Shown here in pieces: positions 1 to 64,000 of a DNA stretch of 64,000 nucleotides. Under the pieces are notes generated by a model. That model worked only from the letters and a program-made list of their open reading frames with translations. It did no database searches and was not told the DNA's origin. The position numbers were made by a program, and so were the translations under genes. Source of the DNA: Candidatus Parcubacteria bacterium (GTDB taxonomy: Bacteria; Patescibacteriota; Minisyncoccia; UBA9983); the NCBI GenBank assembly GCA_003599625.1, contig QZIU01000008.1, positions 1,690 through 65,689 on the forward strand, in the 5' to 3' direction. Positions within the stretch are counted from its first letter, which is position 1. Each line of letters opens with the position of its first letter.

Positions 1-1656
1 GGAGAAAAAATGTTCGATGTCGGCGGCATAGGATATTCTTCGAAGGGACACATCGCCTTGGAGGGAAGCCAAGACGCGATCGACCCTCTTAACCACCCTG
101 AACTTCTCATTGCCGGCAAGATCGCCGCTTACTGCGCCAACGCAAAGGTTGTTTATTCCAAGGAGAAAAAAGATTGGGTCGCCAGCGGCGACCCGACAGA
201 AGCGGCCATATATGTTCTGGCGGAAAAGATCGGCTTCAACAAAAAGAATCTTGAAAAGGAATCTTTTTTGATATCCGAGATACCTTTTAATTTCGTTAAT
301 AAATATCACGCCACCCTTCATGTGGAGAAGGGGGGAGATGATTTTTTGACGGTTGTGGGGGCGCCGGAAGTTGTTTTAAAAAAGTCCGCCACTTTCTGGT
401 TCCGGGGAGATCATCTTTATCTGGATGAGAAAAAGAGACGCGAATTCGAAAAAATAATCGAGGATATGTCGATGCAAGGTTTGCGCGTCTTGGCTTTCGC
501 CACCAAAGAAAAGCCGGGGAGGGTCCTCAAAGAAAATAATATCGATAGCTTAAGTTTCGCGGGTTTTTTCGGCATGAAGGACGCCTTGCGACTGGAAGCT
601 TTTAGTTCCATAGAAGAAGCTGCCAAAGCGGGGATCAAAACCGTGATGATCACCGGCGACCATAAAGTGACGGCAAGAGCCATAGCAAAAGAAGCCGGGA
701 TCTTTAAAGAGGGAGATATTGTTTTGACCGGGCAGGAGATCGATGCCATGCCGGAAAAAGATTTCTTGGAAGCAATAGGAAGCACATCCGTCTTTGCCAG
801 AGTCACGCCGCATCATAAGTTGAAGATAGTCGAGGCTTACAAAAAAAGAGGGGAGATTGTCGCCATGACCGGAGACGGAGTTAACGACGCGCCCTCCCTT
901 GTGGCCGCGGACCTGGGTGTCGGGATGGGAAAGATCGGGACGGAGGTGGCGAAGGAGGCGGCCGATATCGTTTTGCTCGACGACAACCTGTCCAGCATCG
1001 TCCGGGCCATAGAAGAAGGCAGGAATATTTACAAAACCATTAAAAAAGTGATACTTTATCTTTTCTCCACCAGTCTTGGAGAAGTTCTGACCTTGGGCGG
1101 AGCGTTGTTCTTCGCCTCTCCTTTGCCAATATTGCCCGCCCAGATCATTTGGCTTAATTTTGTGACGGACGGATTCCTGAATGTCGCTCTGGCGCTGGAG
1201 CCAAGAGAGAAAGGACTGCTTGTCGAAAAATTCAAAAAGCCGGGAAGGTTCATTGTCGATTTTTTAATGATACAAAGAATGTTCACCATGGCCGCGCCCA
1301 TGATGCTTGGAACTTTGATTTTATTTCCGTTTTATGTTTCCGCCGATATGAGAAAAGCTTGGACGGTTTCTCTCACGGTCTTGGCTGTCTTTCAGTGGTT
1401 CAACGCATGGAATTGCCGGAGCGAGACGGAGTCACTCTTCAAATCGAAGTTTTTCGCCAATAAATACCTTGTGGCAGCCACCGGGATAGTGATCTTCCTC
1501 CAACTTCTTGCCGTTTATAACCCGTTTATGCAGAAAATTTTACGCACGGCGCCGCTTGAACTGAAAGATTGGCTGATTATCGTCCCTGTCGCCGCTTCAA
1601 TCATCCTCTTTGAGGAAATCAGAAAGATGTTGCATAGAAAAATGGCAAGAATATAG
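1..1656 (+). CDS. P-type cation-transporting ATPase, 5'-partial (C-terminal N/P domains and TM helices only)
   Basis: Frame is open to nt 1. P-type ATPase hinge motifs MITGDHKVTA and TGDGVNDAPSL(V/K) are present. The C-terminal hydrophobic helices are present. The DKTGT phosphorylation site and A-domain are absent, so the gene is truncated by the window edge. Confidence 0.85.
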   Translation, partial: GEKMFDVGGIGYSSKGHIALEGSQDAIDPLNHPELLIAGKIAAYCANAKVVYSKEKKDWVASGDPTEAAIYVLAEKIGFNKKNLEKESFLISEIPFNFVNKYHATLHVEKGGDDFLTVVGAPEVVLKKSATFWFRGDHLYLDEKKRREFEKIIEDMSMQGLRVLAFATKEKPGRVLKENNIDSLSFAGFFGMKDALRLEAFSSIEEAAKAGIKTVMITGDHKVTARAIAKEAGIFKEGDIVLTGQEIDAMPEKDFLEAIGSTSVFARVTPHHKLKIVEAYKKRGEIVAMTGDGVNDAPSLVAADLGVGMGKIGTEVAKEAADIVLLDDNLSSIVRAIEEGRNIYKTIKKVILYLFSTSLGEVLTLGGALFFASPLPILPAQIIWLNFVTDGFLNVALALEPREKGLLVEKFKKPGRFIVDFLMIQRMFTMAAPMMLGTLILFPFYVSADMRKAWTVSLTVLAVFQWFNAWNCRSETESLFKSKFFANKYLVAATGIVIFLQLLAVYNPFMQKILRTAPLELKDWLIIVPVAASIILFEEIRKMLHRKMARI

Positions 1657-1659
1657 AAA

Positions 1660-1687
1660 AATTTTCAATTTTCAATTTTCAATTTTC
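1660..1687. repeat. Perfect tandem heptamer (aattttc)x4, 28 nt, intergenic
   Basis: Direct reading of the sequence. The same 28-nt tract recurs at 27321-27348 and as a reverse complement at 25951-25978. Confidence 0.9.
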
Positions 1688-1722
1688 AATAAATTTTCAA
1701 TGAATCAATTTTATCGCCAATC

Positions 1723-2490
1723 GTGACAGCATTTATGAGCGAAATCATCAACATAATCTATCAAGACAACGACATCATAGCCGTCAACAAACCGGCGGGG
1801 ATGACAGTTCATAAAGTTCAAGGTTATAAGGTTCATAAAGAAGGAGAGGCCTTTTTAACAGACTTGCTTGTTGAAAATTTCCCCGAAGTGAAAGAGGTGG
1901 GCGATGAGCCCGAGCTGAGGCCGGGTATCGTCCATCGCTTGGACAAAGAAACTTCCGGAGTCCTTCTGATTGCCAGAAACCAAAAAGCTTTTGAATATCT
2001 TAAATCCCTTTTTCAGCAAAAAGAAATAATAAAAAAGTACGTTGTCTTGGTGGTAGGGGATTTAAAACAAGAAAAAGGAGTCATAGACCTGCCTATAGGG
2101 AGAAGCAGAAGCGATTTTCGCAAAAAATTGGCTTCCGCCGAGGCTAAAGGGGAATTAAGAGAAGCGGTCACCGAGTATCGCGTTATAGAAAGATTTTCCG
2201 GAAAAAATGAGTTTTCGGATAAAGTGAATCTTTACACCCTTGCCGAAGCTTATCCAAAAACCGGTCGAACCCATCAAATAAGAGCGCATTTCAAGGCCAT
2301 TGGCCATCCCGTCGTCTGCGATTTTTTATATGGCGGCAAAAAACCGATTTGTCCGTTCGGCTTGTCCAGGCACTTTTTACACGCTAATTTTTTAGAATTC
2401 ACAACACCCGGAGGGATCAGGCTTAAGTTGGAGGCCGATCTTCCCGAGGATTTAAGAAAAGCGCTGGAGGGATTGCGGAAAAATAAATAA
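1723..2490 (+). CDS. RluA-family pseudouridine synthase
   Basis: Catalytic-Asp motif HRLDKETSGVLLIARN and the RTHQIRAHF motif typical of the RluA/RluD family. Confidence 0.85.
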   Translation: MTAFMSEIINIIYQDNDIIAVNKPAGMTVHKVQGYKVHKEGEAFLTDLLVENFPEVKEVGDEPELRPGIVHRLDKETSGVLLIARNQKAFEYLKSLFQQKEIIKKYVVLVVGDLKQEKGVIDLPIGRSRSDFRKKLASAEAKGELREAVTEYRVIERFSGKNEFSDKVNLYTLAEAYPKTGRTHQIRAHFKAIGHPVVCDFLYGGKKPICPFGLSRHFLHANFLEFTTPGGIRLKLEADLPEDLRKALEGLRKNK

Positions 2491-2508
2491 TATGTTAGAT
2501 TCTTATCT

Positions 2509-2913
2509 ATGACAGTAAACATGGAACAGAGGAAAAAATGGGATGTTTCTCCCGGCAATACCGTCAAAGTCTGGCAAAAGATCAAAGAAGGAGACAAATT
2601 CAGATTGCAGGCTTTTGAGGGCCTTGTGATTGCCCATAAGCACGGCTTTGAACCGGGCGCCACTTTTACCGTAAGAAAGATCTCTAGCGGTATCGGCGTG
2701 GAAAGAATTTTCCCGGTATTTTCTCCAGCCATTGAAAAAATAGACGTAACGAAGACCGCCAAAACCAGGAAGTCCAAACTTTACTACGTAAGAACAAAAG
2801 CCGCTAAGGAAATAAGAAGGAAAATGAAAACGTTGAAGGTCGCCGCTAAAAAGGAATCTCCCGCGGCCGCGGAAGCGCCGAAGGAAACCGAGAAGGCGGA
2901 AGAGGGGAAGTAG
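2509..2913 (+). CDS. rplS: 50S ribosomal protein L19
   Basis: 134 aa. L19-like GDxV...KLYYVR core and a Lys/Ala-rich C-terminal extension. Confidence 0.8.
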   Translation: MTVNMEQRKKWDVSPGNTVKVWQKIKEGDKFRLQAFEGLVIAHKHGFEPGATFTVRKISSGIGVERIFPVFSPAIEKIDVTKTAKTRKSKLYYVRTKAAKEIRRKMKTLKVAAKKESPAAAEAPKETEKAEEGK

Positions 2914-2939
2914 AGAATTAAGAATCAAGAATTAAAATA

Positions 2940-2967
2940 CCCGGCAATACTTGCGGGTATTTTTAAA
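2940..2967 (+). terminator. Rho-independent terminator after rplS
   Basis: Hairpin acccgcaagtattgccgggt is followed by a T-run. Confidence 0.5.
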
Positions 2968-2990
2968 TTATAGCTGGCTACGCAATTGCG

Positions 2991-3030
2991 GAAAAGTTGT
3001 GGATAACTCAGCCAACCCGGCGGGTTGAAA
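2991..3030 (+). repeat. REP-like element copy 1 (TGTGGATAACTCAGCCAACCCGGCGGGTTG)
   Basis: Same ~45-nt family as 14609, 15096, 16702(rc) and 20725. Contains a perfect DnaA-box-like nonamer (rc TTATCCACA) and a 15-nt palindrome. Confidence 0.7.
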
Positions 3031-3094
3031 AGGGGTTAGAAGCGGCTTGAAAGCGAGAAAAAACTTAGGCATAATAAGAACGCACCACAAAATT

Positions 3095-3177
3095 GCGCGG
3101 GTGGCGAAATGGCAGACGCACTACCTTGAGGTGGTAGCGCCCTTACGGGCATGGAGGTTCAAGTCCTCTCCCGCGCA
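3095..3177 (+). tRNA. tRNA-Leu (anticodon GAG), long variable arm
   Basis: Manual cloverleaf: 7-bp acceptor stem gcgcggg/cccgcgc, anticodon stem ctacc/ggtag with loop ttGAGgt, long variable arm, T-arm ggagg-ttcaagt-cctct. Confidence 0.8.
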
Positions 3178-3191
3178 TTTCTTATTTTTAT

Positions 3192-3266
3192 GGTGGCTAT
3201 AGTTTAGTGGTAAAACTCCGCTCTGTGAAAGCGGTATCGAGAGTTCGATTCTCTCTAGCCACCCCA
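3192..3266 (+). tRNA. tRNA-His (anticodon GTG) with encoded G-1 and CCA
   Basis: Extra 5' G before the acceptor stem gtggcta/tagccac, anticodon loop ctGTGaa, and CCA encoded at 3264-3266. Confidence 0.8.
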
Positions 3267-3268
3267 TC

Positions 3269-3337
3269 GGGTTGTAGTACCAGCCTACCGGCAGGCAGGT
3301 ACCGGTAGTACGCACGTTTCGGGGTTCTCAATTTTCT
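3269..3337 (+). pseudogene. Degenerate partial copy of the tRNA-Pro 5' half, interrupted by an 18-nt GC palindrome
   Basis: gtagta...ggtagtacgcacgtttcgggg mirrors the D-arm/anticodon-arm sequence of the downstream tRNA-Pro but cannot fold as a tRNA. The palindrome cctaccggcaggcagg is inserted. Confidence 0.35.
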
Positions 3338-3408
3338 CGGGGTGTAGTATATCGGTAGTACGCACGCTTCGGGTGCGTGAAGGCCGAGTTCAATTCTCGG
3401 CACCCCGA
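3338..3408 (+). tRNA. tRNA-Pro (anticodon CGG)
   Basis: Acceptor stem cggggtg/caccccg, anticodon stem cacgc/gcgtg with loop ttCGGgt, T-arm ggccgagttcaattctcggc. Confidence 0.8.
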
Positions 3409-3439
3409 GAAAGTTGAGAACGGGAATGCCATACGGCAT

Positions 3440-3500
3440 TCCCCGGGAATCTTGATAAAAGATTCGTGTAGACCGGGTTCGATTCCCGGCAGCCCGACCA
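3440..3500 (+). other. tRNA-like 3' fragment (anticodon-like arm with a 9-nt loop containing GAT, canonical T-arm, acceptor 3' strand plus CCA) lacking a matching 5' acceptor strand
   Basis: T-arm ccggg-ttcgatt-cccgg followed by cagcccg-a-cca. No upstream cgggctg partner is present, and a 9-bp hairpin gggaatgcc/ggcattccc sits where a D-arm would be. Confidence 0.3.
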
Positions 3501-3571
3501 TTGACTTCTTAATCCGACCGTGTATTATATTCTCATAAGCCCGGGAAGGGGCTTTTTTAAGAAGCAAAAGA

Positions 3572-3754
3572 ATGTCAAAACTGACAAATTACATAAAAGA
3601 GACGAAAGTCGAACTCAAGTCCGTTAATTGGCCTACGAAAAAGCAGGCTTTAAACTATACTTTGTTGGTGATAGGCGCTTCCGTGGCCGTCGCCGCTTTC
3701 CTTGGCGTATTTGACATGCTATTTGCTTATTTATTGGGAAAATTCATAATATAA
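3572..3754 (+). CDS. secE: Preprotein translocase subunit SecE
   Basis: 60-aa single-TM protein immediately upstream of nusG. This conserved secE-nusG-rplK synteny plus the SecE-like C-terminal TM helix support the call. Confidence 0.75.
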   Translation: MSKLTNYIKETKVELKSVNWPTKKQALNYTLLVIGASVAVAAFLGVFDMLFAYLLGKFII

Positions 3755-3758
3755 AACC

Positions 3759-4304
3759 ATGTCGAAACAAAAAGTCCAAGCCGGAAGAAACTGGTATGCC
3801 GTCCATACTTATGCCGGCTATGAAGATGCCGTGGTTAGAAATCTCAAGCAAAGAATGGAATCCTTGGGAATGGAAGACGTTATCTTCAATGCCATAGTTC
3901 CGACAGAGAAAAAAATAAAGATACAAGGAGGGAAGCGAAAGGTTGTAGAAGAAAAAATATATCCGGGCTACGTGCTGGTGGACATGGTCGTTACGGACAA
4001 TTCCTGGTACGTCGTGCGGAATACTCCCAGGGTGACGGGATTCGTCGGCGCGGGCACCACGCCGGTGCCGCTGGAGAAAAAAGAAATCGACTTTCTTTTC
4101 GAGAGAATGGGCATGGCGGAGCCGAAGTATAAGATGGATATCAAGGCGGGGGATGTTGTGAAGATAAACGACGGACCGTTCAAGGATTTTGAGGGAAGCG
4201 TCAGCGAGATAGACGAAGAAAGAGGCAAGATCAAAATTTTGGTTTCAATGTTCGGTAGGGAAACGCCGGTAGAAATAGATTATTTGCAAGTCAAAAAGAT
4301 TTAG
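3759..4304 (+). CDS. nusG: Transcription termination/antitermination factor NusG
   Basis: NGN domain (WYAVHTYAGYE) plus a C-terminal KOW motif (GDVVKINDGPFKDFEGSV). Confidence 0.9.
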   Translation: MSKQKVQAGRNWYAVHTYAGYEDAVVRNLKQRMESLGMEDVIFNAIVPTEKKIKIQGGKRKVVEEKIYPGYVLVDMVVTDNSWYVVRNTPRVTGFVGAGTTPVPLEKKEIDFLFERMGMAEPKYKMDIKAGDVVKINDGPFKDFEGSVSEIDEERGKIKILVSMFGRETPVEIDYLQVKKI

Positions 4305-4383
4305 ATTAAAGTTGTAGGAATTAGGCGTAGTGCTTGATTTTAATTCCTAAGAAGCTAACTCCTAATTCCTAAAAAGCTAACAT

Positions 4384-4809
4384 ATGGCAAAAAAAATAAA
4401 AACAATAGTAAAATTGCAGATTCCGGCCGGTAAGGCGACCCCGGCTCCTCCGATCGGTCCGGCCTTGGGCCAACACGGAGTCAATATCGGTGAATTCGTC
4501 AGCAAGTTCAACGAAGCGACGAGAGAGAAAGGAACCGATGTTATTCCGGTTGAGATTTCAATTTACGATGATCGGACTTTTTCATTCAAAATGAAGACTC
4601 CTCCGGCTTCCGACCTGTTGAGAAAAGCCGTCGGTGTTGAGAAAGGTTCCGGCAAGAATGTGGCGAGCAAGGTTGGAAAGATCACAAGGGAAAAACTCAG
4701 AGAAATAGCGGAAAGAAAAATGGAAGACCTCAACGCGAACGATGTGGAAGCCGCGATGAATATAATAGCGGGTACGGCCAGAAGCATGGGAGTCGTGATT
4801 GAGAAATAA
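4384..4809 (+). CDS. rplK: 50S ribosomal protein L11
   Basis: [26 protein letters not shown] is the L11 signature. Confidence 0.9.
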
Positions 4810-4820
4810 AGAATTAATCA

Positions 4821-4858
4821 AAAGCCATCATTCGAAAGATTTGATGGCTTTTGTTGTG
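4821..4858 (+). terminator. Rho-independent terminator after rplK
   Basis: 9-bp stem aagccatca/tgatggctt followed by a T-rich tail. Confidence 0.55.
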
Positions 4859-5201
4859 TTTGAGAATAAAGTGCTTTATCATTAAAGCAAATAGGACCTT
4901 ATTTTATTTCTGTACTTTAAATGCGAAAGGGGAATATATGCGTTGGAATGAAGGATTTAAATTGAGTTCTTTTTATTGCATTGGCAAGGTAACTCATGAT
5001 GGCGCGGGAAAACCGGTTGGTGTAAACAAAAACACCGGACTGCCCAAAATGCCGAGAGGTTATCTGAAGGGGATCTCCGATTTTTTCAAGCGGAAACAGG
5101 GGATTGAAACCGAAAAAAACAAGTGCGGCATTGCGGAAGCCATAGAAAATTTAAGTATTCCGTCCACGAATCTCAACTCTTACGGCATACCCGTTAAATA
5201 G
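4851..5201 (+). CDS. Hypothetical protein (occupies the position where rplA is usually found)
   Basis: ORF only, no recognisable motif. The real start is probably the internal Met near 4938. Confidence 0.25.
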   Translation: MLCLRIKCFIIKANRTLFYFCTLNAKGEYMRWNEGFKLSSFYCIGKVTHDGAGKPVGVNKNTGLPKMPRGYLKGISDFFKRKQGIETEKNKCGIAEAIENLSIPSTNLNSYGIPVK

Positions 5202-5254
5202 TTATTTATTATTTTTTTGCTTCTTTATGATCGGCCACGGGAGGATGGCCGATT

Positions 5255-6280
5255 TTATTTTACTTGAATCGTCTCTTTCGCCGCCGCTTTTATCTTTTCT
5301 TCCAATTCTTGGATCAATTTGGGATTTTCTGCTAGGTGCGTTTTGGCGTTGTCGTATCCGCGGCCGAGACTTTGGCCGTCGTAGGAGTAGGAAGCGCCCG
5401 CTTTCTTTATGATCTCATATTTTTCGCCCAAGTTTAAAATATCGCCGGTATAAGAAATTCCCTCGTTAAAAATGATGTCAAACTCGGCGGTTCTGAAGGG
5501 GGCTGCCACTTTATTTTTCACAATCTTTACTTTTACGCGGTTGCCGATAACATCTTCTCCTTTCTTGATCTGCGCCGCTCTTCTGACCTCAATTCTTACC
5601 GAACAATAAAATTTAAGAGCTTTTCCTCCGGGGGTGGTTTCCGGATTACCGAACATAATGCCGATCTGCATTCTGATCTGATTGATGAAGATAACGACGG
5701 TTTTTGATTTGGCGGTAATTGCCGTCAGTTTTCTGAGGGCTTGGGACATCAGCCGGGCCTGCAATCCGACATGGGATTGGCCCATTTCTCCTTCGATCTC
5801 GGCTTTAGGGGTAAGCGCGGCCACCGAATCGATAACAACGACATCGATACTGCCGGAGCGAACAAGGCTTTCCGTGATCTCCAAAGCCTGTTCTCCCGTG
5901 TCAGGTTGTGAGACGAGCAGGTCGTCGATCTTGACGCCAAGTTTTTTGGCATACTCCGGATCTAGGGCGTGTTCAGCATCGATGAAGGCGCAGACCCCGC
6001 CTTTTTTCTGGGCCTGAGCTATAGCGGTCAAGGCCAAAGTTGTCTTGCCGGAAGATTCCGGACCGTAAACCTCAATGATCCTGCCTCGCGGCAAACCGCC
6101 GACTCCAAGCGCCATATCAAGACTTAGGGAGCCGGAAGGTATGACATCAACATCAACCTTGGGTGTTTCGCCAAGCTTCATTATGGATCCGTCGCCGAAT
6201 TTGCTCTTGATATCGCGAAGAGCATTCTCAATGCCTGTGTCCCTGCCCTTCGATTCTTTTGGTTCTTTTTTTGAAATCAT
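5255..6280 (-). CDS. recA: Recombinase RecA
   Basis: Walker [14 protein letters not shown]1/L2 loop regions, and overall RecA-like sequence across 341 aa. Confidence 0.95.
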
Positions 6281-6281
6281 G

Positions 6282-6632
6282 TTATTTATATACCAACTCC
6301 AGTATCTCCTTTACCTGTCTGCCGAATTTATCCATGCCTGACACCTCTATTATATTGTAGCCGGAGGCAAGGAGCAAATTTCCTTTAAAATTTCCGTCCT
6401 TGTCGGTAAAAATTTGTCGCCCGTTGAGAAACACGCTGGATACATTCAGCGCCTTTCCTGTAATTTCCGTGTATGATTTTTTTACTCCTTCGCCGCTCCT
6501 GGGGGATTCGATTATTATCTTCGGCCCCTCGAGAAAAGCCTTGGCTTTGTAAAGCCCGTAGGCGCCGAAAGAGAACAGCAAAAGAGCGATGATACCGGCG
6601 CTGGTTAAAATTTTTGTTTTTTGCAAAGTCAT
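6282..6632 (-). CDS. Hypothetical membrane-anchored protein, co-transcribed upstream of recA
   Basis: N-terminal signal-anchor helix. There is a 1-nt gap to the recA start. Confidence 0.4.
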
Positions 6633-6659
6633 TTTATTAAAGCTCTTTTTAAATTCTAA

Positions 6660-8891
6660 TTAAACTTGCTCTTCCTTTGACCCCGCTTCTCCCAGTAACT
6701 TATCCGCTTCCGCTTCCAGCGCGGCGCTTTCCGGATTCTCATTGCCAATAAGCACTTGTCTCGCTTTGGCGCCGTCTCCCTGGCTTATCACCCCGCGCTC
6801 CTCGAGCATGTCTATCAGCCGGGCGGCCCTGGCATAGCCGATCTTCAGCTTCCTTTGCAGGAATGACGTGGAAGCTTTGCCTGTCTCGATCACAGTTTCT
6901 CTCGCTTCCTCGTACATATCGTCGTCCATGTCATCTGCCGCTTCATCAAAGTTGATTTGGAGAGCTTGGGTCGAACCGTTGGCCGCCTGTTCGGTGGCCA
7001 GGCTTAGGTCTTCAAAGTCCACATTCTTGTACTTGTCGGCCAGATAGTTGACTACATTCTTGACTTCTTTCTCGGAAATATACGGGCCCTGGATCCTTCT
7101 CGGTTTGGCTGTATCTCCGGCCAGGAAGAGCATATCGCCGTGGCCGAGCAACTTTTCCGCCCCTGCCATATCGAGGATCGTCCTGGAGTCTATCTGAGAA
7201 GCCACCTGAAGAGCCACTCTGCTGGTGATGTTGGCTTTTATCAGACCGGTGATTACTTCAACGGACGGCCTTTGTGTTGAAAGAACAAGGTGAATGCCCA
7301 CCGCTCTCGACATTTGCGCAAGTCTTACTATGGAAGCCTCCACCTCCCTCGGGTAGGTGCTCATCAAGTCGGCCAACTCGTCGATTATGACCACAAGGTA
7401 AGGCATGGGCGGGTTGTTTTCCTTCTTTTCTTTGTGATATGAATGAATATCTCTGACGCCGGCCGTCATCAGGGTGTCATATCTTCTTTCCATTTCCTTT
7501 GTCAGCCATTTAAGCGTAAGAATCGCTTTTTTGGTGTCTATTATCGCGGGGGTTAGCATATGAGGAATACTATTGTATACGGTAAGCTCCACGCGTTTTG
7601 GATCTATCATGATGAACCTCAGATTTTCGGGAGAGTTACGATAGAGCAAACTCACAATAAAAGCATGAATATAAATGGACTTGCCGCTGCCCGTAGCTCC
7701 GGCCACGAGAAGGTGAGGCATCTTGGCGACATTGGAATATATCGGCTTGCCCGCCACATCCCGTCCAAGAGCCACAAGAAGCGGATCCGGTTTCTTGTAT
7801 CCTTCGTCGGCAAACAAGCTTGCCAACCCGATTATCGTCTTGGAGCTGTTTGGAATCTCAATGCCGACCAAAGATCTCCCGGGGATAGGGGCTTCTATTC
7901 TTAAGGGGTGAGCCGCAAGAGCAAGGGACAGATCGTTTTGCAAAGCAAGAATTCGGGAAAGTTTGATCCCTTCGGCGGGCTTCAGCGTGTATTGAGTAAC
8001 GGAAGGACCGATATTTATTTCCCCCAGTTCAACCTCGATGCCAAAGTTCTGAAGAGTTCTTTTGATTATGTTGGCATTGGCTTTGATGTCGCCGCTCGAA
8101 GGCTTGCCCTTGTCTCCCTCAAGAAGGCTCAATGGGGGCATCTCGAAATCCATTTTTTGTTTTCTGGCGCTTCCGACATAGGAATCGGTCTTCAGGTCGG
8201 GGAGCTCTTCCTCTTCCTTTTCGGCGGCCTTTTTCGGCAGAGCGTTTTTTATCTTTTCCGTCAGTTTTTCTTTTATGGACGACCCCGCCTTTTCTTTCTT
8301 CTCTTCCGCTTCGGCCGTTTCTTCGTCTGATTCTTCGATCTCATCCTCATCCTCGTTATCCCTGACGCTTCGCTTGAAACTCAACTTAAGCGGCATGTTG
8401 AGCATCACTAATATGGAAACGAGACAGATGCCTATAAGGATGATGAGACTCAGAGAGAGGTCGAAGAATTTGAGCAGAGGATAAGAAACAAAATAGCCGA
8501 CATAGCCGCCTCCGCTTATGCCCCATACGGAACCTATCGCGCCAAGCGAGCTGATCAGAAAAATCGAACCGCCGATGATGGTATGAGAAACAATGCTCGG
8601 GCGAAGCGAGTATATAAAGGACACTGCCGCAAAGAGCAAAACTATCGGCGCCAGAAATGACCCGTTTCCAAAAAGAGCGGTGAATATTTTATTTATGAAG
8701 TCTCCGGCCGGACCCGCTTTGTCCAGATAAGACAAAATAAAAACAGCCGCCGCGACAAGAGAAATGATCCCCAGGATCGAATGCTTGGTCTCTCGCTTCA
8801 ATTCCCCGAAGAGTTTATTGACGGGTTGTTCTTTTTTGTGGACAGCGGCCTTAGGCGTTTCCTTCTTTTTTTCTTTTCTAACTTTTTTCAC
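6660..8891 (-). CDS. ftsK: DNA translocase FtsK/SpoIIIE
   Basis: N-terminal TM helices, Walker A GATGSGKS, and a C-terminal gamma/winged-helix domain (QRKLKIGYARAARLIDMLEERGVI). Confidence 0.9.
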   Translation of the reverse strand: MKKVRKEKKKETPKAAVHKKEQPVNKLFGELKRETKHSILGIISLVAAAVFILSYLDKAGPAGDFINKIFTALFGNGSFLAPIVLLFAAVSFIYSLRPSIVSHTIIGGSIFLISSLGAIGSVWGISGGGYVGYFVSYPLLKFFDLSLSLIILIGICLVSILVMLNMPLKLSFKRSVRDNEDEDEIEESDEETAEAEEKKEKAGSSIKEKLTEKIKNALPKKAAEKEEEELPDLKTDSYVGSARKQKMDFEMPPLSLLEGDKGKPSSGDIKANANIIKRTLQNFGIEVELGEINIGPSVTQYTLKPAEGIKLSRILALQNDLSLALAAHPLRIEAPIPGRSLVGIEIPNSSKTIIGLASLFADEGYKKPDPLLVALGRDVAGKPIYSNVAKMPHLLVAGATGSGKSIYIHAFIVSLLYRNSPENLRFIMIDPKRVELTVYNSIPHMLTPAIIDTKKAILTLKWLTKEMERRYDTLMTAGVRDIHSYHKEKKENNPPMPYLVVIIDELADLMSTYPREVEASIVRLAQMSRAVGIHLVLSTQRPSVEVITGLIKANITSRVALQVASQIDSRTILDMAGAEKLLGHGDMLFLAGDTAKPRRIQGPYISEKEVKNVVNYLADKYKNVDFEDLSLATEQAANGSTQALQINFDEAADDMDDDMYEEARETVIETGKASTSFLQRKLKIGYARAARLIDMLEERGVISQGDGAKARQVLIGNENPESAALEAEADKLLGEAGSKEEQV

Positions 8892-8986
8892 AAGTTAATT
8901 ATACTTCCTATTTTCAGCAAACTCAAAAGGAAAAATCATTGAATTGATTTTTTTAGAATGTCCGTTAAAATGTCTCTAATGCAAAA

Positions 8987-9754
8987 ATGCCGAAGGAGCT
9001 TTTTAAAGGACAAAGCAAGATAAATATAATGGACAACATTAAAGACATATTCGATCACATTACGGACAGAACCCAAAAGCTAACAGCGGCTTTATATAGG
9101 GTTACTGACCTTTTGTCCGATAAAGAACCGTTGAAATGGACACTCAGGGACAAAGCGCTAGTAATTCATGATAATCTGGTGATCATTAGAAAGACAAAGG
9201 ACAAGAATGGTTTGATATTCGAATCCGTGGATTTGATATCCGCGGTAACGAGGTCTTTGGAACTTGCCGCTTATGGCGTTTGCGTCTCCAGCTTGAATTT
9301 CGAAATCTTGAAAAGAGAATATTCCAATTTAAAGAATTTCATAGAAGGGAAAAAAGAGGAGATCTCATACGATCCGGAACTTCTCTCGGGCATTTCCGCG
9401 TCGGAAAAAATCGAAGAAAAAAGCGTCAAAAATTTTACGGAAAAAAGGGAGAATTCAATACCGAAGGAAAGTCTCCGTCCGGCAGACCTATTCGCCAAAA
9501 GACCTGCTTTGACTCCCATTCAAATAGACCCCAAAAGCCGGAAGGGCAGGATATTGGATTTGCTTAAAGGCGGAGCGGGAAAAACTGTAAATGAAATAGC
9601 CTCCGTTTTCACGGGCGAGACTAGCGAAAAATCAATACAAAGGGATCTTTTGGATCTTGTTAAGCATAGGAAGGTTTTGGCGATCGGGGACAAAAGATGG
9701 CGCAAATACGAAATAATTAAAGAAAATACGAACCTCGAGGCGGCAAGCGTATGA
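8987..9754 (+). CDS. Hypothetical protein with a C-terminal winged-helix-like segment
   Basis: C-terminal GRILDLLKGGAGKTVNEIA...IQRDLLDLVKH resembles a wHTH. No other motif was found. Confidence 0.35.
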   Translation: MPKELFKGQSKINIMDNIKDIFDHITDRTQKLTAALYRVTDLLSDKEPLKWTLRDKALVIHDNLVIIRKTKDKNGLIFESVDLISAVTRSLELAAYGVCVSSLNFEILKREYSNLKNFIEGKKEEISYDPELLSGISASEKIEEKSVKNFTEKRENSIPKESLRPADLFAKRPALTPIQIDPKSRKGRILDLLKGGAGKTVNEIASVFTGETSEKSIQRDLLDLVKHRKVLAIGDKRWRKYEIIKENTNLEAASV

Positions 9755-9755
9755 T

Positions 9756-9784
9756 TTGACAAAAACTAAGCTTTGATGTATCAT
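9756..9784 (+). promoter_or_regulatory. Candidate sigma70-type promoter (TTGACA-17-TATCAT) at the head of a 480-bp leader upstream of the giant surface-protein gene
   Basis: Spacing and hexamers read directly. The long AT-rich leader 9785-10237 contains a gcggct...gccgc hairpin. Confidence 0.3.
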
Positions 9785-10237
9785 TTTAGGTCTGATTGAC
9801 CCTGTATTCCGTTTCTGCCATAATATGCCCTAGACTCTGATTTTATTAAGGAAACGCCCGGAACAATTCCGGAGTTATCCACAGTTATTATTTGCGCGAC
9901 TTTTTTTTGCGGTTTATAATAATATTTAATAATCAGAAAAATGAGAAACGGATAGGCAGCGATGATGGCCCGGAAGCGTGTCTGACCTTTGAAAATCAAA
10001 TAACGATGGATGCATTAAAGATCATGGAAAGAAATTGCTGAATTTCAGAATTGAAAACTTCAATTAGAATTCGATTGAACAGATTAATTAGATTATTGGA
10101 TAATTGCGCGAAATATTCGGTTTTGTCGAAATCGGATCAAATTCGCGCGAGAAGTAATTTCGCTTTCGGTCGCGGCTAATAAAAAGCCGCAACAAAGTTC
10201 ATGAAGGCGAAGTTATATTAAGAGATTAGAAAACATT

Positions 10238-13200
10238 ATGAATAATTTTAAGACAACTAAAGTTGGTAAAACAACTTCAGTTATCGTTGGCTTGGCAACA
10301 GCCGCCTGGTTGTCTGTCGGAGCTTTGGTAGCTCCTATGACGACTTTGGCCGCCACCACCGAAGAAACGATTGCTTCACTGTTGGCCCAGATCACGCAGT
10401 TGCAAGCCCAGCTCGCCTCGCTTCAGACCGGATCAACGGGAGGAAGCACCGCGACAAAGTGCTCATTCACACGATCATTGACCGTCGGGTCAAAGGGTGA
10501 GGATGTCACTTGTTTGCAAAAGTATTTGCAAACCACCGGTCATTACACCTTTTCAGGCGGAGCGACCGGATACTTCGGTTCTGTGACAAAGTCAGCCGTT
10601 GCCGCGTGGCAAGCCGCTAACGGAGTTTCTCCGGCAGCCGGTTACTTCGGTTCATTGTCGCAAGCCAAGTACAGCAGCTTGGTCTCGTCATCAAGCTCAT
10701 CTTCAGTTTCGTCAGTATCATCTTCTGTTTCATCCGGAGCTTCCTCATCGGCAAGCTCGGTCGCGACAGGCGAAGGATTGACGATATCAACCGCGACGCA
10801 ACCGGTTGCCACATTGGCAGTCGAGGGCGCGGCCAGACTTCCTTTCACCAAGGTCACTTTGACCGCCGGATCCCAGGATATCACAGTCACGGGAGTCACG
10901 GTTGAGAGGACCGGATTGGCCAATGATGCGGTTTTCGATGGAATCGTTCTCTTGGATGAGAACGGAGCCCAACTTGGAATCTCCAAGACATTGAATTCCG
11001 ATCACAAAGCTACAATAGGAGACACTGTTACTATAAAAGCCGGACAGTCAAAAACATTCACGGTAGCCGGAAACATGGATGATGACGGCAGCACCGCTAC
11101 CAATGCTTTGACTTCATACGCCGGTCAAGTCGCTTACCTTTCAGTGACCGGAGTTTCAACTTCAGCCACTGTTTCAGGAAGCCTTCCGATAACCGGAGCA
11201 GGACACACTATTAACTCCAGTTTGGCTATCGGCAGCGTCTCGAACGCTCGAGGATCTATTGATCCGGCCACCAGCCCGACAAAGCCTATCGGCACGACCG
11301 GTTACACTTTCTCGGCTGTTAAGTTCACCGCCGGTTCAGCTGAAAAGATCAAAGTCAAATCAATCAGGTGGAATCAGTCAGGTTCGGCCGCCACTTCAGA
11401 CTTGGCTAACGTCAAGACTTATATAGACGGCACAGCCTACGACACGACGGTTTCTTCAGACGGCAAATATTACACCGCCACATTCGGCGATGGCATAGTT
11501 GTCGACAAGGGAGGAAACATCGAGATCTCCGTTAAAGGAGACATTGTCGGAGGTTCAGGCAGAACGATAGACTTCGATATTTATAAGAATACCGATGTCT
11601 ATATAACGGGAGAGACTTATGGATATGGAATCACGGCTCCGAACGGAGGTTCAGATCCTGCAGATGATTCCAGTAATTTCAGCAGCACCAATCCTTGGTA
11701 CGATGCTTCACAGGTAGAAGTTTCAGCCGGAACGATTACCGTTACCAAAGCTACTTCAGTAGCCGCGCAAAATGTCGCGGAGAACGTAGCGAATCAGCCC
11801 TTGGGCGGATTCATCGTAGAAGTAAAGGGTGAGCCTATCTCGGCTAATAACTTGATCTTCAATTTCTTGATAACAGGAACAGGAGGTCAGGTAGCCGATA
11901 TAACAAATATTTCCCTTTATGACGAGAATGGCAGTGTAGTAGCCGGTCCGGCCGATGGCTCGGGGGCGGCCGCTTATGGAACAGTTACATTCTCTGATAC
12001 AGTTACTTTCCCAGTCGGAACAAAAACTTATACTTTGAAAGGAAAACTCGGAACAGACTTTGCTAACGATCAGACAGTAGTTGCTTCAACCACGCCTTCA
12101 TCCAACTGGTCAAACGTTACTGGTCAAACAACCGGTAACTCGATCACCGGAAGCTCGATTACTTCCTCGGTAGTAACGGGTAACACAATGACTCTGAAGA
12201 CCGCCGCTATGACGATCAGCGTCTCAAGCGACCCGGTCGCGCAGACAGTCGTTTCCGGAGCGCAAGGATTCACTTTCGCGAAATATGTCCTTGATGCCGC
12301 GGCCTCAGGAGAGGATGTAAAGTTCAGTTCGCTGCCTTTGGCTTATGAAATTTTCGGAGGTACAGCAACGAACGTTAACAACTGTATCCTTTACGACGGT
12401 TCAACGGCACTGAACACAGGTTCAAATGTGGTCAATCCTTCAGCCGCCGGTTCATCGACTTCATTCACCCTTGATTCAGCTTTCACTGTTTCAAAAGGAA
12501 CATCGAAGACTTTGACGCTCAAGTGCAACATTATTGCCGGAGCCACCGGGAATTATGCTTGGGGTTATGACAGCGGAGCTTCTCCGACAATCACTGGAGT
12601 TACTTCAGGCCAATCAGCCGGTTTAACTGAGAACGATTCAACCGGTCAAATGATGACCTTGACTGCAAATGGCACATTGACCGTTACCGCCAACACCTCG
12701 CTGAGCCCGGCCGCCAATGCGGTTGCCTCGGCTGGAACAAGCGGCGTTACCCTTGGAGTCATAGACTTCCACGCGGCTAATGAAGCTATCAATCTCACCA
12801 AACTTGGATTGACCCTTACCAACACGGCTTCAAGCTCGGCTTCCAACTTCACCACATCGGGAACGAACGGAGCCCACTTGACTTTGTGGGACGGTTCAAC
12901 CAAAGTCGGTTCTTTGACTCTTACCGGAGCCACTGGAACCTCGACTTTGACTTCAGACTTCATCATTCCTAAGGATGGAGACAAGACTTTGACCATCAAA
13001 GGAGATTTGTCTGACATCGGCACCAGCCAGGCTGGTACACAAGGAGCTTTGATCGCCGTCAATTATATTGGCGCGGGCAATGCTCAGGGTACAGGCCAGT
13101 CAAGCGGCGTGTCATTGACTTCAAGCTCAGGCGCGACATCATTGTCGTCAACCAGAGTCTTCAAGTCTTACCCGACAGTCGCCAGACTTTCAGGCATAGA

Positions 13201-13795
13201 GTCAACATTGGCGGGAACAACGGATGAAACAGTCATGGGCTTCAGTGTAACGGCCGACAGTAAAGGCAAGATTGCTTTGTACAAACTTGCTTTCAACGTC
13301 GCCACCACCGGAGTAACAGCCGATAGCTTGAATGTCTACGCTTACAACAGCTACAGCAGCGGCACATTCTCAAGCCCTGTTTCAGGAATCGGTTCAGGCG
13401 GAAAGATGTTGAATACGGATGCTGATTTGGAAACTCTCTGGGCGGCAGCTTCAACCGATATTGAGGTATATCCTCAAACAACGGCCGGAGCTTCAACGAC
13501 CATCGAGATAGCGGCTGGAGCCACGATGTACTTCAAAGTGGTTGCCACCATTACCGGGGTCGGTTCGGGAGATTCAATGACAGTGACCTTGAGAGGCGAC
13601 AACGCCTATCCTTCATTGGCCAATTTGATGGGTAACTATGTTAACATTGAAGCGGCTGGCACTGCTGCCAACAACTTCATCTGGTCTCCGAGAGCCACCA
13701 GCACGACAGTTTCGATCAACGATCTTGATTGGACGAACGGATACAATGTTGCATCGCTGCCTTCAAGCGGCATCTCATTCACCAAGTCCAAGTAA
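10238..13795 (+). CDS. Giant secreted/surface protein (1185 aa): signal/TM, coiled segment, peptidoglycan-binding-like domain, poly-Ser linker, long Thr/Ser/Gly-rich beta-rich repeat region
   Basis: Hydrophobic N-terminus. The PG_binding_1-like motif CLQKYLQ...GYFGSVTKSAVAAWQAANG is present. A 28-residue Ser-rich linker follows. Higher GC content and a repetitive T/S/G composition are typical of cell-surface/S-layer-like proteins. Confidence 0.8.
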   Translation: MNNFKTTKVGKTTSVIVGLATAAWLSVGALVAPMTTLAATTEETIASLLAQITQLQAQLASLQTGSTGGSTATKCSFTRSLTVGSKGEDVTCLQKYLQTTGHYTFSGGATGYFGSVTKSAVAAWQAANGVSPAAGYFGSLSQAKYSSLVSSSSSSSVSSVSSSVSSGASSSASSVATGEGLTISTATQPVATLAVEGAARLPFTKVTLTAGSQDITVTGVTVERTGLANDAVFDGIVLLDENGAQLGISKTLNSDHKATIGDTVTIKAGQSKTFTVAGNMDDDGSTATNALTSYAGQVAYLSVTGVSTSATVSGSLPITGAGHTINSSLAIGSVSNARGSIDPATSPTKPIGTTGYTFSAVKFTAGSAEKIKVKSIRWNQSGSAATSDLANVKTYIDGTAYDTTVSSDGKYYTATFGDGIVVDKGGNIEISVKGDIVGGSGRTIDFDIYKNTDVYITGETYGYGITAPNGGSDPADDSSNFSSTNPWYDASQVEVSAGTITVTKATSVAAQNVAENVANQPLGGFIVEVKGEPISANNLIFNFLITGTGGQVADITNISLYDENGSVVAGPADGSGAAAYGTVTFSDTVTFPVGTKTYTLKGKLGTDFANDQTVVASTTPSSNWSNVTGQTTGNSITGSSITSSVVTGNTMTLKTAAMTISVSSDPVAQTVVSGAQGFTFAKYVLDAAASGEDVKFSSLPLAYEIFGGTATNVNNCILYDGSTALNTGSNVVNPSAAGSSTSFTLDSAFTVSKGTSKTLTLKCNIIAGATGNYAWGYDSGASPTITGVTSGQSAGLTENDSTGQMMTLTANGTLTVTANTSLSPAANAVASAGTSGVTLGVIDFHAANEAINLTKLGLTLTNTASSSASNFTTSGTNGAHLTLWDGSTKVGSLTLTGATGTSTLTSDFIIPKDGDKTLTIKGDLSDIGTSQAGTQGALIAVNYIGAGNAQGTGQSSGVSLTSSSGATSLSSTRVFKSYPTVARLSGIESTLAGTTDETVMGFSVTADSKGKIALYKLAFNVATTGVTADSLNVYAYNSYSSGTFSSPVSGIGSGGKMLNTDADLETLWAAASTDIEVYPQTTAGASTTIEIAAGATMYFKVVATITGVGSGDSMTVTLRGDNAYPSLANLMGNYVNIEAAGTAANNFIWSPRATSTTVSINDLDWTNGYNVASLPSSGISFTKSK

Positions 13796-13810
13796 ACTAA
13801 CCATCTTGTG

Positions 13811-13874
13811 TCCCGCTTTTAGCGGGAGGTTAAGCGAAAACACCGCGCCCTATGGGCGCGGTGTTTGCTTTTGG
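13811..13874 (+). terminator. Tandem hairpin terminator after the surface-protein gene
   Basis: Hairpins tcccgcttttagcggga and aaacaccgcgccctatgggcgcggtgttt are followed by a T-run. Confidence 0.6.
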
Positions 13875-13907
13875 TCGCCTTTTTCCTTAAAATAAAACAA
13901 AAGCAAA

Positions 13908-14597
13908 ATGACCAAAAAAATTATTTTAATTACCTTATCAATTCTCCTGTTTGGATCGGTAGGCTTTTATATCAAAGAAAATATTAAAAACAGTAAGGAG
14001 GCAGCTCAAAAAAACGGCAACAAAACTCAGAATAATAATCCTGGCATAGTTGTTGAGGGAAACGGCAATTATGAGGTTAAAAAAATTGATTTGCCTAAAA
14101 ACTTCGAAAATATAGATAAAATTCCGATGCCTGATTTAGATAAGCCGATCATGGCTCTGCCTGGCGTTGATGATATAACTCTAAAATTCGCGACGGAAAA
14201 GATCAAAGAAGTAACAACCAGATTAAAAGCAAACAAATATTCTCTGGAAGATTGGTTGATCTTGGGAGTTCATCGCAAAACCATAGAAGATTACGAAGAA
14301 GCGAGGACAATATGGACATACGCCGGCCTTGCCTGGCCCCAAAATGAGAGATCTTTCCATAACCTCGGCGAGCTTTACGGATACTACTTGAAAGATTACA
14401 AAAAAGCCGAAGAAAATTACAAGAAAGCCTTAGAAAACAACCCTTCCGCCATTTATATTTACCGCAATTTTGCCGATTTCTACCGCTTTGTTATCAAAGA
14501 TAACACTAAAGCCAAAGCTATTCTTGAACAGGGCATTGCCGCCAACCCCGGCGAAGCTCCCCTCGACCTCCAAAATCTTCTCAAGGCCATAAAATAG
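13908..14597 (+). CDS. Membrane-anchored tetratricopeptide (TPR) repeat protein
   Basis: N-terminal TM helix followed by repeated W-LG-Y/A-F-P TPR-like 34-residue patterns. Confidence 0.65.
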   Translation: MTKKIILITLSILLFGSVGFYIKENIKNSKEAAQKNGNKTQNNNPGIVVEGNGNYEVKKIDLPKNFENIDKIPMPDLDKPIMALPGVDDITLKFATEKIKEVTTRLKANKYSLEDWLILGVHRKTIEDYEEARTIWTYAGLAWPQNERSFHNLGELYGYYLKDYKKAEENYKKALENNPSAIYIYRNFADFYRFVIKDNTKAKAILEQGIAANPGEAPLDLQNLLKAIK

Positions 14598-14608
14598 CTG
14601 TTCATAAT

Positions 14609-15146
14609 CTGTGTATAACTCATCCAACCCTGCCTACCGGCAGGCAGGCCGCCGGGTTGGAATTACCGATTTTCTAAGCTATAATCCCAGGCATGGGAAA
14701 TATTTACCATATCTTGAATCGGGGGGTTAATAAAGATCCGATTTTTCTCGGCACTAACGACTATTTGCGTTTTATCTACTGTCTTCATCGCTTCAACAAT
14801 CGCGGTCGCAGGCTTGGCGAAAGAGAAGATCCGAAGGAATACCTCAAAGACCCTCCTCCTCAAGACAAACTGGTCAATATTCTAAAGTGGAGCCTGATGC
14901 CGAATCATTATCATATTCTGGTTGAAGAAGTGGTCGAAGGAGGCGCGCTTAAATTCGTCCAGCGGGTTATCGCTGGTCTGATTATTTTTTAAGTGTTGGG
15001 AGCAGGGAGTTCCCGATGATAAGCGACAAAGAGGCCTTTTTTGAACTGTATGAAACCAACGAAGAAAAATATCTCGACAGCTTCCACGACTGGCTTGTGG
15101 AAAACCTGTGAACAACTCAGTCATGCCTGCCGGTAGGCAGGTTGGA
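14609..15146 (+). mobile_element. Minimal IS200/IS605-family-like element (~540 bp): Y1 HUH transposase gene bracketed by two REP-like subterminal hairpin sequences
   Basis: The left hairpin repeat lies at 14609-14662 and the right hairpin repeat at 15096-15146. Between them is a single tnpA-like ORF with a HUH motif. The size is typical of tnpA-only IS200 elements. Confidence 0.55.
14693..15111 (+). pseudogene. IS200/IS605-type Y1 (HUH) transposase, frameshifted near the T6 run at 14981-14990
   Basis: Frame 2 gives YHILNRGVNKDPIF...LMPNHYHILVEE (HUH motif). Frame 1 continues with DYFLSVGSRE...EEKYLDSFHDWLVENL, whose ~20-residue tail resembles the C-terminal end (…YIENQ-like) of this tnpA family. 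Whether a catalytic Tyr is retained was not verified. The two pieces are in different frames. Confidence 0.6.
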
Positions 15147-15266
15147 AAAGAGAATTTAACTTGTTTGGTTGTCAAAAATTCAAAATTTTGGCAAGTTGGG
15201 AAATAACCCTTTAGTAAAGGGTTATTTTTTTGTCAAAATTTTAGAAATATTTTATCTCGGTTTGGT

Positions 15267-15956
15267 ATGATAGAATTAATTAATCAAGTCTTATTCAAAA
15301 AAATGCTAAAGTTTATAAAATTAAATCTTACAAAAATAAAATACGCTGGCAATTCCGTTGGCCGTGATATTAGAGTAGAGATTGAAGCCTTTGGAAAATT
15401 TTTCCGAGTTGATAAAAGAATTAAAGCGGGAGAAGCAAAAAGTATTGATCAAGAAATCTTAAGATTAGAATCAGATCAGGATGTGTTGCAATCAGATCTT
15501 GCCATAGCAGTCATCGAAAAAGATTTATTGTTTAGCGATACCGGCGCGCTGAAAAGCAGCATTAAAATCGATGTTGCCTCGGAGAAGTCACAAATATTCA
15601 GGTTTAATGTGGAGGTAAAGGAAAGCCGTTCGCTGTTGAGCAAATTATTCTGGGGCGGCAGGAAAGCCGTTTTCGAACTTGAATTTGAAGCGATAATCGG
15701 AGATGTCGAGAGATATATCCCAAATACGAAGGATGGCTGGTTTTTGACATTGGATAATAAGGATGACAATGCGTCATTGCCGGAATATCTAAAGTTGATC
15801 TTAAGGTATGAAAAGGGTGGACGTGAATCTGGGTTGGTTTCTGCGGGCTGTATCTCTATTGCAGAAACTGAGCGGTGGATGGAAATATACCGCACTCTTA
15901 TCAAAGCGCGCAAAGGAGATAATAGAAGTGTCGGTGTTTTAAAGGTTGTTGATTGA
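15267..15956 (+). CDS. Hypothetical protein
   Basis: ORF only. Its start codon lies 121 nt downstream of the REP-like copy at 15096-15146 that ends the IS200-like element. Confidence 0.4.
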   Translation: MIELINQVLFKKMLKFIKLNLTKIKYAGNSVGRDIRVEIEAFGKFFRVDKRIKAGEAKSIDQEILRLESDQDVLQSDLAIAVIEKDLLFSDTGALKSSIKIDVASEKSQIFRFNVEVKESRSLLSKLFWGGRKAVFELEFEAIIGDVERYIPNTKDGWFLTLDNKDDNASLPEYLKLILRYEKGGRESGLVSAGCISIAETERWMEIYRTLIKARKGDNRSVGVLKVVD

Positions 15957-16749
15957 TATTTCTATGCCTGGAAAATCTTTTTCAAAAGCCATTGCAATGA
16001 TTTTTGGGATAATTATCGCAATTTCTTTTTTGGCATTTGCTCTGCGTTGGAATAAAAAAGAAGAGGTTTCTCAGGTGGCAAAGCAATTAAGTCTGCCAGT
16101 TATAAGCTGGAAAAAAATTACCATAGAGAAGGAACCAAAAAAGTTCTTAATAAGCTTAAGGGTTCCCGAGGTGGCTTTTTACACCAATGATTCCTTGGCC
16201 GAAAAAATTAACGAGGATGTTGATAGATATATCGGAGCATTGAAGGATACTTTTATTCGAGGTGTCATAACTGCCGCCGATGATAACGGGGAAGCAAGCA
16301 CTCTCAATATCGATACGGAAATATTGCTTATGTCACCGCGTTTGATTTCCCTGGCTTTTACATCATCAGACCATCTGTCTGGCGGCAAAGTCGGCGACCT
16401 CGAGCGAACATATCTTATTTTCGACCTTGAAAAGGGCGAAATGATGAGGGAGGGAAACGAACTGTTTCGCGATGATTTGGCTTGGGCGGAAGCGGTAAGA
16501 ATAATGAAGCCGCTGCTGCTTTCTAAATATGACGGAGAACCAAGCTGTGATCTGATGTTTGCCCCGAAACGGGAAGCTTTCTCGGCCTCTTGCATCGGAG
16601 TTGATTACAACAATGAAGATAAAGGTCCTTTTTCTATATTCGGAGATATCCCAATTTCCGCAATCCAAGAATTTGTCGCTCCATGGGCGTTAAAAGAGAT
16701 TTTCCAACCCGGCGGGTTGGATGAGTTATCCACAGGTTTTCCACAATAA
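15946..16749 (+). CDS. Hypothetical membrane-anchored protein (possibly DUF3298/RsiV-like extracytoplasmic domain)
   Basis: N-terminal TM helix. The last 12 codons are supplied by the inverted REP-like copy at 16702-16746. Confidence 0.35.
   Translation: MLIDISMPGKSFSKAIAMIFGIIIAISFLAFALRWNKKEEVSQVAKQLSLPVISWKKITIEKEPKKFLISLRVPEVAFYTNDSLAEKINEDVDRYIGALKDTFIRGVITAADDNGEASTLNIDTEILLMSPRLISLAFTSSDHLSGGKVGDLERTYLIFDLEKGEMMREGNELFRDDLAWAEAVRIMKPLLLSKYDGEPSCDLMFAPKREAFSASCIGVDYNNEDKGPFSIFGDIPISAIQEFVAPWALKEIFQPGGLDELSTGFPQ
16702..16746 (-). repeat. REP-like element copy in inverted orientation (contains TTATCCACA)
   Basis: The reverse complement matches ttgtggaaaacctgtggataactcatccaacccgccgggttgg. 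Confidence 0.7.
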
Positions 16750-16855
16750 GGGCTGCTTGCAAATTATGGACTTTAGAAAGATTTTATCTCGGTTTGGTAA
16801 GATGGAATCGTTTTTATTTTTACTTTTAAAATAACGACAAAAATGAGAAAATGAA

Positions 16856-17512
16856 TTGGAAGTCGAAATTAGAAAATTAAACAAATTTAAAATGAAACTT
16901 TTCAAAAAGATAATCATAAGAGCGGTATTGGTAATAGTCATTCTCTTTATTGGTCTGGTAATCTATCGCATTCCTCATGTGATAAAGAAAAGTAAAACAG
17001 AAGAATTGGTTGCAAAAATCCATAACACGAAACTCGTCATGGACGATGTGATGGGCAAGAATTTGCCGCCCGATCCGGGAATGGAAGCGGATAAGACGGT
17101 CCAAGGAATCGATGCAAACCAAAACGGCATCCGAGACGATGTGGAGTTGGCCATCTTCAAAGAATATCCGAATTCGGCCAAAACCAGGGCGGCGCTTTTG
17201 CAATATGCGTTGGCGTTGCAGATGGAGATGAGTCAGTCGTTTCTGAATACAGAAGTGGTGATTGCGGCGATACAGGAGGCAAGCAGAGCTAATATTTGTG
17301 TTGCCGATACTCTTGTACCAAGGAAAAGTCCTGAATCTGCGAGAGAATATTCCGACTTAGAGAAAATCGATAAATATATTGATTTTGTTGAAAAAAAGCA
17401 GCTTAACACGGATGAAAGAAAAAGATTTAGAAAAGAGTTTTATAAAAAAATTGGAAGTTATAACTCTTTGCCGCATGTTTGCGATATTGATTATTCGTTG
17501 CTAGTAAATTAG
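16856..17512 (+). CDS. Hypothetical membrane-anchored protein
   Basis: N-terminal TM helix. No conserved motif recognised. Confidence 0.4.
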   Translation: MEVEIRKLNKFKMKLFKKIIIRAVLVIVILFIGLVIYRIPHVIKKSKTEELVAKIHNTKLVMDDVMGKNLPPDPGMEADKTVQGIDANQNGIRDDVELAIFKEYPNSAKTRAALLQYALALQMEMSQSFLNTEVVIAAIQEASRANICVADTLVPRKSPESAREYSDLEKIDKYIDFVEKKQLNTDERKRFRKEFYKKIGSYNSLPHVCDIDYSLLVN

Positions 17513-17514
17513 GA

Positions 17515-20500
17515 ATGAATCGTTTAGGCTTTATGAAAATATTTTCGTTAATTTTTTTAGGATTTTTCCCTGTGTTTAATTTTGTTTCAGCAAGCGAGAT
17601 TAAGTGTTCTGCCACAGGCTATTCAATCTTTGCTATAAACGGGATTTTTGTTGATGAAGACGAAGCAGATGACAATAAAACCGCACTTGAAAAAATTCTA
17701 CCTCCTTCCTTCAACAATCAACCCATCACCGTCGACTATCTCCACAACCCTTCTCATCTCGCCGGTCTGGGGGACTTGGTAAAGGTTGTATATCAGAAGA
17801 TCTTCGAATACGAGACGGTGATGGACTATGATCTGGTGGAAATGATCAGAGACGCCAGCGAGAAGGTGAAGACGCAAAAAGTCCTTCTCGTGGCTCACTC
17901 CCAAGGAAATTTCTACGCCAACAGTTTCTACGGCAGCGTGGCCGGAAAAGAAGGGGGTGTCCCCAAAGAATCCATAGGCGTTTACGCCGTCGCCACTCCG
18001 GCCGCAAGAGTGGCCGGAGAAGGGGGTTGGCTTACCTCCGACACCGACAAGGTCATCGCCGGCCTGATGTCGAAATTCCCGTTCAAACAAATCATGCCGC
18101 CCAATGACAGCATTGTCTTGAAAGAAGGCGATGATGAAATGGGACACAATTTTTCCCTCGTGTATCTCAAGTATAGCGGCGGAAAAATTGTCTCCGATAT
18201 CCAATCCTCTTTAAGTAAACTAACCTCAAGCGATGTTCAAGAGGAAGAAGAGAATTGCATCGATCCTCCGAAGATAACTTTGGCGCATAAGACCACGGGG
18301 GCGCTATTGGGCGTCTCCGACTTTGCCGGAGAATCGGTTGTCGATGCCGCCAAGGTTGTGGGAGAAAAATCATATCAACTGGGTTCATTGGCCGTAAAGA
18401 CCACCGAGCAAGTGGCTTCGGCGATAATAAAGGCTCCGGCTTTGATTTTAGGAGGTGGCCAAACTGATAACTCGGCCGCCGTCGCGGGGAATCCGGGAAA
18501 TTCCCAACCTGAGCCTGCTGAAAACTCTGCGGGTGGGCTGGAGTCTGTTGAAAACTCTGCAGTCCTGCCTGGTCGTCTTCGACCTGCCCGCCAGCCACTC
18601 TTCGCTGGCGATAGCGGGCGGGGAAGGTCGGCAGAGTTTTCAACAGGTGAAGTTGCTTCTAGGACTGCGGAGTTTTCTGCGGGAGACTCTACTAGCGAGC
18701 TGTGGAAAACTTCGCTCACCTTGCAGGTTGAAGACAACCAGCCAGGAGAGCGAAGTTTTCCACAGCCCCTTCGATCAAGAGGTTCGAATTTTTCCTCAAT
18801 CGCCCAACTCCAAAATTCTTTGGATGAGATGAGAAGACAAGCCGAGGCTTTGATGGAAGCGGAGAAGGGTGCGAAAAATGATCAAGCGGCTGAAGCTGAA
18901 GCCGCGACTCGCCAAGCCTCCCGTCCAACCCTTCTCTTCCTCGGTCCTCTGTATCCCGGCTTTGGCGGTGGAGCAGCTCCGAGTCAAATATCTCTTGTCT
19001 CAGAATCGAATCAACAGGAAGAAGAGGAAGAAGAAGAACAAGAGCCGGACTCTCTTTCGGCCCCGAATCTTCTCGTCCCTCAATGCGATTACTCTTTGGC
19101 TACGGACGGCTGTCTCCTCGCCACAACCACCGTATCATTTTCCTGGCAAGCCGTTTCCGGAGCTAGTCATTACGCCGTAAGCAAAAATGGAGAATACGCC
19201 ACGACCACGGAATTAAATTTTGTCGCAAACATCCCCGATTTCTCCGATTACAATTTCTCCGTCTCGGCCTCGTCGGCCGCTATCAGCCCCGCTTCCAGCG
19301 GGACAAGCACTCAAACTGTCTCTGTCGCCACTATTCCAATTGCCATAAACGAGATCGCCTGGATGGGAACAACCGCCTCTTCCTACGACGAATGGCTGGA
19401 AATCAAAAACAATACAAGCCATACGATAGACTTGTCTCAATGGGCCATAGAATCCCAAGACGGCCTGCCATATATCGCTCTTTCCGACGCGATCGGTCCG
19501 AAAGAATACCTTATCCTTGAAAGAAGGCAAGACGCGATAATCGTAAATCAATCCATCATTACCTACGGCACCGGAGCTTCCCAATGGGCGATGAGCAACA
19601 GCGGCGAAGAGCTTATCCTTTCTCATTCCTCCACCACGCTGGACAGAACCCCATCCGTAGCAGGCGAATGGGCCGCCGGAGACAGCGCAACCAGAAAAAC
19701 GATGGAGCGCGTCAATCCCAAAGGATCAGGAACCGATCCTTCCAACTGGACCACTTGGGGGGCAAATATCGATTTCATCAAAAGCGGCGAAGACACCGAT
19801 AATAACTCAATCTCCGGCACGCCCGGCCAATGCAATTCCGCAAGCTTCATCAACATCAACAACGGCCAAAACATATATCAGGATCTCACCCTTGAAAAAG
19901 ATAATTGCTATTATGTTTCAGAGAATATCCAAGTCTCGGCCACATCAACTCTTGCAATCGAATCCGGCGTTCAAGTCAGTCTTTATCTGAATAATCTTGT
20001 CGTCAACGGTGTCCTTGATGCCGAGGGGGAAGAAAGCAATCCGATAGTTTTCGATTCTTTTTCCGAAAATCCGACAACAAACAGGATAAGGATAAATAAC
20101 GATAACGGAACCAGTACAATGACCAATGTCGTTATCTCAAACACGGGAGGAATCAGGTTGAACAACGGAGCCGATCTGGAGATAACCAACGCGGAATTTA
20201 TCAACAACAATGCCAGCATCGAACTAAACAACAACAGCTCGGCGGAAATTGAAAACGTGACTTTCGCCAGCACCACGAATGAGGCGATCGCGGCGTACAA
20301 TGGCAGCAGTGTTTCTGTCGCTTCTTCCACTATATCCAACACCATCAACGCCGACGCTATCGGAATATACGATTCCAATCTATCGATGTCTTCGACAACG
20401 ATAGACACCGTTCTTGGCGGCGACGGCATAGGCGTTTATGATTCGACAGTTTCCATAGCCAGCTCTACGATCAGCAATGTTTTAAACGGAGATGGCATCA

Positions 20501-20715
20501 CCGCGTATCATTCAACCGTATCAATATCGACTTCCACAATAAGCGACATATCGAGCGAGATGCCGGCAAGAGACGGCATTAGTCTTTATGATGAATCTGT
20601 CGCGACTGTCCTAGACGCGGTAATCGAAAATGTCTCCGGCGAAGGTATAATCGTTTCGGAAGACAGTAGTATCTCCGGCAACGCGATAATAGAGGGGGAG
20701 GAAGTGGAGTTCTAG
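17515..20715 (+). CDS. Secreted multidomain protein: N-terminal alpha/beta-hydrolase (lipase-like) domain, GC-rich linker carrying an inserted palindromic element, lamin-tail domain (LTD), C-terminal right-handed beta-helix repeats
   Basis: Signal peptide. Nucleophile-elbow-like VAHSQGN is present. The LTD signature INEIAWMGT...DEWLEIKN...GEELIL is present. There are ~10 repeats of the xxISNTxxxDGIxxYxS beta-helix type. Confidence 0.75.
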   Translation: MNRLGFMKIFSLIFLGFFPVFNFVSASEIKCSATGYSIFAINGIFVDEDEADDNKTALEKILPPSFNNQPITVDYLHNPSHLAGLGDLVKVVYQKIFEYETVMDYDLVEMIRDASEKVKTQKVLLVAHSQGNFYANSFYGSVAGKEGGVPKESIGVYAVATPAARVAGEGGWLTSDTDKVIAGLMSKFPFKQIMPPNDSIVLKEGDDEMGHNFSLVYLKYSGGKIVSDIQSSLSKLTSSDVQEEEENCIDPPKITLAHKTTGALLGVSDFAGESVVDAAKVVGEKSYQLGSLAVKTTEQVASAIIKAPALILGGGQTDNSAAVAGNPGNSQPEPAENSAGGLESVENSAVLPGRLRPARQPLFAGDSGRGRSAEFSTGEVASRTAEFSAGDSTSELWKTSLTLQVEDNQPGERSFPQPLRSRGSNFSSIAQLQNSLDEMRRQAEALMEAEKGAKNDQAAEAEAATRQASRPTLLFLGPLYPGFGGGAAPSQISLVSESNQQEEEEEEEQEPDSLSAPNLLVPQCDYSLATDGCLLATTTVSFSWQAVSGASHYAVSKNGEYATTTELNFVANIPDFSDYNFSVSASSAAISPASSGTSTQTVSVATIPIAINEIAWMGTTASSYDEWLEIKNNTSHTIDLSQWAIESQDGLPYIALSDAIGPKEYLILERRQDAIIVNQSIITYGTGASQWAMSNSGEELILSHSSTTLDRTPSVAGEWAAGDSATRKTMERVNPKGSGTDPSNWTTWGANIDFIKSGEDTDNNSISGTPGQCNSASFININNGQNIYQDLTLEKDNCYYVSENIQVSATSTLAIESGVQVSLYLNNLVVNGVLDAEGEESNPIVFDSFSENPTTNRIRINNDNGTSTMTNVVISNTGGIRLNNGADLEITNAEFINNNASIELNNNSSAEIENVTFASTTNEAIAAYNGSSVSVASSTISNTINADAIGIYDSNLSMSSTTIDTVLGGDGIGVYDSTVSIASSTISNVLNGDGITAYHSTVSISTSTISDISSEMPARDGISLYDESVATVLDAVIENVSGEGIIVSEDSSISGNAIIEGEEVEF
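18510..18775 (+). repeat. GC-rich palindromic MITE/RPE-like element(s) inserted in frame in a coding region (16-bp TIR ctgttgaaaactctgc at 18546/18631, core cgacctgcccgcc...ggcggggaaggtcg)
   Basis: Local GC content far exceeds the genome background. Nested inverted repeats are present. The core is shared with 21309-21429. Confidence 0.6.
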
Positions 20716-20724
20716 CCATGATTT

Positions 20725-20770
20725 CCTGTGGATAAACCTGTTGATAACTCAGCCAACATGCCGGGTTGGA
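20725..20770 (+). repeat. REP-like element copy between convergent genes (cctgtggataaacctgttgataactcagccaacatgccgggttgg)
   Basis: Family match. Overlaps the last codons of the minus-strand glycosyltransferase gene. Confidence 0.65.
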
Positions 20771-22089
20771 ATGAGGGAATATGCCGCGATGGTGTCGTCT
20801 AGCATTTTCTGGAGGGAGAATTTTGACAGGATTTTTTGGCGAAGATTGGCGGCGAATTGCTCGCGAAGATTTTTATCTTCCATCAGCTTTTTAATCGCTT
20901 CGGCTAGGGCTTCAGGATTTTTGGGTGGCGCCAAAATGCCTTCTTTTCCGTTATCTATGATCTCCGGTATGCCTCCGACGCTGGAAGCAATAACCGGCAA
21001 TCCGGCCAAGCCGGCTTCAAGTAACAGATAAGGCAGGCCTTCTTTGACGGAAGGCAAGACAAAAATATCAAGGGCTTTAAGATAATTGGCCGAGTTCGGA
21101 TCAGACAATTCGTTTTTACCGATTATAAAAAATTTATCTCCAATTTCGTAATTCTTGATTCTTGATTCATAATTCTTTTTTTCTTCCCCCCAGCCAATAA
21201 GGATAGTCGTCAAGCGATAGCCTCTAGCCGCTAGCGAATGGATCGCTTCGATCAAGTTTATGTGTCCTTTGTTTTTGGTAAACTCGCCAATGGTGCCGAT
21301 AAGGTGGTCTGATAAATTTGCCGACCTTCCCCGCCCGCTATCGCCAGCGAAGCGTGGCGGGCGGGCAGGTTGAAGACAACCAGCTTGCCCCGCCAAATAC
21401 GGCGGGGGCAGGACTTCAAATTTATCAGACTGCGATTTATAATTTGCCGCAAGCTCCTCTCTTGCCCTTTCTTTTTCCAAGAAATTATAATCCTCCTGTT
21501 TGATTCCGTTATGTATTACTGTCATTTTTCTTGCCGGAGCGATTTTGTTTTTTATCGCCTCTCTATAATCATTTTCCGAGACACAGATTATTTTGTCGTA
21601 AAAAAGACAAGTCAACCTACTGATCATTTTTATAAGTATGTTTTGCCAGCGGAGCCGGTCTTCGAGAAAGGCCCAACCGTGAACTGTAAACACAGTGGAA
21701 AGTTGAAAGTGGAAAGTTGAAAGTTTATAAACAAAACAAGCCAATCCCGCAGCTCCGCCTGCTTTGGAGCTGGACACATGAACAATGTCAGGCCTTGTTT
21801 TCAAAAGAAGAAAAAAAACTTCAACAGAAGAAAAAATATCTTTTAAGAAATTTACATTTCTTTGAAAATTTTTAATTTCAAAATAGGGCAAGTTGGCCCC
21901 TGTCAGCCTTTGGGCCATCAGGCCTCTTCCGCCTCCCGCGATAATCGGCTCAAATTGATCCTTTGGCAGATTTGTCGCCAGGTCGAAAACATATTTCTGA
22001 GCCCCGCCCCAGACCGACTTGGTTATGATATATAAAACCTTCTTTTTCGTTGATTTTTCGGGCATTTTATTATACCGTAAGGATACCAT
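20749..22089 (-). CDS. Glycosyltransferase family 1 (GT-B fold; GT4-like)
   Basis: C-terminal EGLPYLLLEAGLAGLPVIASSVGGIPEII motif. Carries two in-frame repeat insertions (21309-21429 and 21695-21726). The start (22089 or 22065) overlaps the divergent neighbour. Confidence 0.8.
   Translation of the reverse strand: MVSLRYNKMPEKSTKKKVLYIITKSVWGGAQKYVFDLATNLPKDQFEPIIAGGGRGLMAQRLTGANLPYFEIKNFQRNVNFLKDIFSSVEVFFLLLKTRPDIVHVSSSKAGGAAGLACFVYKLSTFHFQLSTVFTVHGWAFLEDRLRWQNILIKMISRLTCLFYDKIICVSENDYREAIKNKIAPARKMTVIHNGIKQEDYNFLEKERAREELAANYKSQSDKFEVLPPPYLAGQAGCLQPARPPRFAGDSGRGRSANLSDHLIGTIGEFTKNKGHINLIEAIHSLAARGYRLTTILIGWGEEKKNYESRIKNYEIGDKFFIIGKNELSDPNSANYLKALDIFVLPSVKEGLPYLLLEAGLAGLPVIASSVGGIPEIIDNGKEGILAPPKNPEALAEAIKKLMEDKNLREQFAANLRQKILSKFSLQKMLDDTIAAYSLIPTRHVG
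21309..21429. repeat. Second copy of the GC-rich palindromic element, with 12-13-bp TIRs (tctgataaatttg/caaatttatcaga)
   Basis: Core ccgaccttccccgcccgctatcgccagcgaagcgtggcgggcgggcaggttgaagacaaccagc is near-identical to the reverse complement of 18583-18634. Confidence 0.65.
21695..21726. repeat. Heptamer-periodic tract (gtggaaa gttgaaa)x2, 28 nt plus gttt, inside the GT gene
   Basis: Direct reading. Encodes STFHFQLSTV in frame. Confidence 0.8.
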
Positions 22090-22096
22090 ATTTATG

Positions 22097-23263
22097 GATC
22101 TTTCTGAAGAAAAACGAAAAAGAATCCTTATTTTTTCCCTGGCTTACGCGCCATTCGTGGGCGGGGCGGAGCTGGCAGTCAAGGAAATTACCGATAGGAT
22201 CGATAATGCCGATTTTGATCTAATCACCCTCCGTTTCGACCGGAAATGGCCTAGAAAAGAGCGACTCGGCAATGTAAATGTTTATCGGATCGGCGGAGGG
22301 AAGCTTTTCTTCCCCATTTTTGCTTTTTGTAAAGCGAACAGGCTTCATAAAAAAAACCCGTTTGATTTGGTCTGGTCTATCATGGCAAACCGGGCGGGGT
22401 TCGCTGCGTTGTTTTTTAAACTTCGGCATCCGGAAGTCAAATATTTGCTCACTTTGCAGGAGGGCGACCCAGTCGATCATCCGTTCAGGCAGATGGGGGT
22501 GCTCAGATATTTTTTGACCAGGCTTTACCGGAAAGTTTTCAGCAAGGCGGATTGCATGCAGGCGATAAGCAATTATCTGGCGGAATGGGGAAGGAACATG
22601 GGAGTAAGGGCGGAAGTGGAGGTGGTGCCGAATGGAGTGGATACGAAGTCCATAAAGTCGAAAGTTCATAAAGTTCATAAAGTTAAAGACAAAAATAAAA
22701 AAACAATAATTACGACCTCGAGATTGGTTCATAAAAACGGGATTGATACTTTGATCAGAGCGGTGAGTAAATTAAAGCTACAAGCTACAAGCTACAAGCT
22801 ACAAGCCCTTATTCTCGGCGCGGGGCCGGAGGAGCAAAAGCTGAAAAATCTGGCAAAAGAATTGCAGGTTGAAGATGTTGTCAGATTTCTCGGCCATGTC
22901 GGGCCAGAGAAAATTCCGGATTATTTGGGTCAGGCCGATATATTCGTGAGGCCTTCAAGGTCGGAAGGCTTGGGGAGTTCTTTCCTGGAAGCGATGGGGG
23001 CGGGGCTTCCCGTGATAGGCACAAGAACGGGCGGCATTGTTGATTTTATTAAAGATCCTGAAGATGTCGGCCCGAACGTTGCCACCGGAGTCTTTGCCAA
23101 AATAGACGATCCGGAAGACTTGGCCTACAAGATCCGCATGCTCTTCATTAACGACGAGTTGGCCGGCTTTATCTCGCGAAACGGCAAGTGGCTGGTGGAG
23201 AACAATTATTCCTGGGACAGCGTGGCCGTCAGAATGCGAGAAATTTTTAGTAAAGTTGCATAA
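22097..23263 (+). CDS. Glycosyltransferase family 1 (GT-B)
   Basis: GLGSSFLEAMGAGLPVIGTRTGG motif. Start taken at MDLSEEKRKRILIF because the longer ORF overlaps the divergent gene. Contains the (gctacaa)x4 tract and the aaagttcat repeats. Confidence 0.8.
   Translation, partial: DLSEEKRKRILIFSLAYAPFVGGAELAVKEITDRIDNADFDLITLRFDRKWPRKERLGNVNVYRIGGGKLFFPIFAFCKANRLHKKNPFDLVWSIMANRAGFAALFFKLRHPEVKYLLTLQEGDPVDHPFRQMGVLRYFLTRLYRKVFSKADCMQAISNYLAEWGRNMGVRAEVEVVPNGVDTKSIKSKVHKVHKVKDKNKKTIITTSRLVHKNGIDTLIRAVSKLKLQATSYKLQALILGAGPEEQKLKNLAKELQVEDVVRFLGHVGPEKIPDYLGQADIFVRPSRSEGLGSSFLEAMGAGLPVIGTRTGGIVDFIKDPEDVGPNVATGVFAKIDDPEDLAYKIRMLFINDELAGFISRNGKWLVENNYSWDSVAVRMREIFSKVA
22777..22804 (+). repeat. Perfect tandem heptamer (gctacaa)x4, 28 nt, in frame (encodes LQATSYKLQ)
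   Basis: An identical tract in the same reading frame occurs at 26212-26239 in a different GT gene. Confidence 0.9.
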
Positions 23264-23310
23264 AAAAGCGAGTGGAGTTATAATATTATGGACAGTTAAG
23301 TCCATAATAA

Positions 23311-23928
23311 ATGAACAAAATCATCAAAATTAAAGACAGAACATCAGCCGGTAATCGCATTGCTGAGATTGCTTCGCGGGGCGAGGTAGTTTTCCATTCC
23401 GGGGATCTGGCGAACTTATGGGGTATTCAAAACAAAAGTACTCTGAATAAAACTCTTCTCAGGTACGCCGCCAGAAAATTTATCTATCGAATTTATAAAG
23501 GGCTTTATGCGCTAAAAAAGATTGAGGATATAGATCCATTTTTTCTGGGGATAAAGGCCATACACGGTCCCGCGTATGTGTCTTGCGAGTCGGCGCTTTA
23601 CGAGTTCGGTATTCTAAATCAGCCCCCGAAAGAAATCACCTTGGTAAGTTCTTTTTCTAGACATTTTAAGGTTGACGGTTACAAGTATCGTTCCAGAAAA
23701 ATGAAGGATGACTTTCTTTATAATGATATCGGCATAGAAGTTAGAAACGGCATAAGGATTGCTTCCGTGGCGAGAGCCGTTGCTGACATGCTTTACTTTA
23801 ATCCGCGGAAATATTTTGACGCTTGGAATTCCGGTTTGATCGACCGCAAAGAAGTAAAAAATATTATCGATGCCATGGGTTATAAAATCAAACTTCCGAA
23901 ACATGAGTTCAATGATATTGCCGGATAA
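23311..23928 (+). CDS. AbiEi-like antitoxin/transcriptional regulator (type IV TA)
   Basis: ~200-aa protein with an N-terminal wHTH-like region. Its end overlaps a downstream AbiEii-family nucleotidyltransferase gene, the canonical AbiE operon arrangement. Confidence 0.5.
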   Translation: MNKIIKIKDRTSAGNRIAEIASRGEVVFHSGDLANLWGIQNKSTLNKTLLRYAARKFIYRIYKGLYALKKIEDIDPFFLGIKAIHGPAYVSCESALYEFGILNQPPKEITLVSSFSRHFKVDGYKYRSRKMKDDFLYNDIGIEVRNGIRIASVARAVADMLYFNPRKYFDAWNSGLIDRKEVKNIIDAMGYKIKLPKHEFNDIAG

Positions 23929-24646
23929 AAAAGACGCCATTCACAAAGCTTGGCTTTACAGGGTTCTGCAGTCACTCGCGGATGAGCCTTATCTTGCGGG
24001 TTGTTTATATTTTAAGGGCGGGACATGCGCTTCCATGCTTGGTTGGCTGGACAGATTTTCCGTTGATCTGGATTTTGATTACGCAGGGGAGGAGAAAGAT
24101 GTCAAAAAAACAAAAATCTTACTTGAGAAAATTTTTGCCGAATTGGGGTTGACTATTAAAGACGGCAGTAAAAACGGAATCCAATATTTTCTGAAATACG
24201 AGAATGACGGCCGGGGGAGAAGAATATTAAAACTGGATGCTTCGTTTCCACTCTTTCATGCCAGCAAGTATAAGCCGGAGAGATTTTTGGAGATAGACAG
24301 AATTCTGAACTGCCAAACCAAAGAAACGATGTTTGCTCATAAGCTCGTTGCTTTGAGGGACAGGTTCAACCGAACCGGGGGCATCGCGGGAAGAGATATA
24401 TACGACATTCACCATTTTTTCATGAATGGATGGAAATATGATACAGAGGTGATCATAGAAAGAACCGACAAAGAGCCGAAAGAGTTTCTAAAAGAACTCG
24501 TTGGATTTATAGAAACCAAGGTTTCCAAAAAACATATTGATGAAGACTTGAACCCGCTCCTTCCGGCGGGTAAATTCGCTTTGGCTCGTAAAGTTCTAAA
24601 GGGGGAAACAATTAGCCTTATAAAAGATGAAATAAGGAGGTTGTAG
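23903..24646 (+). CDS. AbiEii/AbiGii-family nucleotidyltransferase toxin (DUF1814)
   Basis: LYFKGGTCASMLGWLDRFSVDLDFDY matches the GGTAL...RFSEDIDF nucleotidyltransferase motif of AbiEii. Confidence 0.7.
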   Translation: MSSMILPDKKDAIHKAWLYRVLQSLADEPYLAGCLYFKGGTCASMLGWLDRFSVDLDFDYAGEEKDVKKTKILLEKIFAELGLTIKDGSKNGIQYFLKYENDGRGRRILKLDASFPLFHASKYKPERFLEIDRILNCQTKETMFAHKLVALRDRFNRTGGIAGRDIYDIHHFFMNGWKYDTEVIIERTDKEPKEFLKELVGFIETKVSKKHIDEDLNPLLPAGKFALARKVLKGETISLIKDEIRRL

Positions 24647-24686
24647 GCAGGAGAGTCTTGTATTTTTAACACTTCGCGTTAATTCT

Positions 24687-25703
24687 ATGATAACCGGCAA
24701 AAATATCTTAATCTGTACCGGAATTTATCCGCCGGATGTGGGCGGACCGGCAAAGTATGCCCTTAATCTTGAGCAAGAATTTTTAAGAATGGGGCACAGC
24801 GTCAAGGTGTTGGCTTATGGGGTAGAGAAAAAAATGCCAATAGGCATAAGACATGTTTGGTATTTTTTGAGAACGATTTTTGCCTTGGCGAAAGTCGATT
24901 TGATCATCGGTTTGGATATTTTTTCAACGGGTTTTCCGGCGGTTTTGGCGGGCAAGATTTTCGGCAAAAAAACTATTTTGCGCGTGGGCGGCGATTTCCT
25001 CTGGGAAACCTATGTCGAATCGACCGGCAATCTTATAAAGCTCAAAGATTTCTACGCAAATCAACCGCCGCTTTCTTTGAAATTCAAAATCATCGCGTTC
25101 CTCCAAAAATTCGCGCTAAAAAACGCGACGGTTTTGGCGTTTAATACAAAGTGGCATGCTGAGATTTTTGAAAAAGTGTATGAATTAAAAAAGGATGCAA
25201 TATTTATTGTAGAAAACTTTTATAAAAAAGAAAAAGAAACCAGTCCTTATTCTAGAAAGAATTATATTTTTGCGGGGCGTTTAATTAAACTTAAAAATAC
25301 AGAAGCTTTGTCTTCCGCTTTTGAAGAAGCAAAAAAAGAAAGAAAAGATATAGAATTAGAAGTGATTAGTGATATGCAGCAAAAAGAATTACTAGAGCAA
25401 ATTAAAAATTGCTACGCCGTTATACTTGTTTCAATTTCGGATGTAAATCCGAACATTATAGGCGATGCTGTAAGATTCGGCAAGCCTTTTATAGTTACCA
25501 AAGAAACTGGTTTGCCTGAAAAAGTAAAAAATATGGGACTCCTGGTAGACCCATTAGACCAGAAAGATATTAAAGAAAAAATAATAAAATTATTAAATAC
25601 TGATACTTATGAAGAATATCGTCAAAGAATTATCTCCTCGGATTTTGCGCATTCATGGAATGATATTGCAAAAGAGTTTCTGGAGATTTATAAAAATTTA
25701 TGA
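24687..25703 (+). CDS. Glycosyltransferase (GT-B-like)
   Basis: N-terminal GIYPPDVGGPAKYALNL motif and C-terminal ETGLPEK region typical of GT1/GT4 enzymes. Confidence 0.6.
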   Translation: MITGKNILICTGIYPPDVGGPAKYALNLEQEFLRMGHSVKVLAYGVEKKMPIGIRHVWYFLRTIFALAKVDLIIGLDIFSTGFPAVLAGKIFGKKTILRVGGDFLWETYVESTGNLIKLKDFYANQPPLSLKFKIIAFLQKFALKNATVLAFNTKWHAEIFEKVYELKKDAIFIVENFYKKEKETSPYSRKNYIFAGRLIKLKNTEALSSAFEEAKKERKDIELEVISDMQQKELLEQIKNCYAVILVSISDVNPNIIGDAVRFGKPFIVTKETGLPEKVKNMGLLVDPLDQKDIKEKIIKLLNTDTYEEYRQRIISSDFAHSWNDIAKEFLEIYKNL

Positions 25704-27910
25704 AAATTTTAAGTATAGGCACGGACAGAAAAATATTTGATGAGAATTCTGAAGTTAGAAAGAGAGTTATTGAATATGGCAAATTGGCGGAAGAATTACA
25801 CATCGTAATTTTAACTCAAAAGTCAAAAGTCAAAACTCAAAACGACAAATCAAAACTTAGTATATCAAATAATGCGTTTATTTATCTGACAAATTCAAGA
25901 AATAAATTATTTTATATTTTTGATGCAATAAAAATCGGCAAAAAAATAATTGAAAATTGGAAATTGAAAATTGAAAATTCAAGTGACAAGCCTCTTGTCA
26001 CTTGCCAGGATCCTTTTGAAACCGGCTTTATTGGTTGGAGAATTGCGAGAAAATTCAAATTGCCGTTGCAACTACAGGTTCATACCGATTTTTTAAGCCC
26101 ATATTTCTGGAAGGAATCTTTTTTAAATAAAATCCGAGTTTTGCTGGGGAAATTTTTAATCAAACGCGCGGATAGCATCAGGGTTGTGAGCGAAAGAATC
26201 AAACAATCTTTGCTACAAGCTACAAGCTACAAGCTACAAACTAAAGTAACCGTACTTCCGATTTTTGTAGATACGGAAAAAATAAAAAATACGCCGATCA
26301 AAACCGACCTCCATAAAAAATATCCCCAATTCGATTTCATTATTCTGATGGCCTCGCGCTTCAGCAAAGAGAAAAATATTGAGCTGGCGATCGGGGCATT
26401 CAGCGAAGTTGTTAAAATTCATCCAAAAGTCGGCTTAATCATCGTCGGTTCCGGCCAGGAAAAACAGAATTATGAACCTGCCTGCCGGCGAGGCAGGTCA
26501 AGAATAAAGAAAGAATTGCAGAAGAATATAATAATAGAGAATTGGACGGACGATCTAGCTTCTTATTACAAAACTACTGACCTGTTTTTGCTAACCTCCA
26601 ATTATGAAGGCTATGGCAGGACTTTGGTTGAAGCTGCCGCAGTTGGCTGCAAAATCATTTCCAGCGATGCCGGCGTCGCGCCGGAAATTTTGGAAAAAGA
26701 AAATATTTTCGCCGTAGGGGATAAAAATGGTTTAATCCAGAAACTTATTGCCGCTCTTTCTGGCAGTATTAAAGAAACTAAAACGATTCCAACAAAGACA
26801 AAAGAAGAATATTTAAAGGAGTATAAAGAAATTTGGGAATCTGCAGGAAAGAGAAAACCAAAAATTTTAATCGTTACCCAAAAAGTTGATATCAACGACG
26901 ATGTCCTGGGTTTTTTCCACGATTGGCTGAGCAAAATGGCAGAATCGGCCGATTTGGTTGTTGTTGCAAATTCTGTCGGAAGATATGAGTTGCCGGAAAA
27001 TGTAAAGATTTTCTCTTTGGGTAAGGAAAGGGGAGCGGGGAAGCTTGCAAAGTTTTTTAAATACCAGTTCTTGCTATTGAAATTCTTGCCAAAGTCAGAC
27101 GGCATATTTTACCACATGTGCCCGGAGTATGTATTTTCGGCGGGACTTTGGCCGAAAATATTCAGGAAAAAAACCTTGCTATGGTATACTCATAAGGCGG
27201 TTAACTGGAAACTCAAATTGGCGGAAAAATTGATTGACGGGGTATTTACCGCCTCAAAAGAGAGTTTCAGATTGCCTTCAAAAAAAGTCGAGATTACGGG
27301 GCATGGGATAGACCTCGAAAAATTTTCAATTTTCAATTTTCAATTTTCAAAAAAAGACAAAAAGACTAATGATAAATTTAGAATCATAAGTGTGGGGAGG
27401 ATCGCGCCGGTGAAGAATTATGATTTGTTGATAGATGCCGCGGAGATATTGAAAAATAAGAATTTTAGCGCGGGAAATTGGGAAATCAAAATTGCCGGAT
27501 CGCCGGCTTTAGAGAGCGACAAAATTTATTTTGAAAGACTGAAAGAAAAGATCCGAGAAAAAAAACTGGAAGATGAAATAATTTTTGTCGGCCCCATTCC
27601 AAACAAAGATATTGTGGATTTTTACCAAAAAGGCGATCTGTTTGTAAATTTTAGCGATACTGGCAGCTTGGATAAAGCGGTGCTTGAGGCCATGGCTTGC
27701 GGATTGAAGATTCTGACTTCGAATGAGGCGTTTGCAAGAATGATTCCTGAAGAAGATTTTACTAAGAATGACGCTGGTTCAATCGCCAATAAAATATTTA
27801 ACTTATCTCAAAAAGAAAATAATTCAGATCTGCAACTATTTGTTGTAGAAAAACATAACCTTGCTAATTTGATTAAAAATGTCGTGAATTTTTATAGAGA
27901 GACTATCTAG
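25700..27910 (+). CDS. Tandem two-module glycosyltransferase family 1 protein (two GT-B units)
   Basis: Two E-x7-E-type C-terminal GT1 motifs (EGYGRTLVEAAAVGCKIISS and GSLDKAVLEAMACGLKILTS). Carries four short-repeat insertions. Confidence 0.8.
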   Translation: MKILSIGTDRKIFDENSEVRKRVIEYGKLAEELHIVILTQKSKVKTQNDKSKLSISNNAFIYLTNSRNKLFYIFDAIKIGKKIIENWKLKIENSSDKPLVTCQDPFETGFIGWRIARKFKLPLQLQVHTDFLSPYFWKESFLNKIRVLLGKFLIKRADSIRVVSERIKQSLLQATSYKLQTKVTVLPIFVDTEKIKNTPIKTDLHKKYPQFDFIILMASRFSKEKNIELAIGAFSEVVKIHPKVGLIIVGSGQEKQNYEPACRRGRSRIKKELQKNIIIENWTDDLASYYKTTDLFLLTSNYEGYGRTLVEAAAVGCKIISSDAGVAPEILEKENIFAVGDKNGLIQKLIAALSGSIKETKTIPTKTKEEYLKEYKEIWESAGKRKPKILIVTQKVDINDDVLGFFHDWLSKMAESADLVVVANSVGRYELPENVKIFSLGKERGAGKLAKFFKYQFLLLKFLPKSDGIFYHMCPEYVFSAGLWPKIFRKKTLLWYTHKAVNWKLKLAEKLIDGVFTASKESFRLPSKKVEITGHGIDLEKFSIFNFQFSKKDKKTNDKFRIISVGRIAPVKNYDLLIDAAEILKNKNFSAGNWEIKIAGSPALESDKIYFERLKEKIREKKLEDEIIFVGPIPNKDIVDFYQKGDLFVNFSDTGSLDKAVLEAMACGLKILTSNEAFARMIPEEDFTKNDAGSIANKIFNLSQKENNSDLQLFVVEKHNLANLIKNVVNFYRETI
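25814..25856 (+). repeat. Heptamer-periodic tract (NNcaaaa)x6 inside the GT gene
   Basis: ctcaaaa gtcaaaa gtcaaaa ctcaaaa cgacaaa tcaaaac, in frame (QKSKVKTQNDKSKL). Confidence 0.75.
25951..25978 (+). repeat. (gaaaatt)x4, 28 nt, reverse complement of the aattttc tract, in frame
   Basis: Direct reading. Unit 2 is ggaaatt. Confidence 0.85.
26212..26239 (+). repeat. (gctacaa)x4, 28 nt, in frame (LQATSYKLQ)
   Basis: Identical to 22777-22804. Confidence 0.9.
27321..27348 (+). repeat. (aattttc)x4, 28 nt, in frame (FSIFNFQFS)
   Basis: Identical to the intergenic tract at 1660-1687. Confidence 0.9.
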
Positions 27911-28218
27911 CAGTATGGGACTGGTTCATTGTTCCGGTTTTCCATATGCCTAAGCTTTCCATTCTTTCATCAACCGGGGTCGTTATAATGATATTGTTTA
28001 TTAAAGGTGGGTGTCAGGAATTCCCCAAAGATTCATCTGCAAAGAATGAGTTATTAAAGAGAAATGTTAGCAGTATGATTAAATCGTTATTAATCCTTTC
28101 CATTGGCTGGATTGTTAAGTTCTTCATCTAAAAATAGTCTAACCAGGAACTTTCTGAGCCCAAGACGTTTGTCTTTGGGCTCTTTATTTTTTATAACAAT
28201 ACTGTTAAGATAAACACA

Positions 28219-29268
28219 ATGAAAAACAAGATACTTATCACGGGCGGGGCTGGATTTATCGGAGTTAATTCGGCCAGGCGTTTTTTAAAAAATGGCTGGG
28301 AGGTGCATATTTTAGACAATTTTTCCCGCAGGGGAACAGATCTGAATATCGAAAAGTTAAAGAACGAGTATTCAACATCCAAGCTAAAAATAATTAAAGC
28401 TGATATAGTAAAAGATTATTCTGTATTATGCGTCGCGGTCTCTGATGTTGACGTTGTTCTTCATTTGGCCGCGCAAGTTGCCGTAACTACTTCGGTGGCC
28501 AATCCCAGGCATGATTTTGAGACTAACGCCATAGGATCTTTCAATGTCCTTGAAGCTGTCAGGTTGTCTGACAATAAGCCCATCGTTCTATATTCTTCCA
28601 CAAACAAAGTTTACGGCTGCCTCGAACATCTGCCGGTCAAAGAATTTGATAAGCATTATCAATTCCACGATAAAGAAATACATAAATACGGAGTCCATGA
28701 GAACGTAAATTTGGATTATCATTCTCCTTATGGTTGCAGCAAAGGAATAGCTGACCAATATTTTATTGATTACAACAGAATATACGGACTTAAAACGGTT
28801 GTTTTCAGGCAATCGTGCATATACGGACCTCACCAGTTTGGAATAGAGGATCAAGGTTGGGTGGCTTGGTTTACCATTGCCAGTATGTTGGAAAGGGGTA
28901 TTAATATTTATGGAACGGGTAAACAGGTAAGGGATTTATTATTTGTGGACGATCTCTCACGGTTATATGAGTTGGCTATAGAAAAAATAAATAAAACTGC
29001 CGGGAAAGCTTATAATATCGGCGGCGGTCCTGAAAATAAGCTATCATTATTGCAATTCCTGGATAAACTCATGTCGCATATGGGCAGGGAAATCCCATTG
29101 GCGTATTCTGACATAAGATCCGGCGACCAGCCTATTTTTATCGCTGACACCAGAAAGGCTTTTAACGAAATCGGTTGGAAACCGGAATACGATTTTAATG
29201 AAGGCTTTGATGCAATGTCGGAGTGGGTTAAAGGGAATAGAGGAATATTTAATAGTTTCTTCAATTAA
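28219..29268 (+). CDS. NAD-dependent sugar-nucleotide epimerase, CDP-paratose 2-epimerase (Tyv/RfbE)-like SDR
   Basis: GGAGFIG Rossmann motif, YSSTNKVYG, and catalytic YGCSKGxADQY. Strong overall resemblance to the CDP-tyvelose epimerase family. Confidence 0.8.
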   Translation: MKNKILITGGAGFIGVNSARRFLKNGWEVHILDNFSRRGTDLNIEKLKNEYSTSKLKIIKADIVKDYSVLCVAVSDVDVVLHLAAQVAVTTSVANPRHDFETNAIGSFNVLEAVRLSDNKPIVLYSSTNKVYGCLEHLPVKEFDKHYQFHDKEIHKYGVHENVNLDYHSPYGCSKGIADQYFIDYNRIYGLKTVVFRQSCIYGPHQFGIEDQGWVAWFTIASMLERGINIYGTGKQVRDLLFVDDLSRLYELAIEKINKTAGKAYNIGGGPENKLSLLQFLDKLMSHMGREIPLAYSDIRSGDQPIFIADTRKAFNEIGWKPEYDFNEGFDAMSEWVKGNRGIFNSFFN

Positions 29269-29271
29269 AAG

Positions 29272-30369
29272 ATGAAAATAGGATTTGTCGCAGAACCTTA
29301 CGAAGAGAAAAACGCCTCCGGAATGGGTCATGTTGTTTTGGAACTAATAGATGCGTTCCTAAAAAAAGATTCTCAAAATGAATTTGTAGTATATTCATCC
29401 GCGACATTTGCTAAGAAAAGAATGTCAAGTAATGCAACGAATGTTTTGATTCCAAAAAATTTTTTTCATAAGATTTATTGGTTTTTTCGAAACCATTCCG
29501 AATGTGACGTTTTATTTTTTATAGTCCCGCTACTTCCTCTAATTCTCCCCAGAGAATCAAAGACAATTCTTATCTGTCAAGAGTTGGCGAGCCAAAAAAT
29601 CAAACCAGATAATCTTTTTGAATCAATAAAGGCTTTTTTGCGAGACAAGGTTTTGATGCCCATATCTTTAAAAAGAGGTTCATTGATTATTGCCGCCTCC
29701 AATGCCACGAAATTTGACCTTTTAAAATTTTACAACTTGAATGAAAGTAAAATCAAGGTAATTTATAATGGTTATCAAAAGTTTCAGGAACCGATCAAAT
29801 CATCTTGCAATCCGAATCAGCGACCTTATTTTTTCTTTGCCGGTAAAGTAAAGTACAGGAAAAATGTTCATGGCATAGTTGAGGCTTTTATTAAATTCAT
29901 AAGTAAGCATAATGTTGATTGCGATCTTAAAATAGCGGGCAGTTACGGAGGAGAATATTACGAAAACATTTTGGAAAATATTGGAAAAAATGGTTTAATA
30001 GACAAGGTGAAGTTTCTGGGGTATGCCGATAAAGATCAAATGTTTCATTTATATAAGAACTGCGTTGCGTGCTTATTCCCATCAATTAACGAAGGTTTTG
30101 GCATGCCAATAGTCGAGGCGATGAGTCTGGGGGCCCCGGTGGTAACTTCCAATATCTCTTCCATGTCTGAAGTTGCCGGCGAGGCCGGTATTTTAGTGGA
30201 TCCCTTCAATACTGATCAGCTTGCTAATGCAATGTGGAATATTTTTTCAGATAAAAATTTAAGAAACAATCTCATAAAAAAAGGAAAAGATAGGTCAAAG
30301 CTTTTTTCTTGGGACAAGGCCGCTAAAGAATATTTGGAAAATGCTTATTATTTGACTGACGCTAACTGA
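29272..30369 (+). CDS. Glycosyltransferase family 1
   Basis: FPSINEGFGMPIVEAMSLGAPVVTSN motif. Confidence 0.85.
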   Translation: MKIGFVAEPYEEKNASGMGHVVLELIDAFLKKDSQNEFVVYSSATFAKKRMSSNATNVLIPKNFFHKIYWFFRNHSECDVLFFIVPLLPLILPRESKTILICQELASQKIKPDNLFESIKAFLRDKVLMPISLKRGSLIIAASNATKFDLLKFYNLNESKIKVIYNGYQKFQEPIKSSCNPNQRPYFFFAGKVKYRKNVHGIVEAFIKFISKHNVDCDLKIAGSYGGEYYENILENIGKNGLIDKVKFLGYADKDQMFHLYKNCVACLFPSINEGFGMPIVEAMSLGAPVVTSNISSMSEVAGEAGILVDPFNTDQLANAMWNIFSDKNLRNNLIKKGKDRSKLFSWDKAAKEYLENAYYLTDAN

Positions 30370-30392
30370 AGCCAGCAATATACCTTACAATT

Positions 30393-31112
30393 ATGGCCGA
30401 AACTGAAATAAAAAAACTTTCAATAATAATACCCGCATATAACGAAATTAAGACTATTGAGGAATTGATAGAAAAAGTGGAGGCAGTAAAGCTGCCTTTG
30501 CTTAAAGAAATAATAGTTGTGGATGATTGCTCCACGGATGGCACTGCTGAGGTATTGGTTAAATTAGGCGGAAAAAAGGAAAATCTCAAAATTATTCTCA
30601 GTCGAAAGAACGGAGGGAAGGGCTCAGCTTTAAAATCAGGATTTTTTGCTGCCACGGGTGATATAATAATAATTCAGGATGCTGATCTGGAATATGATCC
30701 GGAAGAATATGGAATATTAATAGAGCCGATGTTGCTGGGAAAGGCGGACGTTGTTTACGGCTCTAGGTTCTTTACCGGAAAAGCAAAAAGGGTGCTTTAT
30801 TTTTGGCATATTTCTGCCAATCTTTTTTTAACCTTTCTTTCTAATTTATTAACCGGGCTTACCCTTACGGATATGGAGACGGGGTATAAAGCTTTTCGCA
30901 GAGAAGTGGTTGATTCGTTTAAAAGTGATATCAGGGCAAAAAGATTCGGTATTGAGCCGGAAATAACGGCAAAAATTGCGAAGGGAAAATGGAGGATTTA
31001 CGAGGTTGGCATTTCATACTATGGGAGGACGTATACTGAAGGAAAAAAAATAAGTTGGAAAGACGGTATTGCGGCAATTTGGCACATAGTTCGATTTAAT
31101 TTATTCAAGTGA
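30393..31112 (+). CDS. Glycosyltransferase family 2 (polyprenyl-phosphate glycosyltransferase, DPM1/GtrB-like, soluble)
   Basis: LSIIIPAYNE...VVDDCSTDGT and QDADLEYDPEE (DxD) motifs. Confidence 0.85.
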   Translation: MAETEIKKLSIIIPAYNEIKTIEELIEKVEAVKLPLLKEIIVVDDCSTDGTAEVLVKLGGKKENLKIILSRKNGGKGSALKSGFFAATGDIIIIQDADLEYDPEEYGILIEPMLLGKADVVYGSRFFTGKAKRVLYFWHISANLFLTFLSNLLTGLTLTDMETGYKAFRREVVDSFKSDIRAKRFGIEPEITAKIAKGKWRIYEVGISYYGRTYTEGKKISWKDGIAAIWHIVRFNLFK

Positions 31113-31123
31113 TGTAAAAAAAA

Positions 31124-32527
31124 ATGAAGGTAATGCTTTTAAAACCGTATTCGGCATCGGATGAGTTGATACCGCCATTCGGGTTGGGTTATTTGGCCAC
31201 GGCTATCAGGGATAAACACGAGGTGGAAGTTGTTGATGGCATTAAAGACAAAATAACACCGGATAAGTTCGAAAAAATTATAGAAGGAAAGAATTATGAT
31301 GTTATTGGCATCCAGATTTTCACTTTCCATATTCCGATAGCCAAAAAATACATACAAGCAATAAAAAAAATTTCTCCTTCAGCAAAAATAATACTCGGCG
31401 GTCCTCATCCCTCGTGCAGCCCGGCAAATATTTTTGGAATTTTCCCCGATATTGATTGGGCGTTTAAAGGGGAAGCAGAAATTGGCTTAGCCAAGCTTCT
31501 TGAGCTGATTTCTGGCGGTAAAACGAATGAGGAAAATCTTGCGATTGTACCTGGTTTAATATGGAAAAAAGGAGAAGTGGCAAATGTTAATAAACAGATA
31601 TTTGTTGATAACCTTGATGAGCTGGGTATGCCTAGCTGGGATTTGTTAAAACCGAATACTTACCCCCTTTCTCCTCATGGCGGCTTTTTCAAAAATTATC
31701 CGATTGCGCCAATAATTATAACCAGGGGATGTCCATTTTCATGCACTTATTGCGCCGGACATTTGGTTAGCGGGAAAAAGATAAGATTCCGCAGTATTGC
31801 CAAGGTTATAGAGGAAATAAAAGTTCTTTATCATGATTATGGGATAAGAGAAATCCACATAGAAGATGACAACTTTACCATGCGGCATGAATTGGTATAC
31901 AAGTTTTGCGATGAGTTGAAAAAAAATAATTTGAAAATAACATGGACTTGTCCAAATGGCGTTAGACTGGATACGTTAACCGAAGATCTGCTTTTTGCAA
32001 TGAAATCCGCGGGCTTATACAGCATATCCGTCGGCATAGAGTCTGGTTCGAAAAGAATACTCAAAGAAATGAAAAAAAGCATAACAAAAGAGAAGATAAA
32101 AGAAAAAATCAACCTTATAAAAAAATGCGGCCTTGAAGTGTCTGGATTTTTTATCATAGGTTACCCGTCTGAGACAAGAGATGATATTATGCAAACTATA
32201 AATTTCGCTCTCGAGTTGGATCTTAAAAGAGCCGGCTTTTCTCTTTTTAAACCTTTCCCGGGGACCGAAGCTGCCGATAATCTTATAAAAAGCGGGGATC
32301 TTGACGCGATGACCGACGAAGACTGGAGTAGATTTGTTTTGGCTGATACTGTTTATGCTCCGCCCGGTTTTACAAAGAAAGAAATGAGGCTGCTTCGCAG
32401 GAAGGCCTTGATAAGGTTTTATTTCCGGCCAAAAATATTCTTTAAGTTTGTAAAAGAAATTAGAAATTTTGATCATCTGAAGCTTGTAATTAAAAGAGCT
32501 TACAGTTGGCTTGTTGCCTCCAGGTAA
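31124..32527 (+). CDS. B12-binding radical SAM enzyme (class B radical SAM, probable C-methyltransferase)
   Basis: N-terminal cobalamin-binding-like domain plus a radical SAM CxxxCxxC motif (GCPFSCTYCAG). Confidence 0.85.
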   Translation: MKVMLLKPYSASDELIPPFGLGYLATAIRDKHEVEVVDGIKDKITPDKFEKIIEGKNYDVIGIQIFTFHIPIAKKYIQAIKKISPSAKIILGGPHPSCSPANIFGIFPDIDWAFKGEAEIGLAKLLELISGGKTNEENLAIVPGLIWKKGEVANVNKQIFVDNLDELGMPSWDLLKPNTYPLSPHGGFFKNYPIAPIIITRGCPFSCTYCAGHLVSGKKIRFRSIAKVIEEIKVLYHDYGIREIHIEDDNFTMRHELVYKFCDELKKNNLKITWTCPNGVRLDTLTEDLLFAMKSAGLYSISVGIESGSKRILKEMKKSITKEKIKEKINLIKKCGLEVSGFFIIGYPSETRDDIMQTINFALELDLKRAGFSLFKPFPGTEAADNLIKSGDLDAMTDEDWSRFVLADTVYAPPGFTKKEMRLLRRKALIRFYFRPKIFFKFVKEIRNFDHLKLVIKRAYSWLVASR

Positions 32528-33995
32528 AATGAAACAAATCTCAAAAATTCGCTTAATAATGATTTCTTTGTTATTAGCCTCAGCAGTTTTTCTGATCACT
32601 TTTCGGTTCGCTGAAACGCCTAAAGTCTGGATAGATGAAGGTATTTTTACGGAGACGGCAAAAAATTTAGCCGTAAAAGGCAATTCCGGCATTCAGATAA
32701 ACCCTCAAAAAATAATATCTTCAGCAGCCTGGTCAACCGCTGGGTATCCGCTTATATTTCCTGTTGCAGCAAGTTTTAAAATATTTGGCGTTGGGCTTAT
32801 GGAGGCGCGTTTGCCTATGCTTATCTATTTGATGGGATTAGTCGTTGCTTTTTATGTTTTCTCCTTTAGAGTCGCCGGTTTCTATGCCGGGGTTTCTTCG
32901 GTTCTGCTTCTTTTAAGTTTTTCTCCCTTTTACGGGAATGGCAGGCCTGTCCAAGGGGAAATACCTGGTCTGGTGTTCTTTATTTTTGCTTCAGTATTTC
33001 TTTTTAATTGGGAAAAAAGAGACTTCAAAAAAACAGCTCTTCTTTTTTGGTCGGGATTATTTTTTGGTTTGGCTGCTTCCTCTAAACCTCTATATTTAAT
33101 GCTAATCTTGCCGACATTGCTATTGATCTCAATTTTGATCAAGAAAAAAGGCGGTTATTTTAAAAATCTGATTTTTTTTGGAGGGGGCTTTATTATTCCC
33201 TTGGTGTTGTGGTTTTTTACCCAGTTTCCTAATTTTTCATTGTTCCAAAAAGCTCTCCGGATTTATTTTACGGCCAACCCTGACGCCTCGGTCTCTTCCA
33301 CCGATTCCATCTTAAGTAATATTCCAAAATTTTTTAGCGAATCAACGCCAATGCTATTTATGGCGATGCTTTTTCCAGCTGTTATTTTTTACTCTATAAA
33401 AGTAATAAAAAGAAAAAAATATACCATTGCTGAAGTTGCCATTTTGATTTTTATAATCTTGAACCTGTTTGCCTTTTTAAAGGGGCCGGGTTGGTATAGA
33501 CATTTTTTTCCGGGGCATATTTTGTTGTATTTAATAATACCTGTTATTTTAATTGAGTCGTATAAATTCTTTTTAGAAAAAAAACGTTTAAAAAATATAG
33601 CAATAGCGATCCCAATTATTTTTATTGTATTTACCGCGACGCAGTTTTATCACTTGTTGTTTTTGTCCCAAACTTCTTTTGTCGTAAAAAGAGAAAGGAA
33701 TAAGCAACTGGCGGAAGTTTTAGGTCAAATAAAGGCGAACAAAACGGTTTTTCTTTACAATGCCATAGAAGCTGCCATTTTTTTAAGGCATGATAATTAT
33801 TTTCAATATCTTAAACCTTCCGATTACTTGGAAGAAGGAGATAAAAATATTTTGAAAGAGCCATATACTGATTTCATTTTAATTCATGCCGATGAAGCGC
33901 AACAACAAGGCTTTGATCCTAAATGTTATCGGAAAAAGGAGATCGATCAATATTATTTATTTGAAAAAACACCAGATTGCTTAAAGGTATCATGA
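32511..33995 (+). CDS. GT-C fold membrane glycosyltransferase (ArnT/PMT family-like)
   Basis: ~11 TM helices with the N-terminal periplasmic-loop motif PKVWIDEG. Paralogous to 43999-45477. Confidence 0.7.
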   Translation: MLPPGKMKQISKIRLIMISLLLASAVFLITFRFAETPKVWIDEGIFTETAKNLAVKGNSGIQINPQKIISSAAWSTAGYPLIFPVAASFKIFGVGLMEARLPMLIYLMGLVVAFYVFSFRVAGFYAGVSSVLLLLSFSPFYGNGRPVQGEIPGLVFFIFASVFLFNWEKRDFKKTALLFWSGLFFGLAASSKPLYLMLILPTLLLISILIKKKGGYFKNLIFFGGGFIIPLVLWFFTQFPNFSLFQKALRIYFTANPDASVSSTDSILSNIPKFFSESTPMLFMAMLFPAVIFYSIKVIKRKKYTIAEVAILIFIILNLFAFLKGPGWYRHFFPGHILLYLIIPVILIESYKFFLEKKRLKNIAIAIPIIFIVFTATQFYHLLFLSQTSFVVKRERNKQLAEVLGQIKANKTVFLYNAIEAAIFLRHDNYFQYLKPSDYLEEGDKNILKEPYTDFILIHADEAQQQGFDPKCYRKKEIDQYYLFEKTPDCLKVS

Positions 33996-34786
33996 TTTCA
34001 TTTATAAAAAAAATCTTTTACTTACCCGAAGCGGCAGAATGGTTGATGAGAAAAGATAGTGCTGATAATTATATTATTCACAGAAGAATAATATCTAAAA
34101 AAAAGCTTTTACGGAAAATTTATTCATTTTACTTCTCTGAAGTGACAGGGCATTTTAGTTATTTGAAGGAAAAGAAGATAATTGAAATTGGCTCTGGGGC
34201 TTGGAGTATGTCATTGTATAATCCTAAAATTATTTCTTCCGATCTTATAAAAAACAAATTCGTAGAAATGTCTGTAGATGCCCAAAAAATGCCTTTTAAA
34301 GACAATGATCTTGACGGTATTGTCATGATTGATGTCTTGCATCATTTACCAGACCCTGAAAAATTTTTTCTTGAAAGTGTCAGAGTCTTGAAAAAAGGAG
34401 GGCGAGTCGCAATGATAGAACCATATCTTAGTCCTCTTGGGAAATTATATTATAATTATATCCACCATGAAGAATGCGATCATAAGTCCTTGTCATGGAG
34501 TCTGCCTCAGGCTTCCGGGCGCTTAAGCGGATCAAATTTAGCAACCCCTTTCAATATTTTCATAAGAGACAGGGAATTATTTAGAAATAAGTTCAAAGAT
34601 TTAAAGGTGCTAAAAATATCTCTTCATACGTGTTTTTCTTATTTTTTGTCCGGAGGTTTGTCTTTTCGGTCATTAGTTCCCAATTTTTTAGCTGGTTTTA
34701 TAATGTTTTTAGAAAGAAAGATATTTTTTTTATACCCCTATCTGGCAAGTCAGATGACTATTGTATTGGAAAAAAAAGATAATTGA
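33977..34786 (+). CDS. Class I SAM-dependent methyltransferase
   Basis: IEIGSGAWS (motif I) and VLKKGGRVAMIEP. Confidence 0.75.
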   Translation: MLKGIMISFIKKIFYLPEAAEWLMRKDSADNYIIHRRIISKKKLLRKIYSFYFSEVTGHFSYLKEKKIIEIGSGAWSMSLYNPKIISSDLIKNKFVEMSVDAQKMPFKDNDLDGIVMIDVLHHLPDPEKFFLESVRVLKKGGRVAMIEPYLSPLGKLYYNYIHHEECDHKSLSWSLPQASGRLSGSNLATPFNIFIRDRELFRNKFKDLKVLKISLHTCFSYFLSGGLSFRSLVPNFLAGFIMFLERKIFFLYPYLASQMTIVLEKKDN

Positions 34787-35427
34787 CATTTAAAATCATG
34801 AACCTAATTTTACCAAAAAAAGAAAAACTTATAATGACCAACGCGGAAGATCCCTTAAAATATTATTATTGGCCAATTGCCAGTTCTTTTTATAAGAAAA
34901 GGTTACTTGATGTAATCTCACTGTTGGGGAATAAAAGATATGAAAAGATTTTAGATATTGGATTCGGCAGTGGGATTCTATTTCCCGAGCTTAGAAAAAA
35001 GGCCGGAGAATTGTATGGATTGGAAACACATGATAAGGTCATGGATGTTCAAAGTGCCCTGGCGGACATGGGCGTCCGGACATTTTTGAGTAAAGGAAGT
35101 ATTTTGAACATGCCATATGAAGAAAATTTTTTTGATGCGATTGTTTCAGTTAGCACGCTGGAGCATGTAAAAGAACTAGAGGAAGCATCCAATGAAATAG
35201 TCAGAGTCCTAAAGCCCGGGGGTGTTGCGGTGCTTGGTTTTCCCGCGCGCAACTTCATTACGGACTTTATTTTTACAATTTTCGGAAATAATCCGAGAGA
35301 ACTGCACCCATCGAGCCACAAAGACATTCTTTCAGTCTTCGACAAAAAGATGTTAAGAGGAAGGGTTATAAAGTTTCCTCAATATTTTTTTAACTTATAC
35401 GTGTCGGTTCTTTTTATAAAGAAATAA
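34783..35427 (+). CDS. Class I SAM-dependent methyltransferase
   Basis: ILDIGFGSGIL motif I and VLKPGGVAVLGFP. Confidence 0.75.
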   Translation: MTFKIMNLILPKKEKLIMTNAEDPLKYYYWPIASSFYKKRLLDVISLLGNKRYEKILDIGFGSGILFPELRKKAGELYGLETHDKVMDVQSALADMGVRTFLSKGSILNMPYEENFFDAIVSVSTLEHVKELEEASNEIVRVLKPGGVAVLGFPARNFITDFIFTIFGNNPRELHPSSHKDILSVFDKKMLRGRVIKFPQYFFNLYVSVLFIKK

Positions 35428-35428
35428 T

Positions 35429-37303
35429 ATGTGCGGAATAGCCGGGTCAAATGATGAAAATTTTATATTAGGAAAAAACGATCTTAAGCATAGAGGACCG
35501 GATTCTTTTAACGCTTTTAAAGAAAGGGGAATGAATTTTTACCACTGGCGGCTGGCGATAATTGATCCGACTGAAAACGGCAATCAACCCATATTCAATG
35601 AAGATAAAACAATATCGGCTATCTTTAATGGAGAAATTTATAATTATCTGGAGCTTAGGGATAAATATCTCAAAAAACATCAATTTTATACTAATACCGA
35701 CACAGAAGTAATAGTCCACATGTATGAGGAATTCGGAGAGCGATTCGTGGATTATCTAAACGGGGACTTTGCCATATCGCTTTGGGACAATAAAACCAAT
35801 ACACTTTTTTTATATAGGGATCGCCTGGGTATAAAGCCTCTTTATTATACGTCAGAAAGAGGAAAGTTATATTTTGCTTCTGAAATAAAACCGCTCTTAA
35901 AAGCGGCTCATTTAAAGCAAGATAGGGAATTGGATTTCTGTTCCATTGATTCTTATCTGAGATATCGTTACATACTCAGCCCGGAGGATACTTTTTTTAA
36001 AAGAATAAAAAAACTTTTGCCCGGTCATTTTCTTGTGTGGAACACTTGCCAATTTGAGATAAAAAAATATTGGGATGTGAAATTTTTGCCAAATCCGGCA
36101 ATAAGAAAAGAGGAATATGTTGCCAAATTTGCCTCTTTATTTTCCGATTCTGTTCGTTTAAGGATGATATCGGATGTTCCCGTGGGCGCCTATTTAAGCG
36201 GCGGTATCGATTCCAACAGCGTAGTTGCGGAGATGAAGAAACATAACATGGCGGAATACCCGATAAGAACTTTTTCAATAGGTTTCAAGGGGAGTACAGA
36301 TGAAACATTTTTAGCCAGTAAATATGCCGCGTTTCATGGGACTAACCATCAAAGTTTTTATTTAAAACCAGATGATTATAAATGCTATAAGGAATTGGTT
36401 CATTATTTAGACGAACTCGTGGGAGATCCAATTATTTTACCTACCTACATTCTTTCCAAAATGGCTTCCGAAACCGTAAAGGTTGTGCTTACCGGCGAGG
36501 GTGCCGATGAAATCCTCGGAAGCTATATTCATCATTATGCCGTTTACTATGTCTCCAAATATTGGACAGTTTTGCCAAATATTTTTAAAAATATCTTCAT
36601 CGTTATAATGAAGTTAATACCGCACAATATCTTTAACAAAATTTTTCCTTATCCCGCCGATCTTGGAAAGAATGGGAAAGAAAAGGTAATTGCTTTTTTA
36701 AAAAACAGCAAGGGAAATCTGAAGATTGCCGACTTGATAGAACTTTTTAATGAAGACGAGAGGAAGAAATTGTTTAATATTGACCTAAATATTTTTCATT
36801 TTGACAGATCAAGGAATAATATAGATTCCCGATCCATTAATGACCTTCTGACCTTTGACTTGAAACATTGGCTTCCAAACTATACTTTACTAAAACAAGA
36901 CCGCCTGGCAATGGCGAACGGAATCGAAAGCAGAAGTCCTTTTCTCGACCATCGGCTTGTAGAACTAGTTTCTCAAATCCCGGATAATCTAAGGGTTAAA
37001 AATTTTAAAACTAAAGTTATTTTGCGGCAAGCTATGTCAAAAAAACTGACCAAAAAAATCACCAAAGCAAAGAAAAAGGCCTTTTATTTGCCGCTTACTG
37101 CTGTTTTTGACGAGAACTTCTGGTTGTTTGTTAAGGATATATTGTCCAAAAAAAATATTGAAAAAATAGGTATTTTAAACTACACTTATATAAACCAGCT
37201 ATTAGGAGAGGAAAAAAATTTATTAAATACAAAGAAAATTTTCAATATTTTCCTTCTCCAGCTTTGGTTTGATGAATTTATAGCTTCGGATAAAAAAATA
37301 TGA
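35429..37303 (+). CDS. asnB: Asparagine synthase (glutamine-hydrolysing)-family amidotransferase
   Basis: N-terminal MCGIAG Cys nucleophile and the PP-loop SGGIDSNSVVA. Confidence 0.9.
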   Translation: MCGIAGSNDENFILGKNDLKHRGPDSFNAFKERGMNFYHWRLAIIDPTENGNQPIFNEDKTISAIFNGEIYNYLELRDKYLKKHQFYTNTDTEVIVHMYEEFGERFVDYLNGDFAISLWDNKTNTLFLYRDRLGIKPLYYTSERGKLYFASEIKPLLKAAHLKQDRELDFCSIDSYLRYRYILSPEDTFFKRIKKLLPGHFLVWNTCQFEIKKYWDVKFLPNPAIRKEEYVAKFASLFSDSVRLRMISDVPVGAYLSGGIDSNSVVAEMKKHNMAEYPIRTFSIGFKGSTDETFLASKYAAFHGTNHQSFYLKPDDYKCYKELVHYLDELVGDPIILPTYILSKMASETVKVVLTGEGADEILGSYIHHYAVYYVSKYWTVLPNIFKNIFIVIMKLIPHNIFNKIFPYPADLGKNGKEKVIAFLKNSKGNLKIADLIELFNEDERKKLFNIDLNIFHFDRSRNNIDSRSINDLLTFDLKHWLPNYTLLKQDRLAMANGIESRSPFLDHRLVELVSQIPDNLRVKNFKTKVILRQAMSKKLTKKITKAKKKAFYLPLTAVFDENFWLFVKDILSKKNIEKIGILNYTYINQLLGEEKNLLNTKKIFNIFLLQLWFDEFIASDKKI

Positions 37304-38118
37304 AGACAGTGGAAGAAGTAAAAAATTACTGGAGCAGAAACCCATTGTTCAGCTTGGAGGTAAAAAACCCCGGATCTCCTGATTTTTTTAACGCAATCGA
37401 TGAAATAAAAAAAAGAGATGTGGAATCTTTCGCCATGAATTACTGGGATTTTAAAGGCTTTAACGGCAAGAAGGTATTGGATGCGGGATGCGGGCCTGGT
37501 TGGCTGACAGTAAGCTATGCGGTGGAAAAAGCCGAGGTTTATTCTGTTGATTTGACAAAGGCAGCGGTTGAACTGACTAGAAAGTTTTTGGATCATAAAA
37601 AAGCTTTTGCTTATGTGGAAGAAGGAAGCGTTGAAAAGCTAAAATTCGAAAATAACTTCTTTGATTTGGTTGTCAGTTCCGGAGTGATACATCATACTCC
37701 TGATCTTGGAAAGGGTTTTAGAGAATGTTTTAGGGTTTTAAAACCCGGAGGGGTTGCAAAGATTACTCTTTATCATAAGGGCATCTTGCACAACAAATTT
37801 GTTTTTCCAGTGATTAGGTTTGCTATGAAAATGATAAATTTCAATAGACCTGGAGCCAATCTGCCTTCTGCAAAAGACGCTGATGATTTTATAAGACAAT
37901 ACGATGGTCTAAATAACCCGGTTGGTATAGGAATGAACGCTTCCAGTTGGTCTGATGAGCTTAAAAAAGCCGGTTTTGTCATAGAAAATTTTGAACTGCA
38001 TTTTTTTCCTAAAAGATTTATCCCTTTTGGCCAGCTTATTCCTGTGTGGTTTCATTATTTGTTGGATCGTTATTTTGGGACAATGATCTACTTTAATTTG
38101 CGCAAACCCAATAACTAA
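37300..38118 (+). CDS. Class I SAM-dependent methyltransferase
   Basis: VLDAGCGPGWLT and VLKPGGVAKI. Confidence 0.8.
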   Translation: MKTVEEVKNYWSRNPLFSLEVKNPGSPDFFNAIDEIKKRDVESFAMNYWDFKGFNGKKVLDAGCGPGWLTVSYAVEKAEVYSVDLTKAAVELTRKFLDHKKAFAYVEEGSVEKLKFENNFFDLVVSSGVIHHTPDLGKGFRECFRVLKPGGVAKITLYHKGILHNKFVFPVIRFAMKMINFNRPGANLPSAKDADDFIRQYDGLNNPVGIGMNASSWSDELKKAGFVIENFELHFFPKRFIPFGQLIPVWFHYLLDRYFGTMIYFNLRKPNN

Positions 38119-38121
38119 GAC

Positions 38122-38997
38122 ATGCATGTATCCATAATATTGCCTGCCTATAACGAAGAAGAAGCTATCGGTAAAGTGATAGACGATGTTACATTTGCAA
38201 TGAATAATTCTTCGTACAAAGATGAGTATGAAATCTTGGTAATAGACGACGTGTCGCAAGATTCAACCGCAGAAATAGCCCAAACTAAAGCCGCAAGAGT
38301 AATAAAAAGAAAAGTTCGGGGAGGGTCGGGCGCCAGCAGAAAGACCGGAATTCTTGAGTCAAAGGGCGAAATAATAGTAATGCTTGATGCGGATGACACC
38401 TATACGGCTTCCGATATACCTAAAATGCTGGAATTTTTTCCAGAATACGACCAGGTTAACGGAGCGAGAGATTCCGAGAAAGGGACTATTAAATTTTTAC
38501 GAGTCCCCACTAAATGGGTTATACGAAAGATTGCTTCTTATTTAACCGGCGTAAACATACCGGATCTAAATACGGGATTTAAAGCTTTTAAAAAAGAATT
38601 AATGCTAAAGTACATGTGGGTCATACCCGATGGGTTTAGTTGCGTTACAACGATGACCCTGGCTTTTTTGTGCAATGGGCACAGCGTAAAATATTTGCCC
38701 ACAAATTACAAAAAAAGAAAGGGGTCTTCCAAATTTCATATCGTTAAAGATACTTCGAAATATCTGCAGACAGTTATCCGAATGATAATATACTTTAATC
38801 CGTTAAAGTTCTTTTTGCCGTTTTTTGTTGTCGTGTTTAGTATCGGCATTTTAAAGGTTTTAGTTGAGTTTATTTGGCTTAGCCATCGCGTTCAAGCTTC
38901 CAGTATCATAATCATATTGGCAAGCGTGAATATTTTCTTTTTCGGCGTGATTGCCGATCTTTTGGTCAGTCAACAGAAGGCCAGGAATAATGCCTAA
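38122..38997 (+). CDS. Glycosyltransferase family 2 with C-terminal TM helices (GtrB-like polyprenyl-phosphate glycosyltransferase)
   Basis: VSIILPAYNEE...VIDDVSQDST, DAD motif, two C-terminal TM segments. Confidence 0.85.
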   Translation: MHVSIILPAYNEEEAIGKVIDDVTFAMNNSSYKDEYEILVIDDVSQDSTAEIAQTKAARVIKRKVRGGSGASRKTGILESKGEIIVMLDADDTYTASDIPKMLEFFPEYDQVNGARDSEKGTIKFLRVPTKWVIRKIASYLTGVNIPDLNTGFKAFKKELMLKYMWVIPDGFSCVTTMTLAFLCNGHSVKYLPTNYKKRKGSSKFHIVKDTSKYLQTVIRMIIYFNPLKFFLPFFVVVFSIGILKVLVEFIWLSHRVQASSIIIILASVNIFFFGVIADLLVSQQKARNNA

Positions 38998-39002
38998 TTT
39001 TA

Positions 39003-40595
39003 ATGAGTATTGAAAATATTTTAATAAATTCGGTAAAAAAAACACTCTCTTGCCTTGATACAAACACATATTCGGAAACTTTTGGTTGTTTTGATAGAGA
39101 TTTTTGGCATTACAAAACCCTCAGGGATTTTCCCTCCGCAACCTATCAACAAAGCGTTTTAACATTGGCGCTCGTTTTTAAAAATGATTTTCCCGGGAAT
39201 ATCTTTTTTAAAAATCAAAGATGCTTGGAATTTATAACAGCCGGCATAAAATACTGGTCGAGAATACAGAACAAAGACGGGTCTTTTAATGAATGGTTCC
39301 CCAACGAACATAGTCATGTCGCGACCGCATTTACAACTTATGCGGTCACGGAAACGCTGTTGCTCTTGAAAGAAGATTTAGAAATTTCTAAAGGTGTCTT
39401 AGAGAGCATCAAAAAAGCCGCCGATTGGTTGTCCAATAATTCTGATTTTTTGGTTACAAATCATGCTGCCGGAGCTGCCGTTGCTTTGTATAATAGCTTC
39501 TTAATCACTCAAGAAAAAAAATATTTGGATTCATCAAGAAAAGAAATTGAAATAGTTTTAGGCAATCAGGACAAAGAGGGTTGGTATTTGGAATATGATG
39601 GTTGCGATCCAGGTTATTTGAGTGTAACGGTTGACTTCTTGGCAAGGTATTATCATAAGTCAGGCGATCAGCATGTTTTTGATTCCTTAGCCAGCGCGAT
39701 TAAATTCATGAAATATTTTCTTCATCCTGACGGATCTTACGGGGGAGAATACGGTTCAAGAAACACTAAATATATGTTTACCGGCGGTTTAACTTTTCTT
39801 TTTGAAAAACTTCCGGAAGCAAAAAAAATATTTAACGAATATTGGGAAAAAAGATGCTTCGATGTTGGATTTTCCTCTGATGATCGGTATTTATTTTTTT
39901 TCTTTCTGCCCAATTATCTCGAAACTTTTTTATTTGTTGAGAAAAATAGCAAGAATAAACCGGAAGAGAAAAAAGAGAATCAGGAATTTTTTGAAAAAAA
40001 CTTTCAAAGCGCGGGAATTTATGCCAAAAAGACCGAAAAATTCCATATCGTAATAAATTACAACAAAGGGGGAATCATAAAAATTTTTTCAAATGCAAAT
40101 GGAGAGATGATCTACAGCGACACGGGATATTTAATAAAAACAAATAAAGGCATATATCATTCGCAAGGCTCAAGGAAGTCGAATAATACTTTTCAAAAAA
40201 ATGTCGCCACAAAGAAATTTTCTATTCAGAATAATTTTGTTTTGCTTAAGAACAAACACCCCCTTAAGAAGAGTTTGATTTTTTTCAGATTGTTTAATTA
40301 TACATTTGGAAAAAACAACAAGATAATGAGCGCCTTCAACAAAGCTTTAAAAAAGAGGATGATTCTAAGGGAAAAAACGGCAAAGATCAAGCTGATCAGG
40401 AAAATTGAAATTCAAGCAAAATCTGTTAAGATAGAAGACGAGATTATAAATAATTCTAATTTGATCATAATAGAGAAAAAAAGGACAAGCGTTTTTTCTT
40501 CTCGACACGTTCCTTCTTCAAGAATTTTTAGAAGTAATGACTTTTTTTCTCCGGAGATAAGCGGGGCGGAAAAAATTTTAGAAATAAAATTTTAA
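39003..40595 (+). CDS. Hypothetical protein, possibly alpha/alpha-toroid repeat fold
   Basis: Repeated DGS(F/Y)xxW/E-like segments. No catalytic motif recognised. Confidence 0.3.
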   Translation: MSIENILINSVKKTLSCLDTNTYSETFGCFDRDFWHYKTLRDFPSATYQQSVLTLALVFKNDFPGNIFFKNQRCLEFITAGIKYWSRIQNKDGSFNEWFPNEHSHVATAFTTYAVTETLLLLKEDLEISKGVLESIKKAADWLSNNSDFLVTNHAAGAAVALYNSFLITQEKKYLDSSRKEIEIVLGNQDKEGWYLEYDGCDPGYLSVTVDFLARYYHKSGDQHVFDSLASAIKFMKYFLHPDGSYGGEYGSRNTKYMFTGGLTFLFEKLPEAKKIFNEYWEKRCFDVGFSSDDRYLFFFFLPNYLETFLFVEKNSKNKPEEKKENQEFFEKNFQSAGIYAKKTEKFHIVINYNKGGIIKIFSNANGEMIYSDTGYLIKTNKGIYHSQGSRKSNNTFQKNVATKKFSIQNNFVLLKNKHPLKKSLIFFRLFNYTFGKNNKIMSAFNKALKKRMILREKTAKIKLIRKIEIQAKSVKIEDEIINNSNLIIIEKKRTSVFSSRHVPSSRIFRSNDFFSPEISGAEKILEIKF

Positions 40596-40606
40596 ATAAT
40601 CAAAAG

Positions 40607-42064
40607 ATGACTAATCCAAAAACATTATTGCTTGTTCCTCCTTCAAAATTTAGCAAGAATGTTGCCAGGGATCTTGTCTATGGCTGCTGGTGCAAAGGGA
40701 AAAGGATAGCGGGGGTTACTTTCCCGCCGGTATCTTTGGCCATGATCGCAACCGTTCTAAGAAAAAACGGATTGGATGCGGACGTTCTCGATGCTGCCGG
40801 AGAAGGCTTGGGATTGGATGAAGTATTAAAAGAAACATCGCAATACGATTTTTGCATTATGTTGACTTCATCCATGACTCTTAATGAAGATGCCGAAATA
40901 CTTGATACTGTCAAAAGAAATAATCCAAGAATAATAACTGTTGTTTTTGGGGGACATGTAACTGCGGAGCCAAAGAGCACTCTCTCCAGAAAGGGTATTG
41001 ACATTGTCGTCAGGAGGGAGGCCGAGTTTATTATAAAGGACATTGTTTCATCCTTTAGGTCGGGCGATGATTGGCGGAAAATCATGGGCATCTCCCATAT
41101 GGATGACGGCAAGTATTACGAAAACCCGCCATACCCTTTGATCGAGAATCTTGATGATTTATCCGTTCCTGATCGGCAATTGCTTTCCGAAAAAATAGAT
41201 TACTTTAATCCATTGGTAAAAAGAATGCCTTATACCACCATGTTTACAAGCCGAGGTTGTCCCGGAGCCTGCACTTTTTGTTCTTCGCCGACTTTTTATG
41301 GCAGAAGTATCAGGTTTATGAGCGCAAATCGCGTGCTGGAAGAGATGAAGGAGTGCGCCAAGCTGGGGTATAGGGAAATTTTCTTTCGTGATGAAATTTT
41401 CACCGCTTCTAAGAGCAGGGTGATTGAAATTTGCGAAGGAATCAAAAAAGCGAAGCTGGATATTTCTTGGATATGCAGTTCTCGAATAAATACCATAGAT
41501 AAGGAGATGATGGTAAAAATGAAAGAAGCCGGTTGTCATATGATAAGATTCGGGGTTGAGTCCGGCTGTCAGGAGTTGCTCAATAATGTTAAAAAGGGAA
41601 TCAAAGTGGAAAAGATAAAAGAAGTTTTTAGGTGGGCGAGAGAGGTTAGGTTGGACACTCATGCCCATATGATGATTGGCATACCTGGAGAAAGCCATGA
41701 GACACTAAAAAGAACTTTAAGATTTTTAAAAGAAATTAAACCCACCACCGTAACTTTCGGAATATTGACGCCTTATGCCGGGACGGAACTTTTTGATAAA
41801 CTGAAGGAGTATCATCCGGAAATGGGCGATGGCACCACGATGGATGTTTCAAAGCTGCATACCCACGCTTATTATAATGAGTATTTTACCAAGCTGACCG
41901 CCACAGAACTGCAAAAGTACATAAGAAAGGTTTACAGGAATTTTTATCTTAATCCGCGATATATAATTAGAAGACTAGTCAGTATAAGAAATAAAGACGA
42001 GTTTAAGAGAACGGTTTTAGCCGGTCTTGATGTGTTTAATTTTGTTTTCGGCAAAGATGATTAA
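40607..42064 (+). CDS. B12-binding radical SAM enzyme
   Basis: SRGCPGACTFCSS radical SAM motif after a cobalamin-binding-like N-terminal domain. Confidence 0.85.
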   Translation: MTNPKTLLLVPPSKFSKNVARDLVYGCWCKGKRIAGVTFPPVSLAMIATVLRKNGLDADVLDAAGEGLGLDEVLKETSQYDFCIMLTSSMTLNEDAEILDTVKRNNPRIITVVFGGHVTAEPKSTLSRKGIDIVVRREAEFIIKDIVSSFRSGDDWRKIMGISHMDDGKYYENPPYPLIENLDDLSVPDRQLLSEKIDYFNPLVKRMPYTTMFTSRGCPGACTFCSSPTFYGRSIRFMSANRVLEEMKECAKLGYREIFFRDEIFTASKSRVIEICEGIKKAKLDISWICSSRINTIDKEMMVKMKEAGCHMIRFGVESGCQELLNNVKKGIKVEKIKEVFRWAREVRLDTHAHMMIGIPGESHETLKRTLRFLKEIKPTTVTFGILTPYAGTELFDKLKEYHPEMGDGTTMDVSKLHTHAYYNEYFTKLTATELQKYIRKVYRNFYLNPRYIIRRLVSIRNKDEFKRTVLAGLDVFNFVFGKDD

Positions 42065-43394
42065 AAGAGAAAAAAAAATAATAATATTGATCACAATCGC
42101 AATTTTTATTTTTTCACTGGCGATTTCTTTTACCCTCAGGATCCCGCCTGAAGTTGATGCCAGGGCTTACGATAGAATTGCGGTTAATCTTATAAACGGA
42201 AGCGGTTACATTGAGGATGCCGGAAAAAACCTTGCAGACGATTTTTCCATCGCGAGAGTCGGTCCTGGCTACGAATTCTTCCTTGCCGGAATTTATAAAA
42301 TATTTGGTCATCGATATTGGGTTGTTTGGTTTTTCCAGGCATTATTGCACGCCTTAACCGCATTTCTTGTCTACGAAATATCAAAGAGAATATTTAAAAG
42401 CCAATGGAGATCAACGGCTGGATATCTGGCGGCTTTGCTAGTTGGTTTTTCGCCAGACTTGCTCTTGGCAAGCTCAATGTTGTTGACGGAAACTTTGGGT
42501 ATTTTTCTTATGGTGTCGGCTGTATATTTATTTTTTAGATATTTTGATGATAACAGGCTTATAATTCTTGTTGCTTCGGCCATTTTTTTTGGAGTTGCCG
42601 TGCTTACCCGCTCCCAATTGGTTGTATTCTTGCCGATCTTCGCGGCTCCCTTGCTCTTTAAAAAAGAGTGGATGAGGGTGACTATTTTTATTCTGCTATT
42701 GGCTGCAATTTTTGCCCCATGGGTTGCAAGGAATTACAAAGTTTACAACGAGTTTATACCGTTTAACGCTTCCTTAGGCTACAACCTCTGGGGTGGAAAT
42801 CACATTGGGGCCAGCGGGGAAATGGAGACAAATTACGCGCCTTTGATAGAATACGCGGTAAATCATATGCCTATTGAGGTTAATGAAGAAGGAGTTTCCA
42901 AATTTAAAGAGTTTCTTATTGATCATCCTGTTGATTTTATAAAATTGATCGGGAAAAAGATTTCAATATTTTTCAGTTTCAGCAGGCCGACTGGTTTTTG
43001 GCCGACCCTATATCCTTTCCAGCAGGCAGCCATCGCCTTCTTTTCGCTGATTTATTCCGTCTTGATATTTGGCTTGGGGATTTCCGGGGGCGTATTGATG
43101 GTAAAAAAACTTAAAACGATGGATCAGTCGGAGAAGATCAAGACAATTTTCGCCCTTGCCATGGCAGTATTGATACCTCTTTCCGTTATTGTTATTTTAG
43201 TGGAAAGTCGGTACAGGTATCCGATATATCCTTTTATGGCGATTTTTGCCGGATATTTGGCATCACACAAGAATGAAGTTTTTAAAAATCTTAAATATCC
43301 CTTGATGGTTTTTGCTATATTGTTTTTAAATTCTTTTTTTGATTTTTTTGCGAATTTTGAAAGATTTTGGGATAAATTTAAAGAAATTCTTTAA
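42057..43394 (+). CDS. GT-C fold membrane glycosyltransferase (ArnT/GT39/GT83-like)
   Basis: Multi-TM protein. Start set at MIKREKK, overlapping the radical SAM stop by 8 nt. Confidence 0.65.
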   Translation: MIKREKKIIILITIAIFIFSLAISFTLRIPPEVDARAYDRIAVNLINGSGYIEDAGKNLADDFSIARVGPGYEFFLAGIYKIFGHRYWVVWFFQALLHALTAFLVYEISKRIFKSQWRSTAGYLAALLVGFSPDLLLASSMLLTETLGIFLMVSAVYLFFRYFDDNRLIILVASAIFFGVAVLTRSQLVVFLPIFAAPLLFKKEWMRVTIFILLLAAIFAPWVARNYKVYNEFIPFNASLGYNLWGGNHIGASGEMETNYAPLIEYAVNHMPIEVNEEGVSKFKEFLIDHPVDFIKLIGKKISIFFSFSRPTGFWPTLYPFQQAAIAFFSLIYSVLIFGLGISGGVLMVKKLKTMDQSEKIKTIFALAMAVLIPLSVIVILVESRYRYPIYPFMAIFAGYLASHKNEVFKNLKYPLMVFAILFLNSFFDFFANFERFWDKFKEIL

Positions 43395-43396
43395 TT

Positions 43397-44002
43397 ATGA
43401 CGCAAAACTACATCAAGCCCGGCTATATTACCAAGGATCGCTGGAATAATTATTGGTATCAAATCGATAGCTTGAAAAGATTTAGAAATGCCAAGACAGT
43501 TTTAGAGATTGGACCTGGTAATAAAGTCGTAAACGATATGTTGAAGAAGCTCGGTTTCTTGGCGAAATCTGTTGATGTAGACAAGTCGGTTTCTCCGGAT
43601 TACATAGCATCCGCGGAAAAAATTCCCGTGGATGATAAAAGTTATGATTTGGTTTTAGCCGCAGAGATAATAGAACATCTTCCTTTTGAAAAAGTTGACG
43701 AAGTTTTGGAAGAAATCAAGAGGATTGCCAAGACAGGGGCTGTAATTTCTCTCCCGCACTCCGGCTATACGCTTTCTTTGGGCTTTAAAGTTCCTCTTAT
43801 AAAGTGGAAATTCGGAATTTTAAAAATCCCGCACTTTTGGCGAAGAAAAACTTCCACAGAAGAGCACTTCTGGGAACTTGGATTAAGGAATTATCCGGTC
43901 AGGAAATTTAAAAAAATTCTTAAAAAGGCAGGTTTTAAAATAATTAATAATTTTATTGGGCACGATGACCCATCCCACATTTTCTTTGTCTTGGAACTAT
44001 GA
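43397..44002 (+). CDS. Class I SAM-dependent methyltransferase
   Basis: VLEIGPGNKVV motif I. Confidence 0.7.
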   Translation: MTQNYIKPGYITKDRWNNYWYQIDSLKRFRNAKTVLEIGPGNKVVNDMLKKLGFLAKSVDVDKSVSPDYIASAEKIPVDDKSYDLVLAAEIIEHLPFEKVDEVLEEIKRIAKTGAVISLPHSGYTLSLGFKVPLIKWKFGILKIPHFWRRKTSTEEHFWELGLRNYPVRKFKKILKKAGFKIINNFIGHDDPSHIFFVLEL

Positions 44003-45477
44003 CAAGTGTTCAAAAAAAGGACTTGTTTTTAATCGGGATTTTATTAGCCATAACTGGTTTTTTCTTTTTTAACGATTTTTTAACGGCTCCCAGGGTTGCC
44101 TGGGACGAGGGATTAAATCTTAACCTCGCCAAAAATCTGGCAGAATTTGGCAAGTGGCAGGTACAGGAATCGCCCGGCCAATTTTCCGGGCAAACTCATT
44201 TTTATTCAACCGGGTGGACAATCCTTTTTCCGTCCGCCGTTATTTTTAAAATTTTTGGCGTCAGTTTTATGGCGGGCAGATTGATGATGTTTGCTTACTT
44301 GACTGGGTTCTTGATATTATCTTTCTTTTTGGGAAAAATGTGGTTTGGAAGGAGCGCGGCTTTTCTTGGAGTCCTTTTAATAGCCGTATTTACTCCCGTT
44401 TATACTTACGGCAAGCCCCTTTTGGGAGAAATACCAAGCTTGTTCTGGCTGGTTCTTGGTATCTTGCTTTTTGAAAAATTAAAGCAAAAATGGCAATGGC
44501 AACATGCCGCATTGACCGGATTTTGCTTTGGAGCAGCAGCCGCTTCAAAGTTAACATATGTAATCTTATTTTCTCCCGTTGTTGCGATAATGGCTTTAAC
44601 ATACTTTGCCAGAAAGAAAGTCTCATTAATTTGGTTGCTATTTTTTACCCTTTCCTTTTTTGTGGCAATTGCTCCCGTCTTATGGTTTTCTTTCTCTTTT
44701 GCTGTCTTAAATTCCTCATTTGGCGAAGTAATTTCATTTTATTCAAACAATCATGCTTCCAGTTGCCTCTCCTGCGACGTGAAAAATAATTTCATAAAGT
44801 TTTTTACTTCCAAAAGTCTCCTTTATACCGGTGTATTGATGATGATTGCTATTTTGGGGGCGTTAAAAATCTTTATCAAAAACAAGACTTTGCATTACGC
44901 CGTTTGGGGAGCCGGTTTGTATGGACTGTTAACTCTGACTTACTTCTTTAAAAGTCCCGGGGTTGTCAGATATCTTTTGCCGATACAAATCATCGTAATT
45001 TTTGTCGCTCCGTTTTTAATTATTAGGCTGGCTGACAATTTATCAGAAGTTATTAAAAATAAAATTTTTTTAAAAAGGCTTGGTTGGGCGCTCATTGCTT
45101 TGCTTGTTTTATTCAATCTTTACTCAATTATAATCTCAGGTTATGCCACTTCATCATCAGCTCCCGTTGAGATGGAAAAGTATGTAAAGAATTATTTGCC
45201 CAAAGAAGGGATGGTGGGCGTTATTAATCTTCCCGCTTTAGCCGCGGTTATCCCTTCTCATAGATTGATAAACTACATAAGAATAGACAATCAAACAGAC
45301 AGAGCGGTGGGGATCAACCCCCTTGCATTTAACAAAGAAGAAATGCCAGAATTTTTGATTTTTGACGAGTCTAACGGAAAAACAGAAAAAGATCTCAGGC
45401 CATTCAATGACAAGCTGGAGAATTTATATGCAAAAATTTTTGAAGCTGAAAAGTATAAAATTTTTCAATTAAAATGA
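43999..45477 (+). CDS. GT-C fold membrane glycosyltransferase (paralog of 32511-33995)
   Basis: PRVAWDEG loop motif and the shared KIFGV motif. ~11 TM helices. Confidence 0.7.
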   Translation: MTSVQKKDLFLIGILLAITGFFFFNDFLTAPRVAWDEGLNLNLAKNLAEFGKWQVQESPGQFSGQTHFYSTGWTILFPSAVIFKIFGVSFMAGRLMMFAYLTGFLILSFFLGKMWFGRSAAFLGVLLIAVFTPVYTYGKPLLGEIPSLFWLVLGILLFEKLKQKWQWQHAALTGFCFGAAAASKLTYVILFSPVVAIMALTYFARKKVSLIWLLFFTLSFFVAIAPVLWFSFSFAVLNSSFGEVISFYSNNHASSCLSCDVKNNFIKFFTSKSLLYTGVLMMIAILGALKIFIKNKTLHYAVWGAGLYGLLTLTYFFKSPGVVRYLLPIQIIVIFVAPFLIIRLADNLSEVIKNKIFLKRLGWALIALLVLFNLYSIIISGYATSSSAPVEMEKYVKNYLPKEGMVGVINLPALAAVIPSHRLINYIRIDNQTDRAVGINPLAFNKEEMPEFLIFDESNGKTEKDLRPFNDKLENLYAKIFEAEKYKIFQLK

Positions 45478-46646
45478 GAAAGATTAATGTCATAATAAAT
45501 GCAAGGATACCGACGCAGAAAGCGCATGGTATACAGGTTATGAATTTGTGTAAAGAATTTGCAGAAGCCGGTTTTGATGTAACGATGATTATTCCTTTCA
45601 GGTTTAACAAAATCAAGGATGATCCATTTACTTACTACGACATAAAACCGATTTTTAAAATTAAAAAACTTCCTTCTTTGGATGTTATTCCGCTGTCCAC
45701 TTTTTTAGGGAAGTTTGGTTATCTGATACAATCTTTCAGCTTCGCCGCGAGTCTTCTTTTGTATTGCTTATTTTGCACGGAAGGAGACGACTTTTTCTAT
45801 TCCAGGGAAGAAATTTCATTATTCCCATTATTATTTGTTCGTTCAAATGTTTTTTATGAGATGCATGACTATCCCAGCGAACATAAAATTTATAGAATCT
45901 TTTTTAAAAAAATTATGGGTATTGTGGCGACAAACAAATGGAAAAAAGACAATGTGAAAGAGAGATTTAAAATAAATCCTGAGAAAATAATTGTTTATCC
46001 TAATGCGGTAAACATTGGAAGATTTGATATAACCCTCAGCAAAGAGGAGGCCAGGCGAACCTTAGGTATTCCGCCAGAAGATAAAGTTATTTTATACACA
46101 GGGCACTTATATGTATGGAAGGGTGTATATACACTAATGTCGTCAATTAAATATTTGAAGGATCAAACTATAAAGATATATTTCGTAGGTGGGATGGAGT
46201 CAGACAGGAAGAAGTTGTTAGAATTTGCCGAAGCTCAAGATATAGCTTCGGCAAGATTCAGCTTAATTGAGCATCAGCCACATGAAAAAATACCTTTTTT
46301 TCTAAAAGCTGCGGATGTTCTTGTTCTACCCAATACCGCCAAGGAAAAAATATCTCAGTTTTATATGGGCGGTCCCCTGAAACTAATGGAATACATGACC
46401 GCCTCCCGGCCAATCGTTGCCTCTGATTTGACAAGTGTTAGGGAAATAGTGGATGAATCCACTGCTTTGCTATTCAAACCGGATGATCCGGTATCTTTGG
46501 CTAATGCGTTGGATCAAATTACAATTGATGGAAATTTAGCTGAAAAAATAGCCATAAGAAGCAGGGAGAATGTTGAGAAATTTTCCTGGAAAAATCGCAT
46601 AAACGGAATAAAAGAGTTTATGTTGAAAGCAGTAGCTATTCATTAA
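45474..46646 (+). CDS. Glycosyltransferase family 1
   Basis: GT-B C-terminal domain with EGGPLKLMEYMTASRPIVASD. Confidence 0.8.
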   Translation: MRKINVIINARIPTQKAHGIQVMNLCKEFAEAGFDVTMIIPFRFNKIKDDPFTYYDIKPIFKIKKLPSLDVIPLSTFLGKFGYLIQSFSFAASLLLYCLFCTEGDDFFYSREEISLFPLLFVRSNVFYEMHDYPSEHKIYRIFFKKIMGIVATNKWKKDNVKERFKINPEKIIVYPNAVNIGRFDITLSKEEARRTLGIPPEDKVILYTGHLYVWKGVYTLMSSIKYLKDQTIKIYFVGGMESDRKKLLEFAEAQDIASARFSLIEHQPHEKIPFFLKAADVLVLPNTAKEKISQFYMGGPLKLMEYMTASRPIVASDLTSVREIVDESTALLFKPDDPVSLANALDQITIDGNLAEKIAIRSRENVEKFSWKNRINGIKEFMLKAVAIH

Positions 46647-46818
46647 TTTTGAAACAATATTCTCTGTCGGTGGAGCTTTTAAGCAGCTTTAAAATAGCTG
46701 TTATTTCAAACAAAACATTAAATCTTAATTATTGCAATATTGATATTGATCAATTTGTGATGTAATCTCTGGTAAAACATTTTATTTCTTTAACAACTAA
46801 AACAAAGGAGATAACAAT

Positions 46819-47748
46819 ATGAATGGAAAGATAGGAATTGTAGGAGTAGGAGTGGTTGGAGGATATAGAAAAACTTGGTTCGAAAGCGAAGGGTATAAAA
46901 GAGGCCGTTCACTCTTTCTTAGAGATTTCCGGAAAGGGTATTATGACAAGCTGACTGAACCTGATTTGATCTTCATATCAGTTTGTCCGCCGGCTAAAAA
47001 TCCCAGAAAATCAACTTTTCTTTTGGTAAGATCTGTAATAAAAAAACTTCCTTGTAGAAAGGTAATTGTTATTAACTCAACCCTGGGGATAGGTCATACT
47101 CTTAAGCTGCAGAATGAGTTTAAACATCACTCTCTGTTCTTTAATCCAGAATTTATATGGATGCCTGATGGGTTTAAAAATACCATTGAGCCAGAGAGAC
47201 AAATAATCGCGCCAGCCATTAAATCTGAGCAAACAAAAGAAATGGCAATGCAAATCCTGCGACTTTTGCCAAAGGCGATAAAATTTGAATCGCCATCGGA
47301 CGAAGTTTTTTTGTCTTCTACAGAGGCTGAAATAGTGAAATTATTCACTAACTTCTACATTTCTCAGCAAGTTGATTTTTCTAGTCTGCTTTACGAGGTG
47401 TGCCAAGATATGGAAACTTACAGAAAGATTATGGGAACTATGTTACACGATGATAGAATTTCCCCTTCCCACTTAATCAATCCAATTCATGGAGGGTATG
47501 TTGGCTGGGGAGGGCATTGTCTTATAAAAGATGCTTATCAGCTCAAGAATAGCCTGGAAGGCAAGGAGAAGAAGAGGGTAATCGCTTCACTGTCTTACAA
47601 TAAAGCAGTTTTGAAGGGCCAAGGAATAACGGAAAGCGAAGCGGCTCTTAAAAAAACTTCCAGACATAATGGAATAAAGCAGAAAGGAGGAATAAACAGT
47701 GAACAAGAAAGTGATTTTCGTAACAACTCCAGTCTTGGAGTTGGATGA
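46819..47748 (+). CDS. Hypothetical Rossmann-fold protein (possible truncated nucleotide-sugar dehydrogenase-like)
   Basis: GIVGVGVVGG dinucleotide-binding motif. Preceded by AAGGAG RBS. Confidence 0.35.
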   Translation: MNGKIGIVGVGVVGGYRKTWFESEGYKRGRSLFLRDFRKGYYDKLTEPDLIFISVCPPAKNPRKSTFLLVRSVIKKLPCRKVIVINSTLGIGHTLKLQNEFKHHSLFFNPEFIWMPDGFKNTIEPERQIIAPAIKSEQTKEMAMQILRLLPKAIKFESPSDEVFLSSTEAEIVKLFTNFYISQQVDFSSLLYEVCQDMETYRKIMGTMLHDDRISPSHLINPIHGGYVGWGGHCLIKDAYQLKNSLEGKEKKRVIASLSYNKAVLKGQGITESEAALKKTSRHNGIKQKGGINSEQESDFRNNSSLGVG

Positions 47749-48982
47749 TGATTGTCTTGAGCCGCCGTTGGGGATTCTTTACATGGCCACTATTTTAAGG
47801 CAAAGGGGCATTGAATGTTCCGTATGCGATTTATCCGGGCTGGGAGATGACAAAACTAAATGGCAGGCTGATTTAGAATTCGGAGAGATATATGCTTTTT
47901 CCACTTATTCTGTAACATACAGACGGACACTGGAAGTAAAAAAATTAATCCAAGAAAGAATTAATCCTGACGCGATTTTTATAGGAGGCGGCCATCATGT
48001 TACAGCGATGCCCGGCGATTGTATCAATGACTTTGATATTATAATCACCGGAGAAGCGGAAAAAACTTTTCCCGAGGTTGTAAGCAAAATTTTATCAGGA
48101 ACGGTTGTGAAGGGGGTTATTAAAGGCCAACCTGTAACGGAATTGGACACGATTCCTTTTCCGGATTTTAATTTAGTTGATCTCGGAAGGTATCACCGCA
48201 TAGTCGAAGGTAAGCCAAGTTTAAGCCTTGTATCCAGCAGAGGCTGTCCTTTTAAATGCGCGTTTTGCAATAGTAGAATATCAGACAGGGGAAGTTTAAG
48301 ATTTCGTTCCGCCGATAATGTTGTCACTGAGATATGCGAGCTGATTAAGAGTTATGGCATAAGACATTATCGCTTCAATGATGATTTGTTTACTTTTTCA
48401 AAAAAACGAGTATTTGAAATAGCAGAACTTCTTATCAAAAAGGCTGATATTATCTACAGAGTATTTGCCCAGGCAAGAACACTGACACCGGACATATGCA
48501 ATATTCTCTATGAGAGCGGATGCAGGCATGTTTCAATTGGTATTGAAAGCATGTCTGACAGGATGTTAAAGCTTTTGGAGAAAGGCAACACTGCCGAACA
48601 AAATTCGACAGCCCTTGATAATTGTAAAAAAGCCGGTCTTAAAGTAAGAATCTATCTTATGGTCGGCTTTCCTGGCGAAACGGAGGAAACGGTAAAAGAA
48701 TCATTGGAAAAACTAAAACAATGTCATTTTGATGAATTTGTCGTCTATTCTTTTATTCCGTATCCAGGCACTCCTGTCTGGCATAATCCCGCAAAATGGG
48801 GAATAAAAAATATGGATAAAGATTTTACCAAATATGTTCAGGTGGGAAAAAGAAGAAGTACCTGTTTTGTAGTTGAAACCAAAGATTTCACCTCGGCTGA
48901 CGTAGAAAGATGGCGAAGGGCAATGATAGATGAGTTGGAAAGAAGATTCTGTTGGGCGGGACAATCTCCTGACAATAAATGA
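47699..48982 (+). CDS. B12-binding radical SAM enzyme
   Basis: SRGCPFKCAFCNS motif with an N-terminal B12-like domain. Confidence 0.85.
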   Translation: MNKKVIFVTTPVLELDDDCLEPPLGILYMATILRQRGIECSVCDLSGLGDDKTKWQADLEFGEIYAFSTYSVTYRRTLEVKKLIQERINPDAIFIGGGHHVTAMPGDCINDFDIIITGEAEKTFPEVVSKILSGTVVKGVIKGQPVTELDTIPFPDFNLVDLGRYHRIVEGKPSLSLVSSRGCPFKCAFCNSRISDRGSLRFRSADNVVTEICELIKSYGIRHYRFNDDLFTFSKKRVFEIAELLIKKADIIYRVFAQARTLTPDICNILYESGCRHVSIGIESMSDRMLKLLEKGNTAEQNSTALDNCKKAGLKVRIYLMVGFPGETEETVKESLEKLKQCHFDEFVVYSFIPYPGTPVWHNPAKWGIKNMDKDFTKYVQVGKRRSTCFVVETKDFTSADVERWRRAMIDELERRFCWAGQSPDNK

Positions 48983-50415
48983 AATTTACTAAAAAGGGGC
49001 GACAAATCGCCCCTTTATTTTTTTGCGATTCCGTGTTACTTTATGGGAAAGAAATGGTTTCTGAAGGTCAATTTAGCGGAAGGGTAATAAAAGACAGCGC
49101 CATTGTAAGCATGGGGGCTTTTGCCACTAAACTGATCGGTTTTGGTTCGACTGTTATTGTTCTATATGTTCTCAGTCTAAGCGAATATGGTCTTTACAAA
49201 TTGGTTTTTGCGGCTTTTGGTATATTCGGAACATTCCTTTTCTCCGGACTTGATCAGATAATTCTTTCAGACTCTGCCAATGACTGGAGAGAGCAAAATA
49301 GAGGCAGAATTAAAAAGAGGTTTCTGGAATTTCTAGTCATGAAAATGGTTCTCGGAATAGTCCTTTGGTCTGTTGTTTTTTTGGGCTCAGAAGTTATAGA
49401 AAAATATTATGGGGAAAGTATCTCCAGTTTGCTCAAGATAATTTCCTTTCTTTATTTGTTGAATCCTTTAAAAGGAGTCCTGCTTTTTTGGTTTAATTTA
49501 AACATGAATTTCGTTTTTCTTTCCATTGCCTCAGCAATGGAGGAGGCGATGAAATTAATCTTCGTGGTAACGGGTTTTTTTGTTTTTGGAATGGGTGTTG
49601 AGGGGGTTATCCTTTCGCATGTGGCCGCAAGTTTTTTCGTTGTTGTTTTTCTTTTTTCTTTTGGGGGCGCCAGTATTATATCTCTCATTAAAGAAAAAGC
49701 AGAAAAAGGTTTCATTCTGCTTGACACATTAAAAAGTCATGGCAAATGGGGCATTCTGACAAATTACAACATAGATCTGCAAAGAAATATTCACCCTTGG
49801 TTTATAAAGTATTTTATCGGAACGGAAGCGGTGGCAATTGTGAGTATTGCCGAAAGCGCCGTTGGTCATATTACTTCTCTCTTTCCAATGGCCAAAATTT
49901 TAATGCCCGTTGTCCCCAGGGAGATTGGAGATAAAGAAAGAATCAAAAGAATTTTCTTCAGGGGGATAAAGTATGGAACTATGTCTTTTGCCGCTATGGG
50001 CATGATTTCTTTTTTTGCCATGCCTTATCTTATCGAAGTTGCCTTGCCCAAATACATCCCTTCTATCCCTGTTTTTCGTGTAATAATCATAAGTGTAGTC
50101 TTTACTGCCATGGCTAATATTTTGACCGGCTTTTTTTACGCATTAAAAATGCAGAAAGAATTTTTTTGGGCCTCGCTTGTGAGGTTTCCCGCAATGGTCT
50201 TCCTATCAGTCTTACTGTTTCCCTTTGTGGGAATTTTGGGCGTTGGAATTGAAGTTGTTGCCGTCTCGGCAATTTTTATAGGCGTTAGGTATTATTTTAT
50301 CGTAAAAAGAATTCCCGGCCTGTCTCTTGATTTAAACCAACTTTTTAAATTTGACAGTTACGATAAGGCTTTACTGGCAAGGTCCTGGAGCTTTTTTAAA
50401 AGTAAAGTTTTTTAA
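48979..50415 (+). CDS. Polytopic membrane protein, Wzx/MOP-type oligosaccharide flippase candidate
   Basis: ~12 predicted TM helices. ATGA overlap with the upstream gene. Confidence 0.5.
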   Translation: MKFTKKGRQIAPLFFCDSVLLYGKEMVSEGQFSGRVIKDSAIVSMGAFATKLIGFGSTVIVLYVLSLSEYGLYKLVFAAFGIFGTFLFSGLDQIILSDSANDWREQNRGRIKKRFLEFLVMKMVLGIVLWSVVFLGSEVIEKYYGESISSLLKIISFLYLLNPLKGVLLFWFNLNMNFVFLSIASAMEEAMKLIFVVTGFFVFGMGVEGVILSHVAASFFVVVFLFSFGGASIISLIKEKAEKGFILLDTLKSHGKWGILTNYNIDLQRNIHPWFIKYFIGTEAVAIVSIAESAVGHITSLFPMAKILMPVVPREIGDKERIKRIFFRGIKYGTMSFAAMGMISFFAMPYLIEVALPKYIPSIPVFRVIIISVVFTAMANILTGFFYALKMQKEFFWASLVRFPAMVFLSVLLFPFVGILGVGIEVVAVSAIFIGVRYYFIVKRIPGLSLDLNQLFKFDSYDKALLARSWSFFKSKVF

Positions 50416-51786
50416 ATGAAAAATCTGATTATAAATATTGCCGACAGTAATATAGCAAAAAATATTCTAAGAACAGGCGTATTGAATGAACTTAAAAAAA
50501 GTAAATTAAGACTTGTATTGCTGGTTCCGGCTTCCAAAAAAAGTAATTACCACGAAGAGTTTTCGGATGAAAACGTGATTGTAGACGCATGGCCTGACGT
50601 ATTGCCGTCAAAAATAGAACGCCTTTGTTTGTTTGCCGCAAAAAATAGCATCCCGACTCATGCCGTCAGGCAAATTCAGGAGGTTGGTTTTGATGGCCGA
50701 ACCATGAGGATGATCCCCTATGTTTTGGCCAGATTGTTTTGGGTTGTAGGTCACTTGCCCTTTTGGAGATCCATATTAGCGTTTATCGCCAGTCGCTTTT
50801 TTCAGGATCGTCTTTTTCAGGAGATATTTGATAGATACAAACCGGATATGGTATTTACGCACACCATTTATTCTACCAATGATCTAAGGCTCTTAAAGGG
50901 CGCAAAACGCAGCGGGGTAAGCTCAATCGGGATGATAAAGAGCTGGGATAATCTGACTAGCAAAGATCCTCTGCTTATCAAGCCGGATTGGCTTATAGTT
51001 CACAACGAAATAATCAAAAAAGAAGCAATAAAGTTTGGAAATTACCCAGAGGAGAAGATTTTTATTTCCGGGATTCCTCAGTTTGATTTCTACGCGGATA
51101 AGAATTTTTTGAAGCCTAGAGAAGAGTTTTTTTCTGAATTAGGCCTTGATCCCCAAAGAAAGCTCGTAACCTTTTTTGCGGTAGGGTCATGTCTTATGAT
51201 TCATGAAAAAGAAATGATAGAACTTATCGCAGAAATTATAAATAGCGGCGAGCTGAACCGTCCTTGTCAGCTTTTAGTCCGTCTGCACCCCGCCTTTACC
51301 AGTGATGAAGAAAAACTCAAGAGTCTGCAGAATGTGAGGATAGACCGCCCCGGTAAGATTGTTTCAAGTACCAAAGTCGCCCTTCGCGACGGTTGGGAAT
51401 TTGATTTTGAAGAAACAAAAAGGCTGGCCAATACTCTTAATTGGAGCGATGTGTCTATGAATTGCGGCTCGACCACTTTGGTTGAAGCCGCAATTTATGA
51501 TACGCCCGTAATAATGACAGGATTCGACGCTATAAAAGAAAAAAATTATTGGCGTTCGGCTGAAAGATTGCCCAAAAGAGAGCATATGTTGCCTGTTTTG
51601 TGCAGCGGAGGAACCCGTCTTGTTAAAAACAAATCGGAAATGGTAAAATGGTTAAACAATTATCTGGGAAATAAAAATCTTGATAAAGAGGGGAGGCAGA
51701 GGTTAGTAAATGAACAATGTTATAAGCAAGACGGCAGATCTGGGGAAAGAATTTGCTCATTTATCTTAAGTAAAATAAAATTATGA
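50416..51786 (+). CDS. Hypothetical protein, possibly CDP-glycerol glycerophosphotransferase (TagB/TagF)-like
   Basis: Weak resemblance to the GT-B-like TagF C-terminal region (RLHP...NCGSTTLVEAAIYDTPVIM). Confidence 0.3.
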   Translation: MKNLIINIADSNIAKNILRTGVLNELKKSKLRLVLLVPASKKSNYHEEFSDENVIVDAWPDVLPSKIERLCLFAAKNSIPTHAVRQIQEVGFDGRTMRMIPYVLARLFWVVGHLPFWRSILAFIASRFFQDRLFQEIFDRYKPDMVFTHTIYSTNDLRLLKGAKRSGVSSIGMIKSWDNLTSKDPLLIKPDWLIVHNEIIKKEAIKFGNYPEEKIFISGIPQFDFYADKNFLKPREEFFSELGLDPQRKLVTFFAVGSCLMIHEKEMIELIAEIINSGELNRPCQLLVRLHPAFTSDEEKLKSLQNVRIDRPGKIVSSTKVALRDGWEFDFEETKRLANTLNWSDVSMNCGSTTLVEAAIYDTPVIMTGFDAIKEKNYWRSAERLPKREHMLPVLCSGGTRLVKNKSEMVKWLNNYLGNKNLDKEGRQRLVNEQCYKQDGRSGERICSFILSKIKL

Positions 51787-53621
51787 AATCAACAAAAAAT
51801 TTAAATATTTTAGGGCTAAAAATTAAAGGACATAATACCGGCGCGTCTCTTATATATGGAGATAAAATTATGGCCATATCAGAAGAGCGTCTTGATAGAA
51901 TTAAGAATTCTCCGAATGTTTTTCCTTCTCTTTCTATAGAGTATTGCCTAAAAGGAGCAAATCTTTCCGCGGAAGATATTGATCTTGTCGTTATTGATCA
52001 GATTGACCGCAAAAATGTTTATGACATGGAAAATATTTTTACAGCTTTCTATGGCGATAAGTTTAAAAATTCAAAAATAAAAATAATAAATCATCATCTT
52101 GCTCACGCCGCTTCTGCTTTTTTTGCCTCCCCGTTTGATGAGGCCGCTATTATGGTAATAGACGGGTCTGGTGAAAAAATCAGCACTCATCTTGGCACCG
52201 ATGTTATGGAGACTGATACTTATTACAGAGGTATCGGCAATGAAATATGCGAGATACAAAAAACTGCGCACAAAAGAGACGGAAGTAATTTCCCCCTGAC
52301 CTTCGGTGTAGGCAAGCTGTACTCATTTTTGACAGAAACATATATAGATCTTGGTAGATATAATGAAGGTAAAATGATGGGACTTGCTTCTTATGGCAAA
52401 GGACTCCTGAAAGAAAAATTTCCTTTGGATTTATGGTATAAAGAGACAAGTGGAGGGCATTTTTTATGCAATGCAAAAATATTGTATCCAAAAATATCGA
52501 CACTAAATAAGATCAATAAAATTATTACCAACCCCGGGAAAATCCTGGTTTCGGGCAGAGTCTACCTAAAAGGCAAAATTAACAAACTCAAGAGGGGCAC
52601 CTTTTTCAGTCAATTCAAACAAAAAACAGAAAATGGAAAGATTTTTTTGCCAATTAATTTACAAAAACCTCCCAGGAGCAAAGAATATAAATTACCGGAT
52701 GATTATTATACCGAAATGGCATGGATAGGTCAAAAAGTTCTTGAGGAAATTTTTATAAAAGCGTCAAGAAGGCTTAATTTTATAACCGGTTCTGAAAATT
52801 TATGTCTTGCCGGAGGTGTTGCCTTAAACGGAGTTAGTAACAATAAGATACTAGAAGATGGAAAATTTAAAAAATTATTTATACAACCTGCTTCTTCTGA
52901 TACGGGGATTCCATTGGGATGCGCTTTATGGGGGTACCATTGTTTTTACAAAAAAGAGGGAAGACCTTTTGCAATGGGGCATGCTCATCTTGGTAAAAAA
53001 TATGCCGATAAAGAAATATTCGAATTAATTAAAAAAACCGCGGGAATTAATTTTTATAGATCAGAAGATATTGCAAAAGAAACCGCCAGACTGATTGATG
53101 GCGGAAATGTTGTTGGATGGTTTTTTAATTCTTCAGAATATGGACCGAGAGCGCTTGGCGCCCGGTCCATATTAGGCGATCCAAGAAACCCGCGCATGAA
53201 GGATATTTTAAACGCAAAAGTTAAACACAGAGAGTGGTGGCGGCCTTTTGCAGCCTCGGTTTTAGAAGATAAGGCTTCTGATTATTTTGAAATAAAGCAT
53301 GAAAGTCCGTTCATGTTATTTGTTCCTAAAATTAAAAAAGACAAACTTCCGCTTATCCCTTCTCTTGTTCATGTAGATGAAACTTGTAGAATTCAAACAG
53401 TCTCAGCGGAGCATAATGGATTATATTACAATTTAATTAATGAATTTTATAATCTGACTGGCGTTCCGCTGCTAATCAATACATCGTTTAACGACGCGGG
53501 AGAGCCGATAATAGAAACTCCCAATGACGCCATGAGGTGTTTTTTAGGAACAGAAATGGATTATCTTATTTTTGCTGAAAATGATGGTATCGGAGGGTAT
53601 GTTGTCAAGAAAAACGAATAA
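51783..53621 (+). CDS. NodU/CmcH-family carbamoyltransferase
   Basis: N-terminal Kae1/HypF-like ASKHxxY domain (KGHNTGASLIYGDKIMAISEERL) and a C-terminal carbamoyltransferase domain. Confidence 0.8.
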   Translation: MKSTKNLNILGLKIKGHNTGASLIYGDKIMAISEERLDRIKNSPNVFPSLSIEYCLKGANLSAEDIDLVVIDQIDRKNVYDMENIFTAFYGDKFKNSKIKIINHHLAHAASAFFASPFDEAAIMVIDGSGEKISTHLGTDVMETDTYYRGIGNEICEIQKTAHKRDGSNFPLTFGVGKLYSFLTETYIDLGRYNEGKMMGLASYGKGLLKEKFPLDLWYKETSGGHFLCNAKILYPKISTLNKINKIITNPGKILVSGRVYLKGKINKLKRGTFFSQFKQKTENGKIFLPINLQKPPRSKEYKLPDDYYTEMAWIGQKVLEEIFIKASRRLNFITGSENLCLAGGVALNGVSNNKILEDGKFKKLFIQPASSDTGIPLGCALWGYHCFYKKEGRPFAMGHAHLGKKYADKEIFELIKKTAGINFYRSEDIAKETARLIDGGNVVGWFFNSSEYGPRALGARSILGDPRNPRMKDILNAKVKHREWWRPFAASVLEDKASDYFEIKHESPFMLFVPKIKKDKLPLIPSLVHVDETCRIQTVSAEHNGLYYNLINEFYNLTGVPLLINTSFNDAGEPIIETPNDAMRCFLGTEMDYLIFAENDGIGGYVVKKNE

Positions 53622-53665
53622 TTAAGATTAAGTAATCGATATCGCAGCTTTTCTTTTTAAGTCTA

Positions 53666-54682
53666 TTGAATCCTAAATTTTCTATTATAATACCGCTTTA
53701 TAACAGCTCCTTGACCATAAAGGACTGTTTAGATGCTGTTCTGAATCTTGATTATAGCAAGGAAGATTATGATGTTACTGTGGTTGACGATGCTTCGACC
53801 GACAATTCTGCTGAAATAGCCTCCGGTTTTCCTTTCAGATTGATAAAATCAGGCAGTAATAATGGTCCCGCTGCGGCTAGAAATATCGGCGCCAAACAGG
53901 CCAAAGGAGACTTTCTGTTCTTTCTTGACGCTGATGTGGTTCTACCGAAAAATTGTTTGAAATTGGCTGAAGATTGCCTAAAGGAAAAAAACAGAAAAGT
54001 TTTTTTTGCCTCTTTTTCGCGGCAGATGCGATATCAAAACGCAAGCAGTCAGTATAAGAATCTTTATCTGTGTTATTATTATCTTAAACAAAAAGAAAGG
54101 ACTCATACTTTGGATACGTCTTTTGCTTTTGTTTCGAGAGACTTATTTGAAGAAGTTAAGGGATTTGACGTTATGCCGAAAAAATTCGGGGAAGATATTG
54201 ACCTGGGTATGAGGTTGACAAAGATGGGCCATCATATAGAAATAAACAAAGAAATAGAGGCTGAGCACTTAAAAAAGTATAATTTTAAAAAATTAATGAA
54301 GACCGATTATCGCAGGGGGAAGGAAATATCCCGCCTTTTTTTAAAAAACTTTTTTAAAAAAGAAAAAAAAGAAAAAAGTTTTTTTTCCATGAGACCATTA
54401 AATATTTATTTTAATATGCCGATTTCTTTTCTTATTTCGGCCTTAGCGATAGCAACAATTATCTCATATAAAATTTTTATTTTTCCTTTGGTTCTTGTTA
54501 TTTCCTTTTTTGTGGGGATAAATTGTGGCTTTTGGTTCTATTTGTTTAAAGCGAACGGCTTCTTTTTTCTGCTTAAGGCGCTTTTTATAACTTTTGCTGA
54601 TTCATTGGCAATGGGATTAGGCACGGCAGTTTCTCTCTTTGCTGTTTTAAAAGAAAAAGTTATAGTTAAAAGATATGAATGA
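53666..54682 (+). CDS. Glycosyltransferase family 2
   Basis: FSIIIPLYNS...VVDDASTDNS, DAD, C-terminal TM helices. Confidence 0.8.
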   Translation: MNPKFSIIIPLYNSSLTIKDCLDAVLNLDYSKEDYDVTVVDDASTDNSAEIASGFPFRLIKSGSNNGPAAARNIGAKQAKGDFLFFLDADVVLPKNCLKLAEDCLKEKNRKVFFASFSRQMRYQNASSQYKNLYLCYYYLKQKERTHTLDTSFAFVSRDLFEEVKGFDVMPKKFGEDIDLGMRLTKMGHHIEINKEIEAEHLKKYNFKKLMKTDYRRGKEISRLFLKNFFKKEKKEKSFFSMRPLNIYFNMPISFLISALAIATIISYKIFIFPLVLVISFFVGINCGFWFYLFKANGFFFLLKALFITFADSLAMGLGTAVSLFAVLKEKVIVKRYE

Positions 54683-55772
54683 ATATAAGTTTAACAATCT
54701 TGTCGGGTACATAAGGGGATTGAAATATTTGCGGAGAGCCGTGCTAAAAAAGAGTGGGACGCCGCTTTACTTGATTTTTTTCATAACGAGCAAATGCAAT
54801 TTGCGTTGTAAACATTGTTTTTATTGGAAAGAACTAAATAAAGAGGAAAAATTCCTGAGCCTTGAAGAAATTCAGAAAATATCATTAAGCATGGAAGATT
54901 TGCCTTACTTGCGTTTAACCGGCGGCGAACCAAGTTTAAGGCCAGACTTTCCTCAAATTGCCGAAATATTCTACAAAAATAACAACCTGATAAATTTAGG
55001 GATAAACACTAATGGTTTTTTTACAGAAAAAATAATTGCAGGAGTCCAACAAATATTGGAGAAATGCCCAGATCTTAACGTTGATGTTTGTGTAAGCCTG
55101 GATGATACCCGAAAAGGTCATGATAATAATAGAGGCGTGGCTGGGACATATGATAATGCCGTCAATACTTTGCTTAAACTTAATAAATTAAGAGAAATTT
55201 ATCCCAAAATGAAGACGGTAATCGGATTGGACTTAAACAAAAGCAACCAAGACCGTTTGGCCTTAATCTTTGAGGAAATAAAGGCTCTGGATGTAAGTTA
55301 TATTTGCGACACGGTAGTCCGGGGGGATCCCAAAGAACCAGCCATCAAAGATGTTAAGATGAGTAATTATAAAACGCTCAATGATTTAGTGGGTTCTTAC
55401 AATATAAAAAGACAACACCACGCCTACTTTAATATAAACGCTAAGGATAAGATGGTCGAAGAAGCGGTTTTAAAAGCCAGAGTGGAAAATAAATGGTGGG
55501 GTTTTAATTGCACGGCGGGTGTAAACGCCGGAGTAATTTACGCGGATGGCGCTGTTTTCCCATGCGAGGGGAGGAATGAAAAAATAGGCAACATAAGAGA
55601 TTATAATTATGATTTTAAAGAACTTTGGAACTCCGAAGAAAATCAAAAAATAAGGGAAACGATCAAAAAAGGCAGGTGTCATTGCACCCATGAAAACTTC
55701 ATAACAGCCAGTATTTTTTCAAGTCCTTACGCTTTAATAAAACTTTTGTTTAAGGCTTTTAGAGACAATTAA
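54675..55772 (+). CDS. Radical SAM enzyme with C-terminal SPASM/twitch-like Cys cluster
   Basis: SKCNLRCKHCFY radical SAM motif plus a C-terminal cysteine cluster CTAG...CEG...CHCTH. Confidence 0.75.
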   Translation: MNEYKFNNLVGYIRGLKYLRRAVLKKSGTPLYLIFFITSKCNLRCKHCFYWKELNKEEKFLSLEEIQKISLSMEDLPYLRLTGGEPSLRPDFPQIAEIFYKNNNLINLGINTNGFFTEKIIAGVQQILEKCPDLNVDVCVSLDDTRKGHDNNRGVAGTYDNAVNTLLKLNKLREIYPKMKTVIGLDLNKSNQDRLALIFEEIKALDVSYICDTVVRGDPKEPAIKDVKMSNYKTLNDLVGSYNIKRQHHAYFNINAKDKMVEEAVLKARVENKWWGFNCTAGVNAGVIYADGAVFPCEGRNEKIGNIRDYNYDFKELWNSEENQKIRETIKKGRCHCTHENFITASIFSSPYALIKLLFKAFRDN

Positions 55773-55870
55773 TCAAGTCCTGCGTATTGCTGGACAATCA
55801 TCGCTAATAATGCTAGAAAAGTCTAAGTAAGTGATTGACCTTTTAAAATTTAATAGGAGGAATTGATAGA

Positions 55871-56575
55871 ATGAAAGTTGTTATTTTAGCTGCTGGAGAA
55901 GGAAGAAGGATGCGTCCTATAACGCTTGAAAGACCAAAACCGCTCATTAAAATAAACAACAAGCCTATTCTCTCTCATATCCTTGAATCTCTTCCAAAGG
56001 AAGTAGAAGAAGTTGTGCTGGTTGTAAGGTATCTGGCTGAAAAAATTAAAAATTTTTTTGGCAGAGAATTCATGGATCGTAAAATAAGTTATGCTGCCGG
56101 TTCTCCTCTGGGGACCGCTCATAGTTTCCTGGCGGCAAGTAAATCCATCGGAAGAGAAGAAAGATTCTTGGCACTCTATGGTGACGAGTTGGTTTTAAAA
56201 GAGGATATAGAAAATTGCCTCAAAGAAAGATTTTCTGTAATAGTTTTTAAATCGGAAAAACCATGGGCGGGTGGAGTCGCGAAGATTGATCAAAGCGGCT
56301 ATCTGATAAATATTGAGGAGAAACCGGAGAATCCATCCTCTGATATGGTGGCAGGCGGAATAATGGTTATTGACGGAGGAATTTTTGAGTGTGAGGCTGC
56401 AAGGGGAGCAAAAGGGGAGTATTATCTATCAGCTTTGCTGGCTCAGTTTGCCAAAAAAAAGAAAGTAAAAGCTGTTATTTCAGAAGAATTTTTAGGGGAC
56501 ATAACAACCCCTGAAGATATTAAAAGAATAGAATTGAAGATGAAATTGAGAGAACTAAGAAAGGAGGAAGCATGA
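55871..56575 (+). CDS. Sugar-phosphate nucleotidyltransferase (HddC/GmhD-like heptose-1-phosphate guanylyl/nucleotidyltransferase)
   Basis: ILAAGEGRRMRPITLERPKPL NTP-transferase motif. Operon context with hddA/gmhA/gmhB. Confidence 0.7.
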   Translation: MKVVILAAGEGRRMRPITLERPKPLIKINNKPILSHILESLPKEVEEVVLVVRYLAEKIKNFFGREFMDRKISYAAGSPLGTAHSFLAASKSIGREERFLALYGDELVLKEDIENCLKERFSVIVFKSEKPWAGGVAKIDQSGYLINIEEKPENPSSDMVAGGIMVIDGGIFECEAARGAKGEYYLSALLAQFAKKKKVKAVISEEFLGDITTPEDIKRIELKMKLRELRKEEA

Positions 56576-57543
56576 TTATTACAAAAACGCCATTCCGTAT
56601 CTCTTTGGGAGGCGGGGGAACGGATCTACCTTCCTATTGCAGGAATTTCGGCGGGTTTATATTTGGCGTAGCCATCAATCTTTACTTTAAAGTTTTTGTC
56701 ACAAAACCTGTGATAGATGAGGATGTGCATGTTAGATATTCCCAATATGAGGCGGTGGCACATCATTGTGATCTTAAGCACAATATCAGCAGAGAGTCGC
56801 TAAAAATGCTAGGCGTTTCAGCCAATATAGACATTACTTTCCAAAGCGATACGCCGGCAGGGACCGGACTTGGCTCTTCTGGAAGTTGCGCCGTCGGTCT
56901 TTTAAATGCTCTTCATTGCTTTAAAGAAAGACCCGTCTCTCAGGAAAAATTGGCCCAAGAAGCTTTCAAGGTTACGCAGAATCTTGGTTGGCCTGACGGA
57001 GCTCAAGATCCTTATCTAGCTGCGTTAGGAGGCTTTGTTGTACTGGAGATCGATAAAAGTAATAATGTTACTTTCTATCACCCTGAGATTGCGGAAGAAA
57101 CGGTTAAAAGATTTCTGAATCAAACACTGCTTTTCTATACGGGGGTCAGGAGAAATAGCGCTGATGTCTTAGGGCAGCAGGACCGAAAAAAAGCCATCGA
57201 GGCAAAGCATATAACCAAAGAGATTGGTCTTGATATCTTAAAAAATTTCGAATTGGGAGATTTAGATCGATTTGGGGTTAATATGCGCAAACATTGGGCG
57301 CTTAAAAAGCAGATGTCAAGCAACATAAGCTCGGATTATTTTGACAGTATTTACGACCTGGCCATAAAAAATGGCGCTATGGGCGGAAAATTAATAGGAG
57401 CGGGCGGGGGAGGATATTTCCTTTTTTACTGCTCTGGAGAAAAGATTGGCGGAGTAAAAAAAATATTGTCTGAAAACGGGTTAAGACAGGTAGCTTTTGG
57501 GATTGATTATCAAGGCACGAGATTTTTGGACGTTGATTTTTGA
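56572..57543 (+). CDS. GHMP kinase, D-glycero-D-manno-heptose 7-phosphate kinase (HddA)-like
   Basis: GHMP motif PAGTGLGSSGSCAVG and the characteristic N-terminal ISLGGGGTDLP. Confidence 0.75.
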   Translation: MIITKTPFRISLGGGGTDLPSYCRNFGGFIFGVAINLYFKVFVTKPVIDEDVHVRYSQYEAVAHHCDLKHNISRESLKMLGVSANIDITFQSDTPAGTGLGSSGSCAVGLLNALHCFKERPVSQEKLAQEAFKVTQNLGWPDGAQDPYLAALGGFVVLEIDKSNNVTFYHPEIAEETVKRFLNQTLLFYTGVRRNSADVLGQQDRKKAIEAKHITKEIGLDILKNFELGDLDRFGVNMRKHWALKKQMSSNISSDYFDSIYDLAIKNGAMGGKLIGAGGGGYFLFYCSGEKIGGVKKILSENGLRQVAFGIDYQGTRFLDVDF

Positions 57544-57567
57544 AAATTACAGAAAGGAAGACGCAAT

Positions 57568-58176
57568 ATGACGAATAAATACATTCTAAAATACTGTTCT
57601 GAATCTGTCGCTTGTATTATGGACTTAAAAAAATGCGCCGCAAAAATTGACCAGATAGTTGAAAATCTTTCTGATGCGTGGAAAAAAAGAAGAAATGTTT
57701 TTGTCATAGGGAATGGAGGATCGGCTTCTACGGCAACTCATTTTGCGGCAGATTTGATGAAGACAACAACAGATTCACCTTCAGGTGCTGGCATAAAAGC
57801 TATTTCTTTGGACAATGTTCCTTTAAATAGCGCGATCATAAACGACTGGGGGAAAGAACAACTCTTTTTTTGTCAACTGAATGCGTTATTTAATCCGGAG
57901 GATTTACTTGTTGTTTTTAGCGTGCATGGCGGCGCGGGCAGTGACAAAGCTGGCTTGTGGTCTCAAAATCTTGTTCAAGCTATTAATTTTGCAAAAGATA
58001 AAAGAGGCTTGACGATCGGATTTTCCGGGTTTGACGGCGGAATAATGGCAAAGATTTGCGACATATCCTTGGTGGTTCCTGTTAATTCCACGCCATTGGT
58101 AGAATCTTTTCATCTTTGGTTGTCACACCTGATCACATTTCGTTTAAAGGAGCTTATGAATGAGAGACAAATGTAG
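57568..58176 (+). CDS. gmhA: Phosphoheptose isomerase (SIS domain)
   Basis: VFVIGNGGSASTATHFAADL SIS signature. Confidence 0.85.
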   Translation: MTNKYILKYCSESVACIMDLKKCAAKIDQIVENLSDAWKKRRNVFVIGNGGSASTATHFAADLMKTTTDSPSGAGIKAISLDNVPLNSAIINDWGKEQLFFCQLNALFNPEDLLVVFSVHGGAGSDKAGLWSQNLVQAINFAKDKRGLTIGFSGFDGGIMAKICDISLVVPVNSTPLVESFHLWLSHLITFRLKELMNERQM

Positions 58177-58750
58177 AAAGAGAGCTGTTTTTATTGATAG
58201 AGACGGTGTAATCAACAAACTTGTGCATAGGCCTGGAATTGATGTGTGCGGAAGACGAATTTGTTATTCGGCCCCATGGAGTTACAGAGAGCTTGAAATA
58301 TATCAGGAAACAAAGAGTTCCTTAGATGCCTTAGGAAGGTTAAATTTACTCAAATTTCTGGTAACTAATCAGCCTGACATAGGATACGGTTTACTGCCAC
58401 GGGAAGAGCATAATAAAATTATGGCGGACATCTTCGCTCTTGGTTTTGATGATATTTTTATTTGCTTCCACGGAAGGCATGAAAATTGCAATTGCAAAAA
58501 ACCAAAACCTGGAATGCTGATAGAAGCGGCTCGGAAATGGAATATAGACCTGGGGAATTCTTATATGGTTGGCGATTCTGTTTCTGACATGGAGGCCGGT
58601 AAGTCTGTCGGATGTAAGACTTTGCTCGTAAGCGATTCTTTGAAGACAATTTGCAATAAATATGATTTTGTTGCGAAAAATATTTTGGAGGTGGCAAGGA
58701 TTATAGAGAAGAACGAAAGGAGAAAGAGAAACGATGGAAATTTTTATTGA
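58160..58750 (+). CDS. gmhB: D,D-heptose 1,7-bisphosphate phosphatase (HAD-IIIA)
   Basis: DRDGVIN motif I plus the Zn-binding Cys cluster C...CxC. Confidence 0.8.
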   Translation: MRDKCRKRAVFIDRDGVINKLVHRPGIDVCGRRICYSAPWSYRELEIYQETKSSLDALGRLNLLKFLVTNQPDIGYGLLPREEHNKIMADIFALGFDDIFICFHGRHENCNCKKPKPGMLIEAARKWNIDLGNSYMVGDSVSDMEAGKSVGCKTLLVSDSLKTICNKYDFVAKNILEVARIIEKNERRKRNDGNFY

Positions 58751-59468
58751 TTCGGCCAATCTTGAAGAGATAGAAGAGGCTCTTAAGCGAGGGTTTATAA
58801 GAGGCATTACAACGAATCCTTCAATTGTCGCGAAAGAAGAAAAAACGGACTTTAATTCATTGTTAATTAAGATAGGAGAGCTGATTAAAAAATACAGGCC
58901 AAATACTCACTTGAGCATTGAAGTTTTTTCAAAAGTACCTGAAGAAATTGAGAGACAGGCTAAGGAGTTTCAAAAAATTCTTAATCTGCCGGAACTAAGC
59001 ATCAAAGTGCACATTGGTTGGGACGAACTTGAGATCATTAGAAAATTGGCAAAGGATGGTTTTAGTGTTAATTGCACGTGTTGCATGACAGTAACTCAGG
59101 CCATTATGGCCGCTGCCGCCGGATCAAAGTATGTTTCTCTTTTTTGGGGAAGGATACGGGATGGAGGTCAAGATGAAAACTTCAAAGAAGAGAGGGATAA
59201 AGTTATAAAAGAAAAAACTTTAAGAGAAGAAGATTTTGATCCTGCTCTCGTTGTGAAGAAAGTCAAAAAATTTCTAACGCAAAATTATTCAGAAACTAAA
59301 TTAATAATCGGAAGCATTCGCTCTGCCTCTGATATTATGGATGCGGGCTTTTGCGGAGCGGATATTGTCACGATTCCTCCGAAATTATTTCCGGGAATGA
59401 TTAATCACTTTAAAACAGATGAAGTGATTAATCAGTTTTTGACTGATTTTCAAGCCTGGTTAAAGTGA
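58734..59468 (+). CDS. Transaldolase / fructose-6-phosphate aldolase family
   Basis: MEIFIDSANLEEI...GITTNPS signature plus Schiff-base Lys region. Confidence 0.8.
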   Translation: MEIFIDSANLEEIEEALKRGFIRGITTNPSIVAKEEKTDFNSLLIKIGELIKKYRPNTHLSIEVFSKVPEEIERQAKEFQKILNLPELSIKVHIGWDELEIIRKLAKDGFSVNCTCCMTVTQAIMAAAAGSKYVSLFWGRIRDGGQDENFKEERDKVIKEKTLREEDFDPALVVKKVKKFLTQNYSETKLIIGSIRSASDIMDAGFCGADIVTIPPKLFPGMINHFKTDEVINQFLTDFQAWLK

Positions 59469-59521
59469 ACAAAAAGGCAGGATTTGTTGCAAATTCCTGC
59501 CTTTTGCTTTATCTTTAAACA

Positions 59522-60454
59522 ATGATATCCATTATTTTCCCCGCGTACAATGAAGAAGATAATGTCAATTTGCTTCATGCCAGAATAAAAGAAGCCATGG
59601 TCTCTGTTGGTATGGAATATGAAATCATAGCGGTTGACAACGGATCTACCGACGGCACGCTTCGGAAACTAAAAGAACTATCTCCTATAAAGATAATTGA
59701 AATAGCAAAAAATATAAATCAAACAACCGGAATAGATGCCGGAATTAAAAATGCCGAAGGTGATATAATTATATTGATAGATGGGGACAGGCAAAATGAT
59801 CCAGCTGATATTCCGAAACTTTTGAATAAGCTCAATGAAGGTTTTGACATAGTTTCGGGGTGGCGTCTTAAAAGAGAAGATATTTGGTTAAGAAGATTTG
59901 TTTCATTGTTGGCAAACTGGATTACATATAAAATGACCGGGCTTCGTTTGCATGATTATGGTTGCGCTTTAAAAGCTTACAGGAAAGATATTCTAAATAA
60001 TATATCATTGTATGGAGAAACTCACGCTTTTCTTCCGGCCATTCTCTTTATGAAAGGTGCGATGGTTGCAGAAATACCAGTAAATCATTTTCCAAGAATA
60101 AATGGGAAATCAAAAGTAAAATTTTCCGGATTATTTAAAAATATTGGGGATTTGCTGTCTGTTGTTTTTTTACAGAAACACATGAGGAGGCCGTTGGTTT
60201 TTTTCGGCACTTGGGGAATAACGAGCATCTTTTTAGGAATTATTGCCGCGATTGCCGCGATTGCCTTAAAAATTCTTCAAGTGAGAAATTTGGCCCAAAC
60301 TCCCTTGCCCGTAATAGCTTCACTTTTTTTTATTATGGGTTTCATATTTTTTATGTGGGGTTTTTTAGGGGAAATGATGGCAAAAATCTATTTTGAAGGG
60401 AAGGACAGGACCCCTTACCTTATAAGAAGAATAACAAAAATCAGCTCTTCTTAA
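59522..60454 (+). CDS. Glycosyltransferase family 2 with C-terminal TM helices (polyprenyl-phosphate glycosyltransferase-like)
   Basis: ISIIFPAYNEE...VDNGSTDGT, DGD motif, two C-terminal TM helices. Confidence 0.8.
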   Translation: MISIIFPAYNEEDNVNLLHARIKEAMVSVGMEYEIIAVDNGSTDGTLRKLKELSPIKIIEIAKNINQTTGIDAGIKNAEGDIIILIDGDRQNDPADIPKLLNKLNEGFDIVSGWRLKREDIWLRRFVSLLANWITYKMTGLRLHDYGCALKAYRKDILNNISLYGETHAFLPAILFMKGAMVAEIPVNHFPRINGKSKVKFSGLFKNIGDLLSVVFLQKHMRRPLVFFGTWGITSIFLGIIAAIAAIALKILQVRNLAQTPLPVIASLFFIMGFIFFMWGFLGEMMAKIYFEGKDRTPYLIRRITKISSS

Positions 60455-60467
60455 GAAGAGCTGATGG
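60439..60467. terminator. Bidirectional hairpin between convergent genes
   Basis: Perfect 13-bp inverted repeat atcagctcttctt/aagaagagctgat overlapping the stop codon. Confidence 0.55.
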
Positions 60468-60477
60468 GCTTAATAAC

Positions 60478-61479
60478 TTAGATTATTTTTCTTGAGAGAA
60501 TTGATTGTTTTGTTCTTAAGGCCATTTCAAGCACAGTTTTACCTTGTTCCAAATCCACCAGCTCCTCTGCCTTCCCTGAAAGTGCTTTAAGAAAATGCGA
60601 CATTATTTCAATGTACATCATATTTCTTTCATAGCCAGCTGGCTCATTAATAATTTCTTCATTGCCTTCCATTGGTATAATCTTAGCTTCCTTTTTGAAA
60701 TAATCCCAACGGATTCTCCCTTTTGCCCCTGTGATTTCTATGAATCTGCTCGGCGGTTTTTTGAAATAATCCACATGAAGGGAAGCGATGACGCCGTTTG
60801 GAAATTGCATAATGCTTTTTGCCATATCCTCAACTTCAATATCAAGATTGCTTAGTTTCCCTCCAGTCGCAAAAATCCATTCCGATTTGCCGAATAGAGA
60901 ATAAAGCATATCAAGTTCATGGCTTTGAGTCAGAACCACACCTCCGCCAAGATCTTCACGGCTAGCATATGACGCGCGGTAGTCTTCCCAGGGATGCCAA
61001 TCAGTTAATCTTTCCGCCATTTCCATGTGGACGCATAAGACTTTGCCAATCCTCTCCTCGTTTAACCATTTTTGGATTTGCTTAAACAGGGGATGAAAAC
61101 GTAGTTGATAAGCAACAAAAACTTTCAATCTCTTCCTTTCCGTAATTTTCTTTAGGTCGTCCACTTTTTCCAATGAATGCGATATTGGTTTTTCCAAAAA
61201 AATATGACATCCTGCTTGTGCCGCGGTTATGGCCATAGGAATGTGAAGAGAAGTGGGGTTTGTTATTATTGCCGCTGTCGGTTTTTCTTTTAATGCGTCA
61301 TCAATAGAGTAGAATACTGGATGTTTGCCGCCGTGTTCGGATAAAACTTTGTCTCCGAAGTTTTTTGTTCCCTTGCCGGTTCGGTAAATAAGAATGTCTT
61401 CACATTTTACACCCAGCTTTTCCAAGTTTTCCAAGTGCCTTTTTCCGATACTTCCCAGTCCGCAGATTAAAAATTTCAT
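60478..61479 (-). CDS. Gfo/Idh/MocA-family NAD(P)-dependent oxidoreductase
   Basis: N-terminal Rossmann MKFLICGLGSIGKRH and the family's EKP motif. Confidence 0.85.
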   Translation of the reverse strand: MKFLICGLGSIGKRHLENLEKLGVKCEDILIYRTGKGTKNFGDKVLSEHGGKHPVFYSIDDALKEKPTAAIITNPTSLHIPMAITAAQAGCHIFLEKPISHSLEKVDDLKKITERKRLKVFVAYQLRFHPLFKQIQKWLNEERIGKVLCVHMEMAERLTDWHPWEDYRASYASREDLGGGVVLTQSHELDMLYSLFGKSEWIFATGGKLSNLDIEVEDMAKSIMQFPNGVIASLHVDYFKKPPSRFIEITGAKGRIRWDYFKKEAKIIPMEGNEEIINEPAGYERNMMYIEIMSHFLKALSGKAEELVDLEQGKTVLEMALRTKQSILSRKII

Positions 61480-61506
61480 TTTTTTCTCCTTGAATTAATT
61501 TGTTTT

Positions 61507-62331
61507 TTACCAAACAGTTTGTCCGCCGTCTGCCGTTACAATACTGCCAGTGATAAAAGAGGAAGCATCTGAACAGAGGAAAAGAATCAATCCGTTGTAT
61601 TCATCCGGCTTTGCAGGCCGCCCTAACATGTTTCTTTGACCTAATTTGGCCAAAAATTCCGGTTCCATTGATCCGAAATTAACGGCTCCCAGGCATACGG
61701 AATTTACTCGCACATTTGGAGCAGTGGAAGCAAAATAAGCCGCCCAACTTCTCGTTAAACCCAACAATGCTGTTTTTACCACCGGGTAAGCAGCCGATTT
61801 AAATTTGCCTTTCTCATACTTCCGATGGTCTGGAGCTGTGATTGCCGAAGTGGAAGCAATGTTAAGTATAATCCCGCTGTTTTGTCTTATCATGTGGCGA
61901 GCTGAGGCTTGGGTGCAATACATTGCGCCGTTTAGACCGATATCAAATTCTTTAAGCCATAAACTTTGCGGGTAGTCTTCATGAGGAAGCCAACATTCGC
62001 TTCCTGTTGAATCAGCATCTTTGCCCACCTTTGGATTAAAAGCGGCATTATTAATAAGAATATCCACTGAACCGTATTTTTGTTCAACAATATCAGTGGC
62101 TCGGAAAACATCATCTTTTTTGGTAATGTCAACTTTTTCTTGTTGAATATTCTTACCCAAAGCGTTGTTTATGACCACATCAAAAGAAACGACATTAGCC
62201 CCTGCTTTTTTAAGGGCTGTGACATATTGAACACCTAGTCTTCCTGCCCCACCTGTTATGATGGCAGTCATACCTTGGAGAGAAAACAAATTTGCAATGA
62301 AATCCCTGTCCAATTTTTTATTTAATGCCAT
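61507..62331 (-). CDS. Short-chain dehydrogenase/reductase (SDR)
   Basis: TGGAGRLG cofactor motif, NNAAF, catalytic YxxxK. Confidence 0.85.
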   Translation of the reverse strand: MALNKKLDRDFIANLFSLQGMTAIITGGAGRLGVQYVTALKKAGANVVSFDVVINNALGKNIQQEKVDITKKDDVFRATDIVEQKYGSVDILINNAAFNPKVGKDADSTGSECWLPHEDYPQSLWLKEFDIGLNGAMYCTQASARHMIRQNSGIILNIASTSAITAPDHRKYEKGKFKSAAYPVVKTALLGLTRSWAAYFASTAPNVRVNSVCLGAVNFGSMEPEFLAKLGQRNMLGRPAKPDEYNGLILFLCSDASSFITGSIVTADGGQTVW

Positions 62332-62346
62332 TCTTAGTCTCCTTTC

Positions 62347-63150
62347 CTAAATTTGCGTCAGTATTGAATTAATGTAATTAAAGTATCTTGAATTTAAATC
62401 AAAGTCGTTTACTTTATTCTGTCTTGCCCCATGAATTATCATCGGGCCGCTAAATCTAATTTCCTTAAGAGCTTGTAAAGTTTTCTGGAAATCTACGCAC
62501 CCAGTGCCAATAGGCACTGTCTCTCCTTTGTTGGCCAATCTGTCTTTGATATGAATGCCAAAAATCATTTTGTTGATCTTAAGAATTTCCGCCGCCGTGT
62601 CCGCCCCTATGCTTGCCATATTGCCGATGTCGTAATAAGAACCCACGAAAGAGGAATCAAAGGAATTGATTATTTCCAATAGGTCATCTGCCATTAGTTC
62701 TGTTTCTATTCCTAATCTAACACCCGTTTTTTCACAGGTGTCCAAGCAAGAGCTTATCAAACGCGCCGCATCCTTTTTTACCGATAAATCGGTGAGAAGA
62801 TTGTTATGGAAAAAAGGGATAAGCACTGTTTTTGCGCCAATCATTGCTGCTTGCTTAATAAGGTGATTAAGAGTCTCAGGATAATCAGTTGATCTTAAAA
62901 AAAATCCGTGTACTGAATCAATCTCGATACCTGAGGCATCTGCTATGTCCTTAATTTTCGTTACTCCTTTTTGTTCCATGAATGGATTGTTTTTGATTGT
63001 ATGATCGTTCTTAATCAGTAACTCAACATGGCTAAAGCCGATCCCTTTGGCAAGTCTAAATTCATTTTGCCAATTATCTGTCGGAAAAAACTGTATTCCT
63101 CTGCCGTTTGACGGGGTCAATCTTCCTTGCAAAATTCCTATTTTTAACAT
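62347..63150 (-). CDS. Sugar phosphate isomerase/epimerase (xylose isomerase-like TIM barrel)
   Basis: Length and the pattern of conserved acidic/His residues. Operon with the SDR and the oxidoreductase. Confidence 0.6.
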   Translation of the reverse strand: MLKIGILQGRLTPSNGRGIQFFPTDNWQNEFRLAKGIGFSHVELLIKNDHTIKNNPFMEQKGVTKIKDIADASGIEIDSVHGFFLRSTDYPETLNHLIKQAAMIGAKTVLIPFFHNNLLTDLSVKKDAARLISSCLDTCEKTGVRLGIETELMADDLLEIINSFDSSFVGSYYDIGNMASIGADTAAEILKINKMIFGIHIKDRLANKGETVPIGTGCVDFQKTLQALKEIRFSGPMIIHGARQNKVNDFDLNSRYFNYINSILTQI

Positions 63151-63262
63151 TAAGATTACTCTCCTTTCTCTAAGAATTTATTATTAACTTGTTAAAATAC
63201 ATGATATAATACTGATACTTAATAACATTATTTCCTTAATCAGTCAAATTATAAAGAATCGC

Positions 63263-63982
63263 ATGGATTATAAAGATTTTAAGGTGGGATATACCGAAGA
63301 TAGTTTTTGGCTAAAAAGCAAGAAATTTCTGATCGAAAATCTAGCGCAAAAAGTTAGCCATGGTCAAACAAACTTAAGGATTTTAAATATCGGCGCGGGT
63401 ATGGGGGGCGACCTCGAAATTTTGGCAAAGTTTGGACGTAATTATGTTTTAGATGTGGAGGCGGGAGCTGTGGATTCGATTGATGACAATCTTTGCGAAG
63501 AGAAAAAAGTTGCTGATGCCTGCGATATTCCTTACGGAGATAATCTTTTTGATTTGGTCATTGCTTCGGATGTGTTGGAGCACATTAAGGATGACAAGAA
63601 AGCCGTATCTGAAGTCTATAGGGTTTTAAAACATGGAGGAACCTTTATTTTTATGGTGCCCGCCTTCCAGTTCCTTTTTAGCAGCCATGATAAGGCGCTT
63701 GGTCATTATAGGAGATACAGCAAAGAAACTGTAAAAAATTTAATCGGAAATTTCAGAAATCTGAAAATTTTTTATTGGAATTCATTACTTTTACCGCCCA
63801 CATTTATTTTAAGGCTTATGAAGAAAAAGTCGGAGCCCAAGATTGATTATATTGCAATGCCTAATTTCTTAAATTTTTGTTTATTTAAAATAATTTCGAT
63901 AGACAATTTCTTAATTAAAAAGGGAATATCGCCATTTATCGGAATGAGCCTGGTCGGTTACTGTCAGAAGAAACAGTCGTGA
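63263..63982 (+). CDS. Class I SAM-dependent methyltransferase
   Basis: ILNIGAGMGGDL motif I and LKHGGTFIF. Confidence 0.75.
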   Translation: MDYKDFKVGYTEDSFWLKSKKFLIENLAQKVSHGQTNLRILNIGAGMGGDLEILAKFGRNYVLDVEAGAVDSIDDNLCEEKKVADACDIPYGDNLFDLVIASDVLEHIKDDKKAVSEVYRVLKHGGTFIFMVPAFQFLFSSHDKALGHYRRYSKETVKNLIGNFRNLKIFYWNSLLLPPTFILRLMKKKSEPKIDYIAMPNFLNFCLFKIISIDNFLIKKGISPFIGMSLVGYCQKKQS

Positions 63983-64000
63983 ATGTTTTTCTTAAGATTT

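Follow-up and report, generated by a model that had tools for sequence, protein, structure and literature searches.

A modular GC-rich repeat at the dyad centres of coding palindromes in two genes of a Patescibacteria genome

Three copies of a short, GC-rich, hairpin-forming repeat are present in the window (the whole 64-kb stretch of DNA that was analysed), and they are nested at the dyad centres of palindromes. The best reading, which is considered probable, is that the repeat is a non-autonomous element resembling Rickettsia palindromic elements (RPEs) and MITEs that lands at hairpin tips. All copies are intragenic and within 2.9 kb of each other, and no further copy was found elsewhere in the 64-kb window. 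The largest, copy B, is located in the gene of a GT4-family glycosyltransferase (GT), where the comparison with orthologous genes identifies it as an insertion; copy A and a reversed mini copy are located in the gene of a secreted protein (Table 1).

Table 1. Positions of the host genes, repeat copies, hairpins and palindrome arms in the window.
Feature	Position	Strand	Description
Host gene of copy B	20749..22089	-	GT4-family glycosyltransferase, 446 aa from first ATG
Host gene of copy A and mini copy	17515..20715	+	1066-aa secreted protein, LTD and beta-helix domain
Core copy B, inserted unit	21321..21416	-	96 nt = 32 codons, 69% GC; h1, h2 and h3
Hairpin h1	21388..21407	-	CCCCGCCG TATT TGGCGGGG; B only, inside 24-nt indel relative to A and mini copy
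Hairpin h2	21365..21383	-	CTGGTTGTCTTCAACCTGC; common to all three copies
Hairpin h3	21330..21365	-	CCCGCCCGCC...GGCGGGCGGG; common to B and copy A
5' arm (gene orientation) of host coding palindrome around B	21417..21430	-	coding strand GTCTGATAAATTTG, encodes (Q)SDKF
3' arm of host coding palindrome around B	21307..21320	-	coding strand CAAATTTATCAGAC, encodes (A)NLSD
Core copy A	18560..18631	+	72 nt = 24 codons, 69% GC; h2 and h3, without h1
Left arm around copy A	18545..18559	+	
Right arm around copy A	18632..18646	+	
Left arm of outer decayed palindrome enclosing copy A and its arms	18514..18533	+	arm family CTGYTGAAAACTCTGC
Right arm of outer decayed palindrome	18665..18683	+	
Mini copy	18718..18747	-	30 nt = 10 codons; reversed relative to host gene; h2 only
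Left arm around mini copy	18699..18717	+	GCTGTGGAAAACTTCGCTC; 19+19 perfect palindrome
Right arm around mini copy	18748..18766	+	GAGCGAAGTTTTCCACAGC

The repeat search of the window paired positions 21310-21383 with the reverse complement of 18569-18642 over 74 nt (91% complementary). This confirms the repeat pair in genes on opposite strands that was described in the initial annotation. The window contains exactly two occurrences of the 20-mer GCTGGCGATAGCGGGCGGGG, compared to an expectation of 0.00 from shuffled sequences, and copy B was detected with an nhmmer E-value of 1.6e-28. A shared unit had been proposed before as a core of 64 nt; the unit itself stands, and its boundaries were refined to 96 nt in B and 72 nt in A. 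These cores are identical at 67 of 72 aligned positions (93%) and differ additionally by a 24-nt indel, which corresponds to the hairpin found in B only. The mini copy, located 90 nt beyond copy A, had been missed when only two copies were assumed. Relative to B, it lacks h1 (24 nt), h3 (36 nt) and 3 nt at either end, and it matches the corresponding parts of B at 30 of 30 positions. The termini TCCTG...AAGGT are common to all three copies, and the core ends GTCCTGCC...GGAAGGTC form short, imperfect terminal inverted repeats with six of eight positions complementary. None of the copies shows a target-site duplication, and excision of the A or B core leaves no duplicated bases. The GC content of the core is 69%, compared to 40% for the window.

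The sequences surrounding the cores are themselves palindromic. On the forward strand, copy B is flanked by an inverted repeat of 14 nt (GTCTGATAAATTTG at 21307-21320 and CAAATTTATCAGAC at 21417-21430), and removing its 96 nt restores a perfect palindrome of 14+14 nt with a TGCA centre. In the same way, removing the 72 nt of copy A results in a perfect 15+15 palindrome, CTGTTGAAAACTCTG|CAGAGTTTTCAACAG, again with TGCA at its centre. Both cores are located between ...TG and CA..., the halves of the dyad centre TG|CA, which is based on two cases. Flanking terminal inverted repeats of 12-13 bp, different for each copy, had been reported in the initial annotation. An inverted repeat does exist, but its length is 14 nt, and the attribution of separate terminal repeats to each copy was not sustained: since excision of the cores yields perfect palindromes and orthologues lacking the core are palindromic at the same site, host coding palindromes, behaving as target DNA, are the better reading of the flanks. 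The arms of the outer, decayed palindrome around copy A are roughly 79% complementary by eye, and on the sense strand three of the four mismatched positions would form G·U pairs.

A separate case of nesting in the same genome, independent of this repeat, is the 20-nt GC-rich palindrome CCTGCCTACCGGCAGGCAGG. One occurrence is in the loop of a hairpin between genes (14621-14660), and another is in the D-loop of a tRNA-Pro half that is degenerate (3272-3299).

The position of copy B within its protein agrees with an insertion. Pfam assigns Glyco_transf_4 to residues 27-197 and Glycos_transf_1 to residues 260-418 of the GT, and the residues added by the core, EVLPPPYLAGQAGCLQPARPPRFAGDSGRGRS, are placed between these domains (the database copy of the protein, P0001, comprises 438 aa with a start at 22065). 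The span carrying the insert has a length of 75 residues in this protein and of 24-52 residues in 119 homologues, which supports an insertion in the GT. The nearest GT homologue is 58% identical. In the AlphaFold2 model (mean pLDDT 89.6, pTM 0.86), the insert at residues 217-248 is placed between a helix (198-213) and a strand (254-261), and it contains the only segment with a pLDDT below 50, residues 221-247. The 32 added residues are thus modelled as a low-confidence loop in the interdomain linker, which supports the loop position considered earlier. The gene is intact and not a pseudogene, a state that the initial annotation had named as refuting. Both copies in the secreted protein are located in a low-complexity linker at about aa 330-420.

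As reported before, A and B share their orientation relative to the host, both being in the coding orientation of their ORFs, and their element frame, and translation yields the peptide FAGDSGRGRSA in each (...QPARPPRFAGDSGRGRSANL... and ...RPARQPLFAGDSGRGRSAEF... in the two hosts); hairpin h3 codes for RFAGDSGRG. The six-frame check bore out the suspicion that some frames contain stops: of the six frames, three (F1, F2 and R2) are free of stops in A as well as in B. A tolerated read-through frame, one of the two explanations offered earlier, is therefore sufficient for the shared peptide, and a frame shared by A and B has a chance of about 1 in 3. FAGDSGRGRSA looks like a passive by-product of two copies occupying the same one of three open frames. 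The length of the inserts in multiples of three was rejected as independent evidence. Since two bases at a time can be assigned to either the arms or the insert, one of three such assignments will always fit, and the multiple of three is partly guaranteed by this freedom.

The other explanation offered earlier, an element-encoded peptide module whose frame was selected because ...ARxPxFAGDSGRGRSA... is functional in the host proteins, can be given hardly any credence. It would account for the same 11-aa peptide in the same orientation and frame in two unrelated proteins. However, the frame coincidence is not rare by chance, the peptide is modelled as disordered with a pLDDT below 50, and the third copy, albeit a single short derivative, is reversed and read by its host in another frame, R2, as TLQVEDNQPG, an outcome of the type that the initial annotation had listed as refuting. 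A six-frame peptide profile found only sequences of the same contig, both among the best 8,000 word-sharing candidates drawn from 5.8 billion clustered proteins and in a full reading of 1.84 billion representatives. These matches are the GT protein (P0001) and an ORF antisense to it at this locus (P0121), and nothing more.

The palindrome of the GT gene exists in related genomes without the repeat. A palindrome of 31-57 nt, perfect or nearly so, is present at this linker position in each of seven orthologous GT loci of Patescibacteria, and the core is absent from all of them. These palindromes end 2-12 nt upstream of the (I/V)GTIGE codons, and the 3' arm at copy B stops 6 nt short of the IGTIGEF codons. 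The synteny GT2-GT-LTD is conserved in several of the seven loci. In six orthologues, 12 of 21 stem pairs are changed on both sides, and 99.2% of the cells are still paired. Compatibility with a palindrome, if assessed from protein sequences alone, reaches 17-19 nt by chance and is usable only at scores of at least 20.

In the best reading, the 121-nt feature of the GT gene is composite and consists of two layers. The first is the host coding palindrome GTCTGATAAATTTG|CAAATTTATCAGAC in the linker joining the two Rossmann-like GT4 domains. The second is the 96-nt GC-rich, non-autonomous repeat with its three hairpins, placed exactly at the dyad centre TG|CA. From these observations we infer a mode of mobility, a preference for hairpin tips and the translation of the copies. 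A transposase or recombinase acting in trans or, failing that, templated repair would copy the unit as DNA, and the unit would enter where an extruded hairpin or cruciform exposes a single-stranded tip. Within genes, only copies with a multiple-of-three length and a stop-free frame would survive, and the ribosome would read these through as 32, 24 or 10 additional residues of a disordered linker.

Several other origins of this arrangement were considered. It could be produced without a dedicated mobile element if palindrome tips break, e.g. by hairpin cleavage, and ectopic templated repair or gene conversion spreads the core locally, copying a neighbouring palindrome through TG/CA microhomology. 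The clustering within 2.9 kb, TG|CA at the junctions of both A and B and the lack of a transposase in the window are compatible with this, and template switching or conversion has been proposed for perfect coding palindromes elsewhere (PMC6649704). Nevertheless, the element boundaries of A and B are identical despite unlike flanks, and the reversed mini copy retains the same termini. Constant ends in unlike flanks are predicted better by a defined element than by microhomology-dependent copying. The origin of a 69%-GC core in a 40%-GC genome would also be left unexplained, so this origin is regarded as unlikely, with an outside chance of being correct. In line with the initial annotation, the repeat could alternatively be an RPE-like MITE with its own long terminal inverted repeats, in which the whole 124-nt unit was transposed and the arms have diverged yet stayed complementary. 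Rickettsia palindromic elements, which are in-frame palindromic repeats, provide a precedent (PMC10969869), and the arms and core together form one long-stemmed multibranch fold. The motif AGTCTG is common to the left flanks of A and B, so that the arms could be old parts of the element, and the arm family CTGYKGAAAACTYYGC is common to three palindromes in the secreted-protein gene. Against this, there is little relation between the arms of A and those of B, with only about 9 of 16 flanking positions aligning by eye despite cores that are 93% identical, and the arms of B are located at the same site as the palindromes of the seven core-less orthologues. Moreover, arms and core together measure 124 nt, a length that three does not divide, unlike the 96 nt of the core alone, and a target duplication is absent; a transposed long-armed unit is therefore improbable.

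Selection could also preserve the fold as a functional structured RNA or cis-regulatory hairpin in the mRNAs, e.g. an RNase III or stability element. The folds are very stable (z-scores of -6.8 to -9.3), G·U pairing is retained by the sense strand of the outer, decayed stem, and the orthologous palindromes co-vary. In addition, the stem of h2, which is identical in the mini copy and B, carries a two-sided change in copy A (GGTTG/CAACC to GGTCG/CGACC). Both strands fold equally well, however, the hairpin content varies from copy to copy, and in one of them the orientation is opposite to that of the mRNA. At the gathering threshold, Rfam matches in the window were limited to three tRNAs, with no family on the repeat, and relaxing the E-value to 10 or less added just spurious sub-threshold matches of the miRNA or snoRNA type, none of them on core A or B. 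A conserved RNA function is thus very unlikely. A tRNA-derived, SINE-like origin of the cloverleaf-shaped fold was rejected, as ARAGORN and Rfam find only the three true tRNAs. A diversity-generating retroelement (DGR) was discarded because no reverse transcriptase domain is present in the window and the five mismatches between A and B include paired stem changes and are not adenine-specific. An intron, an intein or an assembly artefact was likewise rejected because the frames read through the copies are open, the host frame is preserved and the host genes are intact.

A non-autonomous repeat landing at hairpin tips remains the preferred reading. The small number of copies, all of them clustered, and the following negative results count against it. 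No copy of the exact 20-mer GCTGGCGATAGCGGGCGGGG was found in 185,579 representative genomes; 12 single matches in GC-rich taxa, whose similarity does not extend beyond them, are due to chance. Viral contigs, plasmids and phages contained no copy of the repeat. The metagenome scan used the 19-mer of h2, CTGGTYGTCTTCRACCTGC, which encodes LVVFDL, and the matches listed are chance coding matches and uninformative; GCGATAGCGGGCGGGGAAGGTC is an example of a pattern that, unlike this 19-mer, is specific. A Pfam match to a transposase, integrase or reverse transcriptase was found on none of the scanned ORFs of the window, which included nearly all ORFs of at least 200 aa, several of them without any Pfam family.

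A joint reading of the repeat and its landing site is possible and put forward tentatively. Its first part is that Patescibacteria may possess a class of tiny GC-rich mobile hairpin modules with a specificity for the tips of extruded palindromes as integration sites; these modules would nest in each other and become domesticated in the form of linker peptides. Its second part is a persistent landing palindrome in this group of GT4 orthologues, a perfect 'palindrome of palindromes' (a-b-a' / a-b'-a') that would be kept at one linker position among proteins of about 50-58% identity, with every arm change mirrored. Such persistence points either to a function at the nucleic-acid level or to active palindrome conversion in bacteria of the Candidate Phyla Radiation (CPR). 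The former may be, for example, an RNase III site or a cruciform or recombinase site within the GT gene; alternatively, a conversion mechanism may be active in these bacteria.

Small intragenic palindromic repeats and MITEs include RPEs, the QMITEs of Coxiella and intragenic ERIC and BOX elements (PMC10969869; PMC5896051). The repeat resembles RPEs and intragenic MITEs in its size (about 30-150 nt), its palindromic or hairpin-forming and repeated nature and the lack of an ORF of its own. As with RPEs, several copies with strong hairpins are present (three in the window), they are in frame in unrelated intact genes, and they are predicted to be read through as extra peptides at positions tolerated by the fold, the insert being the only low-confidence loop of the GT model. 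In contrast to RPEs, which are described as sequence families in Rickettsiales, the host belongs to Patescibacteria, as judged from the names of homologues, and no sequence relation was detected in searches that covered plasmid and phage DNA and, for the peptide, the protein collections. Further differences are that the repeat is GC-rich in an AT-rich genome, occupies the dyad centre of perfect palindromes that existed before it, and is modular (96, 72 and 30 nt) with three clustered copies. Compared to classical MITEs, a target-site duplication is missing, and an autonomous insertion sequence with matching ends did not emerge among the scanned ORFs of the window, none of which has a transposase or integrase domain. 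As to terminal inverted repeats, the core ends are complementary at six of eight positions, and the long flanking repeats of 14-19 nt differ between copies and behave as target DNA.

Insertion into palindromic, hairpin-forming DNA is also known from IS1397, ISKpn1, IS621 and ISPpu9/10, which target REP or palindromic units (PMC1525189). These are autonomous elements of kilobase size inserting into extragenic REPs, whereas the repeat described here comprises 30-96 nt, encodes no protein and occupies coding palindromes. IS200/IS605-derived palindrome-associated elements and REP or REPIN sequences with RAYT (PMC3333891, PMC3116915) share subterminal hairpins, the lack of a target duplication and an expected mobility via single-stranded hairpin-forming DNA. 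Unlike these, the copies are intragenic, inspection of the core revealed no GTAG/CGTC tag at its ends, and no Y1 transposase is encoded in the window, which also separates the repeat from REP, BIME and REPIN sequences. IS200/IS605-derived elements insert 3' of a fixed tetra- or pentanucleotide; here the conserved target is limited to TG|CA, in two cases.

Comparable elements are found in organelles. Yeast mitochondrial DNA contains mobile GC clusters, including optional in-frame clusters in VAR1. Similar palindromic inserts, termed 'byp', have been described in Magnusiomyces capitatus (PMC6649704). Both are GC-rich palindromic mini-elements of AT-rich genomes that can reside within coding sequences, as the repeat does. 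They are organellar, however, and byps, which are bypassed in translation, do not have to preserve the frame, whereas all copies described here are stop-free multiples of three, for which read-through suffices. The palindromes of the GT orthologues in turn resemble the perfect coding palindromes of up to 284 bp in mitochondrial genes of Nematomorpha (PMC6649704), as they are perfect inverted repeats in functional genes whose arms are kept identical as if maintained. The palindromes of Nematomorpha are much longer and span conserved protein regions, while those of the GT genes measure 28-57 nt, are confined to a single conserved linker position in a bacterial gene and provide the place where another element lands.

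No report of an RPE-like phenomenon in the Candidate Phyla Radiation was found in the literature searched. If confirmed genome-wide, the conversion of selfish palindromic DNA into new peptide segments, as known from RPEs, would extend to this group. The dyad centre of perfect palindromes would constitute a defined target rule that is biochemically testable. For genome annotation, odd GC-rich, low-complexity inserts in some CPR proteins would be explained and should be taken neither as domains nor as signs of pseudogenes. Finally, the co-varying palindrome of the GT gene would provide a rare bacterial case for asking whether selection or conversion is the keeper of coding palindromes.

Two GC-rich repeat cores in the window, described as nearly identical in the initial annotation, are indeed 91% complementary over 74 nt (21310-21383 and 18569-18642), and a 20-mer from their common part occurs twice in the window against 0.00 expected occurrences. 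Copy B is translated within a GT4 glycosyltransferase (GT) as ...QPARPPRFAGDSGRGRSANL... and copy A within a secreted LTD/beta-helix protein as ...RPARQPLFAGDSGRGRSAEF..., each in coding orientation and in one element frame, as had been stated. Aligned in element orientation, they are identical at 67 of 72 positions and differ further by a 24-nt indel which is exactly h1, one of the internal hairpins h1 to h3. A shorter mini copy had been overlooked. It is identical to copy B at 30 of 30 positions after removal of h1 (24 nt), h3 (36 nt) and 3 nt per end. The core lengths of 96, 72 and 30 nt all preserve the frame, and the GC content of the cores is 69% compared to 40% for the window overall. 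The termini TCCTG...AAGGT are kept in all three copies, and the large copies end in GTCCTGCC / GGAAGGTC, an imperfect terminal inverted repeat of 8 bp. Each copy folds into a long closing stem with internal hairpins (14 bp with h1, h2 and h3 in copy B; 15-16 bp with only h2 and h3 in copy A), with z-scores of -6.8 to -9.3 on either strand. The h2 stem is altered on both sides, with GGTCG/CGACC in copy A versus GGTTG/CAACC in copy B and the mini copy. Local nhmmer and blastn searches of the 64-kb window and ten related loci detected no further core copies.

Features of the window and of the compared loci of relatives (L numbers)
Feature	Position	Strand or orientation	Remark
GT4 glycosyltransferase gene	20749-22089	minus	host of copy B; intact ORF
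Secreted LTD/beta-helix protein gene	17515-20715	plus	1066 aa; host of copy A; intact ORF
Copy B core	21321-21416		96 nt
Copy A core	18560-18631		72 nt
Mini copy	18718-18747	reversed vs host gene	h2 only, perfect 19-nt arms
Orthologue palindromes	L133:10616-10646, L136:4016-4070, L138:2952-2996, L139:5692-5736, L140:1872-1928, L141:10608-10652, L142:1947-1991		Patescibacteria GT4 genes
20-nt GC-rich palindrome family	3272-3299, 14629-14648, 15122-15141		CCWGCCTACCGGCAGGCAGG
Intergenic repeat	2985-3031, 14599-14630, 15095-15137, 16701-16747, 20725-20787		TGTGGAAAACCTGTGGATAACTCA, then GC hairpin CCAACCCGGCGGGTTGG
Heptanucleotide tandem repeats	22777-22804, 26212-26239; 1660-1690, 27321-27350, 25948-25979		in or beside genes

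The window comes from the chromosome of a Patescibacteria (CPR) bacterium. It contains nusG, L11, recA, ftsK and a large glycan-biosynthesis cluster, and the homologues closest to its genes bear the names Patescibacteria or Parcubacteria. A probable AbiE toxin-antitoxin pair (23311-24646) lies where the GC content falls from roughly 45-50% to roughly 36-39%; it consists of an AbiEii-type toxin gene (23870-24646) and an upstream 205-aa ORF that overlaps this gene and lacks a Pfam match.

Six-frame translation showed that frames F1 (the host frame), F2 and R2 are open in both large copies, while F3 and R3 are closed in both and R1 is closed in copy B. With three such open frames, a shared orientation and frame is therefore expected in about 1/3 of cases for two surviving intragenic copies. 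The initial annotation had considered an element-encoded peptide module, to be refuted by copies in other frames or orientations; the mini copy, although a single short derivative, is reversed and translated in R2 as TLQVEDNQPG. A six-frame core profile matched products of its own locus only, both among the 8,000 top candidates by shared words out of 5.8 billion protein clusters and among all 1.84 billion representatives. The peptide common to copies A and B, FAGDSGRGRSA, is best seen as a by-product. A public collection lists an antisense ORF over the core (21370-21720, plus strand) as a gene (P0121, 61 aa). This call is almost certainly spurious, the frame being kept open only by the absence of stops from the GC-rich core.

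The inverted repeat reported around copy B exists, with a length of 14 nt (21307-21320 / 21417-21430) instead of 12-13 bp. Its interpretation as TIRs of the element was not upheld, because copies A and B have largely unrelated arms but cores that are 93% identical, and because excision of either core restores a perfect palindrome, GTCTGATAAATTTG|CAAATTTATCAGAC for copy B and CTGTTGAAAACTCTG|CAGAGTTTTCAACAG for copy A. Both restored palindromes have the dyad TG|CA, without duplicated bases. Judged from these sequences, the arms would appear to be target DNA and not part of the element.

The same is indicated by the DNA of seven GT orthologues, several of them with an identical GT2-GT-LTD gene order. 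In all seven, a palindrome of 31-57 nt, perfect or nearly so, occupies the same linker position and ends 2-12 nt upstream of the (I/V)GTIGE codons; in most loci it is the longest or sole palindrome of this kind. The GC-rich core was absent from all seven loci (local nhmmer and blastn). Therefore, the linker normally holds palindromic DNA, and the core landed at its centre in the lineage of the window. The orthologue palindromes encode ...ALGxSxSxLExExPS... and take the form a-b-a' / spacer / a-b'-a', for example CACTTGGAGAC-TCG-GTCTCCAAGTG CTACGAC CACTTGGAGAC-CGA-GTCTCCAAGTG. When six of them were aligned, 99.2% of the cells were paired and 12 of 21 stem pairs showed two-sided changes; neither shuffles nor slid registers came near the observed pairing. 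Co-variation also occurs within the hairpins inside each arm. This could be due either to selection on a hairpin or cruciform, or to homogenisation of the arms by conversion or template switching, as proposed for perfect coding palindromes in Nematomorpha mitochondria (PMC6649704, Discussion). An eighth homologue (L137, GT at 2480-3694) has a heptanucleotide tandem repeat, (CAAATCT)n, at the linker, encoding KSQISNL. Another coding palindrome from this gene neighbourhood is a perfect 18+1+18 one, ATCTCCAAAACCGACAAC C GTTGTCGGTTTTGGAGAT, within the gene for an LTD/PKD protein in a syntenic relative (L136:4749-4785).

The suggestion that the insertion is tolerated in frame within a loop of the GT agrees with the protein data. 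The span from IKxxDYxF to IGTIGEF comprises 75 residues, compared to 24-52 in 119 homologues, which makes the GT an insertion-bearing member of its family and also fits arms that are target DNA. Without the core the GT would read ...KSQSDKFANLSD-HL-IGTIGEF; its closest entry in the protein database shares 58% identity. The insert lies between the Pfam domains Glyco_transf_4 (residues 27-197) and Glycos_transf_1 (260-418). In an AlphaFold2 model made from 66 homologues (mean pLDDT 89.6, pTM 0.86), it is a coil that follows helix 198-213 and precedes strand 254-261, and the only segment with a pLDDT below 50 (residues 221-247) falls within the inserted residues 217-248. The insert is modelled as an unstructured interdomain loop. 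The GT retains every family-invariant residue, and its gene is no pseudogene.

Nested palindromes also occur elsewhere in the window. Copy A and the mini copy are both located in a linker of low complexity within the secreted protein. Copy A is enclosed, together with its arms, by an outer palindrome, now decayed, whose arms belong to the same family (18514-18533 / 18665-18683). The 20-nt GC-rich palindrome CCTGCCTACCGGCAGGCAGG splits the loop of an intergenic hairpin (14621-14660, CCAACC[...]GGGTTGG) that is uninterrupted near 3010 and 16706, and it also splits the D-loop of a degenerate tRNA-Pro half (3272-3299). Judging from these nested cases, small GC-rich palindromes would seem to enter hairpin tips habitually in this genome. 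The degenerate half is a duplicate of the 5' half of tRNA-Pro (3337-3409) and precedes it; an extra 14-nt inverted repeat, GTTCTCAATTTTCT / AGAAAGTTGAGAAC, flanks this tRNA and extends the acceptor stem to 21 bp, the whole arrangement spanning 3264-3421. The intergenic repeat includes a DnaA-box-like TGTGGATAA, and its first half is similar to the palindrome arms in the secreted-protein gene. Of the heptanucleotide repeats, GCTACAA x4 is shared by two different GT genes, and TTTTCAA x4 is present at three sites.

The observations describe a defined repeat with constant ends, located at palindrome centres without target duplication and in intact hosts. Under the favoured mechanism, a trans-acting factor would copy the core as DNA into an extruded hairpin, at its single-stranded tip. 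Among the ORFs scanned in the window, none has a transposase, integrase or reverse transcriptase domain. The main alternative would be repair of one palindrome with a neighbouring one as template, via TG/CA microhomology. The clustering of all copies within 2.9 kb would fit such repair, whereas the constant element boundaries, even in the reversed mini copy, speak against it. The largely unrelated arms, the palindromes restored by excision, the lengthened linker of the GT and the orthologue palindromes without a core speak against a classical RPE/MITE that brought long TIRs of its own. A functional RNA is likewise disfavoured, as folding is equal on both strands, the module content varies among copies, one copy is reversed and an Rfam match is absent.

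The GC clusters of yeast mitochondria are GC-rich palindromic mini-elements within genes of an AT-rich genome, and the core recalls them in these properties. In the same properties it recalls the byps mentioned in PMC6649704. As an in-frame palindromic repeat adding a loop peptide, it works in the manner of Rickettsia palindromic elements and of other MITEs within genes (PMC10969869, PMC5896051), but it could not be assigned to any described family. The target choice recalls insertion sequences entering REP palindromes, although these are autonomous and extragenic, unlike the core (PMC1525189). No report of such elements in Patescibacteria was found in the literature searched. The finding would gain significance if hairpin-tip targeting and an actively maintained coding palindrome prove to be general among CPR bacteria.

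Follow-up and report, generated by a model that had tools for sequence, protein, structure and literature searches.

What ties the B12-domain radical SAM enzymes of a surface-glycan gene cluster in Candidatus Parcubacteria bacterium (contig QZIU01000008.1) to the GT-C glycosyltransferases encoded beside them, and on which molecule do they act? Within the 64,000 nt stretch analyzed here, referred to as the window, a radical SAM gene is twice followed by genes for a GT-C and a class I methyltransferase (31124-34786 and 40607-44002), an order that Pfam domain assignments confirm. An earlier note on this DNA read this as a twice-repeated, iterative build-and-modify cassette, its translational coupling implying obligate co-expression and probably a physical or functional partnership of a radical SAM enzyme with the GT-C encoded downstream. 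Comparison with about 95 related loci leads us to a different partner, a glycosyltransferase of the GT2 type.

All genes described here lie on the forward strand (+). rSAM1 (31124..32527) combines Pfam B12-binding (E 2e-18) and Radical_SAM (2e-28) domains, with CPFSCTYC at residue 203. rSAM2 (40607..42064) has a B12-binding-type and a Radical_SAM domain by Pfam and is HpnJ/AprD4-like. rSAM3 (47699..48982), with both Pfam domains and CPFKCAFC at residue 183, starts with GTG behind an AAGGAGG ribosome-binding site and, as proposed earlier, sits directly 5′ of a Wzx-type flippase gene (48979..50415; Polysacc_synt in Pfam, 9 TM helices). The earlier note had named pseudogenes as a possibility that would undo its reading; because the CxxxCxxC motif is kept in all three proteins, none looks like a pseudogene, and the genes appear intact.

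The GT-Cs number three. GTC1 (32529..33995) matches PMT_2 at 28.2 bits (cut-off 26.1); DEG occupies residues 36-38, and 10 TM helices are predicted. GTC3 (43999..45477; PMT_2 30.3 bits) was rightly called its paralog: the two share 31% identity over 389 aa (E 4e-36), and both have DEG after TM1 and KIFGV. The ArnT-like GTC2 (42057..43394; PMT_2 61.1 bits, PMT 31.8 bits) has 8 TM helices and EVDARAYD after TM1. Overlaps of 8-17 nt had been reported between radical SAM and GT-C genes. The GTC2 ORF may begin at 42027 or 42057, and the start at 42057 does overlap rSAM2 by 8 nt, while the 17-nt figure hinges on a TTG start of GTC1 at 32511; the ATG at 32529, which agrees with homolog N-termini and is probably the true start, leaves a 1-nt spacer.

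The close spacing in the window (1 nt and -8 nt) and an order seen twice favor an obligate pair. When the 31 cluster genes are placed in random order, the probability of at least two radical SAM-GT-C-methyltransferase runs is about 3e-4 (2.7e-4), and that of at least two radical SAM-GT-C junctions is 0.019, both tests having been chosen post hoc. Overlaps are the rule across the operon, however (15/33 junctions; 24/33 at 12 nt or less; median 1 nt), and are therefore uninformative for the radical SAM/GT-C pairs specifically, so that obligate co-expression or physical partnership no longer follows from them. Operon-wide tightness instead fits a second explanation, which we consider unlikely but well worth weighing: the radical SAM enzymes would act in the cytoplasm, independently of any GT-C, and modify (for example C-methylate) nucleotide sugars in solution or the Und-PP-linked repeat unit as it is being built. 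Adjacency would then mean no more than that GT2, GT-C and methyltransferase genes are numerous and closely packed in a large glycan operon.

Pairwise comparison also removes the idea of a repeated unit. rSAM1 and rSAM2 are 27% identical; GTC1 and GTC2 give no significant BLAST match (E 0.056) and are kin at the profile level only (hhalign 96%, E 4.6e-9). The methyltransferases MT1 (33992..34786; class I, Methyltransf_11; started at ATG 33992, it overlaps the GTC1 stop in ATGA, 33977 being an alternative start) and MT2 (43397..44002; class I, with the sugar O-methyltransferase MftM as top, weak NCBIfam match) share 24% identity over 109 aa. Judged by these alignments, the two cassettes are analogous, not duplicated. 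Furthermore, it is established that radical SAM enzymes act in the cytoplasm and that GT-C active sites face outward. Separated by the membrane in this way, the two cannot share one catalytic step, which argues against joint action, and any partnership must run via a lipid-linked intermediate.

Neighborhoods in related genomes show which partners are constant. CPR bacteria often carry rSAM1-family proteins (>100 clusters at 49-74% identity, all named sources being Patescibacteria), and we could sample 13 loci, a small set, 11 of them informative for GT2 adjacency. In 8 of these 11 a small GT2 adjoins the rSAM1 homolog, fused to a methyltransferase in L097, and in L084, L095, L098, and L099 the rSAM1 ortholog (68-71% identity) directly adjoins or overlaps an ortholog of the window's GT2a (64-69%). 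The constant partner of rSAM1 is thus the upstream GT2a, which the cassette of the earlier note had left out. Adjacency to a GT-C held up in part: 6/13 loci have a GT-C or another polytopic protein immediately next to the rSAM1 homolog, 10/13 have one within 5 kb, and the polytopic or PMT_2 gene that begins 3-17 nt after rSAM1 orthologs in L085, L086, L095, and L098 speaks for pairing. The GT-C found there nevertheless differs by genome (GTC1-like, GTC2-like or an unrelated PMT_2 protein), so that the partners are not orthologous, and GTC2 orthologs (38-41% identity) adjoin other partners in L095 and L098, following rSAM1 or other genes. A conserved GT2 with a varying GT-C subfamily is what would be expected if the donor were conserved and the acceptor were not. 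The methyltransferase, proposed as a fixed third member, has no conserved position; MT2 orthologs in L084 and L097 lie elsewhere in the locus. Genes for Fe-S assembly, a reductase or a ferredoxin lie within L099 and L095, a gene content that we take to point to active Fe-S enzymes. In L096 and L102, rSAM1 homologs (63% and 52% identity) stand alone among housekeeping genes.

The rSAM2 family is large (1806 homologs at E<=1e-20, in bacteria and archaea). We gathered 80 genome loci and counted neighborhoods in 72; 52 loci had room on both sides. A GT2b-like gene, present in 44/52, is the most conserved neighbor and the top neighbor cluster (52/72), and this co-occurrence of 85% spans phyla and both prokaryotic domains. 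An unk530 homolog occurs in 29/52, mostly just upstream, and rSAM2 thus belongs to a conserved GT2b-unk530-rSAM2 block. GT2a, GT2b, and unk530 all fall outside the two cassettes as first drawn. Direct rSAM2-GT-C adjacency is limited to 4/52 loci. A protein with a GT-C profile lies within 8 kb in 26/52, which, like the GT2b figure, is a raw share not scaled to a glycan-cluster background; Pfam assigned PMT_2 to 18, STT3 to 3, and YfhO to 3 of 44 polytopic neighbors. A functional link between radical SAM enzymes and GT-Cs stays plausible, and co-localization recurs, but a fixed pair is not supported, and we now hold the obligate, duplicated pair to be very unlikely. The abutment of GT2a and rSAM1 (64-71%) and the 85% co-occurrence of GT2b and rSAM2 exceed what generic packing predicts.

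The GT2s are of a particular type. GT2a (30393..31112; Pfam Glycos_transf_2), directly upstream of rSAM1, is a small soluble DPM1/PpgS/ArnC-like enzyme without a TM helix; its top NCBIfam matches are AglJ, ArnC, PgfS, and PpgS, and its top PDB matches Dol-P-Man synthase 5mlz (7e-22), ArnC, and GtrB. GT2b (38122..38997) is predicted to be membrane-anchored by 2 C-terminal TM helices, helices found in all 43 strong homologs, and has AglJ (139 bits, full length), a Dol-P-hexose transferase model and ArnC as top NCBIfam matches, and 5mlz and ArnC as top PDB matches. The ArnC/GtrB-like GT2d (59522..60454), which also has C-terminal TM helices, matches ArnC at 167 bits over its full length and PgfS at 124 bits, and is a candidate for making the donor of the third GT-C. 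None of these matches reaches a curated NCBIfam cut-off for polyprenyl-phosphate transferases. The resemblance to lipid-phosphate-sugar synthases rather than chain-elongating GT2s counts against soluble nucleotide sugars as the radical SAM substrate.

Several neighboring genes could assist in tailoring. The cytoplasmic protein unk530 (39003..40595), directly upstream of rSAM2, itself has no Pfam or NCBIfam match; 29 of 36 homologs match Pec_lyase weakly. Its AF2 model (pLDDT 89.6, pTM 0.92) is an (alpha/alpha)-toroid with a beta-sandwich, as in polysaccharide lyases and uronate epimerases, with PL8/PL33 lyases, GH127, and DS-epimerase 1 as top Foldseek matches. An AsnB-like glutamine amidotransferase (35429..37303; Asn_synthase and GATase_7, above the TIGR01536 cut-off), found in 17/72 rSAM2 loci, possibly amidates a sugar carboxylate. 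Further class I methyltransferases are encoded at 34783..35427 (Methyltransf_11, 67.9 bits) and 37300..38118 (79.7 bits), and methyltransferases of one cluster, about 279 aa long, recur in 20/72 rSAM2 loci.

We therefore propose, with about an even chance of being right, that the window encodes two, possibly three, donor-tailoring modules belonging to a lipid-linked glycosylation system with three components. By homology, GT2a, GT2b, and perhaps GT2d would work at the cytoplasmic face, charging polyprenyl phosphate with a sugar taken from a nucleotide sugar. The neighboring radical SAM enzyme, as conserved gene adjacency suggests, would then remodel the lipid-linked sugar by 5′-deoxyadenosyl-radical chemistry, which could be a C-methylation that depends on cobalamin or else a dehydration or rearrangement of the AprD4/HpnJ kind. 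Class I methyltransferases would assist, joined in module 2 by the AsnB-like amidotransferase and the lyase/epimerase-fold unk530. The tailored sugar would be flipped across the membrane and, from what is established for the GT-C family, installed by GTC1, GTC2 or GTC3 on an acceptor outside, which may be a surface protein or a heptose-containing glycan built by GT4 enzymes and exported by Wzx; the repeat unit served by Wzx, also lipid-linked, would be what the GT-Cs decorate. If so, the GT2-radical SAM pair would set the donor and an exchangeable GT-C the acceptor.

Several observations count for this model, namely the GT2 type, the tally of three polyprenyl-phosphate sugar synthase-like GT2s to three GT-Cs, the conserved GT2-radical SAM adjacency, the recurrence of GT-Cs and the sugar-acting relatives HpnJ and AprD4. 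Others count against it: GT2 scores below cut-offs, the isolation of rSAM3, lone rSAM1 homologs, the other 26/52 rSAM2 loci, where no GT-C lies within 8 kb, and the lack of a GtrA-like or MprF-like flippase ORF in the window. In related loci, GtrA_DPMS_TM or LPG_synthase_TM proteins encoded between GT2 and GT-C are flippase candidates.

A nucleotide sugar or Und-PP-linked repeat unit as substrate fits the adjacency nearly as well. Favoring that explanation, rSAM3 lies between a UDP-Glc-dehydrogenase-like gene and Wzx with no adjacent GT2 or GT-C, and the related clusters L090 and L098 hold many radical SAM genes that do not adjoin a GT-C. Moreover, rSAM1 homologs repeatedly have SDR epimerase/dehydratase genes next to them: the window's own (28219..29268; Pfam GDP_Man_Dehyd/Epimerase, NCBIfam matches below cut-offs) probably supplies a nucleotide sugar, its homologs lie near GT2a-rSAM1 pairs in L084 (52% identity), L095 (27%), and L097 (32%), and the related loci L100 and L101 also carry Pfam Epimerase genes.

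Finally, the radical SAM enzymes might modify a lipid and not a sugar, with the polyprenyl carrier, a membrane lipid or a glycolipid head group as target, by chemistry of the HpnP/HpnR, Tes/GrsA or calditol-synthase type, the GT2s then making glycolipids instead of glycan donors. In its favor, the class of radical SAM enzymes that act on lipids keeps growing (PMC13459092), members of the rSAM2 family are frequent in archaea and in anaerobes whose lipids are unusual, and NCBIfam matches include HpnJ, HpnR, and a ladderane-lipid radical SAM model. These matches fall far below family cut-offs, however, and glycan genes, not lipid synthesis genes, dominate the cluster (GT4, Wzx, heptose pathway, carbamoyltransferase, GT-C). 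To our knowledge, CPR bacteria also lack most lipid synthesis. We rate this the least probable of the readings, and a remote one.

We found no description of the radical SAM/GT2/GT-C arrangement in the searchable literature. The nearest solved structures to rSAM1 are AprD4 and QCMT. AprD4, named a radical SAM sugar diol-dehydratase in NCBIfam, is also the top structural match of rSAM2 (6fd2, residues 6-396, 4e-38; 168 bits to the NCBIfam model), and acts on a free pseudodisaccharide, not a lipid, which favors a soluble substrate. HpnJ, the best family match of rSAM2 (290.7 bits, cut-off 577.6), is tied by genetics to the conversion of a lipid-linked glucosamine to a cyclitol ether (PMC13459092).

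Genes at approximately 24.7-60.5 kb of the window form a single glycan-biosynthesis island on the (+) strand. Pfam and NCBIfam models assign to it several GT4 and four GT2 glycosyltransferases, an SDR sugar epimerase/dehydratase, three radical SAM proteins with a B12-binding domain, three PMT_2-type polytopic proteins (GT-C), five class I methyltransferases, an AsnB-like amidotransferase, a Wzx flippase (48979-50415), a carbamoyltransferase, and a radical SAM/SPASM protein (54675-55772). The last of these recurs beside B12-domain radical SAM genes in L085, L090, L097 and L100 (L numbers denote related loci from other genomes or metagenomes). A GDP-heptose-type pathway at 55871-59468 (nucleotidyltransferase, GHMP kinase, SIS isomerase, HAD phosphatase, and transaldolase) looks complete and points to a CPR glycan that contains heptose. 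The GC content of the island (24000-60500) is 0.35-0.41, compared with mostly 0.43-0.51 in the upstream housekeeping flank, where higher-GC genes encode a P-type ATPase, RluA, NusG, RecA and FtsK; the low values fit either horizontal acquisition or the compositional bias usual for surface-glycan loci. Where the higher-GC flank meets the island, between GT4 genes, an AbiEii toxin gene (23870-24646) overlaps by 59 nt a preceding 205-aa ORF that is probably the AbiEi antitoxin (the pair spans 23311-24646). Just upstream of the island, a 1185-aa protein with a peptidoglycan-binding domain (10238-13795) and a 1066-aa protein with lamin-tail and beta-helix domains (17515-20715) probably belong to the cell surface and could be targets of glycosylation.

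An earlier note had described a twice-repeated, translationally coupled cassette in which a B12-domain radical SAM gene is followed by a GT-C gene and a methyltransferase gene. The gene order is indeed present: rSAM1 (31124-32527), GTC1 (32529-33995) and MT1 (33992-34786) make up the first set, and rSAM2 (40607-42064), GTC2 (42057-43394) and MT2 (43397-44002) the second, with a third GT-C, GTC3, at 43999-45477 and a third radical SAM gene, rSAM3, at 47699-48982. When the 31 cluster genes were permuted, two radical SAM-GT-C junctions arose by chance with P = 0.019 and two complete triplets with P = 2.7e-4, in tests chosen post hoc. Pseudogenization of the radical SAM genes is ruled out by the CxxxCxxC motifs and full-length domains, intact in all three, and the proposed paralogy of GTC1 and GTC3 is borne out by pairwise comparison (31% identity, E 4e-36, common DEG and KIFGV motifs). 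The two sets are not copies of one another, as rSAM1 and rSAM2 are 27% identical, MT1 and MT2 are 24% identical across the Rossmann core, and GTC1 and GTC2, not significantly similar by BLAST, match at profile level only (hhalign, 96%, E 4.6e-9, N-terminal 206 columns, loop-1 Asp aligned). These identities are too low for a recent tandem duplication of the cassette. The coupling itself, described as overlaps of 8-17 nt, holds for the 8-nt overlap at 42057; the 17-nt overlap needs the longest-ORF TTG start at 32511 and gives way to an in-frame ATG at 32529 (MKQISKIRL..., aligned with homolog N-termini), which leaves a 1-nt spacer after rSAM1. For MT1, the ATG at 33992 is the probable start and creates an ATGA overlap. 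Tight junctions are common here (15/33 overlap, 24/33 are within 12 nt, median 1 nt), so the radical SAM/GT-C pairs are not singled out by them and overlap is no mark of a specific partnership. Terminator-like sites were at background level in a promoter/terminator scan of 27.5-47.4 kb, none marking a gene boundary.

rSAM2 belongs to a large, tightly conserved family (~482 aa, 36-75% identity, 1806 matches among the candidates scored), with bacterial hosts in CPR, Omnitrophota, Planctomycetota, Spirochaetes and Desulfarculales, and archaeal hosts in Woesearchaeota, Aenigmatarchaeota and Methanosarcinales. Clustering of neighbours within four genes across 72 usable genome loci recovered a ~299-aa GT2 in 52/72 loci (window counterpart GT2b, 38122-38997), a soluble protein without a Pfam assignment in 30/72 (39003-40595, here called unk530), a ~279-aa methyltransferase in 20/72, and an AsnB-like amidotransferase in 17/72 (35429-37303). 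Where the sequence extended 2.5 kb or more on each side (52 loci), raw counts were 44/52 for a GT2b-like gene and 29/52 for the unk530 family, which mostly lies directly upstream of the rSAM2-family gene. Near rSAM2 genes, single-sequence phmmer searches with GTC1, GTC2 and GTC3 recovered hardly any homologs; GT-Cs were counted there by TM prediction and Pfam, and then with an iterated GT-C profile. A polytopic protein occupied the +1 position of the rSAM2 homolog in only 10/65 loci, and Pfam assigned PMT_2 to 18, STT3 to 3 and YfhO to 3 of 44 polytopic neighbours. The iterated profile matched within 8 kb in 26/52 loci and directly beside rSAM2 in only 4/52 (raw counts). Set against the frequencies of GT2b-like and unk530-family genes, this last count means that the conserved block is (AsnB - MT -) GT2b - unk530 - rSAM2, with GT-C a looser associate, and that the block starts upstream of the boundary previously drawn for the second cassette. 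In the archaeal loci L027, L031 and L046, very large polytopic proteins (~1000-1160 aa) are encoded two genes from the rSAM2 homologs. These are probably the three STT3/AglB-type Pfam matches among the polytopic neighbours, in which case the module may also feed archaeal N-glycosylation.

The rSAM1 family comprises >100 clusters (49-74% identity, 2460 matches among the candidates scored), and every source that names an organism points to a lineage of Patescibacteria. Loci came from a metagenome scan (11 loci, 8 useful) and from 8 contigs encoding rSAM1 homologs, and the neighbourhoods examined are a small sample (n = 13). A small GT2 adjoins the rSAM1 homolog in 8/11 informative loci; in L084, L095, L098 and L099, orthologs of GT2a (30393-31112; 64-69% identity) abut or overlap rSAM1 orthologs (68-71%). 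Directly upstream of the rSAM1 homolog of L097 is a 483-aa methyltransferase-GT2 fusion (5532-6983), which ties O- or N-methylation to a lipid-phosphate-sugar-synthase-like GT2. In 6/13 loci an immediate neighbour of the rSAM1 homolog is a PMT_2 or other polytopic protein, and in 10/13 there is one within 5 kb. These GT-Cs are not orthologous, being GTC1-like in L086 (34% identity), GTC2-like in L095 (38%) and an unrelated 569-aa PMT_2 protein in L098, where a GTC2 ortholog (41%) comes instead after a GT2 - LPG_synthase_TM pair. Direct adjacency of radical SAM and GT-C genes recurs around rSAM1 and is uncommon around rSAM2. We consider it very unlikely that the two kinds of enzyme form a coupled physical pair.

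L101 is an array of PMT_2 - GT2 - rSAM - epimerase - rSAM - GT2 - rSAM - GT2 - PMT_2 - PMT_2. L090 has six B12-domain radical SAM genes in one run (5062-14272), ordered as four in tandem, a GT2 and a radical SAM/SPASM gene, and then a fifth, and is an extreme form of multi-radical-SAM glycan cluster. In L099, genes for a cysteine desulfurase, NifU and an FNR-like reductase (8682-11300) lie between the rSAM1 ortholog and its PMT_2 gene, and the cluster of L095 contains a 63-aa ferredoxin (3006-3197). They seem devoted to assembling Fe-S clusters and supplying electrons for radical SAM enzymes, and such genes in related clusters fit active enzymes. Lone rSAM1-family genes occur amid housekeeping or nucleoside-salvage genes in L096 (7001-8395, 63% identity) and L102 (5001-6395, 52%); no glycan genes were found near either, and these two loci are not accounted for by the model set out below. 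A second AbiEii gene adjoins the solitary homolog of L096.

To our knowledge, neither the rSAM1 nor the rSAM2 family has a characterised member. On their domain matches, rSAM1, rSAM2 and rSAM3 belong to the radical SAM superfamily with an N-terminal B12-binding domain (class B): the CxxxCxxC motif is at C203, C218 and C183, respectively, PF04055 scores 99.9, 89.7 and 89.7 bits (cut-off 29.5), and the N-terminal B12-binding Rossmann domain PF02310 scores 66.8, 50.7 and 51.5 bits (cut-off 32.1). Orthology with HpnJ or AprD4 was rejected, the scores being far under the cut-offs for both HpnJ (TIGR03471, cut-off 577.6; rSAM2 290.7, rSAM1 191.9, rSAM3 117 bits) and the AprD4 family (NF033070, named in NCBIfam as radical SAM sugar diol-dehydratase, cut-off 500; rSAM2 168.4, rSAM1 103.3, rSAM3 74.8 bits). 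HpnJ is the best family model for rSAM2 and rSAM1, at half or less of its cut-off; a lipid-modifying role for the three enzymes is the least probable of the readings we weighed. The nearest solved structures to all three are AprD4 and QCMT. AprD4 has a B12-type domain but binds no cobalamin, while QCMT is a true B12-dependent C-methyltransferase whose substrate is a protein (MCR glutamine) (PMC12931638). Given this divergence, cobalamin use and reaction type cannot be read from the sequences of the enzymes studied here.

GT2a, GT2b and a third enzyme, GT2d (59522-60454), contain the GT2 catalytic domain (PF00535) and are most similar to the DPMS/ArnC/GtrB class. Their best NCBIfam models are AglJ, Dol-P-hexose transferase, ArnC, PgfS and PpgS, all below cut-off (equivalog cut-offs AglJ 325, ArnC 529, PpgS 370; scores GT2a AglJ 110, GT2b AglJ 139, GT2d ArnC 167). 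The best solved structures for GT2a and GT2b are Pyrococcus Dol-P-Man synthase (5mlz) and ArnC, with GtrB in addition for GT2a. GT2b has two C-terminal TM helices, as does GT2d among three predicted, and GT2a has none, resembling PpgS or DPM1; C-terminal TM helices were present in 43/43 strong GT2b homologs beside rSAM2 genes. The window therefore encodes three lipid-phosphate-sugar-synthase-like GT2s and three GT-Cs. The latter have 8-10 predicted TM helices and an acidic loop-1 residue (DEG 36-38 in GTC1 and GTC3, D34 in GTC2; aligned by hhalign as for the GTC1-GTC2 match) and score 28.2 (GTC1), 61.1 (GTC2) and 30.3 bits (GTC3) against PMT_2, so that GTC1 and GTC3 pass the gathering threshold of 26.1 only narrowly. 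The GT-C alignments used as profiles gave no significant match to PDB sequences, and the AF2 model of GTC1, from an alignment of GTC1 and GTC3 only, has a pLDDT of 39. By what is established for the family, the GT-Cs would use a polyprenyl-phosphate-linked sugar donor.

The conserved neighbour of rSAM2, unk530, is predicted with good confidence to combine an (alpha/alpha)-toroid with a beta-sandwich (AF2, pLDDT 89.6, pTM 0.92). Foldseek (E down to 4e-8, probability 1.0) places it closest to PL8 and PL33 lyases, GH127 and dermatan-sulfate epimerase 1. It is cytoplasmic, having neither a TM helix nor a signal peptide, and the window protein has no Pfam match, with weak Pec_lyase matches in 29/36 homologs. 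By sequence conservation, N153, H241 and R253 are invariant in the family and Y250 nearly so, which makes them candidates for the Asn/His/Tyr/Arg catalytic set of such enzymes. On the strength of this model, a carbohydrate-lyase/epimerase fold can now be proposed for the unk530 family of >1200 'hypothetical' proteins. A uronic acid is a reasonable guess for the substrate of the unk530 module, given the AsnB-like enzyme and a UDP-glucose-dehydrogenase-like remnant nearby. This remnant is a short ORF of 309 aa (46819-47748) that matches the N-terminal and central domains only, without the C-terminal UDP-binding domain, and the gene may be truncated or in decay. The ORF runs 50 nt into the start of rSAM3, which has a strong ribosome-binding site at this spot.

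Radical SAM enzymes require cytoplasmic SAM and a reductant, while the active sites of GT-C enzymes face outward and their donors are polyprenyl-phosphate sugars. The simplest fit to a conserved GT2-radical SAM pairing with exchangeable GT-Cs is a four-step scheme, drawn from homology and gene context, to which we give about an even chance. A GT2 would make a polyprenyl-phosphate sugar; the radical SAM enzyme and methyltransferases would tailor the lipid-linked sugar, joined in the second module by the lyase-fold protein and the amidotransferase; a flippase would carry the tailored product across the membrane; and the GT-C would attach the sugar to a surface protein or the glycan exported by Wzx. 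No small multi-TM ORF that could be a dedicated flippase (GtrA, ArnE/F or similar) was found in the window; proteins with GtrA (GtrA_DPMS_TM) and LPG_synthase_TM domains occur in related loci. The main rival takes nucleotide sugars or the Und-PP-linked repeat unit as the radical SAM substrates, with adjacency a result of cluster packing. It is better suited to rSAM3, which has neither a GT2 nor a GT-C neighbour; set against the recurrent GT2 genes beside rSAM1 and rSAM2 homologs, we judge it rather unlikely overall. The four-step scheme can be extended, more tentatively, to the proposal that B12-type radical SAM enzymes are a widespread class acting on polyprenyl-phosphate-linked monosaccharides, yielding C-methylated, deoxygenated or ring-rearranged products that GT-Cs install on surface glycans, with the GT2-radical SAM pair a portable 'exotic donor' module of CPR, Omnitrophota, Planctomycetota, DPANN, and methanogenic archaea. 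If so, radical SAM chemistry would extend to polyprenyl-phosphate monosaccharides, a class of substrate on which it has not been demonstrated so far.

Few pools of enzymes of unknown function are as large as the B12-domain radical SAM proteins, and a GT2 synthase on one side with a GT-C on the other provides a concrete, testable substrate hypothesis for these families. CPR and DPANN envelopes mediate an episymbiotic lifestyle and their chemistry is almost unknown; the scheme, if correct, predicts unusual sugars on these surfaces. A full-text library with few subscription-journal papers yielded no description of a module of GT2, B12-domain radical SAM enzyme and GT-C. Each component comes from a known superfamily, and the scheme as a whole follows the logic of three-component glycosylation systems already described; the novelty, as judged from the genes, lies in the proposed radical SAM tailoring step and in how widely it is distributed among uncultivated anaerobes. 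If the scheme holds, a radical tailoring step joins the Arn/Gtr/DPA logic of extracytoplasmic glycosylation.

Comparison with characterised systems shows both the likenesses and the limits. The PL8 and PL33 lyases and dermatan-sulfate epimerase 1 have the fold of unk530 in common at 9-11% identity and TM-scores of ~0.5; unk530 differs in being cytoplasmic and in its pairing with a radical SAM enzyme, for which no parallel is known in those families. AprD4, which carries out apramycin C3'-deoxygenation and is among the closest solved structures to all three radical SAM proteins, acts on a sugar diol. The GtrA/GtrB/GtrC and CsbB/GtcA/YfhO systems also combine a GT2 polyprenyl-phosphate sugar synthase with a polytopic GT-C that decorates an exported polymer, and related loci encode proteins of the GtrA-domain, LPG_synthase_TM and YfhO types. 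However, they transfer an unmodified hexose and have no radical SAM enzyme, and the window has no GtrA-like gene. In the ArnC-ArnD-ArnE/F-ArnT pathway for L-Ara4N on lipid A, a GT2 makes an Und-P sugar, a cytoplasmic enzyme modifies it while lipid-linked, and the product is flipped and then transferred outside by a GT-C (ArnT); GT2a, GT2b and GT2d all have ArnC among their best matches. The Arn tailoring enzyme is a deformylase, whereas here it would be a B12-type radical SAM enzyme (with methyltransferases), and the window has no ArnE/F-type flippase and no protein reaching an Arn equivalog cut-off. Mycobacterial DprE1/DprE2 convert a sugar on polyprenyl phosphate for subsequent use by the Emb/Aft GT-C enzymes. 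Considered with this decaprenyl-phosphate-arabinose route is PpgS/Rv3779, and PpgS is among the NCBIfam matches of all three GT2s; the route differs in relying on flavin/NADH redox epimerisation instead of radical SAM chemistry, and its proteins are unrelated. By analogy, the logic of the proposed scheme matches both the ArnC-ArnD-ArnT and the decaprenyl-phosphate-arabinose routes. For the radical step, the comparison lies with the hopanoid enzymes: HpnI belongs to the GT2s, and HpnJ carries a B12 domain. In the HpnI-HpnK-HpnJ pathway for bacteriohopanetetrol cyclitol ether, as for calditol synthase (Cds), a radical SAM rearrangement of a sugar carried on a membrane lipid has been proposed (PMC13459092). 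HpnI/HpnJ and calditol synthase would thus be precedents, by analogy, for radical SAM chemistry on a lipid-linked sugar. The window differs from the hopanoid pathway in its radical SAM scores, at most half the HpnJ cut-off, and in having no hopanoid genes; here the sugar would sit on a polyprenyl-phosphate carrier, and a GT-C would take over the product.

Follow-up and report, generated by a model that had tools for sequence, protein, structure and literature searches.

The transaldolase (TAL) gene that closes a five-gene unit in the 64-kb window, by which we mean the whole stretch of DNA analysed, from an uncultured Parcubacteria (CPR) bacterium, is very likely an integral, pathway-priming member of a sugar-activation cassette. 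The unit probably belongs to a widespread, self-contained cassette type that leads from central sugar phosphates to a nucleotide-activated higher-carbon (C7 or C8) aldose for a surface glycan. TAL probably provides the sugar from which the pathway starts, rather than patching a missing pentose-phosphate pathway.

Organization of the five-gene unit

The five contiguous open reading frames that a sequence-only reading had placed at 55871-59468 are all present on the forward strand, exactly where it put them (Table 1). From 5' to 3', the intergenic junctions measure -4, +24, -17 and -17 nt: the nucleotidyltransferase (NTase) and kinase genes overlap by 4 nt, and the phosphatase gene overlaps both the isomerase gene and the TAL gene by 17 nt. 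The genes are translationally coupled, and each carries a ribosome-binding site of the AGGAGG/AAGGAG type 5-10 nt upstream of its ATG, that of the NTase gene being AGGAGG. The hairpin that follows TAL has a 15-bp stem (dG -18.4 kcal/mol, z -3.92), and 0 of 200 shuffled sequences folded as well; this terminator-like element marks the end of the unit. All five genes form a single transcription unit.

Table 1. Features of the five-gene unit and its downstream neighbours
Feature	Position	Strand	Length	Basis or remark
Sugar-1-P nucleotidyltransferase gene	55871-56575	+	234 aa	ORF list
HddA-like GHMP kinase gene	56572-57543	+	323 aa
GmhA-like SIS isomerase gene	57568-58176	+	202 aa
GmhB-like HAD-IIIA phosphatase gene	58160-58750	+	196 aa
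Transaldolase (TAL) gene	58734-59468	+	244 aa
Terminator-like hairpin with U-rich tail	59472-59516	+		RNA fold; directly 3' of TAL stop codon
ArnC/PgfS/AglJ-like GT2 polyprenyl-phosphate glycosyltransferase	59522-60454	+		PF00535; ArnC best NCBIfam model, 167 bits, below cutoff
Palindromic hairpin	60440-60465			Separates GFO/SDR pair from + strand genes
GFO/IDH/MocA oxidoreductase	60478-61479	-		Pfam; convergent to five-gene unit
Short-chain dehydrogenase (SDR)	61507-62331	-		Pfam; convergent to five-gene unit

Family assignments of the encoded proteins

The family matches of the five proteins far exceed what chance would give. None of the five proteins reaches an NCBIfam equivalog cutoff, all scoring well below, so the assignments are valid at the superfamily or best-match level and do not certify orthologs. 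The TAL/FSA-family assignment of the last gene was confirmed and narrowed: its product carries the Glu/Lys/Phe signature of a true transaldolase and is not an FSA. The protein matches PF00923 (TAL_FSA, E 2e-38), and the TALs of B. subtilis, T. maritima and T. acidophilum score 96-109 bits, compared with 41-50 bits for FSA. Residues D6, E63, K91, N113, T115, F137, R140, S194 and R196 are invariant among 22 homologs, and with an AF2 model (pLDDT 89) the top Foldseek matches are TALs (TM 0.82-0.88). The enzyme is of the small TalC type, within a CPR-wide clade of 244-aa proteins that carry a 27-aa helical insertion.

The isomerase has a SIS_2 domain for which gmhA models rank best (TIGR00441, 86 bits; cutoff 209), and in the PDB it matches GmhA of C. 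jejuni best (1tk9, 82 bits; DiaA, 43 bits). To that extent its designation as gmhA holds, but it is not a canonical GmhA. Compared with the residue roles described for GmhA (PMC4697000), every TAL-linked isomerase homolog carries Asp in place of the catalytic Glu65 (E. coli numbering) and Glu in place of Gln172, and all of them have an extended, rebuilt phosphate loop; HFAADL, SVHGGAGSDKAGLWSQN and VESFH are conserved across more than 40 of these homologs. Judged from its sequence, the protein belongs to a non-canonical "type 1" clade of GmhA-like ketose-phosphate/aldose-phosphate isomerases.

The proposal that activation uses a GHMP kinase and a separate NTase, not HldE, agrees with the family assignments. 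The kinase has GHMP_kinases_N and GHMP_kinases_C domains, with the motifs PAGTGLGSS and GAGGGG visible in the alignment, and its best NCBIfam model is HddA (NF049969, 147.7 bits against a cutoff of 600). Its description as HddA-like stands: the heptose-7-P kinase structures 4n3o (C. jejuni), 4usk (B. pseudomallei WcbL) and 3k85 (Bacteroides) score 116-131 bits, far above mevalonate kinase (46 bits) and galactokinase (37 bits), with fucokinase at 73 bits. The phosphatase has a HAD-IIIA/histidinol-phosphatase domain, which passes the curated cutoffs of TIGR01656 (96.5 bits against 84) and TIGR01662 (67 against 44.6) and falls below the cutoffs of the GmhB models NF006506 (96 against 178) and NF050049 (75 against 250). 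Among PDB structures it scores highest with the GmhB proteins 3l8h and 4pnh (59 bits), and a DRDG motif and a C-x-H-x6-C-x-C loop are visible in its sequence.

The NTase, a single-domain protein of the RmlA/GlmU-N type (PF00483, NTP_transferase, E 1e-21), is the sole sugar-1-P NTase of the 40-kb glycan island. The N-domain model of archaeal GlmU (Arch_glmU, 158 bits), AglF (126 bits) and rmlA_long (97 bits) all outscore HddC, which ranks fifth among NCBIfam models (89.6 bits), every score lying below cutoff; among solved structures, ST0452 scores 67 bits, GDP-mannose pyrophosphorylases 62 and HddC (5xhw) 43. The HddC-like identity proposed earlier was therefore not borne out: the protein falls, formally, with GlmU/RmlA, the placement that the sequence-only reading had itself named as speaking against it. 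Because the NTase groups away from HddC, GDP as the nucleotide is unproven.

Linkage of TAL to the cassette across genomes

A search with TAL motifs alone gave 61 species-representative loci. In these, a SIS isomerase lies within 4 kb of TAL in 52 and GmhB in 45, and the kinase and an NTase ortholog lie within 10 kb in 40 and 35, respectively. Counted from the other direction, TAL is present in 41 of the 48 metagenomic loci that were found by SIS motifs alone and had enough downstream DNA (within 1.5 kb in 38 of the 41), and about 15% of these SIS-picked cassettes have no nearby TAL. TAL orthologs lie downstream of kinase-SIS-HAD in Niyogibacteria, Patescibacteria and Magasanikbacteria, and the identical NTase-kinase-SIS-HAD-TAL unit occurs in free-living lineages (Zixibacteria-type and Aureabacteria contigs). 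In all, TAL is a constant component of the module in more than a hundred uncultured species. Neither the transketolase nor the Rpe family recurs among the 1239 neighbour ORFs of 107 loci.

TAL is also retained in variant cassettes whose every other enzyme type is swapped. It stands alongside a PfkB/HldE-like kinase and an adenylyltransferase in Methylomirabilota, Peribacteria and locus L040, and alongside an RpiB-NTase fusion, PfkB, a cupin-phosphatase and a GT9 glycosyltransferase in Acidobacteriaceae, Acetobacteraceae, Bryobacterales, Doudnabacteria and Kaiserbacteria contigs. The RpiB domain exceeds NCBI rpiB equivalog cutoffs (141.8 against 138.65; 154.5 against 135), and the only PDB similarity of the separate cupin, a weak one (E ~0.02), is to cupin-type phosphoglucose isomerases. 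On these domain assignments, the RpiB-type variant would have two isomerases, one of which fits a supply of ribose-5-P.

The conserved synteny (52/61 and 41/48 loci) supports the earlier claim of a functional tie between TAL and the pathway. The reason then suggested, a host that otherwise lacks a route to sedoheptulose-7-P (S7P), is not sufficient, since the cassette also occurs in the free-living contigs and TAL is kept in the variants of other phyla.

Neighbouring genes of the glycan island

The GT2 gene has a homolog no more than 10 kb from TAL in 41 of the 61 loci, and we regard it as cassette-associated but outside the core. The island also encodes a flippase beside glycosyltransferases, and three PMT_2/ArnT-like GT-C genes (at 32511, 42027 and 43999) whose products, by family, could be users of a lipid-linked sugar. 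Of 107 loci, 39 have a GFO homolog and 25 an adh_short SDR in the neighbourhood of TAL, and in two loci (L005 and L150) an SDR-GFO pair sits inside the cassette; the two enzymes are probably sugar-tailoring and associated, not core. The window further contains a UlaE-like TIM barrel gene, which recurs in 1 of 61 loci.

Predicted route and candidate products

The predicted route would open with the C-C bond-forming step, in which TAL would move a C3 dihydroxyacetone unit from fructose-6-P (or S7P) to an aldose phosphate, giving the entry ketose phosphate. The Asp-variant SIS isomerase would convert this into an aldose terminal-phosphate, the HddA-like GHMP kinase would phosphorylate its O1 (anomeric) position, and the GmhB-like phosphatase would strip the terminal (C7 or C8) phosphate off the resulting sugar bisphosphate. 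In the last step the NTase would form the NDP-sugar from sugar-1-P and NTP, and the ArnC-like GT2 would probably transfer the activated sugar to the lipid carrier polyprenyl phosphate for the GT-C transferases.

By analogy with LmbR of lincomycin biosynthesis, and at somewhat under an even chance, we favour octulose-8-P, made from ribose-5-P, as the TAL product in place of ordinary S7P, with an NDP-octose as end product. Any organism with transketolase necessarily passes through S7P, and S7P from TAL needs erythrose-4-P, which itself needs transketolase; a supply of S7P therefore never strictly depends on TAL. For octulose-8-P, TAL would be indispensable. Several points weigh against an octose. 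The kinase, isomerase and phosphatase all find their best characterised matches among heptose-pathway enzymes; there are no octose-specific models to compete with the heptose ones in such matching. The catalytic and phosphate-binding residues of TAL are fully canonical, with no sequence sign of an altered acceptor preference, and the glycosyltransferases of the variant cassettes belong to GT9, the heptosyltransferase family. The RpiB-like domain could be the pathway isomerase in GmhA's place, and TAL and the isomerase subtype could do no more than mark a single cassette lineage in which both were inherited together. Unbranched aldo-octoses are, to our knowledge, unreported from bacterial surface glycans, so the prior for this product is low.

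The NDP-octose accordingly stands only slightly above, and nearly equal with, an NDP-heptose pathway with a built-in feeder, to which we give rather more than one chance in three. Here TAL would make S7P from fructose-6-P and erythrose-4-P, the isomerase would act as GmhA, and HddA-, GmhB- and HddC-type steps would yield GDP- or another NDP-heptose, leaving aside the idea of a host without the pentose-phosphate pathway. Bacterial glycans commonly contain heptoses, and the heptose-enzyme matches, the canonical TAL active site and the GT9 enzymes and HldE-like modules of variant cassettes all suit this product. At the KEGG level, Paceibacteria have been described as having a heptose module (PMC9166423), and TAL is patchy in CPR genomes that possess tkt, rpe and rpi (PMC7143001), so hexose phosphates could be channelled in at a higher flux by a feeder. 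Against a mere feeder, TAL is kept in ~85% of cassettes counted from either direction, persists in free-living phyla and where all other steps are replaced, and follows the non-canonical isomerase type, not host lifestyle; tkt and rpe do not co-occur at the 107 loci, and transketolase would already give S7P. We know of no TAL encoded in the characterised GDP- or ADP-heptose clusters (C. jejuni, B. pseudomallei, A. thermoaerophilus, LPS core).

A different TAL acceptor or a C2 epimer (e.g. D-glycero-D-gluco-heptose), giving a non-manno heptose or other higher sugar, is unlikely; in a variant of this idea, neighbouring epimerases may act on the ketose phosphate. The alteration of catalytic positions in all isomerase homologs is consistent with it, as are ketose-phosphate epimerase-type genes near some cassettes (UlaE-like in the window; Aldolase_II/AraD-family proteins in the L151 and L153 cassettes) and the resemblance of the variant-cassette cupin to a gluco-forming phosphoglucose isomerase; however, that similarity is weak, the UlaE-like gene recurs in just one locus of the 61, and no positive pointer leads to any specific alternative acceptor. 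That TAL is simply the organism's pentose-phosphate enzyme, near heptose genes by chance or loose co-regulation, is highly improbable: its canonical residues, its being the sole TAL within the window and the counting of such genes as pentose-phosphate TAL in CPR metabolic reconstructions (PMC5113843) would suit this, but the 17-nt overlap with gmhB, the terminator directly after TAL, adjacency conserved in more than 90 loci from several phyla and two TAL subclades, and the finding that tkt, rpe and rpi never adjoin TAL in CPR five-gene cassettes already contradict it.

Comparison with known systems

The HddA/HddC-type heptose route shares with the window cassette four enzyme superfamilies (ketose-phosphate isomerase, GHMP anomeric kinase, HAD-IIIA phosphatase and sugar-1-P NTase), the same chemical logic and a surface-glycan locus setting, and its kinases are the best matches of the window kinase. 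The window cassette differs in having TAL as an obligate fifth member, in the substituted catalytic residues and rebuilt phosphate loop of its isomerase, and in an NTase that is not HddC-like, all its proteins lying far below NCBIfam equivalog cutoffs. The ADP-L-glycero-beta-D-manno-heptose pathway (GmhA, HldE or HldA plus HldC, GmhB and HldD, with GT9) resembles the variant TAL cassettes in PfkB (rfaE domain I-like) kinases, rfaE domain II-like adenylyltransferases and GT9. The window, in contrast, uses a GHMP kinase and an RmlA-like NTase without HldE, and the variant cassettes lack GmhA and carry an RpiB domain, a cupin and TAL instead.

The GDP-octose pathway of lincomycin biosynthesis, an enzyme set absent from the sequence-only reading, comprises the transaldolase LmbR (fructose-6-P or S7P donor, ribose-5-P acceptor), the isomerase LmbN, the kinase LmbP, the phosphatase LmbK and the guanylyltransferase LmbO (PMC4351081 Table 2; PMC5854111 Box 1; PMC12945683). 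It belongs to an actinomycete antibiotic cluster with NRPS and mycothiol parts, whereas cassettes of the window type lie in surface-glycan islands that carry glycosyltransferases and a flippase and belong to CPR and further uncultured phyla, and their ribose-5-P acceptor and C8 product are predictions. The likeness in enzyme type extends to all five enzymes, including a co-encoded transaldolase that forms the ketose phosphate of the pathway, and the recurrent neighbours of the cassette include family-level counterparts of the downstream lincomycin tailoring genes (dehydrogenase, oxidoreductase, epimerase and aminotransferase).

Operon structure and probable transcription unit

Five plus-strand open reading frames were found at exactly 55871–59468 of the window, whose RecA and FtsK proteins confirm a bacterial source. 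Pfam and NCBIfam assigned them, in gene order, to the NTP_transferase, GHMP kinase, SIS_2, HAD-IIIA phosphatase and TAL_FSA families, which bears out the contiguity and the family-level identities proposed by the sequence-only reading. A strong Shine–Dalgarno motif precedes every gene, the junctions measure −4, +24, −17 and −17 nt in order, and a 15-bp hairpin with a U-rich tail (dG −18.4 kcal/mol, z −3.9 by RNA folding) lies 3' of the stop codon of the last gene, a transaldolase (TAL). Because of these motifs, the tight junctions and the hairpin, the five genes look like one transcription unit, with TAL last and translationally coupled. The hairpin was judged by folding and not by consensus terminator counts; consensus promoter and terminator motifs in the sequence matched shuffled expectation, with no signal above chance.

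Coordinates of the cassette, features around it and related variant cassettes. Positions are those of the window; L-numbers denote related cassette-bearing loci from other genomes or metagenome contigs, with positions within each locus.
Feature	Position	Strand	Remark
Nucleotidyltransferase	55871–56575	+	
GHMP kinase	56572–57543	+	
SIS isomerase	57568–58176	+	
HAD phosphatase	58160–58750	+	
TAL	58734–59468	+	244 aa
ArnC-like polyprenyl-phosphate glycosyltransferase (GT2)	59522–60454		gene after TAL
Xylose-isomerase-like TIM-barrel protein	62347–63150	−	weak similarity to L-ribulose-5-phosphate 3-epimerase UlaE; adjoins GFO and SDR genes
Three B12-binding radical-SAM enzymes and one SPASM radical-SAM enzyme	31124–32527, 40607–42064, 47699–48982, 54675–55772		
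Three PMT_2/ArnT-like GT-C membrane glycosyltransferases	32511–33995, 42027–43394, 43999–45477		
AbiEii-type toxin nucleotidyltransferase	23870–24646		last gene before the island (boundary region 23311–24700)
1185-aa protein with peptidoglycan-binding domain	10238–13795		upstream of the island
1066-aa protein with lamin-tail and beta-helix domains	17515–20715		upstream of the island
RpiB-type variant cassette	L058:6989–12033, L059:6963–12033, L067:6964–10883, L151:2466–9182, L153:6001–10671		

Identity of the transaldolase

The last gene encodes a real small TalC-type TAL. A protein 100% identical to it is recorded for an uncultured Candidatus Parcubacteria bacterium (locus tag C4572_01060, 78-kb contig). 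It scored 96–109 bits against the B. subtilis, T. maritima and T. acidophilum TALs and 41–50 bits against FSA. Its residues D6, E63, K91, N113, T115, F137, R140, S194 and R196, invariant in 22 homologs, align with these three TALs; we take them to comprise the Schiff-base Lys, an Asp/Asn/Thr network, an acid–base pair of Glu (not Gln) and Phe (not Tyr), and an Arg/Ser/Arg phosphate site. The scores and the Glu/Lys/Phe signature rule out an FSA, so that of the initial transaldolase/FSA assignment only the first half stands. The match to the curated model TIGR00875 (133.5 bits, below its cutoff of 245.95) is split in two by a 27-aa insertion, which is ordered and helical in the AlphaFold model (pLDDT 89); the model superposes on small decameric TALs with TM 0.82–0.88.

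Kinase, nucleotidyltransferase and phosphatase

The kinase carries GHMP domains (PF00288, E 1e-11; PF08544, E 2.5e-8), and its PAGTGLGSS and GAGGGG motifs align with 4n3o and 4usm. Its nearest structures in PDB searches were, as anticipated, heptose-7-phosphate kinases (4n3o, 4usk and 3k85, 116–131 bits), against 73 bits for fucokinase; galactokinase and mevalonate kinase identities were ruled out at 37 and 46 bits. The HddA model NF049969 was its top NCBIfam match at 147.7 bits, short of the curated equivalog cutoff of 600.

The nucleotidyltransferase had been called hddC-like, and this label did not hold. The HddC model ranked fifth at 89.6 bits (cutoff 300), behind Arch_glmU (158), AglF (126), a Thermoproteota bifunctional nucleotidyltransferase (116) and rmlA_long (97), and PDB searches gave ST0452 67, GMPP 62 and HddC structures 43 bits, so that the scores do not group it with HddC over GlmU, RmlA and GMPP types. 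Judged by these comparisons, the enzyme is not specifically HddC-like, being outscored by archaeal GlmU-N, AglF and long RmlA models. In place of the PfkB-type kinase and cytidylyltransferase-like adenylyltransferase of an HldE route, the window holds a GHMP kinase and an NTP_transferase-type enzyme, which supports the proposed HddA-type over an HldE-type route; HldE-like modules were seen only in related variant loci.

The phosphatase passed the HAD-IIIA/histidinol-phosphatase domain cutoffs (TIGR01656, 96.5 bits against 84.15; TIGR01662, 67 against 44.6) and contains the DxD nucleophile motif FIDRDG and a C-x-H-x6-C-x-C loop. GmhB structures were its best PDB matches, and it missed the GmhB-specific cutoffs (NF006506, 96/178; NF050049, 75/250; TIGR00213, 67/150 bits). 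In L047 and seven other related loci of Peribacteria type, a GmhB-like HAD phosphatase was not detected. An inositol-monophosphatase-family protein (L047:5189–5956) follows TAL there and may carry out the phosphatase step as a non-homologous substitute.

A divergent isomerase

The isomerase has a SIS domain (PF13580), and its best NCBIfam model was gmhA TIGR00441 at 86.1 bits, below the equivalog cutoff of 209.45. It scored 82 bits against C. jejuni GmhA and 43 bits against DiaA in the PDB, on which DiaA identity was rejected. The catalytic residues of GmhA are Glu65, Asp94 and Gln172 in E. coli numbering, Glu65 corresponding to Glu63 in C. jejuni (PMC4697000). Alignment placed Asp62 at the Glu65 position and Glu179 at Gln172, with Asp94 kept. 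Where GmhA has its S-T-S-G-x-S phosphate loop, this enzyme has a longer one, S-V-H-G-G-S-G-x-D-x-x-G-x-W-S-Q-N, which in the window reads SVHGGAGSDKAGLWSQN. Both the altered catalytic residues and the replaced loop are common to all TAL-linked isomerase homologs. On this alignment, the enzyme is not a canonical GmhA and belongs to an Asp-variant clade; the gmhA assignment first made is retained for the SIS fold and the best-scoring models, and fails at Glu65, Gln172, the phosphate loop and the cutoff.

A second TAL-linked SIS subtype occurs in L011, L018, L019, L026, L031, L033, L040, L050 and L060 (e.g. L040:6339–6968). It shows the motifs GVGGSAANASHAVNDFRK, SVGGG..E...S and AE[SA]WQAVxWH. 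Here too Asp stands in for the catalytic Glu, and of the C-terminal H-x4-H pair the first His is missing. In nine cassettes, a ~172-aa phosphoribosyltransferase-domain protein is encoded just upstream of the SIS isomerase (e.g. L030:3328–3843, L005:4956–5477).

Linkage of the transaldolase to the cassette across genomes

TAL orthologs 55–61% identical to that of the window, from Niyogibacteria, an unclassified Patescibacterium and Magasanikbacteria, all directly follow the kinase–SIS–HAD genes. A forward scan of one genome per species with TAL motifs alone returned 61 loci. Of these, 52 had the SIS isomerase and 45 had GmhB within 4 kb of TAL, and 40 had the kinase within 10 kb of it; several of the loci lacking a partner are on truncated contigs. 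The reverse scan searched metagenome contigs with isomerase motifs alone. Among the 48 loci with enough downstream sequence, TAL was present in 41 and within 1.5 kb in 38, usually in the order kinase–SIS–GmhB–TAL. Three metagenomic contigs carried the identical nucleotidyltransferase–kinase–SIS–HAD–TAL unit within capsule/EPS loci. The TALs of the isomerase-selected loci form a separate, more canonical subclade of 222–240 aa, named by NCBI as from Zixibacteria, Terriglobales, Tritonobacter and Aureabacteria. TAL very probably belongs to the cassette as an integral component that primes the pathway.

Clustering of 1239 neighbouring ORFs from 107 loci, called mechanically, yielded tailoring enzymes and transferases: SDR epimerases/dehydratases, GFO/IDH/MocA, adh_short, B12-radical SAM, sugar dehydrogenase, DegT, methyltransferases, GT2 and GT4. 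Neither transketolase nor ribulose-phosphate epimerase recurred among these ORFs, the E. coli TktA query serving only as a screen. Transketolase_N/DXP-synthase-like genes occurred 4–6 kb from TAL in only two of ~150 loci (L151:12404–12897, L029:16446–17159) and are too rare for cassette membership. A ~600-aa protein that lacks a Pfam match is encoded beside the cassette in 20 loci (e.g. L023:12437–14260, L001:7809–9638, L003:9437–11260, L005:8440–10230); no member was found in the window.

By tblastn, no cultured organism with the main or a variant cassette was found among plasmids. The taxon labels of many MAG contigs look unreliable: L009, L012, L016, L020, L030, L033, L041 and L045 are titled 'uncultured Gammaproteobacteria bacterium' despite CPR-like cassettes with TALs 55–60% identical, so that the labels of these third-party assemblies are not to be relied on.

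Variant cassettes

TAL is kept even where all other steps belong to different protein families. In Methylomirabilota, Peribacteria and one Parcubacterium, PfkB kinases and HldE-domain-II-like adenylyltransferases lie beside it. A further, RpiB-type variant, on contigs labelled Acidobacteriaceae, Acetobacteraceae, Bryobacterales, Doudnabacteria and Kaiserbacteria, comprises an RpiB–adenylyltransferase fusion, a PfkB kinase, a cupin often fused to a capsule-type phosphatase, TAL and a GT9; its CPR versions also carry an Aldolase_II/AraD-family protein. The RpiB domain of the fusion passes NCBI rpiB equivalog cutoffs (L059), the adenylyltransferase half is HldE-domain-II-like, and the fusion has 987 relatives at E<=1e-30. 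The cupin, separate from the RpiB domain, is present in every RpiB-type variant cassette, with weak similarity in the PDB to cupin phosphoglucose isomerases only.

Glycan island around the operon

The operon lies within a low-GC island of ~40 kb (36–39%, against 45–49% upstream), which begins where GC falls at ~24 kb. Because of this shift and the AbiEii-type gene at the edge, the island appears to be horizontally acquired or hypervariable. It encodes GT4, GT2, an SDR dehydratase, an AsnB-like amidotransferase, a carbamoyltransferase, a Wzx-type flippase and many methyltransferases, at least seven of them SAM methyltransferases. The clustering of these with the radical-SAM enzymes suggests heavy C-/O-methylation or other radical tailoring of the glycan, and B12-radical-SAM genes recur near the cassette in 22 loci.

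An ArnC-like glycosyltransferase is found near TAL in 41 of the 61 loci. Given this conservation, the NDP-sugar would pass to a lipid carrier via the ArnC-like GT2 and then be transferred outside the membrane; together with the PMT_2/ArnT-like GT-C enzymes, this suggests a lipid-linked sugar moved to an extracytoplasmic acceptor. The two very large proteins encoded upstream are possible cell-surface proteins. The GFO oxidoreductase and the TIM-barrel protein found only generic relatives in PDB searches, and a homolog of the latter was present in only one of the 61 related loci.

Product of the cassette

Taken together, these results establish a real, conserved and previously undescribed heptose-type sugar-nucleotide pathway variant, with an obligate TAL and an Asp-variant isomerase. 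Any cell with transketolase necessarily passes through sedoheptulose-7-phosphate (S7P) as an intermediate. Formation of S7P by TAL needs erythrose-4-phosphate (E4P), and E4P in turn needs transketolase, so that TAL is never strictly needed for S7P. CPR genomes commonly carry tkt, rpe and rpi, with TAL patchy (PMC7143001). A missing host S7P route is an insufficient explanation for TAL, because TAL is fixed in the cassette across hosts of very different lifestyles.

We lean tentatively, at close to an even chance, towards a lincosamide-like NDP-octose. By analogy, TAL would transfer a C3 unit from fructose-6-phosphate (F6P) to a ribose-5-phosphate acceptor to give octulose-8-phosphate, and the Asp-variant SIS protein would be an octulose-8-phosphate isomerase. 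A dedicated ketose phosphate other than S7P is favoured by the presence of TAL following the non-canonical isomerase type and not host lifestyle, and by the systematic alteration of the catalytic and phosphate-binding elements of that isomerase. The RpiB-type variants add a third point, in that they hold two isomerase-type proteins; this fits RpiB supplying ribose-5-phosphate and the cupin isomerising the TAL product. The RpiB domain is weakened as a sign of a ribose-5-phosphate acceptor because it could be the pathway isomerase, merely replacing GmhA, and its weight is partly restored because of the separate cupin, with its weak phosphoglucose-isomerase similarity, in every such cassette. That TAL is kept in the cassettes is a second indirect hint of a ribose-5-phosphate acceptor. 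Against an octose, every characterised best match is an enzyme of heptose synthesis, TAL has a canonical active site, the GT9 of the variant cassettes belongs to a heptosyltransferase family, and we know of no octoses in bacterial surface glycans.

An NDP-heptose made with a built-in S7P feeder is only a little less probable than the octose; no heptose pathway before it would have had such an obligate and dedicated feeder, for which a metabolic explanation would be needed. Another dedicated product is improbable. Adjacency of TAL by chance is rejected on its linkage in 52/61 and 41/48 loci and has a very low probability.

For an NDP-octose, the full analogy-based reading, in which the cassette would make it from F6P and ribose-5-phosphate for primary cell-surface glycans in hundreds of uncultured species of many CPR classes, Zixibacteria, Aureabacteria, Methylomirabilota and others, falls somewhat under an even chance. 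With an octose as the product, bacterial cell surfaces would gain a new class of sugar and the lincosamide sugar pathway an evolutionary source, and the TAL listed in many CPR pentose-phosphate reconstructions would be a glycan-pathway enzyme. Whether the product is C7 or C8, the cassette TAL should not count as evidence of a working non-oxidative pentose-phosphate pathway in such reconstructions. Conserved together with the Asp-variant isomerase clade in many CPR classes and in several uncultured phyla of free-living bacteria, the five-enzyme unit defines a previously undescribed, very widespread family of surface-glycan precursor pathways.

In the literature found, the biosynthesis of lincosamide antibiotics is the single characterised case of an operon-embedded TAL in a sugar-nucleotide pathway, and the enzyme makes an eight-carbon sugar there. 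The lincosamide pathway was also the only characterised one found to co-encode TAL with GmhA-, HddA-, GmhB- and HddC-like enzymes. LmbR adds a C3 unit from F6P or S7P to ribose-5-phosphate to give octulose-8-phosphate, which LmbN isomerises (PMC4351081; functions of the Lmb enzymes in its Table 2). Compared by enzyme type, the cassette and the lincosamide pathway co-encode the same five-enzyme set, TAL, GmhA-like isomerase, GHMP kinase, GmhB-like phosphatase and nucleotidyltransferase, corresponding to LmbR, LmbN, LmbP, LmbK and LmbO, a likeness that favours an octose.
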